From the NCBI GenBank assembly GCA_051294905.1, contig CM119380.1:25916001-25980000 (forward strand): a stretch of 64,000 nucleotides of DNA. Direction: 5' to 3'. This document shows positions 1-64,000 of this stretch, one piece after another (positions within the stretch are counted from its first letter, which is position 1; every line of letters begins with the position of its first letter). Below the pieces are notes generated by a model. The model saw only the letters and a program-made list of their open reading frames with translations. It made no database searches and was not told the origin of the DNA. The position numbers were made by a program, and so were the translations under genes. This DNA is from Botryllus schlosseri. Its lineage: Eukaryota.

Positions 1-811
1 TAGGCCTATGTCGTGTGTTTAAAGTCGATAGCCATATATATGATTAAGCATAAGAGGGCCTATACTCGTTGGTAACATTATTATTTTACTCATAAAAGAT
101 AACTTCAATCATAATGGGGATCCATATTGTTATCAATATATTTTCATGGAAACAATTAGTGGGGAACTGCGCATTAGCATGAAAGGTAGATTTAGCTTAT
201 ACCCCCACAAAGATATTTGTCGCTCCCTAATTGACCTTTGAAATAGGTAAACTATCTGCTGGCAAATAGACTTTAACAAGCTGGGAGAGTATGTAATCGG
301 ATGGTTGCGCGGGAAGCAATTCTGAATAATTTAATAGTTACGACTCGATGAATTTAACTCGGCAAAGTAGCGGTCGCACCGATCCTGAGTTAGCTCTAGA
401 TCTGACTATCAACTATATGCATGCATATATACGAGAACAGTTGCCTCATATAGATATAAACATCGGATATGTTAAGCTGATAGCTGAGTAGGTTGCGCGT
501 CCCATGAAAGCGGTAAATATCGATACTTAGATTCATATAATGCGCGATAGCCTACGGAAAACTACCTGGCCAATGGTCATGTAACATACGGCGTTATGCA
601 GATGGTATACAATGTGCGTATCGAGGTATATAATATACTAGGAATCACTAGGACATCTTCAAATCATGATGTGGCACGAGAAGTTAAATGAACCTTAGTA
701 CATATGATTCTCAAATACTTACGTACTATCATCTCGTCTCTAGAAGTTGGATCTAAAAAAGTTCAGCCATGCAGTTTAGTGTGCGATTGCTTACGACTAA
801 AATCATTCTAC

Positions 812-952
812 TTTTAAAGCACTTGAATCCGGTTTGCTTCTTACACCACGAGCACCCGTGCTCGAAGCACTCGTGATCCTTGAATATTCGCCGGCCCATT
901 GCGTTTTTGCATTCGTTTTCCTTCGTCATATTTATCCATGAACATCCAGTGC
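812..952 (-). CDS. Gene C exon, b-type six-Cys (trefoil-like) module
   Basis: ctcag|GC...AAA A|gtag; 141 bp, phase 1-1. Translates GTGCSWINMTKENECKNAMGRRIFKDHECFEHGCSWCKKQTGFKCFK. Donor position is shared with the paralogous exons at 36021 and 30573. Confidence 0.85.
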
Positions 953-1012
953 CTGAGACCATTTTATCGTTTGTGGAGAATCGCAATATCGTTACCTTCG
1001 CTAGCGACATAC

Positions 1013-1171
1013 CTTGTACGCAAGATGGAGTATCTCCGGCGCAATAGTAGCAACCTTTGTCGTTACATTCTTGCTCTGTCGTTGTGGTAGAGGGGCATTC
1101 GTCTATTTCGTCCGGAAATCGGTCACACTGCAGAGACGGCTCTCTCGGCGTGATAACAACTGGTACTACCT
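1013..1171 (-). CDS. Gene C exon, a-type six-Cys (trefoil-like) module
   Basis: ttcag|AG...CAA G|gtatg; 159 bp, phase 1-1. VVPVVITPREPSLQCDRFPDEIDECPSTTTTEQECNDKGCYYCAGDTPSCVQG. A 60-bp intron separates it from the next exon. Confidence 0.88.
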
Positions 1172-1550
1172 CTGAAGGATTTCATTTTTAAAAATTGCAA
1201 TTCATGAATTTCAATGGACGCGCACCCGGCCACCAAGGTACCGTTCAAACGCCAAGTGGAAGATCCTACCCGAATGCGTCAGTAAGAATAACGTGAGAGT
1301 TGTGTTTGGTCACTTACATTTATAGAAACGCCAGAAAACACTGACAAGTGAAAGAGCTTCTTGAAGGTACATAATTTCAGTATACAATTGAATAGTATAG
1401 TATATTCATATTGAAATGAACCCGAATATTTTCGGCTGACACTCGTTAGGGTTAGTCGTCAGCAATCGTCAGTCAGTCTTATTTGAGATCTCATTTCATG
1501 CTGGTGACGTATTTCGAGATACGATTGTTGAGATACAATCGACTTTGGCG

Positions 1551-1694
1551 ATCTCCGTCGCAATAGTAAGCAACCTTTGTCGTTACATTCTTGTTCTGTT
1601 GTGGACGCGGAGGGGCATTCGTCTATTTCGTCCGGAAATCGGTCACACTGCAGAGACGACTCTGTGGGCGTGAGAACAACTGGTGGTCGAGGTT
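1551..1694 (-). pseudogene. Degenerate tandem duplicate of the gene C a-type exon
   Basis: Near-identical to 1030-1171 with an intact ttcag acceptor. It has a 1-bp insertion in the GCYYC codons (caatagtaag vs caatagtag, about 1568) and has lost the sixth Cys and the donor. Confidence 0.75.
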
Positions 1695-2823
1695 CTGAAG
1701 GGTTTCATTTTCAAAAATTGCAATTCATGAACTTCCATGGATGTGAACCCGGCAACCAAGGTACCGTTCGAAAGCAAAGTGGAAGATCTAACCCTGTCAT
1801 TACCAACGTGGGCGATTTTGAGAAAATAGAGGGCGACAACAAATGCTCGTGAAGACGGTTTATTTTGCATATCACGCGAAAATTGAATAAATAAAAGGTC
1901 GACCCGCAACGGATGGTAGTCGAGGTAACCAGTTTTCCAAGCACTGTCTGGGAAAAATGACCTTCTTTTTAGTCAATTCACCAGAGATCAGAGTTAGGTG
2001 AATAAATTTCCCGTTTATATGTCCTTTTTCGGATCCGTAAATATGGACGAAAATTTGTGTCGAGCTTGATAACGGGGCAATGAGTCGCAAAAGGTTGGGA
2101 ACCACTGATCTAACCGATTGTATCACTAAGAAATAACGTGAGAGTCGTGTTTCGTCGCTTTTACTCATAGAAACTCGAGATAACACTGACGTGAAGAAGA
2201 AGAAGAACTTATATAGCGCTCTTCATAAGCCCCATTAGATATATCTGCTGACAAATGACAGTAAGATCTTAGAAACTCACTACGACGGCATAAAAAAGCT
2301 AAAATGTATATCACAAATAGAACTCATCTATCAGTTACAACACATTATCAACATAATGTGTGACGAACTCAGTTCCTGGGCATTTTTATTTATTATGTGC
2401 TCTTCGGCGCAGGAGCGCAAATCAGTACAGAGCGAATGCCTGAACATATATATTAAATCTTTATTAAGTCCACATCTTCTTCTCACCATCCCCCAACATT
2501 ATACTGTTTCAGTTTTCAGTGTTTATCTTTTCCTGATTTATTGTGGCAAATTCAGTACCAAGGAGTGACGCGAATCACATTCATCAGGGAAGATTTAAGT
2601 GCGATTATACATAAAATATGTCAATTAAGATAGGAAAACCAGTATAACTAACTGAACATATTTTATCAACTGGAAATGATGGGACAGAACATCCTCGTGC
2701 CAACCTTCAAACATTGCAAAGGTGGGCGCCTACAACATTCCTGCATGCAATGCTATACAGACATAAACATTGCTGCGATGTTTGCGACGGCAATATCTAC
2801 AGTAAAATCCATGCTCTACTCAC

Positions 2824-2881
2824 GGCATTTGCCAATATCCATGACAATTATTGATCCCACGAGGCCGACGAGCAATAACAT
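2824..2881 (-). CDS. Gene C first coding exon (signal peptide)
   Basis: ATG...TGC C|gtgagt. MLLLVGLVGSIIVMDIGKC + 1 nt. The hydrophobic core and phase-1 donor fit the phase-1 module exons downstream. Confidence 0.7.
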
Positions 2882-5728
2882 CGTTTGAATTCGTGCGAAC
2901 TATATCTCCTGAAGCCGATTACTACTTATGAAACACTACAAGTATGACTATGAAAGAAAATGCGATAAATTTCCCCGACCAATTGTACCGATTGCAATCC
3001 ATCTTGTGATGAATGAAAGGGTGACGGAGATACGCCCCGAATCATGGAATCTCTAAATCGAACAGTTAGGAATATTTGGTTTCATGACTTAATGCTCCTG
3101 CGACACCAACACTATAGCTCCAAGTCCGTCATCCCTAGGGTTTCAGCATTTAAACTAAAAATAAATTAAAACATATATATGTTCAAAACATGGTCGCTGT
3201 TTAGAAAATAGATGTTTTTTTAGTCATGACGTCACAAATATTCTATTGTGACGCCACAGTAGATTGAGATTGTTATATGGCTCCTTAAGAATTACTCTTG
3301 AAAATATAGGGTCGATATGGATCCTTAAACGAAAAAGGGTTCCGAATCCGACCCTTCTCTTAAATCAGGGCCGCTTAAAATATGGGTCATGACGGCATCA
3401 GACAAATTGGTTGATAAAATGTATGCAATATTTGTTGAATTCCTTCCAACAAAATGATTTCTTCGCGCGTTATTCTACGGTGAGTTTGAACATGTGCTTG
3501 GTCACCGTGTTGGGTACTCTCTGGGTACTCAATAAGCGAGACGTGGTTACGACAATACGGCTTCAACATGAAAATGTGCCGATCTTTGTACTACAGAAAT
3601 AGGTGTGATGCTACGCTAATCTTTATATGACATTGGCTTCTCTGGAAAGCCCTATCACTTGCTTGGTATAACACAGGAGTGGCCAGCCTTTTCGGTTAAA
3701 GGGCCATATGCAATTGATGAGCCATTGCGCGGGCCACTTGCCCCGCCAAGCGCGAAAATTTTCCAGAGTTTATAGGTCAATAATATTGTTACTTGAGTAT
3801 ATTGCGGGTTTGCTGTATATCGCTGGGCTCGGTTTGCAAGGATTGTACTATTCGACGCCTGGACATATCGATATCGAAAACTTCGGCCAACATGGGCCAA
3901 TCATTTTGTGCCTTGGTTTCATCGTCGACGGTCTTTGTGCGAGCGCAAACGCAAAGTCGCATGTTGGACGACACTTTCTCTTGTAATTGTGAATATAGTT
4001 AGACTCAATCTGGTGTGGCGCTCTTTCATTTTTGGGAGGGGTAACAGTATTAAAAGCAAGAAATCGAGTGACAACATATTGCGGGAAGCGTGAAGAAAAT
4101 TTTTACTTTAGATAAATCTACCGCAGAATATTCTCCTTTATTGTAATGTACGAAGATCTACCAAAAATGTGACTTGCCCATGGATCTTCCGATGCTTCGG
4201 AACTGATATGTTAGTCGTCACATCCCAAGTGTTGCGGCCAGACTAATCAAATATTTGGTTGGCCTTGCAAGTTCATAATCTGGGCAATCCATTTTTGATA
4301 ATACTACTAATTTCGACAATTACCTCTCAGGTCACGGGTTGGCCACCCCTGATATAACAGGTATTTCGGAGCCGACCCTTTCTGCGTCAGGACACTTGCG
4401 GACATGACGTTTTGACCAACATGCGGCTAAGTGCGGTGCCAGAAAATTCGGCGGCGATAAAGCGGTCGCTGGTAGGCCCGAACCTTCGATTTTGACATGT
4501 CCGATCGTTGAATGTTCGATGCCTTATAGTGCCGTTCTTGTAATATTAGCCCCGCCCTACAAATGCGGACCACAAGAAAAATAATGCACCGAAATTTGGA
4601 ATCGCGTGCGTCAAACCATTGCCATGGTCAAACATGTTTTATGGAACTGCGTTGCGTGCAACTAGTTGTATGCACCTTCTCTATTTTATACATACCCGTG
4701 AAAGCGTAGCATTCTGACATTGAAATTACATTATTTCGATGAATGGGGCTTGGGTCGCGAAATGCCTATAGAACTCAGATTTGGGTCTCATTTGAGAACC
4801 ACTGTTTTAAATAGACCAAAAATATCTTCGACTAAGACTGCATCGTCATTCAGCATTCTTTCGGTCGGCGTTCATCATCATCAGAACATCCTAAAGTTCT
4901 AATAATACAGAACTGCGCGCAATAAATGTTGAACTGACGTGGACTTCGACGGTTTCAATCATTCCATATAGTATATGTCGAGTAGTCTACTATATTTAGT
5001 GCAAGTCGTCTGAAATCTCATAGTCGGTGTTTATTCGAAGGCATCTAGACAATTAATAAATAATTATAAAACTTTTGAAAAGGCATTTGGCAACACCTCC
5101 TTGTTTTACATGCAAGCTTAGTCACACCCGTTCTGGGTATCCGGCCGATAAATCGGGAATATGAGCGCTTCCGCACTCGTTACAGCGAATACATGCGTAA
5201 AAGCTGTTGATTTGTGTTTAATACATTGGCGGGCTCGCTGTTGGCTTTGTCTTGCGTAGTATTGACTTGACCGTTTCGTAAATATCTTTTGAATAGGTTT
5301 TCAACTTCCCTGGGGACTACATCTTCACCAAAACTTGCATGCGATAGCTAACGAGAGTAATATGGAAACCTAACTCAATACTTCGTTAGCTGAAACTTTT
5401 GAAAAGGCTCATATCTTCGCTCAGACCTAGATGAGATACCTAACGCGACTCATTATGACCGTAACTGGTGACTCCGTTAGCTACAACTCGCCCTAATAAG
5501 CCTTAGATAAGGGGCAGCCCGGAGGAGATTTCATACCAATATCGTCACACCGGTTGTTATATGACCCACATCTGAGGTAATCGCTCATAGTGAACCAGCG
5601 ATAAGTGACAAGTGTATAATATTAGTTAGATCGGACAAGATACCCCTGAGACTCACAAATGCGGGACTCGATGAAAACTTCTTAAGTCAGAAGATTACTT
5701 TCACTCGAGCGTGCTGATGTCTATCGCA

Positions 5729-5907
5729 CTAATAAGTGATAGAATGGTCACTGACTGGCAGTAATTGGAATTGCACTCTTACTGCTTGTAAATTACGCCA
5801 TTTACGCCATTCTCCACCCAACAAAGTTGCTATTGCATCTTTTTCCACTGACAGGTTTATCAGCTCGTAATTGTTGACTTGGGAAAGGAATGAATATTGA
5901 TTGCCCG
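5729..5907 (-). other. Exon-like segment of unknown identity, paralogous to 39523-39644
   Basis: GNQYSFLSQVNNYELINLSVEKDAIAT matches GNQYPFLSQVNHYGLLNLSGQQDALAT at 39.6 kb. It lies in a homologous block (about 5460-6500 vs 39200-40100). The two copies differ in frame by 1 nt after ...AT. Confidence 0.4.
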
Positions 5908-6961
5908 CTATCTGTAGGCCGAATAGGTGCACACTGCACACTGCACAGTGCACAAGTGCACATACATCCATTGAAGAAGGGATCTCGCCTTGGGGGCATG
6001 CTGGGTCGTTCATGCATCTCTGTGATCAACGTAGTCGTCTAGTGAGTATAATTATGAGAGTGTCGGATTTCAAAATAGGACGTCTTTTGCAACAGTCTGC
6101 AGTTTGCAACTTACATGAAATACATCGGATTTTTGATGAAGGCAACAATGCCGATTTATATTTTTTGATAGTATTAAAACCATTATTAATAAATTATCAA
6201 CTTTCACATGCATATATTTGGTATTGACCAGTCAGCAGTCCAGTGGTTTTTTTGTCCGTGGTCGAAACCAGAGAATAAGTTATTACGGAAGGCGTACTAT
6301 CCCTAAAATATTTGGCAAGGTTGCCAGCACGCCCTATCATGAAAAGCACAATCGAATCATACTGGCATTATATATGACAGTTTCGGATGTACAACACTTC
6401 GCAAACAACTATCATAAAATAGAAACCGAATTTGTCATTGAGAGGCTTACCAAATCTCACCGATATATGTTTCCAATGGATGCGTGTCCTATCTAAAGTG
6501 ATACTTGAGAAAGGCGTTTTATATATGGTCATGTTATGTACATGATATCCTTTTCCTCGCCCACTATAAAATTAAATGAAATATTGCAGTTTGACTATTT
6601 TAGCTTTTATTATAATCACATAACCTAACAGTACTATTATCGCCTGTACGGTAATTATTTAATCATTTCAAAAGACCAAAAGACTGCAATACAATGAAAG
6701 TGGTATAATGAACTTTCTCAATCAAACAACCGCATATATTTAAAGATGTAACATGCAATAGGCATGCACACTGAACGTATCAGAAGGAAACATGAAAAGG
6801 ACAAGCAATGAAACTGAAGTAACATGTGTCGGTAGACGAAAGATATGTCAGTTGTCAGATCGTGGTCCTGTAATCTCCAGCGCAGTCCAGTATGCATTCT
6901 TCTGCTTCTTGCTTTCGTAAGGTTTATGGGCGAAATGTCACTTTTTCTATTCTCACTCGTC

Positions 6962-7325
6962 ATTTACTCACTCCTTCGGGCGCCCATCTTCTGATATTCT
7001 TTTATCTTAGCTAACGCGGCCTGTGGACTTCGTAAGCCCCGGCAACTACAGCGTGGTTGACGAAGAGAGAGAGACAGAGAGAGTGAGAGAAAGATATATT
7101 TTTTTCGCCTGCACCATCGAGATGCTTTGACGACGAAGATGCGATACGATCGTAAGGTCACCTAGTCCGCATCCCCGTTTTTTCTCATCCATGCTATCCG
7201 TGGATGCTGAGCGCCTAGCGAGATTGCCGCAGATACCAATTTTCGAGTCTTTAATTGGTCTGACCCGACCGGGGATCGAACCCACGACCTACCGATCGAG
7301 AAGCCGGGCGCATCACCATTAAACT
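6962..7325 (-). mobile_element. tRNA-derived SINE
   Basis: The minus strand has an A-box-like TAGTTTAATGGT and a B-box GGTTCGATCCC at tRNA spacing, followed by about 270 bp of non-tRNA body. Boundaries are approximate. Confidence 0.7.
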
Positions 7326-7627
7326 ATCTCGCTCGGATGAGCCCCTATAATCCTTCGACAGCTAGAACGTATGCTAGTTATCTGTTGGAGCCTATGTAGG
7401 GTCAATGCAGTCACTATTGGCGTCGTTTGCGCGCTGCAGCCTGCTGTACACTGCACGTGCACGTACGCACTGCAAACATTGCGCCACGTATGCTCATGTT
7501 CCAGCTGAAAATTTCAATTAAGCCCCAGCATATCATAGTGAGACGCGCAAACATATTCAGATCAATGCGGCCCTTAATTTCAAAGCTCGTACAATCCCGT
7601 CCAATACAAATCAGCCGTACGTACGCA

Positions 7628-8584
7628 TAGGGATGGTGTGAACCTCTGAAAGGTTAAGGTTCGTGTGAACGTGAACCTTTTTCAAAGGTTCTGTGTGAAC
7701 ACGAACGTGAACCTCATGACGTCACGTGACGTCATATTGCTAATTCCAACCCCATATTTCAACTAAGTGATTGCCTATATTAATCTACTGTACACGATAC
7801 CGAGCGACGACTCGGGCCCAAATAATGGCTCAGTACTTGAGTACACATTGACGTTTTAAACGTCGCCAAATGTATCAACTGAGGCAATCAAATGATATAA
7901 TAATACCATAAAATCAGTATCTTGCGTCGCTTTGCCAACAATTTCGACCTATCGGACAATGTATTCGGCGTCTGAGTATTGCCACATGGATATTGAGCAG
8001 AGTATAAACTGGGTTTCTATACTTGCTACCGATATTACCCCATTAACAAGTTATACAGCAGTATAGCCAACACCCCAGTCGCACGAATTTGGTATTATGA
8101 TACAGTATACATATGTAGTCAAGATTGATCCCGTACGCCTGCTAGATTTTTACATCAAAAGACGATATCAATCTCATTGATTGGTTGAATAAGGATCATT
8201 CGCCGGCAAAATGCAGTGTATTTCGCTCTTGATGTCATGTGATTGCGGGTCCAGCTCACAGCACATAGAGACACTAAATATACACAAACGGAAAGCTAGA
8301 TATATCGAGCAGACTTTTGTAACAATAAGTAAATTTTTTGAGATTGTCAAGGGCATGATCGTTTAGTGTTGAATGTTTATGCTGCCAGCTCCATGCATAG
8401 AGTGGCTTGCAGTTGAAATGCAATAAATTTAAACCGAAGATGTTATAATGAAGTGGAAATTGCAATATATGAAAAAGGTTCACAGTGCAGAACCTACCAA
8501 GGTTCTGTTGTGAACGCGAACCTCAAATTTTCCGAGGTTCACACACAGAACGCGAACGTGAACCTCACGTTCACACCATCCCTA
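7628..8584. mobile_element. Non-autonomous DNA transposon (hAT-like)
   Basis: TIR TAGGGATGGTGTGAAC/GTTCACACCATCCCTA. GTACGCA is duplicated on both flanks. Subterminal GTGAAC repeats. Confidence 0.8.
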
Positions 8585-8703
8585 GTACGCATCATGTAAC
8601 GACGTAGAATGTGACATCAAAAACCGAACTGCTGAAATAATTCGCCCTTGCGACTGCAGCTTTAAATTCCACATTATTGTTAGCAAAATCATGTTCTACT
8701 CAC

Positions 8704-8767
8704 GACATTCTCCAATATTTACGACGAACGTTGATGCGATCAATAAGCCGGCGAGCAACATCATCAT
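8704..8767 (-). CDS. Second signal-peptide-like first exon, paralog of 2824-2881
   Basis: MMMLLAGLLIASTFVVNIGEC + 1 nt, then gtgagtag. Same donor context as the gene C signal exon. Its downstream exon is unresolved. Confidence 0.55.
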
Positions 8768-9187
8768 ACAAATTCGTAATATGGCAACCACTCACTACTA
8801 ATACCCATGCATCCGACGGCGAATACCATTTATACCACACTATGCGTTAAGATCACAAGCTATAAAGTAGCAGCGGCCATCGCATCCGCCATGATAACCG
8901 GAAGAAGGAAAATATGATTCGATTGTCGGAAGGAAACATGTCGAATCACAACAGACCTGAAAATAAATATACACATATTCAGCATCCGGTTTTCAACCGC
9001 AGCAACGCTTTCCAGAGGACACGTGAGAAGCAGCAATGCTGCAGCAAAAGTCGCGCCTGTATGTATTTATGGCAAAGATCCGAATCCACGTATCGCTCAG
9101 CATCGGGTCCAGCTGAGCAGGGCCAGATTAATTCACCCACTAAGTTTAGTACGGCTCTTGTTAGAAAGCCTTAGATAACACTTAGAG

Positions 9188-10404
9188 CGGTGGTTCTCAA
9201 TTTGGGGGGGGCGCCCCTATTAGGGGGCGTGGAGGCATCTGAAGGGGGCGCGAAGCCGCCTGAGAGAAGTTTTTCTTGCACTCGGGAGGAGTTTAATTTG
9301 CGCTGAAACTTCTAAGTTTCCACAAGGGCAATAACCCTAATGATAATCCGATTTTTGATTTAATAATTGCGTCGTTCATGCGCTGGTGCTATATTTTGAC
9401 ATATACCCGACCATGCACCGTTCAGAATATATCTCCGAATCGAGAGTAACTGGCAGTGATGATGAGCGGATTTGAAGCTTCAAATCCTAATCCTAATCCA
9501 GAAATTTCGTATATTCCGATCCTAATTCTAATCCTAATCCAATTCAAACTTAGAGTTCCACTTAGAAACCCCAACATGTTATGCATATAATACTATAAAA
9601 AGTATAATTAAACGCTAATGAGTGCCAAAGTACATGAAGTACAGTACCTTTGCTAGGATATACATTTTGGAGCCGTTCTCTCTCTCTCTAAAGATGCTCT
9701 CGACCCCCCCCCTTCCCCCGAATATCGGTAAATAATCCGATTTTCATCCTAATACATTGCAAAAAAATCTCAAACCCTAATCCAATCCTAATCCGTCAAA
9801 CTTCACAAATCCGGATTTCCCAGATCCTAATCCTAATCCATGCTCATCTCTGGTAACTGGTGACTGGGGGTTGCAATTGGCTGATGGTTTTATGGCCTGC
9901 CTGTCAAGCATCTGTGCAGAGTGTGCAGAAAGACACAGCGTTATGGAGCAATTAGATATTTGCTTATAATATCATGAATCGAATATCATGAATCGAATAA
10001 GCAATAAGGATTTAAATGGAACTAGCTTACAATGTCGAAGTAGTCCCTTCGAGTATACTCAATTGTACTGAAGTCCTGGGGAAAATTGTTTTTCCCGTGA
10101 AGAAGTGTCAAATTTGGATGGCGTGCGGCCCTCGCCATTGGGTTTAAATTTAGCTTATGGTCCGGTACGTTTGAGCTAAGTTCAAGGGGGTAATAAAAGT
10201 TATTAGACACCATTCTGTACATAGTTCAAATTTGTTTTTGGAGAAGTCTATCGACAGTCATAACCTTCCATGCCATCAAACTATGCGTAGGGATTGGAAA
10301 CATCTTGGTTGCACTTTTAAATATTTTTGATACGAAGATAAGGGGGGCGCGAAAGATTTCACTATCATCAAGAGGTCTTGTCTAAAAAAGTTTTAGAACC
10401 ACCG
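9188..10404. mobile_element. hAT/Charlie-like MITE carrying a nested insertion
   Basis: TIR CGGTGGTTCT.AA; degenerate 8-bp TSD acttagag/ccttagat. Same family as 12462, 14651, 26668 and 43067. Confidence 0.7.
9454..9852. mobile_element. Nested hAT-type MITE with TAATCC subrepeats
   Basis: Perfect 8-bp TSD GTAACTGG (9446-9453, 9853-9860); imperfect TIR cagtgatg(atg)agc/gctcatctctg. Confidence 0.75.
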
Positions 10405-11006
10405 CCTTAGATGCAAGATCGCCGATATGGTCACGCCGTCTCTTATAATCCTCATTAGAATCGTTCAAATCTCATAAGCAGGGCAACAGGAATCTAAGAT
10501 TCATCCTGGCTAAATATGTGCGTTAGGCACAGTGACTTATAGCACTCCGTTTGGACATACTGCAACGCAATAACTGATAAAGCCGTGTAGGTTTATGTTG
10601 GTATATAGTTGCAGATGAATGCTAAAGTGAACGAGTCAACATTCAGTTTTTGATCTCGTTCCCATGGGACATTGCGGTGTATAGGCCTACATGATTTCAC
10701 AGTCCGTTTTGACTCGATCTCAGTGATAGCTGCTCATAGTTTTGTGACTATGAATGACGTCGTCCAATTTAAAATTTCGATTCGCAATATAATTCTATAA
10801 TTGATTCCTTTAGTCCAGTGGGCCTAAAACTGTGGTGGCCTACTTACAATTAATTGTACATGAGTTTATTCTGCAATGCGCTTTTCTTAGCAGTAGCCAT
10901 ATCAGTAGATTTACGATGTTAGAATTGCTTCAGCTGTGGAACAATTTAACGTTTGTATTATTGCGTCACAACAGATTCATATAAGAGAAAACTCACGAGT
11001 CACGAC

Positions 11007-12122
11007 TAGGGCGATTTTTTTTCCGAAAAACCGGAAGATTTTGACCTAAAAAATCTAACTTTTGACATTTTTTCACCTTAAAAAACCTAATTTTGACAAA
11101 ATTTTGACCACATGTATATAAATTAGGTGTCTTCGCACATAATGTTAGAATTGTACTACTTATCTTCATTTCTGATTGGAACTATCTGTCATTACGAAAA
11201 AGTTTGACCAGAAAAAAAATTTGACTCGAAAACTGACAGATCTTTACATTAAAAAACTTTCTTTTAGCGAAATCTTGACCTATGAATAATTCTAGCAGTT
11301 ACATCACGCGTTATGGTAGAAATAATTGAAATTTCTTGTGGTACAACGAAAGATACTTTTCTACATTCCCGGGTAGAAAGTGTCTGTCCTTATGAAGTCA
11401 GATGTTGAACGACACGTTCTCTCATAATTGCCAATATAGTCAATTAGGTAAATTGGGCGTATTTTTATACAAAGGAATGGGTACAAAATGCAAGAAATCG
11501 AGTGACAATAAATCGCGCGAAGTGCTAAGAAAAATTTCAAGTCAAATAAATCTACCACGAAAATTCTACTTTATTGCCATAGGGAGATCTACGGAACATG
11601 TTGCTGGCCCCTGGCTACGCCAATGCGTCGGAACCGGTATTTAAAATCATAAACATCCCTAATTTTGCAGTCAGGCTCAGCGAGTTTTTGGTTGGTCTTG
11701 GAAATTCACAGTAAATTACCTGAGTAATTTAATATTTGATATTATAACTTATTTCGGTAATTATCTCGCGGGCCACTCAAAATCCTCTCGCGTGCCACAT
11801 TTGACCCGCGGGCCATGGGTTGGCCGCCCCTGAGTTAGGATATCTTGGTACGTCGAGCATGACATCATGTAAACCTATTTATTTCATTTGACCGTGTTTA
11901 TGATTCACAATGAGCTGACGAAGGGGAGTCTACAACGGTAGGCCTGTAAAGTAGGCTACTAACTATAAAATGTCAAATGACAAGTTCACCGACAGTACAA
12001 ACATCTACAATACAAACGAAATGCAGCTTGCAAATAAATTATGAATTTGTAAACAATTTTGACAATTTCTTGACCTAACACTACAATTTTGACTTTTTTT
12101 GACATGTCAAAAAATCGCCCTG
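11007..12122. mobile_element. Non-autonomous hAT element
   Basis: TIR TAGGGCGATTTTTT/AAAAAATCGCCCTG; TSD gtcacgac/gtcatgac (7/8). Related to 23791-24588. Confidence 0.8.
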
Positions 12123-12284
12123 GTCATGACATTGGCTAACTAACCCACGAAAGGGTAACATATCAATTCATCATTGTAGAAAAGATATATTTTGACCATG
12201 TCAAACGGAAAGTATAAGCCAGAATACATCGAGTATCGAATATGGGGTTCATCGATTTTCACAATGTGTGTTTATGGTACACAG

Positions 12285-13465
12285 CAGGGGTGGGCAAACT
12301 ACGGCCCGCGGGCCGCATGCGGCCTTCCACACTGTTCCGTGCGGCCCGCGAGAGTCTAAGGAAACTTATTAAAATATCGATAATATGCGTACAAAAATCG
12401 AATTATTGCTGGTACTTGATTAAACTTTTTCTTAGTATATTTCACCATGATAAATCTAAGGCAGTGGTTCTCAAACTGGGGTCGCAACCCCTTGGTGCGG
12501 GAAAGCATCTGAAGGGGGACGCGAAGATGAGCTCAACTGAATTTTTTTCGCGCCCCGCGCGATCTCTATACTAATCCTAATTATTGCTCGGTATTTAGTC
12601 GGAATTTCATATTTAAAAATCTCTCATCCACAGTCGTAACCTTCCATGCCATCTAACTATCCGTTATCTTTGATATCATCTTGATTGCATTTTGTGATAT
12701 GACGATAAAGGGAGCGCAAACTCTTCTACCGTCATAGGGAGGGAGGCGTGTCTTAAAAAGTTTGAGAACCACAGTTCTAAAGTAAATACTTCCTATATTA
12801 GTTTTGTTTTGTTTAATTTCTGACACAACAGCCCGATCTCAAGGCCCACGCAGTTTGAAAGGTTTTAACTGCTAAACATCGCAGAAATCCTGAACGAGAT
12901 TGACTCGGATCAGTAGTGTGATTTCAGATTGGCCTCCCCAGTTTTGATTATTTCAGTGATGTGCTTATAAAAAACGATACGGGCGTGTCTTAGGTAGATT
13001 CGTTTTCTGTATGCGAAGAATTACGATATTTATATTTTATCTACACATAGTATAGAAGCGTGTTTGAAGCTAACATGGTTTTGATGATATCAGCATAGTG
13101 TGTCCTGGAACTGATCCAAAAGTGGAATTGGTATATCTATGAAAAGATCGCTGCTCAGAGATATAAATTTCAATCCTGTTCTAAGAATCGAGACAACCAA
13201 CTTTCATCTCTATAGTTTTGACAAATTGGCTACTGAGGTCGACCCGCCTATGAAATCTCGCCACTGTTTCTGACGCGTCTACGACATCACCAGAGCAATG
13301 TTTGGATTGTTTTATGTAAGCATGTATATTATCTCCTTGTCCTCACTATATAATGAAATACCAATATTGCGTTTTAGTTTATAATCCCACTTTTATATAG
13401 TGCGGCCCGCGAATGGATTCAGATGTTGAATGCGGCCCGCGAGCTCAAAAGTTTGCCCACCCCTG
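12285..13465. mobile_element. hAT MITE (CAGGGGTGGGCAAAC ends) containing a nested Charlie-like MITE at 12462-12774
   Basis: 15-bp perfect TIR; TSD gtacacag/gtatacag. The inner element has CAGTGGTTCTCAA-type ends. Confidence 0.8.
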
Positions 13466-14650
13466 GTATACAGCGTAGCATTGGCAGGTGGTCAGAAAAG
13501 GTTAAAGAAACACGGACTTAGAGTTGGAATATATTTCAACGAATTTGTCATATAGCCGTCTTCCAATAAGTGATGCGTTCATTTTTGCAACGAGTCATTG
13601 CCGCAGAATACACATAGAGACACGTTCGTGCATCGAGACTTATACCCAGAGTATATTCGAATTCCACCGCGTAATTCACATCGAAAATTACCTAAAACTC
13701 CTGTTCTCCTCCTACAAAGCGAAGTGCACGCGTCAATGCAATAACCCGGTTAGAAAGATCCCCGAGTCTCCGCTTTTCCAAATTAGATTAGAATTAGAAT
13801 AATTGAATTCGCAAAAACATTACAGTTCAATTTTACTTCCGCATTAGAAAGAAATGCAACAAAAATAAAGTTTAGCTCATGTCAAATCAGATCAAATCAG
13901 TAACTGCAGTTTTATTGTGAATCGAGTAACAGATAGATATTTAATTGTGATTGCAAAAGGGTGTAGTATCGTTTACACATACATAGAGCTACTCAACTAC
14001 TTCGGTGGAAGTTGCCATTGGGGGTAATATCGCCCATTTTGGAAACCATTGGCAAATATCGAAGTAAGCAAGTCCCGGTTTGATGTTGAAGTTATCGTTA
14101 TCGGAAGTTATCGGAAGCCATTCCCTGACTGACAGACGTAATAGGAGCCTGACTTCCTTTTCCTTGCACAACCTGTCGTTGGTATAATCGGGTGAAATAA
14201 ATGTAAATATACTGGGAGGTACAGAGCCTCAATATACATTTCATTCAATAATATATTCACGTTGAAATAGACTCGACTGACACTCTCCAGGGGTAGTCGT
14301 CAGTAGCTAGTCGAGATTTCAAACAAGGCATTGCACGTAAGCCAGGGGTTCTCAACCTTCTTTTGGCTGTTTCAGGGTTTAAAATGTTCTGTGGCCCACC
14401 TCTTACCCTAGAGCAGTGGTTCCCAAACGGTGGGGAATACAATGGTTTCTGGTGGGGAATAGACCTATTTGTTGAACACTATATACCAGGGGTTCTCAAC
14501 CCGCGGCCCGCAGACGATTATTTTGCGGCCCGCGACATCTTTCATTATAAACGCAAGTACTACTGACACAATTACAAATTAATTTAGATACTTAGCACGT
14601 TAATCGCACCGTAGGCCTATCTGTTTCGTTTGATTACTCATTCTTGAATG

Positions 14651-14965
14651 CAGTGGTTCTCAAACTGGGGGGCGCACCCCCTTGGGGCGTGAAAGCATCT
14701 GAAAGGGAGCGCAAAAATTAGGTCGACTGAAAAAAGTGTTCGCGCTGCGCGCAATATATCTCCAATTCATAGTTATTTCACTGTGTATAGTCTGGTTTCA
14801 TATTTGAGAATTCTCTCATAAACAGCAGCCATGATCTTCCATGCCATCAAACCTTCCGTTTGTATTCCTAGCATTCTGGTTTCATTATGTTATATCACGT
14901 TAGGGGGCTCGAAATTTTTCCCTAGCAAAATGGTAGGCGTGTCTGAAAGAGTTTGAGAACCACTG
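14651..14965. mobile_element. hAT/Charlie-like MITE
   Basis: TIR CAGTGGTTCTCAAAC/GTTTGAGAACCACTG; TSD cttgaatg/ctttaacg (6/8). Confidence 0.75.
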
Positions 14966-17900
14966 CTTTAACGGGGCGTTTTTTGATATATGCTCGACTT
15001 CAGATTGATATTGTTTTGAAACGGTATTAGGCTGGACTCGGATTCAAAAGGATCCCGCTTTGTTGTAGGCATACACTTTTAAAGAGTGTTTGACTCACTG
15101 CGAACGGTTGTTGAGATTGCCGACTATACGTTACAGACGCATCGTTCAAAATTGCTTGGAATATGGCTAAACCCAAGAAATCTACTATAGAAGGTGTGAT
15201 TTTTATAAAACCTTAACATTATGCGCGAATATTTGTTGTTTACGGACCAGCAGCAAGGGCAACATCACCGGACAAATTTCTAAGATACAGTTGTCCGATT
15301 CAATCGTGACCAGACGAGTAACATTAATGCCATTCGATCTTTTATCGCATGTTCTGAAACAAGTTGCCGCGTAGACTACTTTAACCCGCAGCCTCGGACG
15401 AATCCATCAACTTTGCATAATATATGCAGAGGAAATGCTGGCTGGGCAAACGTGGGGAGGGGACCAGCGAAAAATATCAACTTGACAAAGCTGGCTTCTG
15501 GCCCAGGCATGGAAGGAAATGATAAGGGGTGATTGGTTTGCTCAGAAATGGCCCCGAACGCCAGACTTCTTCTCATATCACTCAGAGCTCAATGTGATAA
15601 TGGCCTCTGTAACGCAAAAGTTACCGTAATTTATACTTGCTCGCTCACGCATTGAAGCAGAGAGTTCGGTTCTCCGGTGGCAGGGTTTGAAGTTTCATAT
15701 ACCGACTTGGCAACGAATGCAATGCACCCTCCATGAAAAGATTGACTTGCGCCGCTAGAAGATAGGCCTACACTACATATTCTCACAACAAGCAGCAGCC
15801 GCAAACTTACGAACGCTGTCCAGTGTCCATTAATACTTTATAATGCATAAAAATGTACTAAATGCCTGTATACGACTGGTAAATAGGCTACAGTAGCCTA
15901 AATTTAATATTAGCCCACAAATACATGGTAAGATTGTTCTGCGGCCCGTAGCGTCTTTTGCTGTTAAAATGCGGCCCGTTATACAAGGGAAGTTGAGAAC
16001 CCCTGCTATATACAGAACAGTCTACATATTTATGGAGACACATGCGCATTGCGCAATTACCGTTAGCAGTTAACTGCTCTGAAATGTATGTATCGAAAAT
16101 TTTATTGCGTGTTGTTGACAAAATCTCATCTTTTAAGTCGGGTAACCTATCTTGGCGTCACAAACGCATCCAGCACGACCATTATGACGTAATATAACGC
16201 TTTCGCAAAATTGAGAGGGTTAGCGGTACCGGTTCACCATACGTTTTATATTGCAGTTATAGGCGATTGCATTGCGTACTGGTGTGGTTGTGTGTCTTGT
16301 GTACTCAAACAAGCAAATAGCTGCTCTGTAATCACATAAATTTTAGGTAGTGGGGAATGAAGGCTCGGAGAAAATCTGAAGTGGGGAATGAAAACAAAAA
16401 GGTTTGCAACCACTGTCCTAGAGTGATAGTCCTGTCCAGTGTCTGGTAATCGACGTCGCCGATATGCCCATTTCTCTAAGATATGCGCATTTTCTCTTAG
16501 CCTACTAACCATATTTAAATGCAGGCCTGTATAGGGACAGGAAAAGGCGCGAAGCGTGACGAAAATTTTCAAATTCAATAAATCTCCTCCAACAAACACA
16601 TAACGAAATAATTTTGACCCCCTTCGAGCTCCCCTCGATTGAGGGTTTGGGGTGAGACAGTTATGGCCCTCGAAAATCGTATAACTCTTGTGTACTCCGC
16701 TGTTCTACTCGCCCCTTCGCGAAAACCAATAATCCAATCCCCGCATTCACTGTGTGATTGTGATTTAAGTTCCTCTATTGCGGGGTATAATATAATCATT
16801 CTGGGCCCAGTTCAAACAATTCTTTGGTGAATGGGATATTGCAGAGAAGTGGAGAAAGTATTTTTTCGGTATCCTAGTTGTACAATGTACGTACATGGCA
16901 CGTCTTGTACATATTGTTGTGATGTCAGAACATTAAATATAATGATACAATCAATTCGTTACTTTTGCATTCTGTATAGGGACTTCATGGCCGTATATTT
17001 TAGGCCGACTGCAAAGATTGATGTGCTGCGCCAAATCCTCAATCCATTACGATTCGTCGCGGCGGTGCCGTACACTTCCACAGGAAGTCGATAATTATTA
17101 ATAAATTGCAATTTTGGCTATTTTCATGTCAGAATAATACGACCTGCCGACGTAGGCATAGCATAAATCTACAGCAAATGCACTTCAGTCCGAGTTTAAT
17201 GCACACCCTTTCCAAGGGGATACCACGTATGACACTGCCGGAATACTACATAGTTGCTTCAGCATTAACTTCCAATTATTATATAATCGAAATTAGTTTC
17301 GTTGCTGTTGGTCGTAGGTTGTCATGGCCGGGGGATAAAAGCCACCGTATTTCCACCCATTTTCAACTTGTACATCTCATCAGAGTCGGATGACAAGCTT
17401 TATGTATAGCTTACGTATATAATTCGACAATATGAATATATTTTCGAATATATGAACATAACAAATATAGCTTAACTTTCAGTAATTCTACAAATTTCCA
17501 AATAGCTCTCTGACCCTCCTCAAATTATTCCTGTGGCCCACCCTTTGAGAACCCCTGACCTAAGCCATATGTTCGCCTGGATTATTCGAATGCCAGGGAC
17601 GTCATATTTGGTGATACTAATGATGACATATAGAGTGTTATTGCTGTTTTATCGATTTCGGATACCGATAGAATCCGATCTAACTACAACATGGCGGCGG
17701 CATCGTTTTCGTGAATGGACTAATGAGACCATACTCGGACGGACAAGATGTGTCACCGACGACAACTCCAAAGTAATAGTCTATAACTAGATTACGAAGC
17801 TACGGGTAAGTGTTGGGGTCAAGTCACTACCTTCGAGTCACGAGCCATCTCGAGTCATTGCACATTTTGACTAGAGTCAAGTCAAGTCAATCGATTGTTG

Positions 17901-18817
17901 AAGGTTACTCGAGTCAAGCCAAGTCACGAGCCAGACAGTGAAGAATCCTGAAACATCTTGACAACATTCTATAGGGAATGGTCTTCGTCTTAATTGGAAT
18001 ATTTTCTAAACTTTTCATCAAAACTTCATTGCTAAATCATTTTTATGACGTCACAAATCTCAATCGCAACACGCTGAAAGCTAATGTTTTCGAAAATTAA
18101 AGCGCAATTTGCCAACAAACTAGACCTGATTGAAGAAAACGGATAACAGATTTGGATTCAGCATCAAAACGAATACTAAGAACCGTTAATACTTAAGTAA
18201 TCTCAAAATTAACGCAGCAAAGTGTAATCGGACCAACATGAATGTGGGAGTGAAACCGCGAGAGCACATAGTAGTTGCACGATCTACTATCTCATTAGGA
18301 TGACGAGACTTATCACAAATTTCTATATTTTAAACTACATACAACAATCGTGAATTCTGCTCCGCGGGTTGCACGCACCTGGTCTACGCTGTCATGATAC
18401 ACCCCCGGCGCGTTAACCCCTCTTCGCCCCCTAGTAGCTTCCGATACTAATCACGCCTTGACAAAATATTGCAGTTCAAAACATTCCAATGTACTTTACA
18501 ATTATTGTACTCCCGCCTAGAAGAGGACCGTGCTACAAGTTGGCAACTACGGAATCGAAACAAATTATATTGGCCTGGTGTAAATGATCATTGCAGCCGA
18601 AAAACACCACGAATGCCACAAACGACAACATGCTCGCATGTACAGTGTACACTTTATACATTTTGGTTTATGCCAGGCATATTTTGATCTCACACCAGTC
18701 AAATGAAGAGTAACAGCTTATTGGTCAACGTCTTCTTGCAATATCAATTCCAACTGGTATTCAGGCAATACAGTTGAATATGAGTACGTTTATTGTATGT
18801 GTTGGCTAGGTTACTTG

Positions 18818-19033
18818 TTAAAATGAATCACAACTGTAAGCTTGATCCCCCACATGAGCGCCGTGTTCTTGTAGAAAATCTATGTAAGCTTGGACTCTTG
18901 TGTAAAAACTCGGTTCCGTCGTTTGACAGCTCTCGCCGGTGAATGGATTTTGGAGATGGAAGCTTGCAATTCCCGCTGCATACCATTCGCAGCTGCTGCA
19001 TCGTTGGCAAACGAGAGTTCCGCCGCTATCCCC
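18818..19033 (-). CDS. Gene A last exon (catalytic Ser)
   Basis: tttag|GGG GAT AGC GGC GGA. GDSGGTLVCQRCSSCEWYAAGIASFHLQNPFTGESCQTTEPSFYTRVQAYIDFLQEHGAHVGDQAYSCDSF*. Confidence 0.92.
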   Translation of the reverse strand, partial: GDSGGTLVCQRCSSCEWYAAGIASFHLQNPFTGESCQTTEPSFYTRVQAYIDFLQEHGAHVGDQAYSCDSF

Positions 19034-22000
19034 CTAAACAATAAGTTTACCCATATTCATGCAAAGCGTTAACCCAAGTTTAGTATATCCGAGCGCAAAA
19101 ATACACAGCTTTATTAGACTAAGCTAAAGATTACTATAAACTCCGAATAAGACGCGCAACACGTGACTACACGGTTGGACAACCAAATTCGACTAGCTGG
19201 AAATCGGCATTGTTGCGAACCATCGGAGTGTCTCAATAGTTCATTGTTATGGTCTTTGTGTTGCGAGGGTTCAATTTCTCGAAAAAACGCAAGTTTTCGA
19301 CATTTTACTGGCTATTTTGGGATAGTTGCAGTACTACGCCTACCATATTTTCAGCATCCGGAAGGAGGACATATCTAGCCGACAATATAACGAAAGTAGA
19401 ATTGTTAAGTTTGAGTCTAATCATGTTTACATTTCGTAGTTGCAGGCATAAGTTACAAAAATCAAAGCAAAATTTAATAAACAGACACAAAATCAAACTG
19501 GCACCACATAAATTGCGACAGATCTTCGCGCGTAAAAAGGCCCAGATGGTGCGGAGAACGTCGAACAATGTTTGCAATAACAACCAAGAGTAGGGGCGAG
19601 CAACCAGCTATTCAGCAAGTCTCAGTAATCGTTTACAAATAAATTCTACGACTCGCCTAAAAGTCTTGTTGAAAGTCAAAGCAACTATAACGCGAATAAA
19701 GAGGACATTTGGACATTTCTTGCGTCCTCGGAGGATTACTCACTTTTCATGAGAAAAGACGACAAATCCTCCTATAAGAGGAAATATGGTAAGCCTATGC
19801 AGTGCCCTGATTAGGTCATAATTTATAATTTCGGAATCGGCGCTACAGTAACTTTCACCCATGACCACTTTCAATAAATGTTTCGATCGGGTCGCAAGCT
19901 ATAAAAAGGGGCTTCTTAGATTTGTGTCGCGGTCTAAAAAGTATGAATTTTATTGGCATCTCGCGAGTCAGGCCCAATACATCGAAATAATATAAGTTAA
20001 TGTCCGTATGCAGCGCTTTTACGGCCATGTATGAAATAGAGAAGGTGCATACAGCCAGTTGTACGCAATGTAGTTCTATGAAACATGTGTGACGCACGCG
20101 ATCACAAATTGGGGTGCATTATTTTCCTTGCGGACCGCATTTGTACGGCGGGTGTTAGATTACGAGAACGGGACTATACGGTGCCGACCATTTCAACGAT
20201 CGGACATATCAATATCGACCAGACAGCGACCGTCATTTTGGGTCAAGGTTTTATCGCCGCCATTTTTTTGACACCGCACTTTGCCGCATGTTGGTAAAAA
20301 CTTCATGTCCGCAAGTATCCTGGCGTAGAAAGGGTCGGCGCCGAAATACCTGGTATACCGCGCAGGTTAGGGATTTCCAGAGAAACCAATGTCAGACGAA
20401 TCTTAGCATAGCATCAAACCGATTTCTTTAATTACAAGATCAGCACATTTTCTTGATCAAGCCGTATTGTCGTAACCACATCTCGCTTATTGAGTACTCA
20501 GAGAGTACCCAACACGCTGACGTCGCACATGTGTAAACTAACCGTAGGAGATCACGCGAAACGCGAAGAATTTTTTTTGTGAAAGAAATTCAACTAATAT
20601 TATATACACACTAAGAGATTGCTCTGATGCCGCCGCGACCCTAAATTATACCCTTCGCGACCCACGTATGGGTCGCAACTCATACTTTAAGAACCCATGC
20701 TACAACATTACAATATCTGTTTACAAAGCTTTAAGGAATTGCCTTCTCTGGTTTGCCAACATTGCCGTATGTTACTTATATAGAAATGAGACACGCCTTC
20801 TCCCTCTCAACGGGCATTGTATTGCTATCGTGCTGCGTGATGTCGTAATAAGTGGCACACCCCTAACCATCTTAGCCACGCTCCTTCATTCCATACCAGC
20901 ATTGGGTACTTACGAAGCATGCACTTTGCGGAGTCAGTGACGAAGTGGCGCAGATTTGAAATTGCTGATCAAATATTAAATAGCGGGAAGCACACCCCGC
21001 GGCGGTTTGTACTGATAGCTGCGCTTCCTGTAGCAACACTGGCGATGCAAAACCTGTTGTAGGATCAGTGTCTAAAGAAAAATGGATCATTAGTGGGCTG
21101 GTGGGGTAAGAACATGTTCGTTTATCGACGGTAGCCTAAACTAGTGAACTGCGGTGATGGAATACTAAATGCAGTGGTTGATACTATTTGTAACGTCTAG
21201 GCCTGTGCAAAAACAAGGTACCTGAGGGATTAGTTTCTATTCAAGTCGAGTATCAACCATTATGACGTCACAACAGTGTCGATGATGTGGAAAGTTCAAT
21301 ATATACCCTTTTGAGACCACAAGGAATATAGCGTCTGTTCTACAGCATATAAATATTAATTTGGTTTTATTTCATTGCAGTTAGTGATAATGCTGTTGGT
21401 TGATTACGACTTCAGAAGATATGCCATTTCAACTAACGTGTGTAGCTTTGTTCTACACGTCTCGTGTGCTACGATACAATCAATCGAAGTTTACGGCCTT
21501 CCACCATAGTGTCCTATATGGTGTCGACACAGGCAAATCTCACGCCTCAGTGAAATTGTATCACGTCACAATTTACATTTGGCTACAGGCAATTTGACGG
21601 TCATTTTTGACCGGCTTGCCGAGCATTAAATTTGGTAAAACAGGTATCAATCGAAAGCTGACTCTGCACTGATTACGAAAATATAAATTTTATTCCGCTC
21701 GTGGCCTTGGAACTCCCACAATCAGTCTCGAATTTTTCATTGTTATGGAGATTTGCATTGGGACGCAACAATGCTGTCTGGCGAAACGAGAGAGTAGCTC
21801 AAGAGAAAATGAGCCAGACAGCATTGTTCAGCATTGTTGCGTCCCAATGCCAATCTCCATAACAATGAAAATTTCGAGGCTGATTGTGGGAGTTCCAAGG
21901 CCACGAGCGGAATAAATTTTATATTTTCGTAATCAGTGCAGAGTCAGCTTTCGATTGATACCTGTTTTACCAAATTTAATGCTCGGCAAGCCGGTCAAAA

Positions 22001-25000
22001 ATGACCGTCAAATTGCCTGTAGCCAAATGGAAATTGTGACGTGATACAATTTCACTGAGGCGTGAGATTTGTCTGTGTCGACACCATATAGGACACTATG
22101 CTTTCACAGTGGATAATATAGTATCGAAACTATAATTTTCGATGATGAATTAACTCTTTGTGGCAAGGATCATATAATTTCACCACTCGAAAAAATCATA
22201 TCTCCCTACTCGACTGGAATACCTAGAATTACACAGAGGTGGTCAAAGTAGTCAAGAAAGCTACTCAAGTAGAAGTAGAAGTAGTGATGAATAAATCTAC
22301 TCAAGTGCGAGTAGAAGTACTTCTTCCATAAGCAACCTAAAACTACTTGAAGTAGAAGTAGAATTGACTGACTTTAAATCTACTCAAGTAAGTAAGTAGT
22401 TGTTAAAACGATCGTAATTCGTTCACATGGATTGTCAAAAGGTGCAAATTGAACTATGCGAAAGGTGCAGAGCTTGATTCATATTGATTCATATCCAATT
22501 TTCGACAGTATAAGCATTCGTCCGCATCATGGGTTGAAATGATCGTATTGATATGGAAATGCGATACTAATCCTCTATTTACTCGAGCAGAACGTTTTAG
22601 AAAATATCATGGTATGGCGCCCTCCCCCATATTGTAAAACCTGTAGTTTAGTCGAAGAGCAATACGGAGAAGTTGTATAGGATACGGTGTAAACACTTTG
22701 CGCGATTAGTAAACTTTAAAAAATATGGTGGATCGAAAAAATGCCGAACTGTGTAGCTTTATTTCCGGAAATTAAAGGGATTACCACACTTGCTTTTATA
22801 CTACAACATGTATATTATCCAGACAAAAGAACTGATGTTAATTAGAACTCAAAGTATATGGTACTGGGAATTGAAAATTAAATAAAAATACTACTTCTGA
22901 AAGCGGAACATGTATTTCATGTCTTCAGTCCAGAAAGTTTCGAAGGTTGGTATGCTAAAACAGCTCTAAAACTAAAAAAAAGTCAGAGTCCACTTTTCCA
23001 GATTAGGACACGCCATGGACTTTTAGATTACGATATGATAAGTAAATGCTAGATTGAGAAACATCAGTTTCAAACGTTATGATGAGCCATAATATTATAT
23101 ACTGTGATGAAATATTTGATATGGCGAGCGGCGACAATGCGGTGTGCACGGAACCATGCCAACCCGCTACCTAAATTATATTCACCAATACTATAGTGAA
23201 ACCAAACCGGTTACCCCGTATCCACTGCGCGCGAAGCGCGACGAAAATTCTGGGCTTTACTTAAATTTTATGAAAATTAAATGTTGATGCTCCGTGAAAA
23301 CAGCCCCAAAATTCTTCAGGCTATCATCCCGATTGGAGGACTAAACTACTTCTACTTGACAAACTGAAAATAGCGAAAATTAAGTAAGTAGATCGCACAA
23401 TATTACGAAGTAGAAGTAGCAAAAATCAGATCTACTTGAGTAAGTACCAGAAGTAGAGGAAAACTACTTGAGTACTTCGAAAAAGTAGAAGTACTTCGTT
23501 ACTGACCACCTCTGGAATTACACTTTTCGATTTAAATTCGAGTACTCGACTCACTGTGCCCACCGCTAGTTACGTTCCCCGTTCATCACTTTTGGAACCT
23601 TTCCCCATACGGTATAAACAGATAGAATGCAAACATAGAAAGACTTAAGTATAAGTCTATGACCACTGGCGCTATAGTGTCGGTCCCCAGCATGGATGGC
23701 ATCCGGCTCCTCAGCTCTGACCTCTTCGGTACCCCGCGGCGGAGGTCCATGGACTTTAAGCTGAGAGCCGCGTGTATTATACACCATCACTATGGCGATT
23801 ATTTAACATGTCAAAAAAAAGTCAAAATTTTGTCGAAATTGTAGCGTTAGGTCAGAAATTGTCAAAATTGTTTACTAAGTCAAAAAAATGTTTGATCCCT
23901 GCATTTTGTTCGTATCGTATATTTTACAGCTTGTAGCCTACTTTATAGGCCTACCGTTGTAGACGGCCCATTGTCTGCTCATTGTGAATCATAAACGGCC
24001 AAATGAAACAAATAGGTTGACGTGGTGTTATGGTGAACGTACCGCAATATCCTAACTGAAGAAAGACTGCTTGGACATTGCATGGTTCTTATATCAAGAA
24101 GCACGTGATGAAAAATTGTGATGTAGGTAGACAACATTGCCAGAATGAAGCAACACGGTGTTTCACCAACAGTGTACGTACAACTTCAGTATTGTCAGCC
24201 AACAACTGCTGCTGTTGAACGTTCTTTCTCCATTTTTGGCAAGCTACTTGATAAGGACAGACCCTTTCTACCAGAGCATGTAAGAAAGTATCTTTCGTTG
24301 TACCACAACAAATTTTAATTATTTCTACCGTAATACGTGGTGTAACTACTGCAATTTTTCATAGGGCCAGATTTCGTTAAAATGTAAGTTTTTGATGAAC
24401 TTTTTTCGGGCCGAACTACTTCGTAAGGTCAGACAGTTCCAACCAGAAATGAAGATAAGTGGTACAATTTTAGCATTGAGGGCGAAAACACCTAATTTTC
24501 ATAAGTAAGGTCAAAATTTGGTCAAAATTAAGTTTTTTTAGGTCAAAAAATGTTAGTATTTTGATCTTATAGGTAAAAAATCGCTCTAACCATCATCAAT
24601 CAAGGTACAGCAATTACCTAATATGCTCAGATTTAATTATAAATGTTTATCTAATATTGCAACCAATACCTCCCCATCCGGTAATAACGCAATTCATCCC
24701 CGGTGCGGGATCCTCCCCCATTGGTAGGCTCAGGGGCGTGGCGTAGGAAGGAACTTCTCTGAAAAGCTGACACGCGCACACGTTTAACAAACGAAATGTT
24801 GATGACTGTGACAAACTAGTACCTTCAACACCATGATATCATGGAAGACATCTGTGTAAAAGGGGAACGGGATCGCTTCGGCTACTGTTATATCCTCGCC
24901 AAGGTTAATATCGATCGATCCCGCCCGTACAAATCCAGCTTCACTACCCGTAATGATGCCGTTCGTTGATCTAGAAATTTCCGCGATAGATTTGCTTTGT

Positions 25001-28000
25001 ATACTAGTAATTTCATATGCCCAAGACAACAATGTACAATACCAAAACGCGACGAGAGGATAGGAGGGTGTCAAAACGACCATGTGCTGTAGATTCATTT
25101 AGCATTCACAGTGACCATAATCTAGTGATACCATATTTCCTCCTTCAGGAAGATTTGTCGTCATTTTTCAAGAAATCTAAAATGTCTTCCGAATACTCCC
25201 ATATGTTATCCATTTTCGCAATTCGTCCTCCTTCATAGATTTGAGAGCCAAGCGATCGCCAGGGGCGATTACAAATACCAGAATAGACGTGAAATCTGGA
25301 TTTCGACGGCAAGGTTGCCTAGAAAAAGGTCAACTGGAATCGATGATACAGTTCGGACGAGTCTTTCAGGATTCGGGGCGGAAAAATTACCCTTCATTTT
25401 TAGTCAACCAGTCAATATTGGCAGTAAAATGGCTCCTGTCAAAGAATGCGATACTTCATCTATTGTGACTTGTGAAAAGTGTCCTCTTTTTCCGATCTCA
25501 GAATATGGTAACCCTGCCATACAGGCATTGAATCCTAGCATTACAGTGACGATGTTCTAGATCTGTGATTCTTAACCAGGAGACGCTGAGCCTTAAGGTC
25601 AAGACACATGCACGTGACTCATACAGTTGAAGTCACGCTGATTTGCCATATTCATTATACGACACGACCTCGGACGCTCAGCAACCTGCTTGAGTCGAGA
25701 GTCAAACCCGCAACCTTTGTGACAATTACCGTTACAACAAAGACGGCCGTTGGAGGCAGATGTACCCAGCACGAGCTATATGGCAAAATGAACAAATCAA
25801 CACAGCCCTTGGCAAATGCTACAAATAGAAAATTGCTCCTAATCAGTTGGATAGCATCGACATGCGCTGTTATACAATATGACCGTCCTCCCTTATCGAC
25901 CGAATAACGGATGTCTTACGTAAACTTGCAGTGCGCTGCAGTCATCACCATCTTCGGTGAGATGATGGCTCCGCCACATGAACCTATTGCGCCGTCCGCT
26001 CTGGGAAAACGATACTGAACCTACAGAAATGTATGTTTCGTCAGTGTCAGTTTAATAATAATTTCATCATTTCCAAACACCACAAGACTGCGATAATAGG
26101 ATGGTGTCGAAACGGCTCGGAGTAGTCTTTGGAATCAGACACGCACCTGGGTCCAAGCGATGTAAATAAGGGACATGCACTCTTGGCGTGTATTTCCACC
26201 CGTGTGCCACCCCTGATATACGAATGTAAATATACAACCGTGGCACGCGAAACCAGTATCTACCTCAGACTTATACCGCGGCATAAATCGAGTACAACAT
26301 TTTAATCCAAATTATACATGCACGTAGGAGCGTATGCACGTAGGCACGTAGAAATGATGACCGCGATATAATTCTGAGTTAGGTTATGTTTTCGCGTACC
26401 ACCCTTATCGGTCCTTTGGGTGTGAAGTGAATACACAATCTTTTTGCTAATAGTGTGGAAAGAACTGAGGGATAACATAAAACGAGTAGTGATGAAATGA
26501 GTGACGGTGAATTGGTTCGTTTCTACGAAAGCTTCGACAGATTTCAATGGGATTTGGACGGAAACAATCAATAACAGAAGAGGGGAATTAGTGTGTATTG
26601 TTGGGTTTGGGGTTGCATTTGAAACAAACGGTTGTTCAAAACACTTTGTTTAAACAGTGTTTTAAACCGGTGGTTTTCAAACTGGGGGGTGCGCCTCCTC
26701 TTGGGGAGCGTGAAAGCGTGAAAGGGGGGCGCGAAGTCGCAGTTACCCGAAAAAATTTTCGCGCGCCACACGTTTTATCTCCAATTCATGGTATTTACTC
26801 TGTCTCTTGTCCGAATTTCTTATTCTGATTTCTCTCTTTAATATTTTGTGATATCACGATAAAGGAGCGCGAAATCTTTCACTATAAAAAATGGGGGGCG
26901 TGTCTAAAAAAGTTTGAAAACCACTGTTTTAAACGTAGGCCTTTAAAAAAAATTGTGTTCTGTTCAAGTTAATAATTGTACAAATACTTTCCAAGAACAT
27001 GTTGTATGAGCCTACGGACGTCACAATTGAATATGCATGACGTCTTAGCTTAGAAAAAACATGTTTTAAACAAGGGCCTAGTTTAAACATGTTTGTTTTA
27101 AATTGTTTTTTGTTTTAAACACAACCCTTGTGGGTTAAACACGTGCGAAATATTGTTGCAAGGTATGTATACCACGCAGATGCTTCTGCGTAAGTGTGAC
27201 ATAAGTTTCAGAATATATTGTATGCTGCTAATTTAATTCTAATCTAATTTTTGAAATGTTTCTACGGTCTGATTTCAATTCTTGTCTAATTTCTCGTATT
27301 CCTGAAAATACAGCAGGAGTACTGTGTAGTGCGCAGCGAACCAAGATTGCTGTACACGTGTACAGACATTGGCCATTCTCATGCTCGTGAGCATGAAGTC
27401 TGGTTTGATGTACTGAACTTGATTCAATAATCAATTATCTGACATAAATACAGTTCGTTTGCATGGTATGAATACAGCTCCCCGTAATGACACATTGTAA
27501 AGTATGTACTGTTTTATTAGTTTCAGTGACGTGTCACCAGAATTGGGAAACTTGATAATTGATAATATTAGATAAACTCTAGATGCCGAATGAGACTAAT
27601 CGGCGTCGGTAATCTAATTCTAGTCTAATACGTGAAATGTGTCTATATGATCTGATTTTAATTCTAATCGATAATATCTGGTTTTCTCGAAAATGTTGCA
27701 GGAGATCTGTACAGTGAAAAACGGTCCAAGCCTTGGTGCACAGGCATTGACCATTTTCGTGCAGATGACAGTGAAATCGGACTGGATATGTAGTGAACTT
27801 TATTTTTTATTTTTTCTTGCATATTTTCCTATTTCTGAATTCAGTTGACTTTTCAAGTTGTTACGAATTCAGTAATGTCACCGTTCCCTAATTTATACTC
27901 TAATCTAGTTTCTGGTTTTCCTAAAAATCCTTTAGGAGATGTGTGCATAGTGCTTATGTGATTGAACTGTGAATTGATATGAAGGGAACTTCATTCATTT

Positions 28001-31000
28001 ATATGTCTTTTGAATTCGAAATTTAATTCGGTTTCACTTTTTTTTCGAATTCGGTAATCCTAATTCTAATTCTAATCTAGTTTTCTAGTTGCCAATTCTG
28101 CTCTTGAGAATTGCATCATCATAACATACATCAAGGTGCATTCTCGCACTGTGCATACCATCCAAGGCCATTGCCCTTCAGAGGCATCACTTCCTCCAAT
28201 AATTCTGACACCGAGTGACCGAGAAGAATCCGACGTAGAGAATGCGTCGTCTGAACTTTGACAGCAACTTTGTCCATCGTAACGTAGTTCCCAGCCTGGT
28301 GGGCATTCCTCTGTAAGATGGGAATTCACGAAAATATTCGAAGTTGGGTTTTTCTGAAGTTACTTACGACTCATGCATTGGTCAAGCGGTGAAACTGCAC
28401 TGCTACAGTAAGAGCATCGGTATTGATCGTTGCATTGTTGCTCTGAGACGCCATTGGCCGTTGGAAAAGGGAAGCAGCGCAGTGTCTCAGTTCCTCCGCA
28501 TGTCTGGGCTGTAGATACGTAGGTAATCGACAATATACTCTACTAGCTTAGGGTTAGCATATTTTCGCTGTACAGAATCAGGAGATTCTTTGCGCCCACT
28601 AGTGGATTTTGAAATGAGGCATGCGAACATTGTTTCCCAGTAAGACGTTGTTACCATATCAATGCCTTGCTTATCTTATGTACACGAATATGCATTTTTG
28701 AGCATAGCGTACCGAATTCACTAGGATATTGAACCATCTCTGGTTTGGGCTCTGTTGATTGCTAGCGGCTAGCGTTGGTGTTATCATTTGGTCTGCAACT
28801 TGACTGGCCGAATGAATAACAGCTCTGCTTTTAATAATATTACCTCGGTACAATTCTGTGGTTGTATGTGGGAATCAGGACATAATTTGTCAGTCACTCC
28901 CTCCACCCCCAGACAAAATATTAAAATAAAATAATAAACACTGGTCTTGGAACCCGACCTCTTCGCGGTCACCAGAAGAAGAAAAAACAGTAAGTAATAA
29001 GTACCACCGGGTTGACACCACTGCATTGACGAAAGCACCCAAATGTGCGTAACTGACACTATAAGGTTATACCGTTACCTCTATAGGCTACCTATAATAA
29101 TGGCCAGTACAATTAGACTTATTTCCGTAAATTATGAGTGTTTTTATTTATTTATTATTGTATTTTTGCGAGGGCTACCGATATTAAAATCAATCTATGT
29201 CCAAATTGTCCAGAGGCACTAAATCGCGCAAGACGCGAAGAAAATTGTCAAGTAGACTAAATATGCCCAAAATATGGTATTGTTTATGTTGGTTTACGAA
29301 AACATTTTGAGCCCCCAATCGGATGGTTTTGGGTGCGCCAGTTGCAACCCTGGGTGTAACGTCTTGCCTACAAACAGTTTGCGCCCCACTTAAACTAAAA
29401 ACTGTTACGATTGCTACCTCTCTTAGAATAAAACGCGAAATGAAGTAACACTTTACTGAAATATACACGACACAACTCAAAAGACCATACGGAATCCATC
29501 ATAGCCAATCCACACTGCATTGCTTCAATTTGCATTTCGCAGCGTACTCAGATGTAGGTCTTTCATATATTCTTTAAGATTGAATCATTGAACTCCTATA
29601 CTTGCATAGAGATGATAGTTCCTACAAAATTAGTATATAATCAGACTATTAGAGTAATCAAAAAGAGTGATTATTGTGATTTAAAAATTCTTAATTACGA
29701 GGTAGCTAATAGATTACTATTTTAACACTCACGTGTGTCCGGCAAGTCTGAAAAAAGATTACACATAGTTATACTCGGGCCACTATAACTTCTAGTGTGC
29801 ATGCTCTTCAAATACTCAAATTGCATATGGAAATATATATAGAATTCGTTATTTCACGTAGTCACCTTCGATTAAAGAATTCAATTGCCAATGTGTGGAC
29901 GTAGATGCAACATTTTAAGTTTCGCTATTTTCCGAGTATGAATATTAATTATTAACTTAGAAGTTAGCTCTCTTAAGAATGGTACGTTTTCTCACCACGA
30001 ACACAATTGTAAGCAGAATTACTGACACACCACGAGCATCCACGGTGCACACATTGGTACGGAGTTAATATCTCTGTCGGCGCGTCCCTGCAGTCGTACT
30101 GGGGTCCCATCCTCTGAGCGCCACATACAGTGCCTTAGGAAAATACAGTGAAGAATGTAGAGAATTGTGACTGACAAGATTTATTACAAACCTTGCATGC
30201 AAGACGGTGACCCCGTAGTGCACCAATGACATCCACTGAGCCAACATTGAACTTGTGTATCCTTCCTCGTAGGGTCTACATAGGAACATTCAGTTCTGGA
30301 ACCAGTCGCCGCACAATTTCCGTCGTATGACATCGGAGCTGAAATGATGGATAATGAAGTTATATATTTTCTTATGCATCAGCACTTGAACAGTATATAG
30401 TTATCTGGTATTTATCCGGAGTCCTGGGCATCGAAATAAAGCTTTAACATACACTGAAGAAAGATGATGACTCACCATGGACTATCTCCTCATCCGTATA
30501 CGGATCTAAATAAACAAATTAAACATAATTTCTTGACCATATATACTTGAAATCACTACCAATGAATCGCACTTTGGAAGCATTTATGTCCCGTGTGATG
30601 TGCACACCAGGAACAACCTGCCTCCCTGCAGATCTTCTTATCTGTTATTGAACCGCCGTTTAGGGTGTTGCACTCTGTATTCGATGACATGTCGACCCAC
30701 GAGCATCCAGCCCCTGAACGTGAATAGGGGGTCAGTATAATATGCGGCATTAACTTATCAGTAATTACTCTTTCCAATATACCTTGGACGCATTTGGTTG
30801 CCAAACTATCACAAAAGTAGCAGCCGTTGTCCCTGCATTCTTGTTCGTTGACGGACACGCTAGCAATCGGACATTCAGATATCTCCTCTATTTCCCGTGA
30901 ACAAGTCAGATCAGATACTCCGACTGCAGAACATAACAACGTTACCTGTTAGTATCTCAGGGTAATTACTCGGTACTCCTGTTAACGTTGATCAAGGGCT

Positions 31001-34000
31001 TGTGTGGTGTATGACGTGTGTGTGTTAGAACTTAGAAGACAATTACTGTTATCAATGATCCGCTTCATGCTTGACTGAGCCAGGATATGGATTACTAACC
31101 TACGTCAGAAGTTTCGCCTTTGTCAAATGTTTTCCCCCTCCTGCTATCAGACTATGCCAAGTTGTCTCAACACTCTAAACTCGCATGTGTACTGCACCCT
31201 ATGATACAGGTGCGGAATTGCGGTAGGCTACGGTATCTATATAATACCGCATTGGACTATACTATAATAGGCCTACTGTTCGAAAAAAATCATGTTACGA
31301 ATAAAAAAAAGCACAGAACCATATCAATTTACTGGTGATAAAAGCGAGTAATGCAGCAACCATTCGACTCATCGTATGAAACTCGTAATAAAATTCATAA
31401 CCATCCCCTGAATTACAGTTCCTATATGTAGTCACAGCGTGACCAAGAGTACTGACAATACATCGACATTACTTCCAATTTATGCATCTCGTGAGTTTGA
31501 AACTATTCGTTGATCCCTGATTAGTTTGCCATACAAGATACTGCAACTGCGTAACTGCATCTGATCGAAAATTGGGACATCCAATATGTAGCAGGATAAC
31601 ATCACACACACAGTGGACCATGTCCGGCACAGCATAAAAGCAAATACTCGCTCGAGCTGGACTGTTTCACAGTGTTGGGATCAAGTCACTACCTTCGAGT
31701 CACGAGTCATTTCGAGTCATTACACATTTTGACTCGAGTCAAGTCAAGTCAATCGATTTTCGAAGGTGACTCGAGTCAAGTCAAGTCACTCGATTTTTGG
31801 AGGTGACTCGAGTCAAGTCGAGTCAAGTCAAGTCAAGTCACGAGTCAAGTCACAATTCAAGTCAAATTGCCTTTTCGAGTTATGAGGCGTGATTACGTCA
31901 TTGTATTTTGCTAGCTGTCTGAAATGCTGATTGAGTGGTCATTGATTTTGAACAGATGACGGAATGTAGAGTTGAATATACACGGAAGCAAGGCGCTGCA
32001 TCGCTCTCATATAAGTAGAACCAATAAACTACGTAAGTAATTGCACAGCCTCAGTTACCAGCCAAAATAGAGAATAGAGAAACGAATTGATAAGATGCAA
32101 TACATTACCCTTTTGCAAACGGAGGCTACACTCGAAGGGGAACCGATCACGCATTCAAAATTAGCAATCAGAATCTTCATAGAATCTGTCCCACTGAAGG
32201 CCTTTCAGCATTCATTGATCACCAACAAGCTAAATTTCTTGCACACATAATTTAGGGTTACCATATTTTCGTTTCACAAATTCCGAACGCTCTTCAGCGC
32301 CCACTGGCGGATTACCAAATCAGGTGTGAGCACATTGTCGACTAATCCTACATCGTTAAGTCATGTTCACGTCACGCTGGTAACATTATTTATCAGCCTA
32401 TTGCCGATGTGCACTGCACCACTGAGTTATATAAACACCGCGTATCCGGTGGTTTCCAACCTTTTATGATCGCGACTTCATTTCCAATTTGAAAATGTGC
32501 CGCAGTCCAGCTCAAAATTTGATGAGCTGATTACTAATTAGAGGTCGGCACATTTGTCCACACTTACTCACGGCCTATTATGGAAGCTAATTACGTTCAA
32601 CATCTCCGCGAACCCCAGAATAAAGGTAAACTACCCCCGGGTTTAAAACCATCATCTTTGAATATAAAGCATCCAAACGGCCTGCCCTAAACCGACTATA
32701 TGAATATATCGTTATTTTGTAATTGCGATTACAATTAGACTTCTTTTGTAGATGAAGGTTATTTATTATTTATTTGTGATCGCAGTTTTTACGAGGGTGG
32801 TAGTCCCCATATTAATACCAGTATATATGACACTAAATCGTGCGCAGCGCGAAGAAATATTTCATGTAGCATAAATCTGCCCAAAAATAATCTTGTTTAT
32901 ATTGATTTACGAAAAAATTATGAGGCCTTCGAAATTTCGGACATTTAGGCATATTTTAGAAATTCCTCCCGGACGCATTTTTTACAGTGAAATTCCGGAC
33001 ATGTCCGGGAAATTCCGGACGTATGGCAACCCTAACATAATCCGAAAACATAATGACAGTGTCGTGAAGTTCAATAACGTTTGAAGATGAAAGAAGTACG
33101 AAAAAAGGAAGACCCTCCGCAACGCTGATGAACAATGTCCTCAATCGGAACGACACCGACATCAGGACATTCTCAAAAGCAGCACTTTCAAGGGAAATTT
33201 AATTTATAACTTAAATCTTTGATGCTCTCTTTTTTGATGAATACTGCCATCACCTCGGTGATGGTGCTCTAAGTCTGAACGCAGACAGAGCTAGACCTAT
33301 ATATATATATAAATTGATATGATACAATTCGAGCCTGCGCCAATGGTTGATAACTATGTAAAGTATTTTCGAATTCAATTGCAATAAAACAATAGATTTT
33401 GTTAAGTTAAGTACACAGAACAGAAATAGACATTTTGCTATTAAATTACTTTACTATACTATAGTTTACGACAACGTAGGTTGTAAGCTTCGATCACTTC
33501 GTTTGCGATCAATATATTTGTGAGAGAACAATGGAGGCTCAGTAAAACGCACGATCATTGAATGATTGGTCGCTCTCGCGGGTTACACCAGCGTTGCGCG
33601 AACAATCCGAACATATGCAAGATACAGTGATTTTCATCGACACTGATTGCTTGATGACTTGAAATTGACTCGTGAATTTTGCTCCGAGTCAGTAGTCAAT
33701 TCGCATTTCTTATAGGCCGAGTCAAGTCAAGTCAAGCCATTTTAGCAAAGTGACTCGAGTCAAGTCAAGTCATGCGAAAAAGTGACTCGAGTCTGACTCG
33801 AGTCAAGTCATGACTAGAGTCATCCCAACACTGCTGTTTCATGATAACAATCGATAACGTAAGATTATACTTACGATGCGGCTACGCATACCTGGATGCT
33901 CTAAAATAGAAACAAGCAAATACGTTAATCATTTCGTATGTACTTTTGTTTGGCGACTTTTAGGGTTTGTTGTGCACTTATTATATGATATATGCCAGCA

Positions 34001-36864
34001 CAGAGATTGAACCAGTGTGATCAGTATCAGTTTATTAACAATTTCATTATTTCAAAACAAACACTACAAGACTGCGATACAATGAAAAGCTAGGACGGTG
34101 TCGAAACGATGGAGTTGTCAATGAAATATGACACCCAGCTAGGACTGGGGGATGTAAAAGGGAGGCATGCACATCGAATGAAAAAAAGGATAATAAAAAA
34201 GTACAAGCGACAAAATGATATGACATGTGACGAAAGGCGAGATCGGTATGTCAGGCCGTGATCCGGTAAACTTAAGGGCGTGCTAGTATTCATTCAGTAG
34301 AGATTGCTTGTATTTCGACTTGAATGTGGACATGCTCGATGACTGTCGGATGACCGGCGGCATATTGTTCCGCACTTCCGTACCGGTAAATTTGATAGAG
34401 CGATGATCTTTCATGTCGACTATGTGATAGGTCAACAAGGTGAACGTGGACGCGCTTGTGTTGTAATTATGCGCTACTGATACCGAGGTAGAGAAGTGAC
34501 CCATAGGAATCGAATGCTAGACGTTACACTTATGCAACTTTGGAACCAAATCTTATATTATGCCGCTCACCCACCAAGTGGTATAAGGAAACGCTATGAT
34601 GAACAAGGGCATCTTTGTTAGTTATCATATGGATGAGGCGATATAGGCATTCAAAATATATTCTCCTTTCAACAATACAGGATAATCAGTAACATCTAGT
34701 CACAAACGTAATTAAATTCATTACCTCTTACGCACTTGAATGGTATGTTATTCGGACACCACGAACAGCTTCGTTGTATACATTGGTACGCGGTTAGAAT
34801 TTCTGTTGGGCTCCTGCGACAATCATACTCGCCATTCACTTTCTGAGTCAAACAGACTTGACCTGCATACGTAATCAACGCGATGACGAAGTGACGTATA
34901 AGCGGCATTTAGTCTCGATATAACATCATTACAGCATCAAGTATAGGCTCTCAGTAACCAGTTATTTACACTCATGGATGGAGTAATTCAACATGCAATC
35001 CCGGAGACAACTATGTATATTATTTTGTTTGTATCATCAGTAAATTGAATAATTTATATTCATATTCAAATTAACCGGACTATTTTCGGCTGACACTCGT
35101 CCGGGGTAATCGTTAGCAAAGAGCGGGGTATTGAAAAGAGCATTAGAAATCAACAGATGTCATACTCGTACCGTTAAAATCATTTATTGAAGTTCTGTAC
35201 CTCCGAGAGTATCTTCAAATATCAGTAAATGTTGAATCCTGGACTAAGTGTCACAATAGGTTTGAAGGTTTGGTGGTACTCTGAAGTATCTTGAAAATTC
35301 GAACTACCTTGAATACATGATGGGTATCCCGTTAGGGGGCACCAGTGACAGCCACTGGCGGCGCAATGAATCCTTTCTTCTGATCTTTCCTGTACCAAGT
35401 ATTCGCATTCAATTCGCATGGTAGCATCGTTGATACAGTTTTCTGTGTTGGCTACAGGTGCTGTAACATCGTAGCATTACATCGCACAATGATCAATGAC
35501 GCCATTTTCCTCGCTAAGCTGGCTATGCATGCAGGATACCCCATTATTTCAACAAATTAATTTCAAATGTGCTAACGCAAACAGTGTTACATGGTTGAAC
35601 ACAGTGACTCGTTACTAAGTAACTAAATTTCCTGTGGCGGAAAGTAAAAGTTACAAGCCTAAGTTCAAGGTTTGTCCCGAATTAACTGGAGATATTGATG
35701 AAAGCTATTCATAGAAAGAAACATCGACTCTCTATGACTGTCTGTTATATTTATGTTGGATATTCTGTGATCAATATGAGAGCCTTGGTTGGGAATTACC
35801 AGTATAGATGAGGATAAGGCGTCGTATTTCGGTAGATATGTGATGGCAGTATGCATATGTGAAATAATGATACTTCGATTTGCGATATCGCTTTGCTATC
35901 TTTGCTTTGTACTTACGCATTATCATATCATCCCTTGATGTCGGATCTATGAAAAATACGTGCAAGAATTTAGCTTTCGGTTACGCTACGGTATTTTATA
36001 GTAGTCTTATATATCTCTACTTTTAAAACACTTGAACCCCGTCTGTAGCTGACACCACGAACAACCCGCATCGTAGCATTTTCGTTTCCTGAAAATCCTT
36101 CCTCCGTTTTCAGCTCTACATTCATTGGCCGAATCCGACATGTTTTTCCACGAGCATCCAACACCTTAAATGGAACATGCGTCGCTTTGTACATCGCCAG
36201 TTCACTGGTTTAGTATGGCATAATGCAGGGTTGGAATGGCTCTCGATTCATGACTCGATTCGAGTCGTAATTTTTCGTTGACTTGACTCGACTTTACTCG
36301 AGTGAATTTCTTAAAATACAAAATGACTCAACTCGACTTGAGTCACTCTGTCTATTGGCTCGACTTGTACTCGAGTAATTGCACATGATTCTATACAAAG
36401 TCATATCAAGACATTCCTTAGGACTGGATTCGTGTCTCTGTATCAAGATCGATACTTGAAAATATGCGCAGAACCTATCCTTTATTTGTTTGTTTGTGAG
36501 AAAAAGAGTATACTATGACAGCAAAAACTATGACTTGGACTTGAAATCGGGTCTCAACACTACGACTTGGACTGGAGCCGTTTCTCTCTGACTTTGACTC
36601 AAACTTTACTTGACTCGAGTCCAGGTAGGACTGACTTGAGGCTTGGATACAACCCTGGTGTAACCCATATCATGCAGGGGACCAGTTTATACGATATCTC
36701 ACAACACATACCTTGTATGCATGATGGGGTGATCCCGTTGCAATAGTAGCAACCATCGCTGTTACATTGCTGTTCCGTCCTGTCGAGTGATACGGTAGTT
36801 GGGCATTCATCGATTTCGTCTGACAGTCGATTGCATTGAAGAGACGACGCCGCGCTTTGTCCTA
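18818..36864 (-). CDS. Gene A: modular S1A (chymotrypsin-family) serine protease, nine six-Cys trefoil-like modules plus a trypsin-like domain; about 720 aa without the unlocated signal exon
   Basis: join(36712-36864, 36021-36164, 35308-35460, 34725-34862, 30783-30923, 30573-30713, 30192-30338, 29996-30133, 28368-28508, 28159-28310, 25920-26020, 24823-24970, 24670-24766, 20914-21071, 18818-19033). All introns are GT-AG and all phases are compatible (2168 nt + 1 nt from the upstream exon). Splicing of the repeat exons to the protease exons is inferred, not observed. Confidence 0.8.
20914..21071 (-). CDS. Gene A protease exon (LQEA...C...ICA...QSACF)
   Basis: 158 bp, phase 1-0. DTDPTTGFASPVLLQEAQLSVQTAAGCASRYLIFDQQFQICATSSLTPQSACF|gtaagt. 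Paralog at 43717-43874. Confidence 0.92.
21505..22100. mobile_element. Fold-back MITE, P/Galileo-like
   Basis: About 270-bp near-perfect inverted arms around a short loop; termini CATAG...CTATG; 7-bp TSD cttccac/ctttcac. Confidence 0.7.
22234..23514. mobile_element. Non-autonomous hAT element with AGTAGA subrepeats
   Basis: TIR CAGAGGTGGTCA/TGACCACCTCTG; perfect 8-bp TSD GAATTACA. A shorter relative lies at 38838-39088. Confidence 0.85.
23791..24588. mobile_element. Internally deleted hAT transposon
   Basis: TIR tatggcgatt/aatcgctcta; TSD accatcac/accatcat. Inverted relative of 11007-12122; contains a transposase remnant. Confidence 0.75.
24127..24318 (+). pseudogene. hAT transposase C-terminal dimerisation-domain remnant
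   Basis: VDNIARMKQHGVSPTVYVQLQYCQPTTAAVERSFSIFGKLLDKDRPFLPEHVRKYLSLYHNKF*. PTTAAVERSFS matches the hAT P-[TS]-S-A-x-x-E-R-x-F-S motif. Confidence 0.8.
24670..24766 (-). CDS. Gene A protease exon (..PLSLP...NCVITGWG)
   Basis: 97 bp, phase 0-1. LFREVPSYATPLSLPMGEDPAPGMNCVITGWG. Paralog at 45481-45577. Confidence 0.9.
24823..24970 (-). CDS. Gene A protease exon (catalytic Asp)
   Basis: 148 bp, phase 2-0. ...FVRAGSIDINLGEDITVAEAIPFPFYTDVFHDIMVLK|gtac. Paralog at 45634-45781. Confidence 0.92.
25920..26020 (-). CDS. Gene A protease exon (catalytic His)
   Basis: 101 bp, phase 0-2. VQYRFPRADGAIGSCGGAIISPKMVMTAAHCKF. Confidence 0.93.
26668..26926. mobile_element. hAT/Charlie-like MITE
   Basis: TIR C(G/A)GTGGTTTTCAAAC; perfect 8-bp TSD TTTTAAAC. 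Confidence 0.85.
27200..28090. repeat. Degenerate direct repeats with TTCTAATCTA/GGAGAT cores
   Basis: About four diverged copies. An inverted homolog occurs near 13520-13950. Boundaries are approximate. Confidence 0.5.
28159..28310 (-). CDS. Gene A activation-peptide exon
   Basis: 152 bp, phase 1-0. ECPPGWELRYDGQSCCQSSDDAFSTSDSSRSLGVR|IIGGSDASEGQWPWM. Confidence 0.93.
28368..28508 (-). CDS. Gene A module e (ninth six-Cys repeat)
   Basis: 141 bp, phase 1-1. QTCGGTETLRCFPFPTANGVSEQQCNDQYRCSYCSSAVSPLDQCMS. A 57-bp intron leads to the activation exon. Confidence 0.85.
29996..30133 (-). CDS. Gene A module d'
   Basis: 138 bp, phase 1-1. TVCGAQRMGPQYDCRDAPTEILTPYQCVHRGCSWCVSNSAYNCVRG. Confidence 0.88.
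30192..30338 (-). CDS. Gene A module c'
   Basis: 147 bp, phase 1-1. PMSYDGNCAATGSRTECSYVDPTRKDTQVQCWLSGCHWCTTGSPSCMQG. Confidence 0.88.
30573..30713 (-). CDS. Gene A module b'
   Basis: 141 bp, phase 1-1. AGCSWVDMSSNTECNTLNGGSITDKKICREAGCSWCAHHTGHKCFQ|gtgcg. Confidence 0.85.
30783..30923 (-). CDS. Gene A module a'
   Basis: 141 bp, phase 1-1. GVSDLTCSREIEEISECPIASVSVNEQECRDNGCYFCDSLATKCVQG. Confidence 0.88.
31670..33833. mobile_element. Non-autonomous hAT element with GACTCGAGTCAAGTCA subterminal arrays
   Basis: TIR CAGTGTTGGGA/TCCCAACACTG; perfect 8-bp TSD CTGTTTCA (31662-31669, 33834-33841). A truncated relative lies near 17810-17935. Confidence 0.88.
32253..33034. mobile_element. Nested hAT MITE (TAGGGTT[A/G]CCAT ends); uninterrupted paralog of the host of the giant palindrome
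   Basis: TIR TAGGGTTACCATA/TATGGCAACCCTA; TSD acataatt/acataatc. Inverted homolog at 48695-49366. Confidence 0.85.
34283..34504 (-). mobile_element. 3' fragment of a LINE ORF2 (CR1/L2-like)
   Basis: HNYNTSAS...SIKFTGTEVRNNMPPVIRQSSSMSTFKSKYKQSLLNEY* resembles the H-x-Y-N-T-R...G..(W)N.LP..IR...S...FK..LK..LL..Y C-terminus of CR1/L2 ORF2. Confidence 0.7.
34725..34862 (-). CDS. Gene A module d
   Basis: 138 bp, phase 1-1. QVCLTQKVNGEYDCRRSPTEILTAYQCIQRSCSWCPNNIPFKCVRG. Confidence 0.88.
35308..35460 (-). CDS. Gene A module c
   Basis: 153 bp, phase 1-1. PVANTENCINDATMRIECEYLVQERSEERIHCAASGCHWCPLTGYPSCIQG. Confidence 0.87.
36021..36164 (-). CDS. Gene A module b
   Basis: 144 bp, phase 1-1. VGCSWKNMSDSANECRAENGGRIFRKRKCYDAGCSWCQLQTGFKCFK|gtag. 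Confidence 0.88.
36226..36657. mobile_element. MITE with CAGGGTTG ends and GACTCGAGT subrepeats
   Basis: cagggttg...caaccctg; no clear TSD. Confidence 0.55.
36712..36864 (-). CDS. Gene A module a
   Basis: 153 bp, phase 1-1. GQSAASSLQCNRLSDEIDECPTTVSLDRTEQQCNSDGCYYCNGITPSCIQG. Confidence 0.88.
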
Positions 36865-39522
36865 CTGTCGATGAATGTAAAATGGCTTTGGCTAAAATGA
36901 TTCGCCATCATTCCTTGTTTGCCACTCGTGATTACCGTCGGTAAGACGCCATCAGTGGTAAAAAAAATTCAAGACGCGAACATATATCACTACTATTTTT
37001 CCCAGAATGGTAGGCAAGTGCCGGTAACGAGGTTTAAAATTATTAAGGATACTCCTAAATGTTGAACGAAACGATGAAACTGTCCACTTACAACATTTCC
37101 CCACTCTGTTCACAAGAAGAGCCAATCCCAGGTAGCGAGCGAAGAGAAAAATATAGTTTACGGAATGCATAACGATATTATCTCACCGCCAAGTGGCACT
37201 GAATATCATAACAGACATTAGACGAATTAAATACAGCCTTCAGGAGCCTTCGTAAATATCTATTTAAGGGAATGGACAAATCAACCATGACATGCATACA
37301 TGTCATGATCAATGTTCCCTCTTATTTTTCACGAGTCTGCGCGCCCTCACCAACGCAGCTTTGAGGGAACAGTGGTCATGATGATGAACTATACGAAATT
37401 TGCTATACTGAGGAACCGTTAGATCATTCATTGGTCGCCTGCAGTTGACATGACGTTCACCGGATTTCTCTCAAAGTATCAGCATATCCATTACGAATCT
37501 CTTCTACACTGGGAGTAATTTATTATCGGAAACCACAATGCGTTGAAAACCAGTCGAATTCGTAATTACCACAAGACGGGAAATCGGATTGTTTTTCAAG
37601 GGAAACTATATAGGATAGAAATTTCGTAGTCGGTGCACCATTTCCTTATCTCACCAACGACAGCACCACTCATTTGTCGGGGCTATGAGAAATCAGGGAT
37701 ATACATAACGATAGTTCCATAGAGACGAGTTCTATATATCCCTGTAAGGAACATCTGGCAGTCGAGAACCTTTCTCTAGCACAGTGGTTCCCAACGTGGG
37801 CGATATCGAAAAACATGGAGGCGATGGGGGACGGTGAGGGCGAAAATTAGATCGTCCAGTGAGATATGTTTAATTAACGCAGTCATAAAATGCACGTGAA
37901 GACAGATTATTCTGCATATGACGCGAAAGTTGATTAAGCAAAAGGTCGACCCAACGGAAAGTAGTCCCGGAAACCGGTTTTCCCAGAAAAATCTCGTAAA
38001 AATGACTTTTTTAAATATCATAATTCACTAGCGATCAGAGTCAGGTGAATCAATCTTCCGTTTACATTTTCTTTTCTTTCGGAACCGTAAATATGTGGGA
38101 AAACCTTTGTTTCGGGCTAAATAAGGAGGCGATGAGTCGATAAAAAGTTGGAAACCACGGCTCTATAGAACAAACTTCATGTAGGGGGTGAAAATTCGGT
38201 GAAGTATTTTGGGGGTTGGGTAAGTAAAGCATGTGAGGGTATTGGAATCATTTCCATATAGATAAAGGTCACATTATTAGCATCCCTCGCACCCGATTAG
38301 TGATCTCGGCACTGCTGCGTGCTATGGTAAGTTGTCATTCGTGTAAATGATATTTCAGTCCAAGTAAAACGCATTTCTCACGTATCTATTATGCCAGTAT
38401 TCCTATTCAGTCGGAGAAGGTATCAGTTTCCAATACAGAATTGAGTTTTTTTTCGATAGGGTTAAACACATGGACGGGAAGTCAGAGCGTTATATAAACC
38501 ATAGTACATGTTTACTTTCCGTGGGTCTAATGTGAGCAATCGAAGAACTTGATATGCACAAAACATTCCGAATGAATTTATACCTCTTTCTGAAGCCTAT
38601 TACTACTTACCACACACTACAAGTATCACTATATGAGAGAAAGGCATTAAAGTTGCATGTCTAATCTCTAAGCATATCTTCAGACAGCAATTCACGTTGC
38701 GATTTCGATGAGTGAAAGGGTTGCGGAGAGATGGTTCAGTTACTCGTGCATTTTTTTACCTTATCTAAACTACAAAACATTATATGCGCAACATATAAAT
38801 CCTGTCGATTGGTGTATATTGCATTGACGCGCGCAGTCAGAGGTGCTCAAAGTAGCCATCGTCGGTACTTAAGCATAGGATGAAGTAATTTCTACTCTCA
38901 AGTAGAAGTAGAAGTAGCGATTACAGGTAATTTAAAAAGCAAGTATTGTAGGCCGCCTATTTTTGCCTGAAAAACTGAAAACTGTCCAGCAGAAGAAGTA
39001 GTCTAAGATTAAAGCGACTTGGGGAAGTCGGCATTATCTACTTGAAGTATTTAGGAAAGTAGGAGCACCTCGTTACTGACCATATCTGGACACAGGTACA
39101 CCCCTGGTTATGACTCGGGCATAGTATTTACCAATTAGAATATAAATTAAAATACGCTTACATCTTCACTATTGGCAATACCTACATACAATAAATAACG
39201 CAGCTCACTCAGAAACCTATCTGATACTTCGCTTTCGACGACTCGCCTTATTAAGCCTTAAATAAGGGGGCATAGCGGGAGCGATATCATGCCGATATTG
39301 TCACAGCAGCTGTTATGTGACGCACATCCTAGGTGATCGCTCATAGTGTACAAAGTGAGCTATGGGGGACAAGTGTAGATCGGGCACGATGTAACCCTGA
39401 GGCTCCCAAACCCAAGATCCGATAAAGATTTCCTGAAATCAGATTACTATTTTGCCAGAGAGTCATATCTATCGCACTAATAAATAACAGAATGACTGAC
39501 AGTAATTCGAAACGCACTCATG

Positions 39523-39644
39523 TTACTTGTAAATCGAGCAATTTACGTACTCTATGTCCATCGGAGTTGCTAGTGCATCTTGCTGACCTGATAGGTTTAG
39601 TAGCCCGTAATGGTTTACTTGAGAAAGGAATGGATATTGATTGC
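39523..39644 (-). other. Exon-like segment of unknown identity, paralogous to 5729-5907
   Basis: ttacag|GC AAT CAA TAT... NQYPFLSQVNHYGLLNLSGQQDALATPMDIEYVNCSIYK*. Confidence 0.4.
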
Positions 39645-41463
39645 CTGTAATAATATGTATAGGTCGAATTATGGTGCGCATGCAGCCTTTGTAGAAGGTA
39701 GTTCACCTATACCTGTACAGAGGGCATTTGTTAATGCATTTCTGTGATTTACTGAGCCGTGTTGAGAGTGGCGTTCAAAATAGAAAGTACAAGTTCTGTG
39801 ACATTCTGCTGAGTTCAACATATTTTAAATAGATCGGATACGGCTCTTTTATGTGAGGACCAGACCAGAGTATGGTTTATTATTAGTAAAGGTCAAATAC
39901 CAACACACATTCGACCAGGTTGACAGCAGGCCCTATCATGAAAAGCAAAATTGAATTATACACGTAGGCTACGTGCCACTTTCTGACGGACAGCACAAAG
40001 GAAAAATATTCATTCTGCTATAAAATTCCGTGCAATCAACTTCCATCCCGAATTCTGAAAAATTGGTTATTGAGTAGCTTATCAATTCTCACTAATGATA
40101 AATGTGAGTCAATACATACAAATTCACACTAAAGACAGATTCTGTATATATTTTTTTGATGTAGGCCTACACAATCTCCATTTCTTCGTCCATTATAAAG
40201 TCAAATAAAAGATTGCAATTGGACTATTTTGGATTTATGAACAAAATTATCATCACTTTGTAGAAACATCCGTTTCTGAATAAGGGGGTATAGAAACACG
40301 TAGACTTTGATTGTCGCAACGCGCCGGTTAGAGTAGCAGTTTTAGTAGTAGTAGTCGTTGTTGTTGATTATTATTTGATTTGCGGTTATAACGCAAGTGG
40401 TTTTGTTCGCCATATCCAAAAAGTCATTTAACATCAAGGGGTGGGTATTACATTACTAAATATAAACTCAAATATATGACTTTGTTGCGAGAACGAATTC
40501 CACAACGTATGGAAGCAGTTTTTTGTGGCTTATAACGAAAGTTACTGTTGCACTGATTCGGAAAATATTATAATCTGGATATGGCACTGCAATCCCCCTT
40601 CCAAAATAGCCCTCAGAGTCGGAAATTCTAACATATATTGTACAATGTACAATTGTACATCCATAAACTGGTATGAAGCCTAAGCCTGCCTATTTATTAT
40701 GATTGTGCTGTCGTGTGCGTTCTAACCCATTCCTATAGCTGACATCGCCACTTCATTAATTATTTTATAAGTTTCTGTCGTATCTAATTACGCATTATAA
40801 ATATGCACATTATAATCTCAATGTGGGTGCGGTAAGGGCCGACTTTCGTAGCAATTCACAATCAAAGATGACTTGCGCGAAAGATATATAGGTCATACCA
40901 TAGGAGATAGTTATGGGATAGGTTATCGTCATCGAGTGTTCTGCAACAGGGGTGTACAATGTACCTTTTAGACAGGATGTCCAAATATGAATACCAGCAT
41001 GAAACCGTGGGTCGCAAAACAGCTCCACGGTCCCCGACCTCATTAGGATGGCGAGACTTGCCATTATCTTTCTATATTGGACTCCACATATATGAATCGT
41101 GAATAGCAAGTCGCGCATAGTGCGAAACATAATGTCAGGTTATTTTGTCAACATATTAATATGCAAAATCATCATAGGCATATTATGGTGTATTTGACCT
41201 TCTCGTAACCCTGCAATCGAGATTTTCTGTAAATAGCCTACTTCACTAACTGGAATTAAAATTTCATTCCGCGGCTTCTTGTTCTCCTCAGTAGTGTGTA
41301 TAAAAGTATTATCCCGCTTTTGACATACCAAGTTCAGAAACAATGCAGGTATTTTGAATTCGAACCATATAATTGAATGTTGGCAGATTCCATGCAATTT
41401 TCATTGTAAAATGCAGCCATTCAGCCTATATACTTGAGTATGCATATTTGTCTATTTTCCTTG

Positions 41464-44400
41464 TCAAAATGAATCACAGCTATAGGCTTGATCCCCAGCA
41501 GGTGCGCCGTTTTCTTGAAGAAAATCCATGTAAGGCTGGACTCTGGAGTAATAGCTCGGTTCATTCGTAAAACAGGCAGGCTCGGGTCCGAGAACAAAGC
41601 TTGTGATTCCCGCCGCATACCATTCGCAACTGCTGCATCTCTGACAAACTAGTGCTCCACCGCTATCCCCCTAGACAATAAGTTTGTTATTCCCATATAT
41701 TCAATCGCGGGCCTCAGATCCAAGGTCCGAGTGATTCTCAAAGTATGGGTATGAATTTGGGTCGCGACAACCATAGTAATGAGTGCCAGGAAGGTTGGAT
41801 TTACGTAAAATTTGCCGAAATTATTGCATTTGAGATATTACTTTTCGCGAACTCAGCTACAGCTAGTGTGCACATTTTCAAGTCTACTGTGTTAGGGACT
41901 GTGCTATTTCTGATCAGCGCTGGCATGTTTTCATGACAATAATATGGCCTGATCATAAGCAATGTGCCCACGTTGTATTACGCCAGGAGTGACCAACCTG
42001 CAGCCGTAAAGAGCAGTAATCATGCGACCGTCTGCACAAAAAAAAACGTGTGCTGGCAACATGCAATTTGAATTAACTAATTGCATCCGAAATTTTTGAG
42101 AGATTCTTGAGCGATTTGAAATTTGAATTAACGAATTGAATCCCAATTTTTTCAGACATTTGCGCGATTCAGGGTAACATGATGACCTAGCAATCTAAGC
42201 CCCACCGTACAAATACGAACTGCAGAGGAGAATGATGCGCCCTATAAACAAATATCAATTTGGAATCGTGTGCGTCTCACAAATGATGATTTGTCAGGTA
42301 CACGTCTGGGCGATTCCAATATATATTTTGACTCTACCGTTAATCCTGATGGGTGATCAAAAAATAACTACGTGCGACAAAGTGATGATTACCAACTGGA
42401 ATATGCATCTTATTACTAATTTTATGCCCAAAGTTTTCGAGGACCACCACCTGTAAATCTGATCACGTGGGCTGCGAAAGGATAAGTATTTGATATATAT
42501 GTGATTTGTGCAACTACCAATATTACCGACGAAGTTCATTAGTGATGTTGAAACTATTTTCGCGACTAGACAACGATTCTCCATAATTTTTCATAGCATG
42601 AATACTCGCGATTTCGGTACGTATAGTAAGCCGGCGGGGGCGTTCTTCTTTTACAATTAGAAATCAATGCGCGAGGTATTTCACAACAGAACAGTGCTGA
42701 CACAGAACACCATACGAGCTGCCCGCCAATTTAACATGGATATTTGGCATCCAAGTGGGCCATCATGACTGTCCGCTGGAATGCGGCGGTATGCTAGGTA
42801 TAAAATGGAAATGCGGCCATGAATGTTAAACACCCCTATATTATGACACCAGTAAGGTTTGCCAGACATCTGGTTTCTCTAGCAAGCTCTTGGTTGAAAA
42901 CATATTGGGGATCACATTTGCAGTTCGTTTAGTGTTATCAAGTCTAGAGTAATTGGCAATTGTGAAGCAGAGATCAAACAGAATCAATGACTTTTCACCA
43001 ATGTTCCATGCTCATGTTCCGCAGAACAGTGAAGCGTTTAGTAGTCTATACCATAACTGGTTAGTGCAGTGGTTCTCAACCTTTTTTAGACATGCCCCCC
43101 TTTATGATAGTGAAAAATTTCGCGCCTCCCTTATCGTCATATCACAAAATCCAACCGGGATGCTAGCGACCCCAACAGATTGTTTGGTGGCATGGAAGGT
43201 TATGACAGCTGATGAGAGAATTAAAGAATATGAAATTTGTTCTATATATAGAAAAACACTCGTGAATTGGAGGTAAATCGCGCAGAGCGCGAAAATATTG
43301 TCAGTTGACCGCTTCTTCGCGCCCCCTTGCAGATGCTTTCACGCCCCCCCCCCCGGTTGAGAACCACTGGGTTAGTGGTTACCAGTATGTTGTCTATTTC
43401 ATACATGCCCGAAAAAAACCTAACATGTTGACAGCAAAAATGCATTTTTAATGACTGATGCTTTGGTCGTGAGACACATGTAAAACTCAGATTTAAATCA
43501 CGGTCCAAGTCCAAAATGTTTTAGAATTACCGCTATATACGGTACGAAAATACTCATGATATTAGCAGACACGCTTTCTCCATCTCCAATAGTCCACGGA
43601 CTAGTGGCATTGTCTGGTTTTCTTCGTCGTGATAGGTAATAAGTTATGCTACCGCCTACCGACCATCTCGGTGACACGCCTTTATTCCATATAGAACTGC
43701 AACATGCGATACTTACAAAGCAGGCACTTTGTGGAGTTAATGACGCATTGGCACAGATTTGGAACGCCGGATCATAGGTCTGAAAACCTGAAGTGCACTC
43801 TGCAGCTGTTGGAATGTACAATTGCGCTTCCTGTAGGAGCAGTGGTATTGCAAAACCTGTTGTAGGATCTGTATCTAAAAAGTACATTGATCATTAGTAA
43901 TAACAACGTGTAGTAGAGTACCGGTGTTGGATGGGTTCTTTATTCTTCAAGTTACCAGGTCACAATCGCAGCACAGATACACAGATAGCTGAACAAATGA
44001 ACAGAAAACACAGCACGCCCAACCCGCAGGTAATGTCGCTCTGCTGTATCCTTAGACTTTGCAAAGGATATATCGAGGTAGTGTTATTTTTGGCATTTTT
44101 CACGTTTTATTTTTAGCAGATTTGGCATCGCCATCAACTCATATTCATATGATTGAATTAACCAGGTAAAACGCTCAAGCTTGGCCTTTCTTGTGAAATA
44201 GAAGTCACAAAACATGCAGTATCCACACTGCGCTATCTAACAGCAAATGACAAATGATGTTGAATACCAAATTCACCTGATACAAAACCGAGTGCTTTTG
44301 TAAATTCAATCTCAATAGTCGATTTCGCTATGAGTGCAAAACTACCGGCATTCATACTGATCACAATACTTATGATGACAATTTAAGAAAGTTGTTGGCA

Positions 44401-45781
44401 CGTTTGGACCACAGTCCCGTATTGGCAACGTGACACAATCTATCAGTGATTTAACAATTAACATTTATACATTTTTTAATTAGAAGTTGAAGGGTTCATA
44501 GTATTTGGTTTATGCACATTGAGCCAGATACAGCCTGGGTCTCGCTATAGGCCGCTACATCAGGCCGATTAGGGTTACCATGGTAACCTTTAGGAGGATT
44601 AGTCCTCCTTTTTCGGGTTTTTGAAAAAGTGTCCTCCTTTGCCGATTTCAAAATATGGTAACCCTACGCTACATGATGTCACAAAATGCATGAGCACTGA
44701 GTAGCGACAACAAGAAAATGCCTAGTCAATGAGCTAAATCCAAAAATTAGGACTCTGTCACAGATTCCGAAATATGCTGACTACTGCCTCAACCTTATTT
44801 TTGCGTTGAGCAGCTACTTCCTAATCGCTGGATATCATCAACTTCCTAATCGCTATTGATCAATCCACAGATTGGCCGTATATCCAGATTTAATCACTGC
44901 AGTTTTTAGCCTCGAGTCTAAGATTGTGATTAACCTTTCATGAACCCCTTGGAAGGTAGGCCTAGTCTGCGGACCGCCGAAGTATTCACGGACCCAAATT
45001 TAAGAATTCTGCTTTACACGCTTGTTTTGTCGCTTCACACAAACTCCTTTAAATTTTTGTTGACGATTTTGTCAAAAACATCTACTGTGGAGCCATTTTT
45101 CTTCGGCGCCCCCATACCGCTACCCTGAGCCCATATTTGTATCTACGTTAACGTGAATTTTCTGACTTGAGTCAAGTTAAAAGCCGTAAACCAAAGAGAC
45201 TGCTTGCAATTTAAGGCAAAACACGGGTATGTTTTTTCAACAACGCAACCTCGTTTCAATCGTATCATCCATCGGATTAATATGTGAAAATATTTATCGA
45301 AAGAGAAGCTTTTCTTCTGTAAGTGTGCCGTGATGGAGCGGTATATCATGTCTCCAGTGTGCCACAAGATGACATAGTTTGTGAAGTACTGATATATATT
45401 CTCACCAAACAAGGGACAATAAGGGTCGCTATATAAGCTATCGGATTCATTTAGATGAATGGCATAATATTGCAGCCTACCTCCCCAACCAGCAAGAAAG
45501 CAATTCATTCCGGGCACAGGTTCCTCCCCCATCGGGAGGCTCAGGGGCGTGGCGTGGCTCGGGACTTCGCTGAAAAGCTAACACGCGCATAAGTTTGACA
45601 AACAAAAAGGGGGTGAGCGTGACGCAGTAGTACCTTCAGAACCATGATATCGTGCAAGGTATTTGAATAATATGGGAACGGGATAGCTTCGGCGACCTTA
45701 ATCTGCGCGCCAGAGAGAAAAACTGTCGATCCCGCATATATATATCCAGCTTCGAGCCCCGAAAAAGCGGCGTTCGTTAAT
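41464..45781 (-). CDS. Gene B: 3' part of a paralogous S1A serine protease
   Basis: join(45634-45781, 45481-45577, 43717-43874, 41464-41670). The first three exons have the same lengths and phases as in gene A. HDIMVLK, NCFLAGWG, QSACF|GDSGGALVCQRCSSC...YSCDSF*. The His and upstream exons were not found in the window. Confidence 0.88.
43067..43369. mobile_element. hAT/Charlie-like MITE
   Basis: TIR CAGTGGTTCTCAACC; perfect 8-bp TSD GGTTAGTG. Confidence 0.88.
44561..44666. mobile_element. 106-bp mini hAT-type insertion
   Basis: Perfect 8-bp direct repeat CGCTACAT on both sides; contains TAGGGTTACCAT...ATGGTAACCCTA. Confidence 0.65.
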
Positions 45782-46541
45782 CTAAACATTTTCGTGTTAG
45801 ATTAGCTTCCGATACTGTAGTATTTTCATATGCTGAAGACGTGTGTTTCTGCGCGACAGTCTGAATCCTGTACTGTCGAGTGTCGATTATAGGCGCAGAA
45901 GCCCGTTCAATGGGTTATCTACGGAGGCTAATCGTTGTAATTCATACACGTATTCCACGAGTTTAACAAAACGTCCAATTACGATTCAAATGAGGATAGC
46001 TGACTCGTAGAACAGCAACAGCAACGTACAACCGAAGGAAGATAGCCGACACGTAGTACAGCAACATACAACAAGATTTACAAATTGTACAATGTACATT
46101 GTACAATTAATTTTGCGGCAACGTAAATAGCCAACAATCGGTGGTCCGCCGACGATTTATATAGCAGTTGGAACAGCCTATCCGAGAAGGCTTGATTATA
46201 AATTATAGCTAAAATACGAACGCAATTGAATAATACGAAATAACATGCGTAATCGCAAACGAAGTGTTCGGTCAATCCATTTAACAACACCGTGGCCTGT
46301 GGCGAGATAGCGTAGTGTAGGGTTGCCCAGTGGCGGCTCGTCCTATAGGGCAACTGTGGCATTGCCCCACCTAAAATTCTGTTCAATAACAATTTAACCA
46401 TTTATAGACGCACAGCAATCAATATATACCGAGATCACAGCGAAACCCGCGTTCTTCTTGTGCTTTCGCTTGCAAACGCCCATACATAGCGAAGTCTCTG
46501 CGAAAATCGAATTCTCTTCTGTGTTTTCGCTTTGTGAATGC

Positions 46542-47720
46542 CTAGCCGGGGCTTGCCCCGGTAGCGCTCATAACAAGCTTTCAGTATCTATTCTCTCAAA
46601 GCCGCGCACAATAAAGAAACGGTGATTTACTCTCTCCTATTCGTAAAATGGCCGAGCAACCGGGGCAAATATGCCTACTCGCCCCTAAGGTGTGATGTAC
46701 CAATCGTATCTATATCTGAACTCGGTTACCGTAATATGCGTTGAGTCGACCTTTGCTGGTATAGGTCGATTTTGACGGTGTTTCGCACCATGATAATTCT
46801 TGAAACTTGGTATGATATGTCGTGAAGGTAGTATTTAACACTGCTCCAAGTTTTAGGCTTGCTACTTAAAGATAATGGTAGTAATTCCGTTTCCGAAGTT
46901 CAGTGTGTGCTGATCTATCATGTACATAGTACAGCAAACGGATTTTACTCAAAAGCCGGTATTGGTCTCCATTGATTTTGACGATGTTCTATACCGAGAT
47001 CGGTCATGACATTTGGCACGGTAAGTGTTAGTATCGACCGATGTAACAAGTTTTAAGTTTGTCACTGAACTATGTGGGTGGTAATTTCGTTTCCGAAGTC
47101 GAGTAAGAGCTGACTCTTCATTTATCGCCAACAAATTTACGCAAAAGCCGTTATTGGTCTCTATTGATTTTAACGATGTTCCATACCTAGATCTGTCATG
47201 AGCTTTCACACGGTATGTCTTGATTTTAGTATCGAACGCGGTGCCAAGTCTTAAAGTTGACACTCAATGATTGAGGCAGTTATTTCGTTTTCGAGGTCGA
47301 GTATGGTAGAGATGCGCGCTGATCTGATACTTAGCCTACCTACGTCATTGCGGATCTCACGCAAAAGCCGGTGTCGGTCTGTGCTAATCTATAGTCTGCG
47401 TTCCATAACGAGATCGGTGATGATATTTCCAATGGTATATCTCGATGATCGCATGAAACAGCTAACCAAGATTCTCGGTTTGCATTCAAGTATTCGCATA
47501 ATTTTATGTTCGCCAATGTCCATTTCACTGTGAAATTGTGGCCTTCAAACCATTTGCTTACAATCCCCTGTCAATTGCGATAGCTATTTCATTTTCGATG
47601 TCGGCTAACAGCTGATCATTCGATCAGCCTATTCCTCGATCTATTTTACTCAAAGTTCGGTGTTCGTCTGTTTGCATTGATTTTGACAGTGTACCATACC
47701 GGAATGGGTTATGAGATTAC
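46542..47720 (-). repeat. Degenerate 190-220 bp minisatellite, possibly a Helitron/Helentron-derived element
   Basis: CAAAAGCCG...ATTGATTTT...CATAC recurs near 46950, 47142 and 47362, with weaker copies on either side. On the minus strand the array ends in a CCGGGGC..GCCCCGG hairpin followed by CTAG (46542-46561). Confidence 0.5.
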
Positions 47721-48694
47721 GTATGCTACTTCTCGATGATTTCTTGTAACAGTATACTAAGTTACGGCTTTTATTCATGTATTTATATATTAATATATTT
47801 TCCAACGGCGATTTCGCAGCAGACTTATAGACAGTGAGCCGTATGTGTTGTGTCACAGTCTCCAGTTTCAAGGCCAAAATGTCCTACGTTGTTCCGAGAC
47901 CGAAGTTCCGAGGCTGCTGTCCTTAGTTCTTCAAAGACCATTCAAATTGATGTTCTGGATTCAATATGACAGGCCCAATCTATGAGATAACAATTGCGTA
48001 TGTGTCCGAACTCGTTGACCTTTCCAGTTAGGCTTACGCAATCTCTCGAGTTCTAGTCATTGGAATTAGTCAGGTCAAGTCAAGTGCGAACATGAATCGT
48101 ATTGAATCTTTATTCCGTACGTAGTTTACGCAGTTGCCTTTAGAGCGAAAATGAGAGGTCTAGAAGTTGTCCAGTCTATTGATCCAATCGTACGCCGGGT
48201 GCCTCCGCTTTGGTTGCCTATTATCACCTGGTCGTAACCAGAGATGGCCACAGTCCGGTTCAGGAGCAGGAGCAGGATTTCAATGTTTTTTTACCTGGCC
48301 GGACTGGATCCAGATTTCGAATTTGGGGTGACGGTCGGATTTTAGGGTCTATCGATTTGCGTAATCTATAACTCTACCATGAAATCAAAACGCATGCTAC
48401 TAAGGATGACCTGATACTTGATTCGTGGCATAGGGACGATTCTTAGTTCACGTACATTTTGTAAAATAATCCTTTGATTAAAAATAAATGAATAAAACAT
48501 TTGTTACCACACTTCAAGTCACGGCTCACCGGCAAACCTCTCGCGGCACCTACGTTAAAATCACTGCTGTCGGGAAATTCATGTGACCATCATAAAGTTA
48601 CTTTTTTACGTTGGAAAACGCCATTGTGACGTCATGTTGATAAAAGTCACTCGCAGCCCTTGCCCCACCACCCGATATTGTCACGAGCCGCCAC

Positions 48695-49366
48695 TGGGGT
48701 TGCCATACGTCCGGAATTTCCCGGACATGTCCGGAATTTCACTGTTCAAACTGTGTCCGGAAGGAATTTCTAAAATATGCCCAAATGTCCGGAATTTTGA
48801 AGGCTTGAAGTAAGCTCATAACTTTTTCATAAATCAATATAAACAATATTATTTTTGGGAAGAATTATGCTACATGCAATTTTTCTTCGCGCAGCGCGCG
48901 ATTTAGTATCACATATATTGGTTTTAATATGGGGACTACCAGCCTCGCCAATACTGCGATCAAAATAAAAAAAATAGCATTCATTTACAGAAATAAGTCT
49001 AATTGTAATCGCAATAACAAGATAACGGTATATTCATAGAGTCGGTTTAGACCGTTTGGATTCAATGGATATTCAATGTGGTTCTAAACCTGGGTGTAGT
49101 TTGCCTTCATTATGGGATTCGCGAAGATGTTGAACGTAGTCAGCCTCCAAAATAGGCTTTGACTAAGTCTGGGCAAATTTGCCGACCTTTATTTAGTAAT
49201 CAGCTTGTCAAATTAGTAGCTGGGCCACGGCAAATTGGAAATGGAGTCGCGACCATAAAAGGTTGGAAACCACTAGATGTGCGGTGTTTATATATCTCAG
49301 TGGTTCAGTGCGGACCGGCATTAGGCTGATAAATAATCTAATCGGGGTGACATGAACATGACTTAA
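48695..49366. mobile_element. hAT MITE interrupted by the giant palindromic element
   Basis: Reverse-complement homolog of 32355-33034; starts TGGGGTTGCCATACGTCCGG. Homology resumes after 63975. Confidence 0.85.
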
Positions 49367-52300
49367 AGTAGTATATAAATGGGCGGAATCCCCTCATTCG
49401 CGATTTATAATAAACAAACAAAGATTATCAGTATAATAAACAATTAAAGAATTACCCGATTCTCATTTTTGCAGCAATACTTTTATGACCCTGTGTGCGG
49501 CAATCAAAAAGGGGGAATAATTAACGCTAGAGAGAAAAAGAACAAAGAATCTCGATTGACCTTTGTACTCTGGCCAGACATGAAACTTATTGATTAGTAA
49601 TTCTACTTGTACTTTTCCACTCGCCTCCTGATTTAATCTGTCTCGCTCGACCTCTGGACAAGGACACGAAACTAGAGCTGACTTCGGTCGTACGCGACGG
49701 GGCTTGGTAATAGTTGCCTGCCGACAAATCGCCCTGACCTATCGTTTTGTGGTCCAATTTCGTGACGGGGCTTTAGGAATAATTGCCCGTCAAACCACCC
49801 TGGTTGACTTGTCGTTTCGCGGTTGACTCGATTTCTTGTACGGGGGGGGGCATAGGAATAATTATCGGTCGTGACGTGAATAAAGTTTTCTCCTGATCGG
49901 TGAGATCCTGGTGCGTGTTTTAGGTGTCTATACGTTCGGCTGTGCATTGTGACGCTTGTAGTCTGTTCCATACTGTCGTACTTGCTCTTGCTTTGTTGTC
50001 GACTTAAATAGTAAGGAGAAATGATCTGTTCTGGTTATAAATATGTGTATCATTTTGAGTCATATCGAGAACCAGAAAGAATGTCGTGTATTAGAAATAG
50101 GTATTAGGCGCCCCCGACATAGATTAACTTAAATAAAGTAACATTTAAAATATAATAAGTAATTAGAGAAATAGCTGATTCTCAATTTTGCTCGCATCAA
50201 CGTGTTAACCCCCGGTATTACGTACCTAGTATTCGGTGCAAGCGGCAAATGTCGCTGTTCCATACCTATACCGCGTTCTAGCGTCTTAGGACAGACAGTC
50301 CGATCCGAACAATGTATTTATGATGGGTTCTTTTTACTGCTTCACGTCCGGTCAAGCGTAATCATACCAGTGCCTATAAATGATACGTAATTTACCGCGG
50401 GATATTAATTTTGTATGCTGTATATGATATACAACTTGAATCGATCAGTTGTCGAACTGATGCTTTACCCGTCTGTACGATCGATCACGAGCTCACCACG
50501 CACTTGTCGTTCGAGAGCGACTCATTTCGCTATAGACAATCAGTTGTGTTCGCGTGTACCGTAACATATCCTCAACACTTGTTATGCCAACGCCTCCACG
50601 CGTGTTTACAATATCATACTAAGGAACTATTGCTTCGGCAGCCACGCACTGTCGCTCGAAGTCAACAAATTTCGCTGCAGACAGTCAGTTGTAGGCCTAT
50701 TCGCGTATGTGTCGTAAATATATCCTCAACACATGTTATGCCAATACCTCCAAGCATATTTGCGGCATCATAATACGGGTATATTGATTCGGGGGATTGT
50801 TACCGTCAGAGAATTGCTGTGTCACCCCTTTTAGCCTCGCATTTCTCGTTCGAACTCGGTAACTGCGAGTGCGATGTCAGATTCAATTGTACAGTGACGA
50901 ATCGGGGTAGCTCGCTTCATCGGGGATCAGTGGACTGTCTTATTTGTCTGAAACGCGCTCGGTGGTGCAATAATGGGGATGAATTGTGACAGATCATATG
51001 TGATGCGATCTATAGCCTCCTTTCGGTGAGGATGAGTGGGAGATTTCGAAATCGGAATCCACTGCGACTATAGGATTGCAAAATCAAAGTCCAAAAAATC
51101 CGACTGACACGTAAATTCCTGGTTTCTCCGTATATTAGGCTGGGTAAAATGTAACATAAATCCGACTCTCACTTGGACGCATCCAGTCCGGGTTTAACCA
51201 AAACTGATGAAATCTGCGCCGGGTCCGGAAACGAATCGTGACCACCCCGTCCAGACAAAACAGTTCCGTTGTAAGGGGAGTGTCGTTGTACATTAATTTG
51301 CATACAGCGAAACTTTGTATCGACTCATTGTCGGACTTCTGTTTGTCTGTACAGGTGTTATTAGTGTAATTAGATTTGGTACCACAAGGAGCATATTGGT
51401 AAAATCACACAACGATAACAACTTTACCCGCCAACAACTCACATGGGATACATCAGAGGTCTCAAACACGCGCCCCGCGTTTTAGCCACGAGGACGCCAT
51501 TATTTTCGAAACACTAACAAGGTGGTTATTTTGTGTATCTGACGATGAAATTGCACTAAAATCACATCGAACATAGTAGGATCCTAAATAAAATAAGAAA
51601 CTTTCATTCCGCGACCTCAATAGTTACGTTTCACCTAGCTATATTACGGTTATTTTTGTAAGAAACAAGTCAAAAAGTAATATATTATCGTAAAACTCAC
51701 CAAGTCTCCTTTCAGCTTCAGAAATTAAGGTGACAGCTCAGTCTGACCATTAGGCATTCGTTAGGCTATTGTGACTCATTCAACACTCACTTTGTTTGGT
51801 AACAGCGATGGTGGGCGTCTTACCTTACATGGGGTGTTTTACCCCACTCTACCCTAATATAGAGCCTATCAAGTACAAGAAAAATTCTATCCAAATAGTT
51901 ATAAATCCGATGATTCTTTTCGTGCCAGGTCTAAATTGATACAAGAGTAAATCAAATTTTGACGATGTGTGTTTACTTTCAGCCTGCGGGATCGGCTCGC
52001 TTTCAATAGGACAATAAACTCCTGCCAAATAAGGCCTACTTGGAAAGACTCGGAATACTCCTATAAATGCTGCCCGCCTGTTTGACAAAACTCGCGTTTT
52101 CTGGTTGACAGCAATGCGATCCATTTGATGTCCCCATCGACCCTCCTATTTTGATGGGATTACCATACGGCCTCATTCAAGGGAGCATATGTCCTCCTTT
52201 TCCCAGATATGTCAGCCCATTCGGCCAAATGTACTCTCTTTCTGTCAATTTGTCCTCCTTGTTAGCTTAACATATCCAAAAAAACACCACTAGTAACGCA

Positions 52301-55300
52301 AAATGTGGGCCTAGATTACAAAAGTCGGGTACGTGGCCAAATCGGAAAAATGACGCTATGATGGTATTGTGCAGGCTATTACGTGGATACGGGGCCTGTG
52401 TAAACAGGTTTATGTGAATAGTAAAAGCGCGCCAAACTATCGTTACATGAAAAAGATCGAGCACACTCGACCATGTCGGGGTATACTTACCCTAGTACAG
52501 CCAAATGCTCCCATGTCGTAGCGGGAATAACCGGGGAGCATGGTAAATAATTCTCACAAGAAGTACTTTATAACGGTGTGAAATCTACGTCGTTCGTTAC
52601 GCGACGAGAATGAAGCAAGGCGCCACTGCAATCACTCTCTACACAACGTGCTAAGCACTGTAGGGGATACGCAACTACCGATTCTGGTCCGAGGAGCGAG
52701 ATATATGTAACGATTTACGACACATGCTAAATTTCCTTTCAAATGAAGTACAAAATGTGGCTTTTGAAGTACTCAAGTAGAAGTAGTTTTAAATAATAGT
52801 TGGTATCGTAAAATTACTTTCTAGTTTCATTATAAAGAGTAGGTTCCCATAGAACTGTCGAACCCAAGCACTTCAATATCCTATACCCAGCCCACCGACT
52901 GCAGAAGCTGCCCATCCCCGATGTAACATGTAAATGGTGCAATAGCGACAGCTAACGGTTGTCAATCATCCATAAAAAAAAAACTAGCCAGTAATACAGC
53001 CCTCAAGGATAACCTAGGAATATCTATGCGAGTCGACTCGATTGGCCCATGCGGCAAGTTTAGACACGAAAGCATTTTTAGGTGTGATATAATCCCAGTA
53101 TTTGTACTGTATTTTTCCAAGCACACATACCACAATCGAAAACGTAGTTCGCCCGTCTGACTCCCAACATTTGCCTCGAACAAAAGTGTCGGGTATATGT
53201 GACCATGGATGTACGACAAGTCTGTCCACCACTTTTGAGTAGATATTTGGAAAGACCGGCTCGTGATCACCTCCATACAAGGCATAATAGTTCTGCGTGC
53301 AGCGAAACTTTGCAGCGACCTATTTGCGGGGTGTGCATGTGTTGTTAGTGCAATCGTGTTTAGCACAACAAGAACGTAGTAATTTGAGGGTGAATAAAAT
53401 CTTACCCCACAACGATACCAACTTTACCCCCTCAACGACTCCAACGGGATGTATTTATGTGGATTTCATATTATTATGAAAAGCTAATCGACCACAAGAT
53501 ACTGTTACGTGCCATCCCCTTCGGTAGAGTTGTTAGTATTGTAACATGATGATCGGGAGCTATGACCTTTTACCCCCAGGTCTAAAAGGGTAGGAGAATT
53601 AGTTAGTGATACACCCGTCGGACGGTGTGGTATTCGACAAAATCACTCTGTTTTTACTACGGAAACGATGATCACACTGACGGGCTCTCATCACTTGTCG
53701 TACGAATGCTTGTAATTTCGGTTTGATGTGCGCAAATCAGCTGTGATCATTCGAGTGTGACGCGATCGAGGTCAGTCCTATCAGGTGTTTGAGAAAACTC
53801 GTATATTCAGTAAGGTTGACGGCAATGCGATATATTTGATGTCCCATTGATCCTCATACTAATAGGGGGATTGTCATACGTCCTCCTTCTCCAGGAAAAT
53901 ATCCTCGCACAAATGCACTCCTTTTTGTGAATTTATCTTCCGTTTTAGCTTAAAATACCCAAAAAATACCATGAATAACGCGAAATAAGGACCTACGAGA
54001 TACGGGCAGGGTCTATCTTACTGTTTTCGCATAATCGTGTTATTCAAATGTAGGATTTTGGTGTAGGTCTGATTGATAACTTTATAAAAGTGCGGTAAAC
54101 TCAGTACAAAACTACTTTCTGCTTTTTAAAGTCAAACGTGTAAAGAATATGTAATTTCACCTGAAACGGTTGAGGAGTAAGTTAAAACGACTTGGGTATA
54201 TAGCACAAGTACCGAGTACTCGAATTAGTAGCGTGACACCATTACTCAACCAAGTCCACAACACACAAACCGAGGAAATAATATACAGATATGGAAATAA
54301 CCCACGATATTTTCCGCTGACACGTGTCAGTACAACTCGACATTCAAGTCCATCTGGCTGCGGCTTGCAATTTGAAAGAGTTTGAAAAACCAGGGTGGTA
54401 GCCTATACCTAAAAACGTGGTATTGTTTTGTACGTTACGATTCTTTCTAGCCAGTTCGTCAGCTGCTAAATTAGTGCGTGTTGCATATGATACTTTAGAT
54501 AATTCGGCGAACGTTGCGAGTCTGCAGAATTCACAGCGGTGATAACTCGACGCAATGAATACGTGTTTCTATCCTAGCGGATCAAAGTGTCTCTCCATCC
54601 TCGTTATGCCAAAACACTTTTGTAAACACGGCGTATTAAAACAGACGTAGCCATCATAAAATCAACCAAAACCAATGTTCCATAGCGAATCTGATGTTAT
54701 CGATGACAAAAGTTATGGCCACCTCGTCTATGTCTAGCTCTATGGTACAACATGTCGAATTTTGTTTGCCAATCCCCGTCGGTTCAGTACAAGGCACGTG
54801 ATCTCAATAAAAACGAACGCGCAACCGAAACAGGTGAACTTTGTGTGATGTGTATTTTTGATAACACCGATATGGCAAACTTAAATCTCTCTGCTGACAA
54901 TAAAGTTGCTTATAATTAATCAAGCAACCCGGGGAGCAACAACTCGTAAACACGAATCGAATGGTCACGCCAACATCCCCGGGTATTCGATAGAACCGCT
55001 AATACCGCGGTAACCCAACTTCTGTAATCGTACATGTACGAAGCATTTGAATAGTGTTGCTCTGTGGCTCTTGGACTTCCAAGGACACTACGAGCGTAAG
55101 TCAATCTCACTGTTTGGAGTGCTAATGTCGCACCGTCGCAATAATGATCACTCGCTTATGTGTAGAAAGCGGAAATTGACGCCTGGGTTATTTGTACGAC
55201 CTCATAGCTTTGGTAAACTTACTAAAGCGGAAAGTCTCTGACAAGTTAGACATTGATTGATGTTCGTTCTCTTGCTAGCGATGATAATCGTTGGTACATG

Positions 55301-58300
55301 CTTTAAATTTTTTGTTATAATCGGGTGTGGTCACAAATAGACAGGGAACAACTTTGATGCGTTCAACAGAATACGCATGTAACACATCTTATTCCGGGCC
55401 GTAACCTATCGTTTTCCCCCACCTTCTATATGATAAACGTCGCCTTTACTCAGGGGTGTGCCGATGACCTAAGGAACCACAGGCTCTAACGTGTCATTTC
55501 GTTACTATTTCAACGTCACATGACAGCGTAGGTAGGCGTTGGGGTATGGTGCCCATCAATACAGTGTTGAACGCGATCCATAAGGACACCCACTTCGTGC
55601 TATACGTTTAAATAAATATTTTTACTCGTTACTACCACCTGGTGCGGGGTAGTGAGGTTGGTACAAAATTGAAACAGCCAATATAAACTAGGGGCTTATT
55701 ATTATTAATTATTAAACATCGTGTCCAGCTGCTTATAGAACGAAGGTTTTCTGCACCACAAACCAGTTCATTACACCTAATAACACAAGGGAAATTGTGT
55801 GTAAAGTACCATCCCATAACACATACTCAAAATCAACTAGTGATTTTCAAATGGATGTTATTGTGCTTTGCAATGGTTGTTAGCGGACATGGGGTGATAA
55901 TTTCATCAATATAATCGATTGCGATTACTGTTGTCACGGGACTATAACTACGGTTACAGAAAAATCTTGAAGTAGTCGAAACGTAATCACTAGCGTGCTA
56001 TTGTTTTACTCATTTTCCCCGTCATATGGCACCGACTATAAGCATTGATACAATACAGAGTATTGAACGTGATCCTTATAAGCATTGATACAATGTAGCA
56101 TTGACCGCGATCCGTGAGGACCCCTGCTGTGTGCTATTATGTCTAAAATTTATCACTCGTGACCACCACCGTGTGCGAGTTATCAATAAACCACAGAAAC
56201 GCCACTAAGCATAGGAGGAGGTAAATCCCCTACTCTGCCTAGTTTCAAATAGTAACGCAATTACTGACGTTTCGTTGAGTTAAACACAGTTTGAACGCTG
56301 CTGCTTAGCGGGCGGTAGGCCTATGTACAGCGGACATTAATTTGAAATTTTACACTCATTAAATAAATTCATGACAATTTCAAAGCATTAAAATCAACCG
56401 GTGCTAAAACAAATCATACAGTAAATTATACATAAATTATATCTCAAGTTTCGTGTCCTTGTCAAGAGGTCAAGCGTGGCGACTCACGCAGATAGCTAGT
56501 TTATTCTTTTTCGCTACGACATCTCCCCTTTTGATTGCCGTACAACGGGTTATAAAAGTATTGCTACAAAACTGGGAATCAGCTATGTCTTTAATTATCT
56601 ATCATATTGATAATATTGGTTTATTTAAGTTAAATCTTTGTTTGGACGTCTAATGCACATAGACGGGGCTTAGACGTAGTTATATAAGTGTGTATTAAAC
56701 GTCCAAACAAAGATTTAACTTAAATAAACCAATATTATCAATATGATAGATAATTAAAGACATAGCTGATTCCCAGTTTTGTAGCAATACTTTTATAACC
56801 CGTTGTACGGCAATCAAAAGGGGAGATGTCGTAGCGAAAAAGAATAAACTAGCTATCTGCGTGAGTCGCCACGCTTGACCTCTTGACAAGGACACGAAAC
56901 TTGAGATATAATTTATGTATAATTTACTGTATGATTTGTTTTAGCACCGGTTGATTTTAATGCTTTGAAATTGTCATGAATTTATTTAATGAGTGTAAAA
57001 TTTCAAATTAATGTCCGCTGTACATAGGCCTACCGCCCGCTAAGCAGCAGCGTTCAAACTGTGTTTAACTCAACGAAACGTCAGTAATTGCGTTACTATT
57101 TGAAACTAGGCAGAGTAGGGGATTTACCTCCTCCTATGCTTAGTGGCGTTTCTGTGGTTTATTGATAACTCGCACACGGTGGTGGTCACGAGTGATAAAT
57201 TTTAGACATAATAGCACACAGCAGGGGTCCTCACGGATCGCGGTCAATGCTACATTGTATCAATGCTTATAAGGATCACGTTCAATACTCTGTATTGTAT
57301 CAATGCTTATAGTCGGTGCCATATGACGGGGAAAATGAGTAAAACAATAGCACGCTAGTGATTACGTTTCGACTACTTCAAGATTTTTCTGTAACCGTAG
57401 TTATAGTCCCGTGACAACAGTAATCGCAATCGATTATATTGATGAAATTATCACCCCATGTCCGCTAACAACCATTGCAAAGCACAATAACATCCATTTG
57501 AAAATCACTAGTTGATTTTGAGTATGTGTTATGGGATGGTACTTTACACACAATTTCCCTTGTGTTATTAGGTGTAATGAACTAGTTTGTGGTGCAGAAA
57601 ACCTTCGTTCTATAAGCAGCTGGACACGATGTTTAATAATTAATAATAATAAGCCCCTAGTTTATATTGGCTGTTTCAATTTTGTACCAACCTCACTACC
57701 CCGCACCAGGTGGTAGTAACGAGTAAAAATATTTATTTAAACGTATAGCACGAAGTGGGTGTCCTTATGGATCGCGTTCAACACTGTATTGATGGGCACC
57801 ATACCCCAACGCCTACCTACGCTGTCATGTGACGTTGAAATAGTAACGAAATGACACGTTAGAGCCTGTGGTTCCTTAGGTCATCGGCACACCCCTGAGT
57901 AAAAGCGACGTTTATCATATAGAAGGTGGGGGAAAACGATAGGTTACGGCCCGGAATAAGATGTGTTACATGCGTATTGTGTTGAACGCATCAAAGTTGT
58001 TCCCTGTCTATTTGTGACCACACCCGATTATAACAAAAAATTTAAAGCATGTACCAACGATTATCATCGCTAGCAAGAGAACGAACATCAATCAATGTCT
58101 AACTTGTCAGAGACTTTCCGCTTTAGTAAGTTTACCAAAGCTATGAGGTCGTACAAATAACCCAGGCGTCAATTTCCGCTTTCTACACATAAGCGAGTGA
58201 TCATTATTGCGACGGTGCGACATTAGCACTCCAAACAGTGAGATTGACTTACGCTCGTAGTGTCCTTGGAAGTCCAAGAGCCACAGAGCAACACTATTCA

Positions 58301-61300
58301 AATGCTTCGTACATGTACGATTACAGAAGTTGGGTTACCGCGGTATTAGCGGTTCTATCGAATACCCGGGGATGTTGGCGTGACCATTCGATTCGTGTTT
58401 ACGAGTTGTTGCTCCCCGGGTTGCTTGATTAATTATAAGCAACTTTATTGTCAGCAGAGAGATTTAAGTTTGCCATATCGGTGTTATCAAAAATACACAT
58501 CACACAAAGTTCACCTGTTTCGGTTGCGCGTTCGTTTTTATTGAGATCACGTGCCTTGTACTGAACCGACGGGGATTGGCAAACAAAATTCGACATGTTG
58601 TACCATAGAGCTAGACATAGACGAGGTGGCCATAACTTTTGTCATCGATAACATCAGATTCGCTATGGAACATTGTTTTTGGTTGATTTTATGATGGCTA
58701 CGTCTGTTTTAATACGCCGTGTTTACAAAAGTGTTTTGGCATAACGAGGATGGAGAGACACTTTGATCCGCTAGGATAGAAACACGTATTCATTGCGTCG
58801 AGTTATCACCGCTGTGAATTCTGCAGACTCGCAACGTTCGCCGAATTATCTAAAGTATCATATGCAACACGCACTAATTTAGCAGCTGACGAACTGGCTA
58901 GAAAGAATCGTAACGTACAAAACAATACCACGTTTTTAGGTATAGGCTACCACCCTGGTTTTTCAAACTCTTTCAAATTGCAAGCCGCAGCCAGATGGAC
59001 TTGAATGTCGAGTTGTACTGACACGTGTCAGCGGAAAATATCGTGGGTTATTTCCATATCTGTATATTATTTCCTCGGTTTGTGTGTTGTGGACTTGGTT
59101 GAGTAATGGTGTCACGCTACTAATTCGAGTACTCGGTACTTGTGCTATATACCCAAGTCGTTTTAACTTACTCCTCAACCGTTTCAGGTGAAATTACATA
59201 TTCTTTACACGTTTGACTTTAAAAAGCAGAAAGTAGTTTTGTACTGAGTTTACCGCACTTTTATAAAGTTATCAATCAGACCTACACCAAAATCCTACAT
59301 TTGAATAACACGATAATGCGAAAACAGTAAGATAGACCCTGCCCGTATCTCGTAGGTCCTTATTTCGCGTTATTCATGGTATTTTTTGGGTATTTTAAGC
59401 TAAAACGGAAGATAAATTCACAAAAAGGAGTACATTTGTGCGAGGATATTTTCCTGGAGAAGGAGGACGTATGACAATCCCCCTATTAGTATGAGGATCA
59501 ATGGGACATCAAATATATCGCATTGCCGTCAACTTTACTGAATATACGAGTTTTCTCAAACACCTGATAGGACTGACCTCGATCGCGTCACACTCGAATG
59601 ATCACAGCTGATTTGCGCACATCAAACCGAAATTACAAGCATTCGTACGACAAGTGATGAGAGCCCGTCAGTGTGATCATCGTTTCCGTAGTAAAAACAG
59701 AGTGATTTTGTCGAATACCACACCGTCCGACGGGTGTATCACTAACTAATTCTCCTACCCTTTTAGACCTGGGGGTAAAAGGTCATAGCTCCCGATCATC
59801 ATGTTACAATACTAACAACTCTACCGAAGGGGATGGCACGTAACAGTATCTTGTGGTCGATTAGCTTTTCATAATAATATGAAATCCACATAAATACATC
59901 CCGTTGGAGTCGTTGAGGGGGTAAAGTTGGTATCGTTGTGGGGTAAGATTTTATTCACCCTCAAATTACTACGTTCTTGTTGTGCTAAACACGATTGCAC
60001 TAACAACACATGCACACCCCGCAAATAGGTCGCTGCAAAGTTTCGCTGCACGCAGAACTATTATGCCTTGTATGGAGGTGATCACGAGCCGGTCTTTCCA
60101 AATATCTACTCAAAAGTGGTGGACAGACTTGTCGTAGATCCATGGTCACATATACCCGACACTTTTGTTCGAGGCAAATGTTGGGAGTCAGACGGGCGAA
60201 CTACGTTTTCGATTGTGGTATGTGTGCTTGGAAAAATACAGTACAAATACTGGGATTATATCACACCTAAAAATGCTTTCGTGTCTAAACTTGCCGCATG
60301 GGCCAATCGAGTCGACTCGCATAGATATTCCTAGGTTATCCTTGAGGGCTGTATTACTGGCTAGTTTTTTTTTTATGGATGATTGACAACCGTTAGCTGT
60401 CGCTATTGCACCATTTACATGTTACATCGGGGATGGGCAGCTTCTGCAGTCGGTGGGCTGGGTATAGGATATTGAAGTGCTTGGGTTCGACAGTTCTATG
60501 GGAACCTACTCTTTATAATGAAACTAGAAAGTAATTTTACGATACCAACTATTATTTAAAACTACTTCTACTTGAGTACTTCAAAAGCCACATTTTGTAC
60601 TTCATTTGAAAGGAAATTTAGCATGTGTCGTAAATCGTTACATATATCTCGCTCCTCGGACCAGAATCGGTAGTTGCGTATCCCCTACAGTGCTTAGCAC
60701 GTTGTGTAGAGAGTGATTGCAGTGGCGCCTTGCTTCATTCTCGTCGCGTAACGAACGACGTAGATTTCACACCGTTATAAAGTACTTCTTGTGAGAATTA
60801 TTTACCATGCTCCCCGGTTATTCCCGCTACGACATGGGAGCATTTGGCTGTACTAGGGTAAGTATACCCCGACATGGTCGAGTGTGCTCGATCTTTTTCA
60901 TGTAACGATAGTTTGGCGCGCTTTTACTATTCACATAAACCTGTTTACACAGGCCCCGTATCCACGTAATAGCCTGCACAATACCATCATAGCGTCATTT
61001 TTCCGATTTGGCCACGTACCCGACTTTTGTAATCTAGGCCCACATTTTGCGTTACTAGTGGTGTTTTTTTGGATATGTTAAGCTAACAAGGAGGACAAAT
61101 TGACAGAAAGAGAGTACATTTGGCCGAATGGGCTGACATATCTGGGAAAAGGAGGACATATGCTCCCTTGAATGAGGCCGTATGGTAATCCCATCAAAAT
61201 AGGAGGGTCGATGGGGACATCAAATGGATCGCATTGCTGTCAACCAGAAAACGCGAGTTTTGTCAAACAGGCGGGCAGCATTTATAGGAGTATTCCGAGT

Positions 61301-63969
61301 CTTTCCAAGTAGGCCTTATTTGGCAGGAGTTTATTGTCCTATTGAAAGCGAGCCGATCTCGCAGGCTGAAAGTAAACACACATCGTCAAAATTTGATTTA
61401 CTCTTGTATCAATTTAGACCTGGCACGAAAAGAATCATCGGATTTATAACTATTTGGATAGAATTTTTCTTGTACTTGATAGGCTCTATATTAGGGTAGA
61501 GTGGGGTAAAACACCCCATGTAAGGTAAGACGCCCACCATCGCTGTTACCAAACAAAGTGAGTGTTGAATGAGTCACAATAGCCTAACGAATGCCTAATG
61601 GTCAGACTGAGCTGTCACCTTAATTTCTGAAGCTGAAAGGAGACTTGGTGAGTTTTACGATAATATATTACTTTTTGACTTGTTTCTTACAAAAATAACC
61701 GTAATATAGCTAGGTGAAACGTAACTATTGAGGTCGCGGAATGAAAGTTTCTTATTTTATTTAGGATCCTACTATGTTCGATGTGATTTTAGTGCAATTT
61801 CATCGTCAGATACACAAAATAACCACCTTGTTAGTGTTTCGAAAATAATGGCGTCCTCGTGGCTAAAACGCGGGGCGCGTGTTTGAGACCTCTGATGTAT
61901 CCCATGTGAGTTGTTGGCGGGTAAAGTTGTTATCGTTGTGTGATTTTGCCAATATGCTCCTTGTGGTACCAAATCTAACTACACTAATAACACCTGTACA
62001 GACAAACAGAAGTCCGACAATGAGTCGATACAAAGCTTCGCTGTATGCAAATTAATGTACACCGACACTCCCCTACAACGGAACTGTTTTGTCTGGACGG
62101 GGTGGTCACGATTCGTTTCCGGCGCAGATTTCATCAGTTTTGGTTAAACCCGGACTGGATGCGTCCAAGTGAGAGTCGGATTTATGCTACATTTTACCCA
62201 GCCTAATATATGGAGAAACCAGGAATTTACGTGTCAGTCGGATTTTTTGGACTTTGATTTTGCAATCCTATAGTCGCAGTGGATTCCGATTTCGAAATCT
62301 CCCACTCATCCTCACCGAAAGGAGGCTATAGATCGCATCACATATGATCTGTCACAATTCATCCCCATTATTGCACCACCGAGCGCGTTTCAGCCAAATA
62401 AGACAGTCCACTGATCCCCGATGAAGCGAGCTACCCCGATTCGTCACTGTACAATTGAATCTGACATCGCACTCGCAGTTACCGAGTTCGAACGAGAAAT
62501 GCGAGGCTAAAAGGGGTGACACAGCAATTCTCTGACGGTAACAATCCCCCGAATCAATATACCCGTATTATGATGCCGCAAATATGCTTGGAGGTATTGG
62601 CATAACATGTGTTGAGGATATATTTACGACACATACGCGAATACAACTGACTGTCTGCAGCGAAATTTGTTGACTTCGAGCGACAGTGCGTGGCTGCCGA
62701 AGCAATAGTTCCTTAGTATGATATTGTAAACACGCGTGGAGGCGTTGGCATAACAAGTGTTGAGGATATGTTACGGTACACGCGAACACAACTGATTGTC
62801 TATAGCGAAATGAGTCGCTCTCGAACGACAAGTGCGTGGTGAGCTCGTGATCGATCGTACAGACGGGTAAAGCATCAGTTCGACAACTGATCGATTCAAG
62901 TTGTATATCATATACAGCATACAAAATTAATATCCCGCGGTAAATTACATATCATTTATAGGCACTGGTATGATTACGCTTGACCGGACGTGAAGCAGTA
63001 AAAAGAACCCATCATAAATACATTGTTCGGATCGGACTGTCTGTCCTAAGACGCTAGAACGCGGTATAGGTATGGAACAGCGACATTTGCCGCTTGCACC
63101 GAATACTAGGTACGTAATACCGGGGGTTAACACGTTGATGCGAGCAAAATTGAGAATCAGCTATTTCTCTAATTACTTATTATATTTTAAATGTTACTTT
63201 ATTTAAGTTAATCTATGTCGGGGGCGCCTAATACCTATTTCTAATACACGACATTCTTTCTGGTTCTCGATATGACTCAAAATGATACACATATTTATAA
63301 CCAGAACAGATCATTTCTCCTTACTATTTAAGTCGACAACAAAGCAAGAGCAAGTACGACAGTATGGAACAGACTACAAGCGTCACAATGCACAGCCGAA
63401 CGTATAGACACCTAAAACACGCACCAGGATCTCACCGATCAGGAGAAAACTTTATTCACGTCACGACCGATAATTATTCCTATGCCCCCCCCCCGTACAT
63501 GAAATCGAGTCAACCGCGAAACGACAAGTCAACCAGGGTGGTTTGACGGGCAATTATTCCTAAAGCCCCGTCACGAAATTGGACCACAAAACGATAGGTC
63601 AGGGCGATTTGTCGGCAGGCAACTATTACCAAGCCCCGTCGCGTACGACCGAAGTCAGCTCTAGTTTCGTGTCCTTGTCCAGAGGTCGAGCGAGACAGAT
63701 TAAATCAGGAGGCGAGTGGAAAAGTACAAGTAGAATTACTAATCAATAAGTTTCATGTCTGGCCAGAGTACAAAGGTCAATCGAGATTCTTTGTTCTTTT
63801 TCTCTCTAGCGTTAATTATTCCCCCTTTTTGATTGCCGCACACAGGGTCATAAAAGTATTGCTGCAAAAATGAGAATCGGGTAATTCTTTATTTGTTTAT
63901 TATACTGATAATCTTTGTTTGTTTATTATAAATCGCGAATGAGGGGATTCCGCCCATTTATATACTACT
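49367..63969. mobile_element. 14.6-kb palindromic non-autonomous element with Polinton/Maverick-type ends
   Basis: Termini AGTAGTATATAAAT...ATTTATATACTACT. 6-bp TSD ACTTAA at 49361-49366 and 63970-63975. Arms 49367-56649 and 56699-63969 are reverse complements. Longest ORF is 134 aa with no recognisable domain. The palindrome and TSD are directly seen; the Polinton assignment is inferred from end and TSD type. Confidence 0.85.
56650..56698. other. 49-bp spacer / imperfect hairpin at the palindrome centre
   Basis: Perfect symmetry stops at 56649/56699. The next 10 bp pair 8/10, leaving a 29-nt loop at 56660-56688. Confidence 0.9.
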
Positions 63970-64000
63970 ACTTAACGATGGACGATTACCCTCCTTGCAT

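Follow-up and report, generated by a model that had tools for sequence, protein, structure and literature searches.

Each trefoil factor (TFF) module occupies one class 1-1 exon, and a review that lists mosaic proteins with TFF modules has no protease among them (PMC7350206). In TFF1 and TFF3, sugar is contacted by an Asn or Asp residue before CysII and by a Trp residue before CysVI; Asp-20 of TFF3, directly before CysII, is a ligand-binding residue (PMC7221086). Arrays of small disulfide-rich binding modules do precede S1A protease domains in plasma prekallikrein and factor XI, where the array consists of four apple domains. We analyzed a 64,000-nucleotide stretch of the Botryllus schlosseri genome (GCA_051294905.1 CM119380.1:25916001-25980000, referred to as the window) and compared a protease locus in it to these systems. 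We consider it probable that the locus is one multi-exon gene for a secreted S1A zymogen, composed of a signal peptide, nine trefoil modules, an EGF-like hairpin, the activation sequence SLGVR↓IIGG and a catalytic domain with an intact triad.

Gene model and paralogous copies

An independent rebuild of the gene yielded 15 exons on the minus strand, running from 36864 to 18818 and joining in frame (Table 1). Their span matches the original prediction, which had called 15 in-frame exons with canonical splice sites; AG acceptors and GT donors are found at all 15 exons, the single stop codon is terminal, and the predicted junction from 29996 to 28508 was recovered. The nine symmetrical phase-1 exons it described, with one six-Cys module apiece, agree in phase and cysteine count with our alignment, and the proposed zymogen site and complete catalytic triad could all be located, with cleavage expected between Arg-477 and Ile-478 (R477↓I478, 28206-28201). 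The motifs TAAHC, HDIMVLK and GDSGG occur in this order in the spliced product, as they also do in the paralogs gene 2 and gene 0. This gene structure is far beyond chance. The intron between modules 5 and 6 has only 69 nt and is open in frame here by chance, whereas it contains a stop in gene 2; the 57-nt intron between module 9 and the linker exon contains an in-frame stop. Module 3 could begin at any of three in-phase acceptors, 35460, 35451 or 35442, and gene 2 keeps the first and the last of these. The acceptor of exon 24823..24970 was picked by colinearity with the homologs P0001 and P0002, and acceptor 21071 is backed by gene 2, in which the DTDPTTG segment differs by synonymous changes only.

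Table 1. Exons of the Botryllus protease gene in window coordinates
Feature	Position	Strand	Description
Candidate first coding exon (inferred)	38611..38647	-	ATG and hydrophobic MPFSHIVILVVC; ends in phase 1, GTAAGT donor
Module 1, type A	36712..36864	-	Class 1-1 exon, six Cys, HMM E 4e-14; splice sites kept in gene 2
Module 2, type B	36021..36164	-	Class 1-1 exon, six Cys, HMM E 5e-20; splice sites kept in gene 2
Module 3, type C	35308..35460	-	Class 1-1 exon, HMM E 8e-18
Module 4, type D	34725..34862	-	Class 1-1 exon; module HMM match; AlphaFold pLDDT 91, trefoil fold
Module 5, type A'	30783..30923	-	Class 1-1 exon, after 3.8-kb intron; module HMM match
Module 6, type B'	30573..30713	-	Class 1-1 exon; module HMM match
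Module 7, type C'	30192..30338	-	Class 1-1 exon; module HMM match
Module 8, type D'	29996..30133	-	Class 1-1 exon; donor 29996 joined to 28508
Module 9, type E	28368..28508	-	Most divergent; class 1-1 exon, HMM E 2e-8; AlphaFold pLDDT 69
Linker exon	28159..28310	-	3-Cys EGF-like hairpin (ECPPGW..SCC), Ser/Asp-rich spacer, SLGVR↓IIGG, start of catalytic domain
Catalytic exon, C42..TAAHC	25920..26020	-	His57 equivalent at 25933-25931; Pfam Trypsin 24.5 bits
Catalytic exon, HDIMVLK	24823..24970	-	Asp102 equivalent at 24840-24838
Catalytic exon ending ..CVITGWG	24670..24766	-	Position 122 is Ser, no Cys122
Catalytic exon, DTDPTTG..LLQEA..C168..C182..SAC	20914..21071	-	S1-pocket position 189 is Ser, at 20925-20923
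Last exon, GDSGG	18818..19033	-	Ser195 equivalent at 19027-19025; QRCSSCEW, C-terminal YSCDSF, stop

A 16th exon at 38647-38611, absent from the original model, probably supplies the signal peptide, as judged from its sequence. When spliced to 36864, it is predicted to give a signal-peptide-like N-terminus and a product of ~731-734 aa, and it is similar to the N-terminus of the cDNA-derived protein P0001 from another ascidian. Upstream of gene 0 the signal-exon stretch is 85% conserved, but its ATG and donor are lost. By inspection, P0001, the Styela protein P0011 and the candidate exon have a short hydrophobic, signal-like N-terminus, with module 1 following directly. A competing candidate for the signal-peptide exon is located at 37170-37092.

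The window gene belongs to a tandem cluster (four paralogs). Its splice-site positions are kept in gene 2, 46 kb away, and the two genes show a dN/dS of 0.29 at a dS of 0.54. In both gene 2 and gene 0, neighboring paralogs, nine modules in the same order are again followed by protease exons. Gene 0 has a truncated A' module and its last exon was not found, and gene 3, nearby, has four modules and has lost the catalytic triad. The modules of the window gene are arranged as A-B-C-D-A'-B'-C'-D'-E, or (A-B-C-D)x2-E, and the introns following D and D' are homologous to each other. The nine-module array probably arose by internal duplication of a four-module block.

One gene or several

That the nine modules and the protease would be carried by one transcript is argued from comparative rather than RNA evidence. 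The original prediction had proposed checking the junctions by RNA-seq, and three B. schlosseri runs, each subsampled to 6-13%, contained no exon reads, the depth being zero for every exon from 24640 to 30639; a fourth RNA run was colinear with the genome. A protein of the window gene was not found in the searched protein collections. Two homologs align colinearly with the predicted product: P0001, at E 1e-101 and 37% identity across 525 columns, and Styela P0011, at E 4e-70. P0001 originates from a 1554-nt cDNA contig, in which one open reading frame comprises a signal peptide, four modules and a protease-like domain. The contig is intronless, and modules and protease-like domain are thus located on one mRNA in that ascidian. 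The Styela clava models X1 and X2 likewise join modules with a protease.

Alternatively, two or three genes could follow each other head to tail, with the modules (1-4 and/or 5-9) belonging to one or two secreted multi-trefoil proteins, the protease to a gene of its own, and the in-frame joins being a by-product of class 1-1 exons throughout. We regard this as unlikely. In the newest Styela clava annotation the homolog is indeed divided between two models 366 nt apart on the same strand, a 209-aa module protein and a 298-aa protease, but the protease model, which lacks a signal peptide, has its starting Met in the middle of a six-Cys module exon, and the P0001 reading frame spans both parts. 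Read-through at the donor after module 4 meets a stop after eight codons, and a short isoform is thus possible, and the three subsampled runs hold no RNA linking the parts of the gene. However, the activation exon begins in phase 1, 57 nt past module 9, without an upstream ATG of its own, no copy of the signal exon was found in the intron preceding module 5, and the order of nine modules and protease is common to three paralogs. We would give a similarly small chance to the locus being a silent or decaying copy within a recently formed tandem array, intact-looking but without function. The zero exon depth, the decay of the adjoining gene 0 and the catalytically dead gene 3 would be in line with this, but the RNA runs were covered at 6-13% only, the 15-16 exons are all open with every splice site intact, 54 of 54 module cysteines are kept together with the triad, and the dN/dS value given above argues against it. 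We favor a single gene encoding a secreted modular zymogen.

Fold and possible ligands of the modules

The modules comprise ~46 residues and align with the pattern C-x6-10-C-x12-14-C-x4-C-x2-C-x7-8-C. They contain C-x-x-C where trefoils have CC and so depart from the Trefoil/TFF/P-type pattern with adjacent CysIV and CysV (C-x9-10-C-x9-C-x4-C-C-x9-10-C). Of the 37 family modules, 17 have Pfam Trefoil (PF00088) as their top match (E<=1, best 3.2e-4), and no other family is matched by more than four; none of the 37 reaches the gathering score of 21 bits, the highest score in the window gene being 19.2 bits for module 3. Searched against 1.8 billion proteins, the module profile retrieves GH31 N-termini that are Pfam Trefoil domains and carry C-x-W-C (E 3e-6 and 2.5e-4); this variant occurs in invertebrate GH31 trefoils that Pfam does accept. 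The nine weak sequence matches of the module profile in the PDB are all trefoils, and a PDB search with a 9-sequence profile gave no match. We compared AlphaFold models of a type D and a type E module to 48,161 PDB representatives, and at Z>=2 recovered only the trefoil domains of GAA, MGAM and TFF3, with Z-scores of 4.0/3.6/2.5 for type D and 3.3/2.8/2.0 for type E, which are low, as expected for 45 residues, and not decisive alone. Trefoils also account for 17 of 17 Foldseek PDB rows. Together with the class 1-1 exons, these sequence and model comparisons support the assignment of the modules as divergent trefoil (TFF/P-type) domains, in agreement with the earlier label 'trefoil-like'. On this assignment, the module disulfides are predicted to follow the trefoil pairing I-V, II-IV, III-VI. 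Least likely of the alternatives, in our view, is an independent six-Cys knot (e.g., PSI-like), non-homologous to trefoils and merely similar in fold, which would explain the missed Pfam threshold, the non-adjacent CysIV and CysV, the empty 9-sequence search, weak PSI_Plexin-B matches in 2 of 37 modules (E 0.01) and, if AlphaFold is pulled towards a known fold, the models, but not the predominance of Trefoil among Pfam matches, the retrieval of genuine GH31 trefoils sharing C-x-W-C, the uniform trefoil matches in the PDB sequence, Foldseek and Z>=2 comparisons, or the exon structure shared with TFF modules. PSI membership itself was rejected, as these two matches were the only ones and neither fold search returned a PSI chain.

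In eight of the nine modules the residue directly before CysII is Glu or Asp, at the position of TFF3 Asp-20, which provides a lead towards a putative lectin function. The sugar-contacting Trp before CysVI is replaced by Ser, Lys, Asn or Gln in every module, and lectin activity and ligand are thus only putative. An aromatic residue between CysIV and CysV is invariant. More tentatively, the array would most likely serve for multivalent binding, perhaps as a lectin, and we infer that it might target the protease to glycans or mucus, keeping it on a matrix rich in glycans, for example mucus, tunic or egg coat.

The protease domain and its known counterparts

Membership of the catalytic domain in S1A (chymotrypsin family) is confirmed at the sequence level, and its activity is predicted. 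Two single exons pass the cut-off of 20.6 for Pfam Trypsin (PF00089), with 24.5 bits for 25922-26020 and 25.4 bits for 18821-19033, and the same HMM gives 192 bits for P0002 and 69 bits for P0001. The last exon, whose QRCSSCEW and C-terminal YSCDSF motifs are family-specific, matches only chymotrypsin C and chymotrypsin A in the PDB (E 1.4e-4, these two the best). By what is established for the activation of S1A zymogens, cleavage after the activation-site Arg would fall to a trypsin-like protease, and the new Ile N-terminus would then pair with Asp194, which is present in GDSGG, to order the active site. The S1 pocket carries Ser189, as in chymotrypsin C; the enzyme would thus probably not cleave after Arg, and self-activation should not be possible. 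Position 216 is a His followed by a 5-residue insertion, which renders the predicted substrate specificity uncertain. The catalytic domain has three cysteines beyond the four canonical pairs and no Cys122, and the linker has another three, from which we predict a disulfide tether to the array: at least one disulfide should keep the active enzyme attached to its trefoil modules, by analogy with the heavy chains of plasma kallikrein and factor XI. A cEGF match on the 3-Cys linker is sub-threshold (16.3 bits versus 26.6).

The original prediction had not matched the architecture to a described one and suggested a survey of tunicate proteomes. Our literature searches indeed found no protease with trefoil modules, but the architecture is not unique: relatives with 4-5 modules rather than nine and a protease domain exist as Styela clava RefSeq models (TMPRSS3-like, factor VII-like) and as the cDNA contig of another ascidian. 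A trefoil array is combined with an S1A domain solely in unstudied predictions, and these come from a few ascidians. Both Styela proteins, XP_039257699.1 ('coagulation factor VII-like X1', 530 aa) and XP_039257700.1 ('transmembrane protease serine 3-like X2', 483 aa), resemble the window product in their signal peptide, six-Cys C-x-x-C modules, ECPxG..SCC linker and S1A domain with CQRCxxCxWY and C-terminal YSCD. They are colinear with it and differ in having four or five modules, ~30% identity, and Asp189 (trypsin-like S1) with K↓IVGG in place of Ser189 with R↓IIGG. Both were predicted automatically and bear misleading names; we found no study of either. A type II transmembrane serine protease was rejected, since Pfam detects no SEA, LDLa or SRCR stem in P0001, P0002 or the window exons and, by inspection, short signal-like N-termini stand in place of a cytoplasmic tail with signal-anchor, as was a vitamin-K-type coagulation factor, which would have a Gla and two EGF domains, since there is no Gla and no EGF domain beyond the sub-threshold cEGF match.

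TFF modules share with the window modules six cysteines, ~45 residues, the trefoil fold, tandem arrangement, one class 1-1 exon each and the acidic residue before CysII (PMC7350206, PMC7221086), but have CC instead of C-x-x-C and a Trp before CysVI, and are joined to mucin repeats or stand alone rather than being joined to a protease; the window modules also stay below the Pfam threshold. The N-terminal trefoils of GH31 α-glucosidases (GAA, MGAM, sucrase-isomaltase; invertebrate P0003, P0006 and P0012) lead the structural matches, at Z 4.0 and 3.6 with an rmsd of 2.2-2.3 Å over 37-40 residues. The G-C-x-W-C variant is common to our modules and the invertebrate ones, which Pfam Trefoil nevertheless accepts; the GH31 trefoil precedes a glycosidase and keeps P-W-C-F, whereas our modules precede a protease and have lost it. 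Chymotrypsin C and chymotrypsin A share Ser189 but lack His216 with its 5-residue insertion, the extra C-x-x-C after Cys201 and the long modular pro-region. Plasma kallikrein is the nearest solved structure to the catalytic domain of the Styela homolog (E 5e-42). Like plasma prekallikrein and factor XI, the window product has its small, disulfide-rich binding modules arrayed at the N-terminus and a single Arg-Ile activation cleavage, and would retain a disulfide-linked heavy chain; it differs in its trefoil rather than apple/PAN fold, in Ser189, in the absence of Cys122, and in a tether that would need family-specific cysteines.

Exon structure of gene 1

From 18.8 to 36.9 kb, the stop-free segments of the minus strand include nine cysteine-rich stretches and all motifs that typify chymotrypsin-family proteases. 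We rebuilt the exons of gene 1 using splice signals, reading frame and colinearity with homologs, and examined the spliced protein exon by exon and with local scripts. The original prediction had proposed fifteen in-frame exons with canonical splice sites, and our independent rebuild arrives at the same span (36864 to 18818) and the same junction from 29996 to 28508, with AG/GT borders throughout, one frame and a single terminal stop. Likewise, the nine module exons described as phase-1 exons are all phase 1-1 and 138-153 nt long, and each element of the predicted zymogen site and complete catalytic triad could be located in gene 1. Two single catalytic exons exceed the Pfam Trypsin cut-off of 20.6 bits by themselves, at 24.5 and 25.4 bits.

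The exon of module 1 has a phase-1 start and no initiating Met. Joining a candidate upstream exon to 36864 generates a signal-peptide-like N-terminus similar to that of P0001, a cDNA-derived homolog from another ascidian, and the same stretch is 85% conserved upstream of the paralog gene 0. For these two reasons we prefer it over 37170-37092 (MHSVNYIFLF.., GTAAGT), a possible rival first exon that we ranked below it. The preferred exon is a predicted signal-peptide exon and would bring the length of the product to about 731-734 aa. For module 3, three acceptors are in phase, and gene 2 keeps two of them. Acceptor 21053, which scored marginally highest against the homologs, was dropped for 21071 upon comparison with gene 2.

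Two further elements are located in introns. The intron before exon 14 contains a short palindromic element (21690-21915) with an ORF of ~53 aa (MALELPQS.S.FSLLWR..) that is near-identical on both strands. An ORF on the plus strand at 24145-24318 ends in ..AAVERSFSIFGKLL..R..L, which we take to resemble the C-terminal dimerization motif of hAT transposases; it is probably an intronic transposon remnant.

Features of gene 1 and its paralogs (window positions except for gene 3)
Feature	Position	Strand	Gene	Remark
Activation site SLGVR/IIGG	28206-28201	minus	gene 1	
His of TAAHC	25933-25931	minus	gene 1	
Asp of HDIMVLK	24840-24838	minus	gene 1	
Ser of GDSGG	19027-19025	minus	gene 1	
Candidate signal-peptide exon	38647-38611	minus	gene 1 (predicted)	ATG and hydrophobic stretch; phase-1 end at GTAAGT; absent from the original prediction
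Type A module	1151-1014	minus	gene 0	rest of gene 0 upstream of window
Type B module	950-813	minus	gene 0	
Partial extra A-like piece	1674-1567	minus	gene 0	
Signal-exon copy	2959-2909		gene 0	ATG and donor lost
Asp exon	45777-45634	minus	gene 2	
GWG exon	45577-45482	minus	gene 2	
Next exon	43854-43717	minus	gene 2	
GDSGG exon	41670-41467	minus	gene 2	last of four in window
Gene 3	G000:C10, about 26012158-26029278		gene 3	outside window, loci L019-L020; four modules, A-B-D-E

A probable single gene and its tandem paralogs

Several observations bear on whether these exons form a single gene. Between module 9 and the activation exon, which begins in phase 1, lies an intron of only 57 nt that contains an in-frame stop. 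Aligned with P0001, the gene 1 product is colinear over 525 columns (37% identity, E 1e-101), as it is with the Styela clava homolog P0011 (E 4e-70). P0001 comes from a 1554-nt contig of the public run SRR32906212 and combines a signal peptide, four modules and a protease-like domain; because the contig is intronless and holds all parts within one ORF, it represents a transcript. In the older Styela clava RefSeq models, X1 (XP_039257699.1) and X2 (XP_039257700.1), five or four modules and the protease form one protein. In the newer annotation, the locus (L023, OZ123526.1, 1975538-2000159) is represented by two models, a module protein of 209 aa labeled 'uncharacterized' and a protease of 298 aa named 'glandular kallikrein-7-like'. 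A distance of 366 nt separates these models, which share a strand. The Met at which the 298-aa model begins falls inside a six-Cys module exon, and the upstream half of this exon continues the same open frame. As read from these exons, the two-protein split is likely an annotation artifact.

Three Botryllus schlosseri RNA runs, read to 6-13%, gave no reads on any exon within 24640-30639; the gene model is neither supported nor refuted by this result. In these runs, coverage was confined to repeats in the intron that separates the activation and His exons (26040-27640). There, RNA-seq reads were abundant and contig depth was very high in all four runs, the reads having numerous mismatches and loose ends. 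This is a set of multi-copy, transcribed repeats outside the gene itself. The fourth run, X1, behaves as DNA, since it runs colinear with genomic sequence through the 57-nt intron.

A nine-module profile gave 27 matches in the 496-Mb genome, all on a single strand and within ~135 kb around the window, and four paralogs (genes 0-3) were identified after adding flanking sequence. Genes 0, 1 and 2 have in common the module order A-B-C-D-A'-B'-C'-D'-E, followed by the protease exons. Genes 1 and 2 have their donors and acceptors at matching positions, and their comparison over all 15 exons gives a dS of 0.54 and a dN/dS of 0.29. By this comparison, gene 1 is more than a chance arrangement and is under constraint. 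In a tree of 37 modules, grouping follows module type and not gene. The 3.8-kb intron after module 4 yielded no signal-exon copy and no relic E module, and the introns after modules 4 and 8 have homologous stretches in common; the intron data fit a duplication of the A-B-C-D block within the gene.

The neighboring copies differ in state. Signs of decay mark gene 0: its A' module, which lies upstream of the window, is truncated, and its signal-exon copy is damaged. The His exon and modules of gene 2 sit past the window end, at equivalent window coordinates 69.7-83.4 kb, and window positions 45.8-64 kb therefore lie within a ~24-kb gene 2 intron. The protease domain of gene 3 is devoid of R/IIGG, and PGSP replaces GDSGG; judged by these motifs, its catalytic domain is dead. 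The cDNA-derived P0001 is in the same state, and dead forms thus seem to make up a conserved subfamily. The cluster is a clean example of internal block duplication and then tandem gene duplication, with catalysis lost in one lineage.

Identity of the cysteine-rich modules

The modules follow the pattern C-x6-10-C-x12-14-C-x4-C-x2-C-x7-8-C, with a conserved G-C-x-[WYF]-C. A PSI domain, our first guess from G-C-x-W-C, was ruled out by Pfam scans and fold comparison. All Pfam matches of the modules are sub-threshold, with Trefoil recurring among them (19.2 bits for module 3); at E<=1, Trefoil matches 17 of the 37 family modules and any other family at most four. Searched exhaustively with the profile, 1.84 billion representatives yielded seven proteins: three family members (P0001, Styela P0002 and the fragment P0007), two Pfam-Trefoil proteins, which are N-termini of invertebrate GH31 glucosidases also containing G-C-x-W-C, and two that are noise. 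Against PDB sequences, a nine-sequence module profile found no match, and a 37-sequence profile found nine weak ones, all of them trefoil domains of GAA, TFF1 and TFF3 (E 0.07-1.5).

We compared AlphaFold models of module 4 (pLDDT 91) and of module 9, the most divergent one (pLDDT 69), with 48,161 PDB representatives. The only chains aligning with Z>=2 to either model are trefoil domains of GAA, MGAM and TFF3 (Z of 4.0, 3.6 and 2.5 for module 4 and 3.3, 2.8 and 2.0 for module 9, respectively), and the trefoil alignments of both modules cover 37-41 residues at an rmsd of 2.0-2.9 A. Foldseek pointed to P-type domains in all 17 PDB rows and in most rows from AlphaFold-DB. The recurrent Pfam Trefoil matches, the PDB profile matches and the fold search with two models together support the original 'trefoil-like' reading, although the modules fall short of the formal trefoil definition in their CC pair and Pfam score. 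We therefore regard the modules as divergent domains of trefoil fold that are probable homologs of TFF domains. The family is misnamed in RefSeq ('TMPRSS3-like', 'factor VII-like') because the C-x-x-C variant scores just under the Pfam threshold; a dedicated C-x-x-C module profile would mend both the misnaming and the annotation split.

Predicted activation and comparison with known proteases

The encoded zymogen begins with a predicted signal-like stretch, followed by nine modules of trefoil fold, a linker with 3 Cys (and a sub-threshold cEGF match), the Arg-Ile activation site and an intact triad. By S1A chemistry, a cut after Arg477 would free Ile478 to pair with Asp194, and the active site would form. 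Position 189 of the protease is Ser, and the PDB matches of the last exon are chymotrypsin C and A only. The sequence indicates that the enzyme probably does not cut after Arg, and it would therefore need a separate trypsin-like activator, whereas the Styela homolog has Asp189 and could self-activate. Past the signal peptide there are 68 Cys, of which 54 are found in the modules, 3 in the linker, 8 in canonical pairs (42-58, 136-201, 168-182 and 191-220; Cys122 is absent) and 3 are extra. These three catalytic-domain residues, in QRCSSC and in a C-terminal YSCDSF, are conserved in P0001 and P0002. Since linker and catalytic domain both have an odd number of Cys, at least one disulfide between them is needed if all Cys pair. 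The trefoil array is therefore expected to remain linked to the activated enzyme, a situation known from plasma kallikrein and factor XI.

TFF1-3 are lectins that contact sugars by Asp/Asn before CysII and by Trp before CysVI (PMC7221086). In gene 1, Glu/Asp before CysII is kept in 8 of 9 modules and Trp before CysVI in none of the 9. Glycan binding by these modules appears plausible.

Mosaic TFF-module proteins listed in a TFF review are ZP1/ZPB, sucrase-isomaltase, alpha-glucosidase, maltase-glucoamylase, APEG, beta-gamma-CAT and FIM-A.1/C.1, with no protease among them (PMC7350206). Full-text literature on trefoil and serine protease in ascidian, Ciona or Styela gave nothing relevant. Word-indexed protein searches with the modules of P0001 or P0011, or with the open A'-B' stretch of gene 1, returned their own clusters or nothing, and gave no Botryllus schlosseri protein. 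In the ESM Atlas, none of the large clusters nearest to the Styela homolog has Trefoil; they are proteases of CLIP, CUB, LDLa or kringle type, an observation that we regard as a lead. TRAMP of Polyandrocarpa is reportedly an ascidian 'modular protease' (Ohashi, 1999); no protein of this name appeared in the exhaustive profile search, and papers citing it contain no domain list. The claim of an undescribed architecture thus holds for the literature searched, but automatic, misnamed predictions exist in a few ascidians. The architecture itself is real, and set against the TFF review and the full-text literature, gene 1 encodes an apparently undescribed mosaic S1A protease with a new accessory module. 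Its nine-module expansion is present here in three tandem copies.

Mosaic S1A proteases are textbook exon shuffling, domain shuffling onto this family is common, and the accessory modules (kringle, apple, CUB, LDLa, SRCR, CCP, clip and EGF) set how each protease reaches its target. TFF-like modules are known from mucus peptides, frog mucins, zona pellucida proteins and GH31 glycosidases. A tentative and in its entirety rather doubtful reading is that gene 1 represents the first fusion of TFF/trefoil-type lectin modules to a serine protease, in an ascidian-restricted, glycan-guided family that would dock multivalently on mucus, tunic or egg-coat glycans and depend on a trypsin-like activator, with dead paralogs (gene 3, P0001) that could compete for ligands; the Botryllus schlosseri array would have doubled from about 5 to 9 modules before the gene was copied in tandem. 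If true, a protease would join the proteins with TFF-like modules, and the S1A accessory list would gain, in the trefoil-type array, a new and possibly lectin-type means of targeting.

Follow-up and report, generated by a model that had tools for sequence, protein, structure and literature searches.

Analysis of a window of 64,000 nucleotides of Botryllus schlosseri DNA revealed a near-perfect palindrome of 14.6 kb (49367-63969) made of two near-identical non-coding units of ~7.3 kb, which are joined as a tail-to-tail dimer, R end to R end. What is new here is that each arm is a complete unit having a second end of its own. We consider the locus a gene-less, non-autonomous Maverick/Polinton-type element, whose dimer of ~7.3-kb units would have been integrated in trans; we put this reading at slightly better than even odds (roughly 0.55).

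The left arm (49367-56649, 7283 bp) is the reverse complement of the right arm (56699-63969, 7271 bp), and a spacer of 49 bp (56650-56698) lies between them. When two mismatches were allowed, the pairing of the arms reached 56659/56689, leaving an unpaired centre of 29 nt. The arms differ by 19 substitutions, with 2 more beside the centre, and by four indels (1, 6, 6, and 1 bp); the substitution divergence between them is 0.26%. Unit A (49367-56659, plus strand), corresponding to the left arm, extends from its L terminus as far as an R end whose last 13 nt are missing, while unit B in the right arm (56676-63969, minus strand) has its R terminus GTAGTTATATAAG at 56676-56688, complete or at most 1 nt short, and its L terminus at 63969. 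The arms, the spacer, the terminal motifs, the target site duplication (TSD), and the missing ORFs had all been described in the original prediction and were recovered at the same positions. Its interpretation held in part; the locus is indeed a mobile, gene-less, palindromic element and a real insertion with a 6-bp TSD, but not a Polinton whose inverted repeat has grown to the whole element, as the arm, ~7.3 kb long, forms a complete unit and has an R end of its own.

The outer ends read AGTAGTATATAAAT… on the left and …ACTACT on the right, giving the element the termini AGTAGT…ACTACT. The outer L terminus AGTAGTATATAAA (49367-49379, plus strand) carries the (AGT)2 end motif and is followed by a conserved subterminal block (49402-49516, plus strand), which is 80% identical to an inverted block at 56522-56636 and has a partial direct copy at 50117-50191. 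The R end of unit A (56443-56659, minus strand) is a diverged inverted homologue of the L end, stopping 13 nt short of the terminus, with homology in two blocks (56443-56476 and 56522-56636); the first of these shows 91% inverted homology to 49644-49677. Because the inverted homologies (80 and 91%) reveal a second end, each arm was recognized as a whole unit. The R end of the unit contains …GTAGTT… in addition to the L-end subterminal block at 80% identity; terminus and ~115-nt subterminal block are shared by both ends of the unit. The terminus-like GTAGTTATATAAG begins at 56676, 36 nt before the conserved block, and the spacing at the outer end is equal. With one edit allowed, a search of both strands of the window gave only seven occurrences of this 11-mer, three of which are the element's ends. 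The block AGCAATACTTTTATNACCC is present exactly four times, one per unit end, while 0.1 occurrences are expected by chance. An LTR retrotransposon was rejected as a candidate, since both the individual units and the complete element have inverted and not direct ends.

Within the unit, three subterminal direct repeats of ~25 nt (49696-49870, plus strand) are spaced 69-79 nt apart, and two of the three begin with GACGGGGCTT. Further inside, a tandem duplication of ~146 bp, 74% identical (50496-50792, plus strand), and an old direct duplication with indels and 67-84% identity between its copies (copy 1, 51299-52313; copy 2, 53294-53995; both plus strand) were observed. Within the arm, tandem repeats are restricted to a few short stretches. 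At the R-R junction the units are linked by a 16-nt filler, TAGACGGGGCTTAGAC (56660-56675), containing the 10-mer GACGGGGCTT, which elsewhere in the window is confined to the subterminal repeats of the arms. The junction has lost 13 nt from the R end of unit A and 0-1 nt from that of unit B; the centre is asymmetric, consisting of the filler and one complete R terminus.

The L end adjoins the flank on both sides of the element, and ACTTAA is found immediately outside it at 49361-49366 and 63970-63975. The window contains 23 × 21 pairs of AGTAGT and ACTACT, and matching 6-mers on the outside were found only for the element's own pair. The flanks are not palindromic, and the right flank inside the window is only 31 bp long. 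The insertion was received by a copy of a host repeat (48697-49366, plus strand), which resumes past 63970. For an empty-site comparison, an inverted paralogue of this repeat (32349-33032, minus strand) was available, uninterrupted and about 82-93% identical. Its sequence, …CATGACTTAACGATG…, contains ACTTAA just once (32356-32361), followed by sequence matching the right flank, and the diverged paralogue segment across the insertion point (32325-32425, minus strand) has no break at ACTTAA. The single ACTTAA of the paralogue identifies the element as a true insertion that generated a 6-bp TSD, and not as an artefact of fold-back assembly. All 14.6 kb of the dimer entered the host repeat in one piece, via its two identical outer L ends. 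Since the arms are 0.26% apart and the TSD is intact, the insertion is probably young, unless gene conversion keeps the arms alike. The element may lie in an intron within a protease gene cluster.

The longest start-to-stop ORF has 134 aa, and the longest stop-free piece of the arm 153 aa. First-order Markov simulations of the arm gave a maximum of 126±23 aa; stop-free pieces of 50 aa or more numbered 44.6±5.4 in the simulations and 45 in the arm itself. For none of these 45 pieces did Pfam return anything better than E = 0.08, and no period-3 signal was found in the arm. As the piece lengths resemble the simulations, and with neither period-3 signal nor Pfam match, the arm was judged to be without coding signal. 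Genes or relics of pPolB, integrase, ATPase, protease, and major or minor capsid proteins were absent from the Pfam search of the 45 pieces of at least 50 aa, and no transposase relic of whatever superfamily was found in the element. If the element is a Maverick/Polinton, it is at most a non-autonomous derivative; a deletion derivative would not usually extend over 7.3 kb without coding trace, which counts against our preferred reading.

Repbase sorts non-autonomous DNA transposons by their termini and TSD length, its rule being that the TSDs are of the same length and the termini alignable at positions 1-11 with one mismatch allowed (PMC4455052). In vertebrate Mavericks, the commonest end signature is 5′-(AGT)2//(ACT)2-3′ together with a perfect 6-bp TSD; these elements are 12.7-24.6 kb long, with terminal inverted repeats (TIRs) of 46-1447 bp (Barreat and Katzourakis, 2021; PMC8097293). 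The element found here carries ACTTAA on both sides and has inverted termini of the form 5′-AG…CT-3′ with a short tandem motif, AGTAGT…ACTACT. The Polinton/Maverick-type termini and 6-bp TSD assigned to it in the original prediction thus agree with the published signature, and at 14.6 kb it is also Polinton-sized, as had been proposed (PMC8097293). It resembles Mavericks/Polintons in its (AGT)2//(ACT)2 ends, 6-bp TSD, terminal inverted repeats, and length (PMC8097293). However, while the TIRs of vertebrate Mavericks measure 46-1447 bp (PMC8097293), the repeat here spans 7.28 kb per arm and the entire length of the element. TIRs of intact Mavericks are usually near-identical, whereas the L and R ends of the unit are ~80% alike. 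The motif survey covers vertebrates (PMC8097293), while the host here is without CpG depletion (observed/expected 1.07-1.17), which points to an invertebrate or other non-vertebrate genome. As no gene relics were found, the Maverick assignment is based on the TSD length and the six terminal bases. Neither a second copy nor a monomer or autonomous partner was recovered by DNA pattern scans of contigs from viruses and metagenomes, by exact matching of 10 ORFs, or by a protein search.

Under the preferred reading, an autonomous Maverick would have supplied the retroviral-type (rve) integrase for integration in trans, since the 6-bp TSD and the (AGT)2/(ACT)2 ends are the Maverick signature. The dimer would have formed while the unit was a free linear DNA. 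Two copies may have been linked by host end-joining, a route suggested by the small deletions and the partly templated filler, which are typical of such joints; alternatively, on reaching the R end, the copying enzyme might have reversed and used the new strand as its template. A poor R end would then not prevent integration of the dimer, which has a good L end on either side.

The same tail-to-tail dimer might instead belong to a different or undescribed cut-and-paste superfamily with 6-bp TSDs and have been moved by a DDE transposase, which we regard as possible but unlikely. TSDs of 6 bp are reported for a few other superfamilies (IS3EU, Dada, some hAT), and imperfect (80%) TIRs with subterminal repeats are the usual anatomy of non-autonomous cut-and-paste elements; in addition, the element holds no Maverick gene relic, and its link to Mavericks consists of six terminal bases and the TSD length. 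However, transposase relics are equally absent, and a terminus of short tandem repeats is expected of protein-primed replicons, as Kapitonov and Jurka reportedly argued in 2006. Ends of the form (AGT)2//(ACT)2 with a perfect 6-bp TSD are the documented Maverick signature (PMC8097293). That, in line with the snap-back suggested in the original prediction, a Polinton lost one side and had the rest duplicated, each arm being an arbitrary left portion, appears improbable. Such an origin would account for the palindromic form and the Polinton-like size. Palindromic defective genomes of protein-primed replicons are also known, in adenovirus incomplete-particle DNA and in derivatives of yeast linear killer plasmids. 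Nevertheless, a second terminus can be recognized at the centre, together with an inverted copy of the conserved subterminal block, and the arm shows neither a Polinton gene relic nor a period-3 signal. The copying enzyme could still have turned round on reaching the extreme end of a complete unit, a course of events covered by the preferred reading.

It is very improbable that the palindrome is a product of the assembly, arising from a mis-join or from a chimeric long read of the fold-back type, even though long near-perfect palindromes are a known class of artefact in long-read libraries and the right flank within the window measures just 31 bp. The palindrome ends exactly at the ends of the element, and the flanks are unmirrored and belong to the same host repeat across the duplicated ACTTAA. 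With the L end at both flanks, the outer parts at least must be inverted copies. Moreover, the arms are set apart by 19 substitutions and four indels, two of them of 6 bp, and the centre, where a filler adjoins one complete R terminus, is asymmetric and not a clean mirror. The mirrored flanks and identical arms by which a fold-back artefact is recognized were therefore not observed. We give hardly any credence to a single unit that inserted first and was turned into a palindrome in place by the host, through break repair or a template switch during replication. Inverted duplications that have a short filler where they turn round do occur in chromosomes, but such a duplication would have copied flanking host DNA as well or left one border as an R end, while both borders are L ends at the copies of one TSD, and the host repeat resumes as the paralogue predicts.

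Enlarged, gene-carrying TIRs of ~2 kb are found in butterfly Polintons, which are genuine insertions; the element described here shares with them the enlarged TIR and the inverted duplication of internal sequence (bioRxiv 10.1101/2025.02.07.637071). However, butterfly Polintons have retained a unique core together with the full set of core genes, while here only the 29-nt centre is unique and there are no genes. Defective genomes of other protein-primed replicons offer a further likeness. Adenovirus incomplete-particle DNA and the hairpin or palindromic derivatives of yeast pGKL are inverted dimers that depend on a helper for replication and carry the same functional end twice, as proposed here. 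These derivatives are extrachromosomal and usually comprise a partial genome, whereas the element described here is chromosomal, has a TSD, and is built of complete two-ended units. Drosophila FB, Galileo, and foldback MITEs are likewise nearly all inverted repeat, ORF-less, and presumably moved in trans. FB and Galileo have TSDs of 9 and 7 bp, respectively, and arms of tandem subrepeats; this foldback type was rejected on account of the 6-bp TSD, the (AGT)2 ends, and the complex 7.3-kb arms with inner ends. In bacterial IS composites and in maize double-Ds or macrotransposition, two inverted copies move through their outermost ends, resembling the inverted pair that moved here as one through its outer ends. 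However, the copies of composite and macro-transposons flank cargo or are nested, whereas here the inner ends are joined via the 16-nt filler without cargo, and their end and TSD type is unlike that of the present element.

Knowledge of how Mavericks/Polintons move has so far come almost entirely from in silico inference, and the standard model comprises excision, copying by their own protein-primed polymerase, and re-integration (summarized in bioRxiv 10.64898/2026.07.28.741278). Provided that genome-wide copies and raw reads bear them out, several points follow from the locus. Joined inner ends together with a clean 6-bp duplication are hard to obtain without free linear double-stranded DNA; the locus therefore records such an intermediate and suggests that elements of this kind pass through a free linear DNA stage. 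Some 7 kb of gene-less DNA was apparently able to use the machinery in trans, and the terminus and ~115-nt subterminal block that the ends have in common bear on what Mavericks require in cis. It is conceivable, if doubtful, that the locus belongs to a family of palindromic Maverick satellites that lack genes and propagate themselves. In such a family, non-coding units would be copied and integrated wholly by the polymerase and integrase of a helper, and dimerization would restore two good ends and the length of a full Maverick, perhaps fitting the helper's capsid. If so, the element would be a hyperparasite of a virus-like transposon, similar to a defective-interfering genome and fixed in a chromosome, and a free linear intermediate of Maverick DNA would for the first time have left its footprint in a genome. 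Given such support from copies and raw reads, a near-perfect palindrome of 14.6 kb is also a likely site of instability and a likely source of hairpin RNA.

Using inverted-repeat detection and blastn, we placed the two arms of the 14.6-kb element at 49367–56649 (7283 bp) and 56699–63969 (7271 bp) on either side of a 49-bp spacer; the predicted reverse complementarity of the arms proved accurate to the base. When two mismatches were allowed, pairing reached 56659/56689, leaving an unpaired centre of 29 nt. In a gapped alignment the arms differed by 19 substitutions and two more beside the centre, corresponding to a substitution divergence of 0.26%, and by four indels of 1, 6, 6, and 1 bp. The element starts with AGTAGTATATAAAT and ends with …ACTACT, and ACTTAA is located directly outside each end. 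Among the 23 × 21 AGTAGT/ACTACT pairs present in the window, only this pair had an identical outside 6-mer, and the junction sequence agreed to the base with the AGTAGT…ACTACT ends and exact flanking ACTTAA of the original prediction. Base composition of the arm (G+C 41.8%) matched that of the neighboring DNA, as did its CpG ratio; observed/expected CpG was 1.17 in the arm and 1.07 in the flanking 49 kb, i.e., without CpG depletion.

The sequence to the left of the element (48697–49366) is a copy of a host repeat, an uninterrupted paralogue of which was found in inverted orientation on the minus strand at 32349–33032 (about 82–93% identity). The left and the right junction were each compared with this paralogue as separate pieces. 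The paralogue agreed with the left flank up to …CATGACTTAA and matched the right flank, ACTTAACGATG…, from the same ACTTAA onward, and it reads straight through a single ACTTAA at 32356–32361. Used as a stand-in for the empty site, it shows that ACTTAA was duplicated upon insertion (49361–49366 and 63970–63975). The proposed 6-bp target-site duplication (TSD) is therefore real, and the single copy in the paralogue fixes the borders of the element at 49367 and 63969. As the mirror symmetry ends exactly at the element ends, the flanks carry on one host repeat, and the arms have private differences and an asymmetric center, the data argue against a fold-back artefact of assembly; a small residual doubt concerns the interior, which was judged from the assembled sequence.

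Comparison of the outer with the inner part of the arm revealed that 49402–49516 is repeated near the center in inverted orientation at 56522–56636 (80% identical), and that 49644–49677 and 56443–56476 are 91% identical. The block AGCAATACTTTTATNACCC was present exactly four times in the window (0.1 expected by chance), with one inward-facing copy at every outer and inner end. Right of the center, at 56676, we observed GTAGTTATATAAG, which differs from the outer terminus GTAGTATATAAAT only in an additional T and precedes the conserved block by 36 nt, the same spacing as at the outer end. With one edit allowed, the terminal 11-mer was detected seven times in the window, on both strands, and three of the seven are ends of the element. 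Judged by these features, each arm is a complete unit with two ends, an outer (L) and an inner one (R), which is the main addition to the earlier account. The unit in the right arm extends from the R terminus at 56676 to the L terminus at 63969, and the unit in the left arm from L at 49367 to an R end at 56659 that is 13 nt short. The two are separated by 16 nt of filler, TAGACGGGGCTTAGAC, including the 10-mer GACGGGGCTT, which elsewhere in the window occurs only in the subterminal repeats of the arms (49696, 49764, and their mirror copies). Since the center holds a second terminus and inverted conserved blocks, we read the element as a tail-to-tail dimer, L…R-filler-R…L; the idea of a Polinton whose terminal inverted repeat (TIR) had grown over the whole element was abandoned. 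Inside the unit we found three subterminal repeats of ~25 nt each, a second, incomplete copy of the terminal block (50117–50191), a tandem duplication of ~146 bp (50496–50792), and an old direct duplication of ~1 kb (51299–52313 vs. 53294–53995). No similarity of the arm to the remaining 49 kb of the window was detected.

The element had been described as lacking open reading frames (ORFs), and ORF lengths, Pfam scans, and period-3 power all agreed with this description. In the whole 64-kb window no start-to-stop ORF reached 150 aa; in the arm, the longest start-to-stop ORF was 134 aa and the longest stop-free piece 153 aa, compared to a maximum of 126 ± 23 aa in simulated sequences with the dinucleotide make-up of the arm. 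Stop-free pieces of at least 50 aa numbered 45 in the arm and 44.6 ± 5.4 in the simulation. A Pfam scan of all 45 pieces yielded only noise (best E = 0.08), none of the arm's ten longest ATG ORFs was matched exactly in a collection of 15 billion proteins, and a homologue search with a 120-aa near-terminal piece gave no candidate. The period-3 spectral power of the arm (0.28–1.57) scattered about the median of the window (0.83). The arm showed no relic of a polymerase, integrase, ATPase, protease, capsid protein, or transposase, and the window no intact Maverick; Rfam and tRNA scans of the window were also without matches.

In Repbase, DNA transposons that are non-autonomous are sorted by their termini and by the length of the TSD (PMC4455052). 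The Mavericks of vertebrates carry conserved motifs of 6 bp at their ends, most commonly 5′-(AGT)2//(ACT)2-3′ with perfect 6-bp TSDs, and intact copies measure 12.7–24.6 kb with TIRs of 46–1447 bp (PMC8097293, Barreat and Katzourakis); a nematode survey reported 13–25 kb, TIRs of 100–1500 bp, and TSDs of 5–8 bp. By termini and TSD the element would be classified as Maverick/Polinton-type and non-autonomous, bearing in mind that the end-motif survey covers vertebrates and that the host, whose genome is not CpG-depleted as in vertebrates, is probably not a vertebrate. The predicted membership in this group thus held for the (AGT)2//(ACT)2 ends and the 6-bp TSD; tests for the defining genes found none of them, and we therefore did not file the element as a demonstrated member, but as one that works like the Maverick/Polinton kind and probably derives from it. 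The decisive feature for membership is ends in common with an autonomous Maverick from this genome. Exact searches with the subterminal block and the 26-nt terminus returned 0 matches in viral and JGI metagenome contigs, collections of which none is a eukaryotic genome, so that these negatives say little on family status. An LTR element was rejected, as the ends are inverted and not direct. Butterfly Polintons have long, gene-carrying TIRs of ~2 kb (bioRxiv 10.1101/2025.02.07.637071). In the literature on palindromic and non-autonomous Polintons we came across no Maverick-type element that is dimeric, free of genes, and palindromic throughout, and a search on defective palindromic genomes of protein-primed replicons gave nothing describing this configuration. 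Foldback elements, composite transposons, and such defective genomes each follow part of the same logic; the differences lie in the ends, the TSD, or the chromosomal state.

As both borders are L ends within one 6-bp TSD, the dimer was inserted as one unit, and a fold-back in place on the chromosome was rejected for the same reason. We also rejected a nested origin, in which one unit inserted into the end of the other, since the missing 13 nt left no remnant between the TSD and the right L end. We infer that the dimer was made from free linear DNA and that a retroviral-type (rve) Maverick integrase would have acted in trans on its two identical L ends. The R–R joint lacks 13 nt of one end and 0–1 nt of the other and has a short filler that is partly self-templated; it resembles a product of host end-joining of two linear molecules. 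Defective genomes of protein-primed replicons are known to form by a snap-back route; here, synthesis that arrived at the R end may have appended a few bases before folding back to copy the new strand. The present sequence does not separate end-joining from snap-back. The R end of the unit departs from the L end at the very terminus, and further in the two agree at only ~80%; speculatively, a unit of poor mobility may have acquired two good ends through dimerisation. The arms have diverged little and the TSD is intact, which suggests that the event was recent, unless the similarity of the arms is maintained by gene conversion between them. This single locus would represent a natural footprint, rare of its kind, of a free linear intermediate and at the same time of trans-mobilised gene-less DNA.

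The surroundings of the element contain protease genes. A full HMMER search with a 142-aa exon piece of the window gave as its only match a 465-aa trypsin-domain product (P0001; Logan transcript contig SRR32906212, 44% identical). With this product as query, tblastn detected minus-strand exons of tandemly duplicated multi-exon genes at 36901 to 18827 (copy A), 45577 to 41473 (copy B), and 1662 to 816 (copy C). The three copies stand in tandem, ~21–22 kb apart (direct repeats D1 and D2), and one or two of them are incomplete in the window; the encoded protein has cysteine-rich repeats at its N-terminus and, after these, a trypsin-like protease domain. Ten exon-like pieces of the window had no Pfam match at E ≤ 0.01, and a homologue search with a 144-aa piece was without matches. 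As tblastn with P0001 showed no upstream exons of copy B before 49366, the element would be located either inside one of copy B's introns or upstream of a copy that is truncated.

Other repeats were also observed in the window. A small foldback element at 21505–22100, with two 272-nt arms (98% complementary), a 52-nt center, and ends CATAGTGTCCTATATGG…, is not similar to the large palindrome and resembles a foldback MITE from a different family. The strongest period-3 signals of the window (31.8–33.0 and 48.6–49.8 kb) coincide with the two host-repeat copies, and no protein-like ORF was seen at either peak. Short satellite-like arrays at 31730–31865 and 33725–33793, with a 37-bp unit and (AGTCA)n, adjoin the paralogous copy. 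Further inverted repeat pairs (3462–4721 vs. 19999–20560 and 11039–11971 vs. 23921–24579; 81–89% identity, 12–17 kb apart) are probably copies of other interspersed repeats or belong to an inverted segmental duplication in the protease cluster.

What the first reader, a model, noticed from the sequence alone, without database searches (positions are those of the whole stretch)
56676..56900. A degenerate copy of the element's own terminus sits at the palindrome centre: monomer-to-dimer rescue model
Seen: from the loop, GTAGTTATATAAG...CAAACAAAGATT...ATTATCA...AATTAAAGA...GATTC...AGCAATACTTTTAT.ACCC...CGGCAATCAAAA.GGGG...GACCTCT.GACAAGGACACGAAACT aligns in blocks with the outer end at 49367-49680 (AGTAGTATATAAAT...). 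So 56676-63969 looks like a complete 7.3-kb unit with one intact and one decayed TIR. The left arm is an inverted copy of it lacking about 25 bp of the inner end. Inference: fold-back at the decayed end turned a one-ended, integration-defective monomer into a dimer with two identical functional ends. This would be a general way for protein-primed elements to regain mobility. It is analogous to the snap-back genomes known from protein-primed and parvoviral replicons.
Basis: partly seen in the sequence, partly recalled or inferred. Interest (0 to 1): 0.78.

Follow-up and report, generated by a model that had tools for sequence, protein, structure and literature searches.

The report
Palindromic dimer of a non-coding transposon
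A 14.6-kb stretch that reads almost the same on both strands is a single inserted mobile element made of two head-to-head copies of a 7.3-kb non-coding unit. The mirror axis sits on the unit's old, diverged inner end. This shows how such a dimer can arise and move as one piece, but not that it is a self-replicating, virus-like element.

Summary
56676-56900 aligns with the outer end 49367-49680 far above shuffled and natural AT-rich controls (z about 37-40; blastn E=2e-23 for the 115-nt core). A weaker tip-like motif (13/15, p about 0.01) lies in the 29-nt asymmetric centre.

New evidence: the whole palindrome 49367-63969 is flanked by a 6-bp duplication, ACTTAA. A paralogous repeat copy at about 32350 preserves the empty site. 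So the dimer was inserted as one unit and is not an assembly artefact.

The arms differ by 21 substitutions and 4 indels (0.29%). Two substitutions lie in the innermost 10 nt (P=4e-4). This fits a pre-existing short imperfect inverted repeat that primed a snap-back.

The element has no coding capacity: no Pfam domain in 30 reading frames, and no 3-base periodicity.

The ends fit Polinton/Maverick hallmarks: a 6-bp duplication, AG...CT ends, an AGTAGT terminal triplet repeat, and about 15 kb in length. No polymerase or integrase gene is present, and no relatives could be retrieved.

"Protein-primed" and "rescue of a defective monomer" therefore remain untested inference. Host break repair explains the dimer equally well. 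The finding is a moderately interesting new variant of foldback-type non-autonomous elements.

The parts
49361..49366 (.). Left copy of the 6-bp target-site duplication, ACTTAA
   Evidence: Read directly. It is single-copy in the paralogous empty site at about 32350-32360 on the minus strand.
49367..56659 (+). Left arm of the palindrome (7293 nt): an inverted copy of the right unit that lacks the innermost 13-29 nt
   Evidence: the repeat finder I1-I4. Global alignment of the arms gives 21 mismatches and 4 indels, 99.5% identity.
49367..49680 (+). Outer terminal region. It starts AGTAGT (AG end, triplet repeated twice), then the 115-nt module 49402-49516, then two copies of a roughly 28-nt box (about 49568-49595 and 49650-49677).
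49693..49870 (+). Three subterminal repeat units of about 30 nt; two of them carry the 10-mer GACGGGGCTT
50103..50211 (+). Third, internal copy of the terminal module (74% identical to the inner copy), in the same orientation as the outer copy
56443..56654 (-). Diverged inverted copy of the outer terminal region at the inner end of the left arm
   Evidence: 80% over 115 nt, E=2e-23; 76% over 59 nt, E=3e-6.
56650..56659 (+). Innermost 10 nt of the left arm. It forms an 8/10 inverted repeat with 56689-56698 and is the proposed pre-existing short inverted repeat that primed the snap-back.
   Evidence: Two of the 21 arm mismatches lie here, followed by 885 clean nt. P=3.9e-4.
56660..56688 (+). Asymmetric 29-nt centre: 16 nt (56660-56675, containing GACGGGGCTT) plus a 13-nt tip-like motif (56676-56688)
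56689..63969 (+). Right arm (7281 nt). Together with 56676-56688 it makes up the putative complete 7.3-kb unit.
56694..56905 (+). Diverged copy of the outer terminal region at the inner end of the right unit. This is the finding's region.
   Evidence: (D5).
63656..63969 (-). Outer terminal region of the right arm, the mirror of 49367-49680
   Evidence: (I4).
63970..63975 (.). Right copy of the target-site duplication, ACTTAA
32300..32440 (-). Paralogous empty site. An older copy of the host repeat into which the palindrome was inserted; it reads straight through a single ACTTAA.
   Evidence: (I8-I12).

Best explanation
49367-63969 is one insertion of a non-coding, non-autonomous DNA element. 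It is a head-to-head (inverted) dimer of a roughly 7.3-kb unit.

Shown:
- The unit carries a diverged inverted copy of its outer terminal region at its inner end.
- The mirror axis therefore coincides with the unit's old inner end.
- The dimer is flanked by a 6-bp target duplication and interrupts a repeat whose paralogue keeps the empty site. So the dimer existed before it arrived here, and it was inserted as one piece.

Inferred:
- The dimer arose by a snap-back. A DNA end about 26 nt or more beyond the unit's inner tip was resected. It folded back on a short imperfect inverted repeat (10 nt, 8/10, around a 29-nt spacer) and was extended along the unit. The next round of replication turned the hairpin into an inverted dimer.
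- The two resulting identical outer ends (AG...CT, AGTAGT triplet repeat) served as substrates for an integrase or transposase supplied in trans by an autonomous relative.
- The 6-bp duplication and the end features make a Polinton/Maverick-type partner the most likely source, but this affiliation is tentative.
- Whether the copying polymerase belonged to the host or to an element cannot be decided from this sequence.
For: Anatomy:
- Palindrome arms and the 29-nt centre.
- Arms 99.5% identical, with differences spread along their length and a 13:8 transition:transversion ratio. These look like real mutations rather than read errors.

Insertion as one unit:
- ACTTAA lies on both sides.
- The left and right flanks each align to the paralogue at 32300-32440, which has a single ACTTAA.

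Unit with diverged ends:
- z about 37-40 and E=2e-23.
- The inverted module ends 5 nt from the axis. By my estimate that has about a 1% chance for a randomly placed axis.

Snap-back signature:
- Two mismatches in the innermost 10 nt and none in the next 885 nt (P=3.9e-4).
- A non-palindromic spacer flanked by a short inverted repeat is what break-induced snap-back leaves behind (review PMC7999016).

Non-autonomous:
- No Pfam family in 30 stop-to-stop frames of 57 aa or more.
- No 3-base periodicity.
- The longest frame, 153 aa, is close to the random expectation.

End hallmarks:
- 6-bp duplication, long inverted ends, a 1-3-bp terminal tandem repeat and a 15-20 kb size are given for Polintons in PMC4196379.
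- 6 bp is given for Polinton in PMC10045372.
- Polintons with roughly 2-kb gene-bearing inverted ends are reported in bioRxiv 10.1101/2025.02.07.637071.
Against: - There is only one copy. No monomer, second dimer or autonomous partner could be retrieved, because no eukaryotic genome collection is available.
- The module that defines the 'inner terminus' also occurs a third time inside the arm. It could be a subterminal repeat rather than a former end.
- The tip motif alone is weak (p about 0.01). The same bases also resemble a subterminal repeat unit (16/20).
- The two innermost mismatches could instead come from mutation-prone processing of a palindrome centre.
- The Polinton affiliation rests on end features only. 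The defining genes are absent.
- The duplication contains TTAA, so a 4-bp TTAA reading is not strictly excluded (1/16 coincidence).
Confidence: 0.55

Rival explanations
1. A protein-primed (Polinton-like) monomer had one decayed, non-functional end. A displaced strand self-primed at that end, and element-encoded replication produced a dimer with two good ends. Mobility was thereby regained, as a general route for such elements.
For: - Unit with one diverged end, truncated left arm and identical outer ends.
- The dimer demonstrably inserted after it formed.
- The AGTAGT terminal triplet repeat and the 6-bp duplication fit protein-primed, integrase-bearing elements.
- About 20% divergence between the unit's ends against 0.3% between the arms fits long dormancy followed by recent activity.
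Against: - There is no polymerase, terminal-protein or integrase gene, nor any remnant of one.
- The centre holds at least 26 nt beyond the putative inner tip, including the mismatch-bearing 10 nt. A free protein-capped linear monomer would not have that DNA.
- Neutral decay would have hit both ends of the monomer equally, so 'one intact, one decayed' is not shown.
- No second example exists to support generality.
Confidence: 0.15
2. There never was a monomer. The element is a foldback-type transposon whose inverted ends grew inwards by repair or gene conversion until only 29 nt stayed asymmetric. The 'inner terminus' is merely one of several subterminal copies of a binding-site module.
For: - The module occurs three times per arm in both orientations.
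- The arm holds several other old internal duplications, 64-76% identical.
- Inward growth of inverted ends to about 2 kb is reported for Polintons.
Against: - Two collinear blocks plus a tip-like motif reproduce the order of the outer end over about 215-310 nt, not just the module.
- The inverted copy abuts the axis within 5 nt.
- The innermost-mismatch signature fits a single snap-back better than stepwise extension.
Confidence: 0.15
3. The palindrome is an assembly or read artefact, such as a fold-back chimeric long read or an amplification chimera.
For: Near-identical arms around a very short spacer are typical of such artefacts.
Against: - An artefact would mirror the left flank on the right side. 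Here the right flank continues the host repeat exactly where the empty-site paralogue predicts, with a 6-bp duplication.
- The arms differ by 21 substitutions with a transition bias.
- The centre contains element-like sequence.
Confidence: 0.03
4. The insertion was made by a TTAA-specific cut-and-paste transposase (piggyBac- or Kolobok-like), not by a 6-bp-staggered integrase.
For: The duplicated ACTTAA contains TTAA.
Against: - It needs two extra matching bases by chance (1/16).
- It leaves the two ends unequal by 2 nt.
- The AG...CT ends are not those I recall for these superfamilies (own knowledge).
Confidence: 0.05

Closest known systems
Non-autonomous Polinton/Maverick elements
   Same: - 6-bp target duplication.
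- Long inverted ends.
- AG...CT termini (the definition is from my memory of Kapitonov and Jurka 2006, a paper not held here).
- A short terminal tandem repeat (AGTAGT).
- Total length of 14.6 kb, close to the 15-20 kb range.
   Different: - No protein-primed polymerase, integrase, capsid, protease or ATPase gene, and no remnant of one.
- The inverted ends cover all but 29 nt of the element, whereas 0.1-2 kb is what has been described.
- No sequence link to any autonomous element could be made.
Foldback-type transposons (Drosophila FB, Galileo and similar)
   Same: Very long inverted arms, little or no coding capacity, and mobilisation in trans.
   Different: - The arms here are complex unique sequence, not arrays of short tandem subrepeats. 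Tandem Repeats Finder reports one small array only.
- The duplication is 6 bp, not the 7-9 bp I recall for those families (own knowledge).
- The arms are themselves a former unit bounded by inverted ends.
Break-induced snap-back palindromes (yeast and mammalian palindromic duplications; review PMC7999016)
   Same: A short inverted repeat flanks a non-palindromic spacer at the axis, and the arms are otherwise copied faithfully.
   Different: The product here is not a chromosome-arm duplication. It is a bounded mobile unit that was subsequently inserted elsewhere with a target duplication.
Inverted-dimer ('snap-back') defective genomes of protein-primed and hairpin-ended linear replicons
   Same: A head-to-head dimer with two identical origin-bearing ends made from one end of a linear genome. 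This analogy is from my own knowledge; no supporting paper was found in the library.
   Different: - There is no evidence that this element ever replicated as a free linear molecule.
- The centre keeps DNA beyond the putative tip.
IS3EU / GingerRoot
   Same: 6-bp target duplication.
   Different: Those families end in TA...TA, occasionally TG...CA. This element ends in AG...CT.

Membership tests
Polinton/Maverick | [quoted passage not shown] | tested here: not met
   No Pfam family in any of 30 stop-to-stop frames of 57 aa or more in the arm, and no 3-base periodicity. A non-autonomous derivative would not be expected to meet this.
Polinton/Maverick | Encodes a retrovirus-like (rve) integrase | tested here: not met
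   Same scans.
Polinton/Maverick | 6-bp target-site duplication | tested here: met
   ACTTAA lies on both sides and is single in the paralogous empty site. The definition is from PMC4196379 and PMC10045372.
Polinton/Maverick | Terminal inverted repeats of about 100-1000 bp | tested here: inconclusive
   The dimer's inverted ends are 7.3 kb, far beyond the range. The unit's own diverged ends of about 215-310 nt fall within it.
Polinton/Maverick | AG at the 5' end and a 1-3-bp terminal tandem repeat | tested here: met
   The element begins AGTAGT and ends ACTACT. The tandem-repeat criterion is from PMC4196379. The AG criterion is from memory.
Polinton/Maverick | Ends shared with an autonomous element of the same genome | not testable with these tools
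   No eukaryotic genome collection is available. Metagenome and viral scans found nothing relevant.
Drosophila-type Foldback elements | Arms built of short tandem subrepeats | tested here: not met
   Only one 40-nt, two-copy array in the arm.
IS3EU/GingerRoot | TA...TA termini with a 6-bp duplication | tested here: not met
   The termini are AG...CT.
piggyBac/Kolobok-like | TTAA target duplicated, with ends symmetric around it | tested here: inconclusive
   TTAA lies inside the duplicated hexamer. A 4-bp reading leaves the ends unequal by 2 nt and needs a 1/16 coincidence.
Snap-back (short-inverted-repeat-primed) palindromes | Short inverted repeat flanking a non-palindromic spacer at the axis, with arms otherwise copied | tested here: met
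   A 10-nt 8/10 repeat lies around the 29-nt centre, followed by 885 identical nt. The definition is from PMC7999016.

The most novel reading that the evidence does not exclude
A virus-like, Polinton-type family contains half-length non-coding units that become transmissible only as inverted dimers. Dimerisation would give two identical ends and also restore a near-unit length (14.6 kb against 15-20 kb for autonomous elements), as if a size or two-origin requirement selected for palindromic dimers. That would be a new class of defective, interfering-like passengers of Polintons.
Probability: 0.1. Interest if true: 0.8.

Novelty: new variant of a known kind. Interest (0 to 1): 0.45.

Why it matters
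Long, nearly perfect palindromes with short spacers are fragile in eukaryotic genomes, and how they arise is usually inferred from tumours or engineered yeast. Here a natural 14.6-kb example keeps both its birth scar and proof that it later moved as one piece. The scar is a short imperfect inverted repeat around a 29-nt spacer, placed at the old end of a bounded unit. The proof is a target duplication together with a preserved empty site. If the family proves to be a passenger of Polinton-type elements, it would show that inverted dimerisation can make a mobilisable element from a half-length unit. It would also give a purely sequence-based way to date and count such events.

Tried and rejected
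Searches for relatives, all without result:
- blastn of the arm against the rest of the window: no other copy.
- The terminal 14-mer in the window: only the two ends at zero mismatches.
- Two metagenome scans with conserved end patterns: no matches.
- Three viral-contig scans: nothing, or four seed-only chance hits L001-L004 that extend only 25-31 nt.
- Word search with the 134-aa frame: nothing.
- Exact look-up of ten arm frames among about 15 billion proteins: none present.
- Full-text search for the end sequences: only unrelated primers.
- The bacterial/archaeal genome collection, the phage, plasmid and E. coli collections and the large protein-representative search were not used. The window has no frame of 150 aa or more, and the claim does not rest on any protein.

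Searches for coding capacity, all without result:
- Pfam on 30 arm frames and 20 frames elsewhere in the window.
- 3-base periodicity.
- Rfam.

Readings rejected:
- Assembly artefact and two independent insertions. The empty site has no room for host DNA at the centre, and the left arm is truncated.
- IS3EU/GingerRoot, because of its termini.

Reading left open but weak:
- The centre as a copy of a subterminal unit. The match is 16/20, about 0.2 such matches are expected by chance somewhere in the arm, and the 10-mer has E=0.93 in the window.

Literature:
- Kapitonov and Jurka 2006 and Krupovic and Koonin 2015 are not held.
- No paper on palindromic Polinton derivatives was found.

Full report
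**Setting**

The window looks like non-coding eukaryotic DNA.
- It has no open reading frame of 150 aa or more and no Rfam family.
- GC is about 41%.
- The CpG observed/expected ratio is 1.07. By my own knowledge this excludes a vertebrate source, so I do not take the contig for human.
- I could not name the organism.

**The structure**

Positions 49367-63969 form a 14.6-kb near-perfect palindrome.
- The left arm is 49367-56659 and the right arm is 56689-63969. A 29-nt asymmetric centre lies at 56660-56688.
- The arms are 99.5% identical, with 21 substitutions (13 transitions, 8 transversions) and 4 indels.
- The differences are spread along the whole length, with an excess in the outer 2 kb (14 of 25, P=0.003).

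**Checking the observation**

The inner end of the right arm really is a diverged copy of the outer end.
- The local alignment of 49367-49680 with 56676-56900 scores 72.5. Dinucleotide shuffles give 11.4 +/- 1.7, and natural segments of the same window give 10.5 +/- 1.6.
- blastn gives two collinear blocks: 80% over 115 nt (E=2e-23) and 76% over 59 nt (E=3e-6).
- The roughly 80-nt length difference between outer and inner copies comes from a roughly 28-nt box that is present twice in the outer end and once in the inner end.
- The very tip is weaker. 13 of 15 positions match with one indel, at the expected side and orientation, with p about 0.01.
- The roughly 110-nt core is a module found three times per arm. 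A 30-nt motif conserved among all copies occurs six times in the window, all inside the element.

**New evidence on what moved**

- The palindrome is flanked by ACTTAA on both sides.
- Its flanks belong to an older host repeat. That repeat has an inverted paralogue at 32349-33032.
- I aligned the left flank and the right flank to that paralogue separately. Each stops or starts at a single ACTTAA.
- The dimer therefore existed before it came here, and it was inserted as one unit with a 6-bp duplication.
- This rules out a fold-back assembly artefact, which would mirror the left flank on the right side.
- It also rules out two independent monomer insertions, which would leave target DNA at the centre.

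**Coding capacity**

None was detected.
- The longest stop-to-stop frame in the arm is 153 aa, near the random expectation.
- Thirty frames of 57 aa or more have no Pfam family at E<=1 apart from two noise-level hits.
- No 600-nt window shows 3-base periodicity.
- The frames have no relatives or identical entries in the protein collections.
- The element is non-autonomous.

**The centre and how the dimer formed**

- Two of the 21 substitutions lie 4 and 9 nt from the inner end of the arms. The next 885 nt are identical (P=3.9e-4).
- The simplest reading is that the innermost 10 nt are a pre-existing imperfect inverted repeat (8/10) around a 29-nt spacer. Everything further out would have been copied.
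- Break-induced snap-back leaves this anatomy. A break next to a short inverted repeat is resected, folds back, primes synthesis and yields a large palindrome after replication (PMC7999016).
- On this reading the DNA end lay at least 26 nt beyond the tip-like motif. It was therefore not a clean, free element terminus. This fits host repair of a break beside a resident unit somewhat better than self-priming of a protein-capped linear monomer.
- The 16 unpaired nt contain GACGGGGCTT, which is also part of a subterminal repeat unit at 49696 and 49764.
- The extended match to that unit (16/20) is at about chance level for an arm-wide search, so its origin stays open.

**Family**

- A 6-bp duplication, very long inverted ends, AG...CT termini, the AGTAGT terminal triplet repeat and a length near 15 kb match the published hallmarks of Polinton/Maverick elements (PMC4196379; PMC10045372). 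The AG criterion is from my memory of Kapitonov and Jurka 2006, which is not held here.
- Polintons with roughly 2-kb gene-bearing inverted ends are reported in bioRxiv 10.1101/2025.02.07.637071.
- IS3EU/GingerRoot also make 6-bp duplications but end in TA...TA.
- The hexamer contains TTAA, so a TTAA-specific transposase cannot be strictly excluded. It would need a 1/16 coincidence and unequal ends.
- The defining Polinton genes are absent and no autonomous partner could be sought. I therefore file the element as working like a non-autonomous Polinton-type element, not as a proven member.

- The anatomy is right, and the dimer did move.
- Three parts of the model are not supported by anything in the sequence: that replication was protein-primed, that the monomer was defective at one end, and that the route is general.
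- The roughly 20% divergence between the unit's ends against 0.3% between the arms is compatible with an old unit and a recent dimer. Neutral decay, however, would affect both ends.

**Limits**

No tool here holds eukaryotic genomes.

- I compared the flanks of the nested insertion apart.

Noticed in passing
window 48697-49366 and 63970-64000; window 32349-33032: The palindrome sits inside a copy of an older host repeat. An inverted paralogue, 82-93% identical, lies 16 kb upstream and preserves the uninterrupted target. The repeat family itself is unidentified.
   Followed up: partly
window 21505-22100: A 596-bp foldback, MITE-like unit. Its arms are 272 nt and 98% complementary, with a 52-nt spacer. 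The flanks show an imperfect repeat of about 8 bp (CTTCCAC / CTTTCAC). It is unrelated in sequence to the large palindrome.
   Followed up: partly
window 756-2222: Two tandem units of about 520 bp lie at 1049-1794. They overlap cysteine-rich frames (for example 756-1181 on the minus strand) whose Cys spacing looks trefoil-like. A weak Trefoil hit (E=0.037) was seen in a frame at 30559-30939. The word search found no relatives. These may be exons of a repeat-domain gene.
   Followed up: partly
whole window: The CpG observed/expected ratio is 1.07 outside the element and 1.17 in the arm. There is no CpG depletion, which suggests a host without heavy germline cytosine methylation.
   Followed up: no
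window 50496-50792, 52079-52313/53786-53995, 51299-51449/53294-53450, 55557-55651/56091-56182: Several old internal duplications, 64-74% identical and mostly direct, lie inside each arm. The unit's interior is itself a patchwork of ancient repeats.
   Followed up: no
window 11039-11398 / 24246-24579; 3462-3654 / 20368-20560; 24667-24966 / 45478-45777: Further dispersed repeat pairs, 75-83% identical and of unknown family, elsewhere in the window.
   Followed up: no
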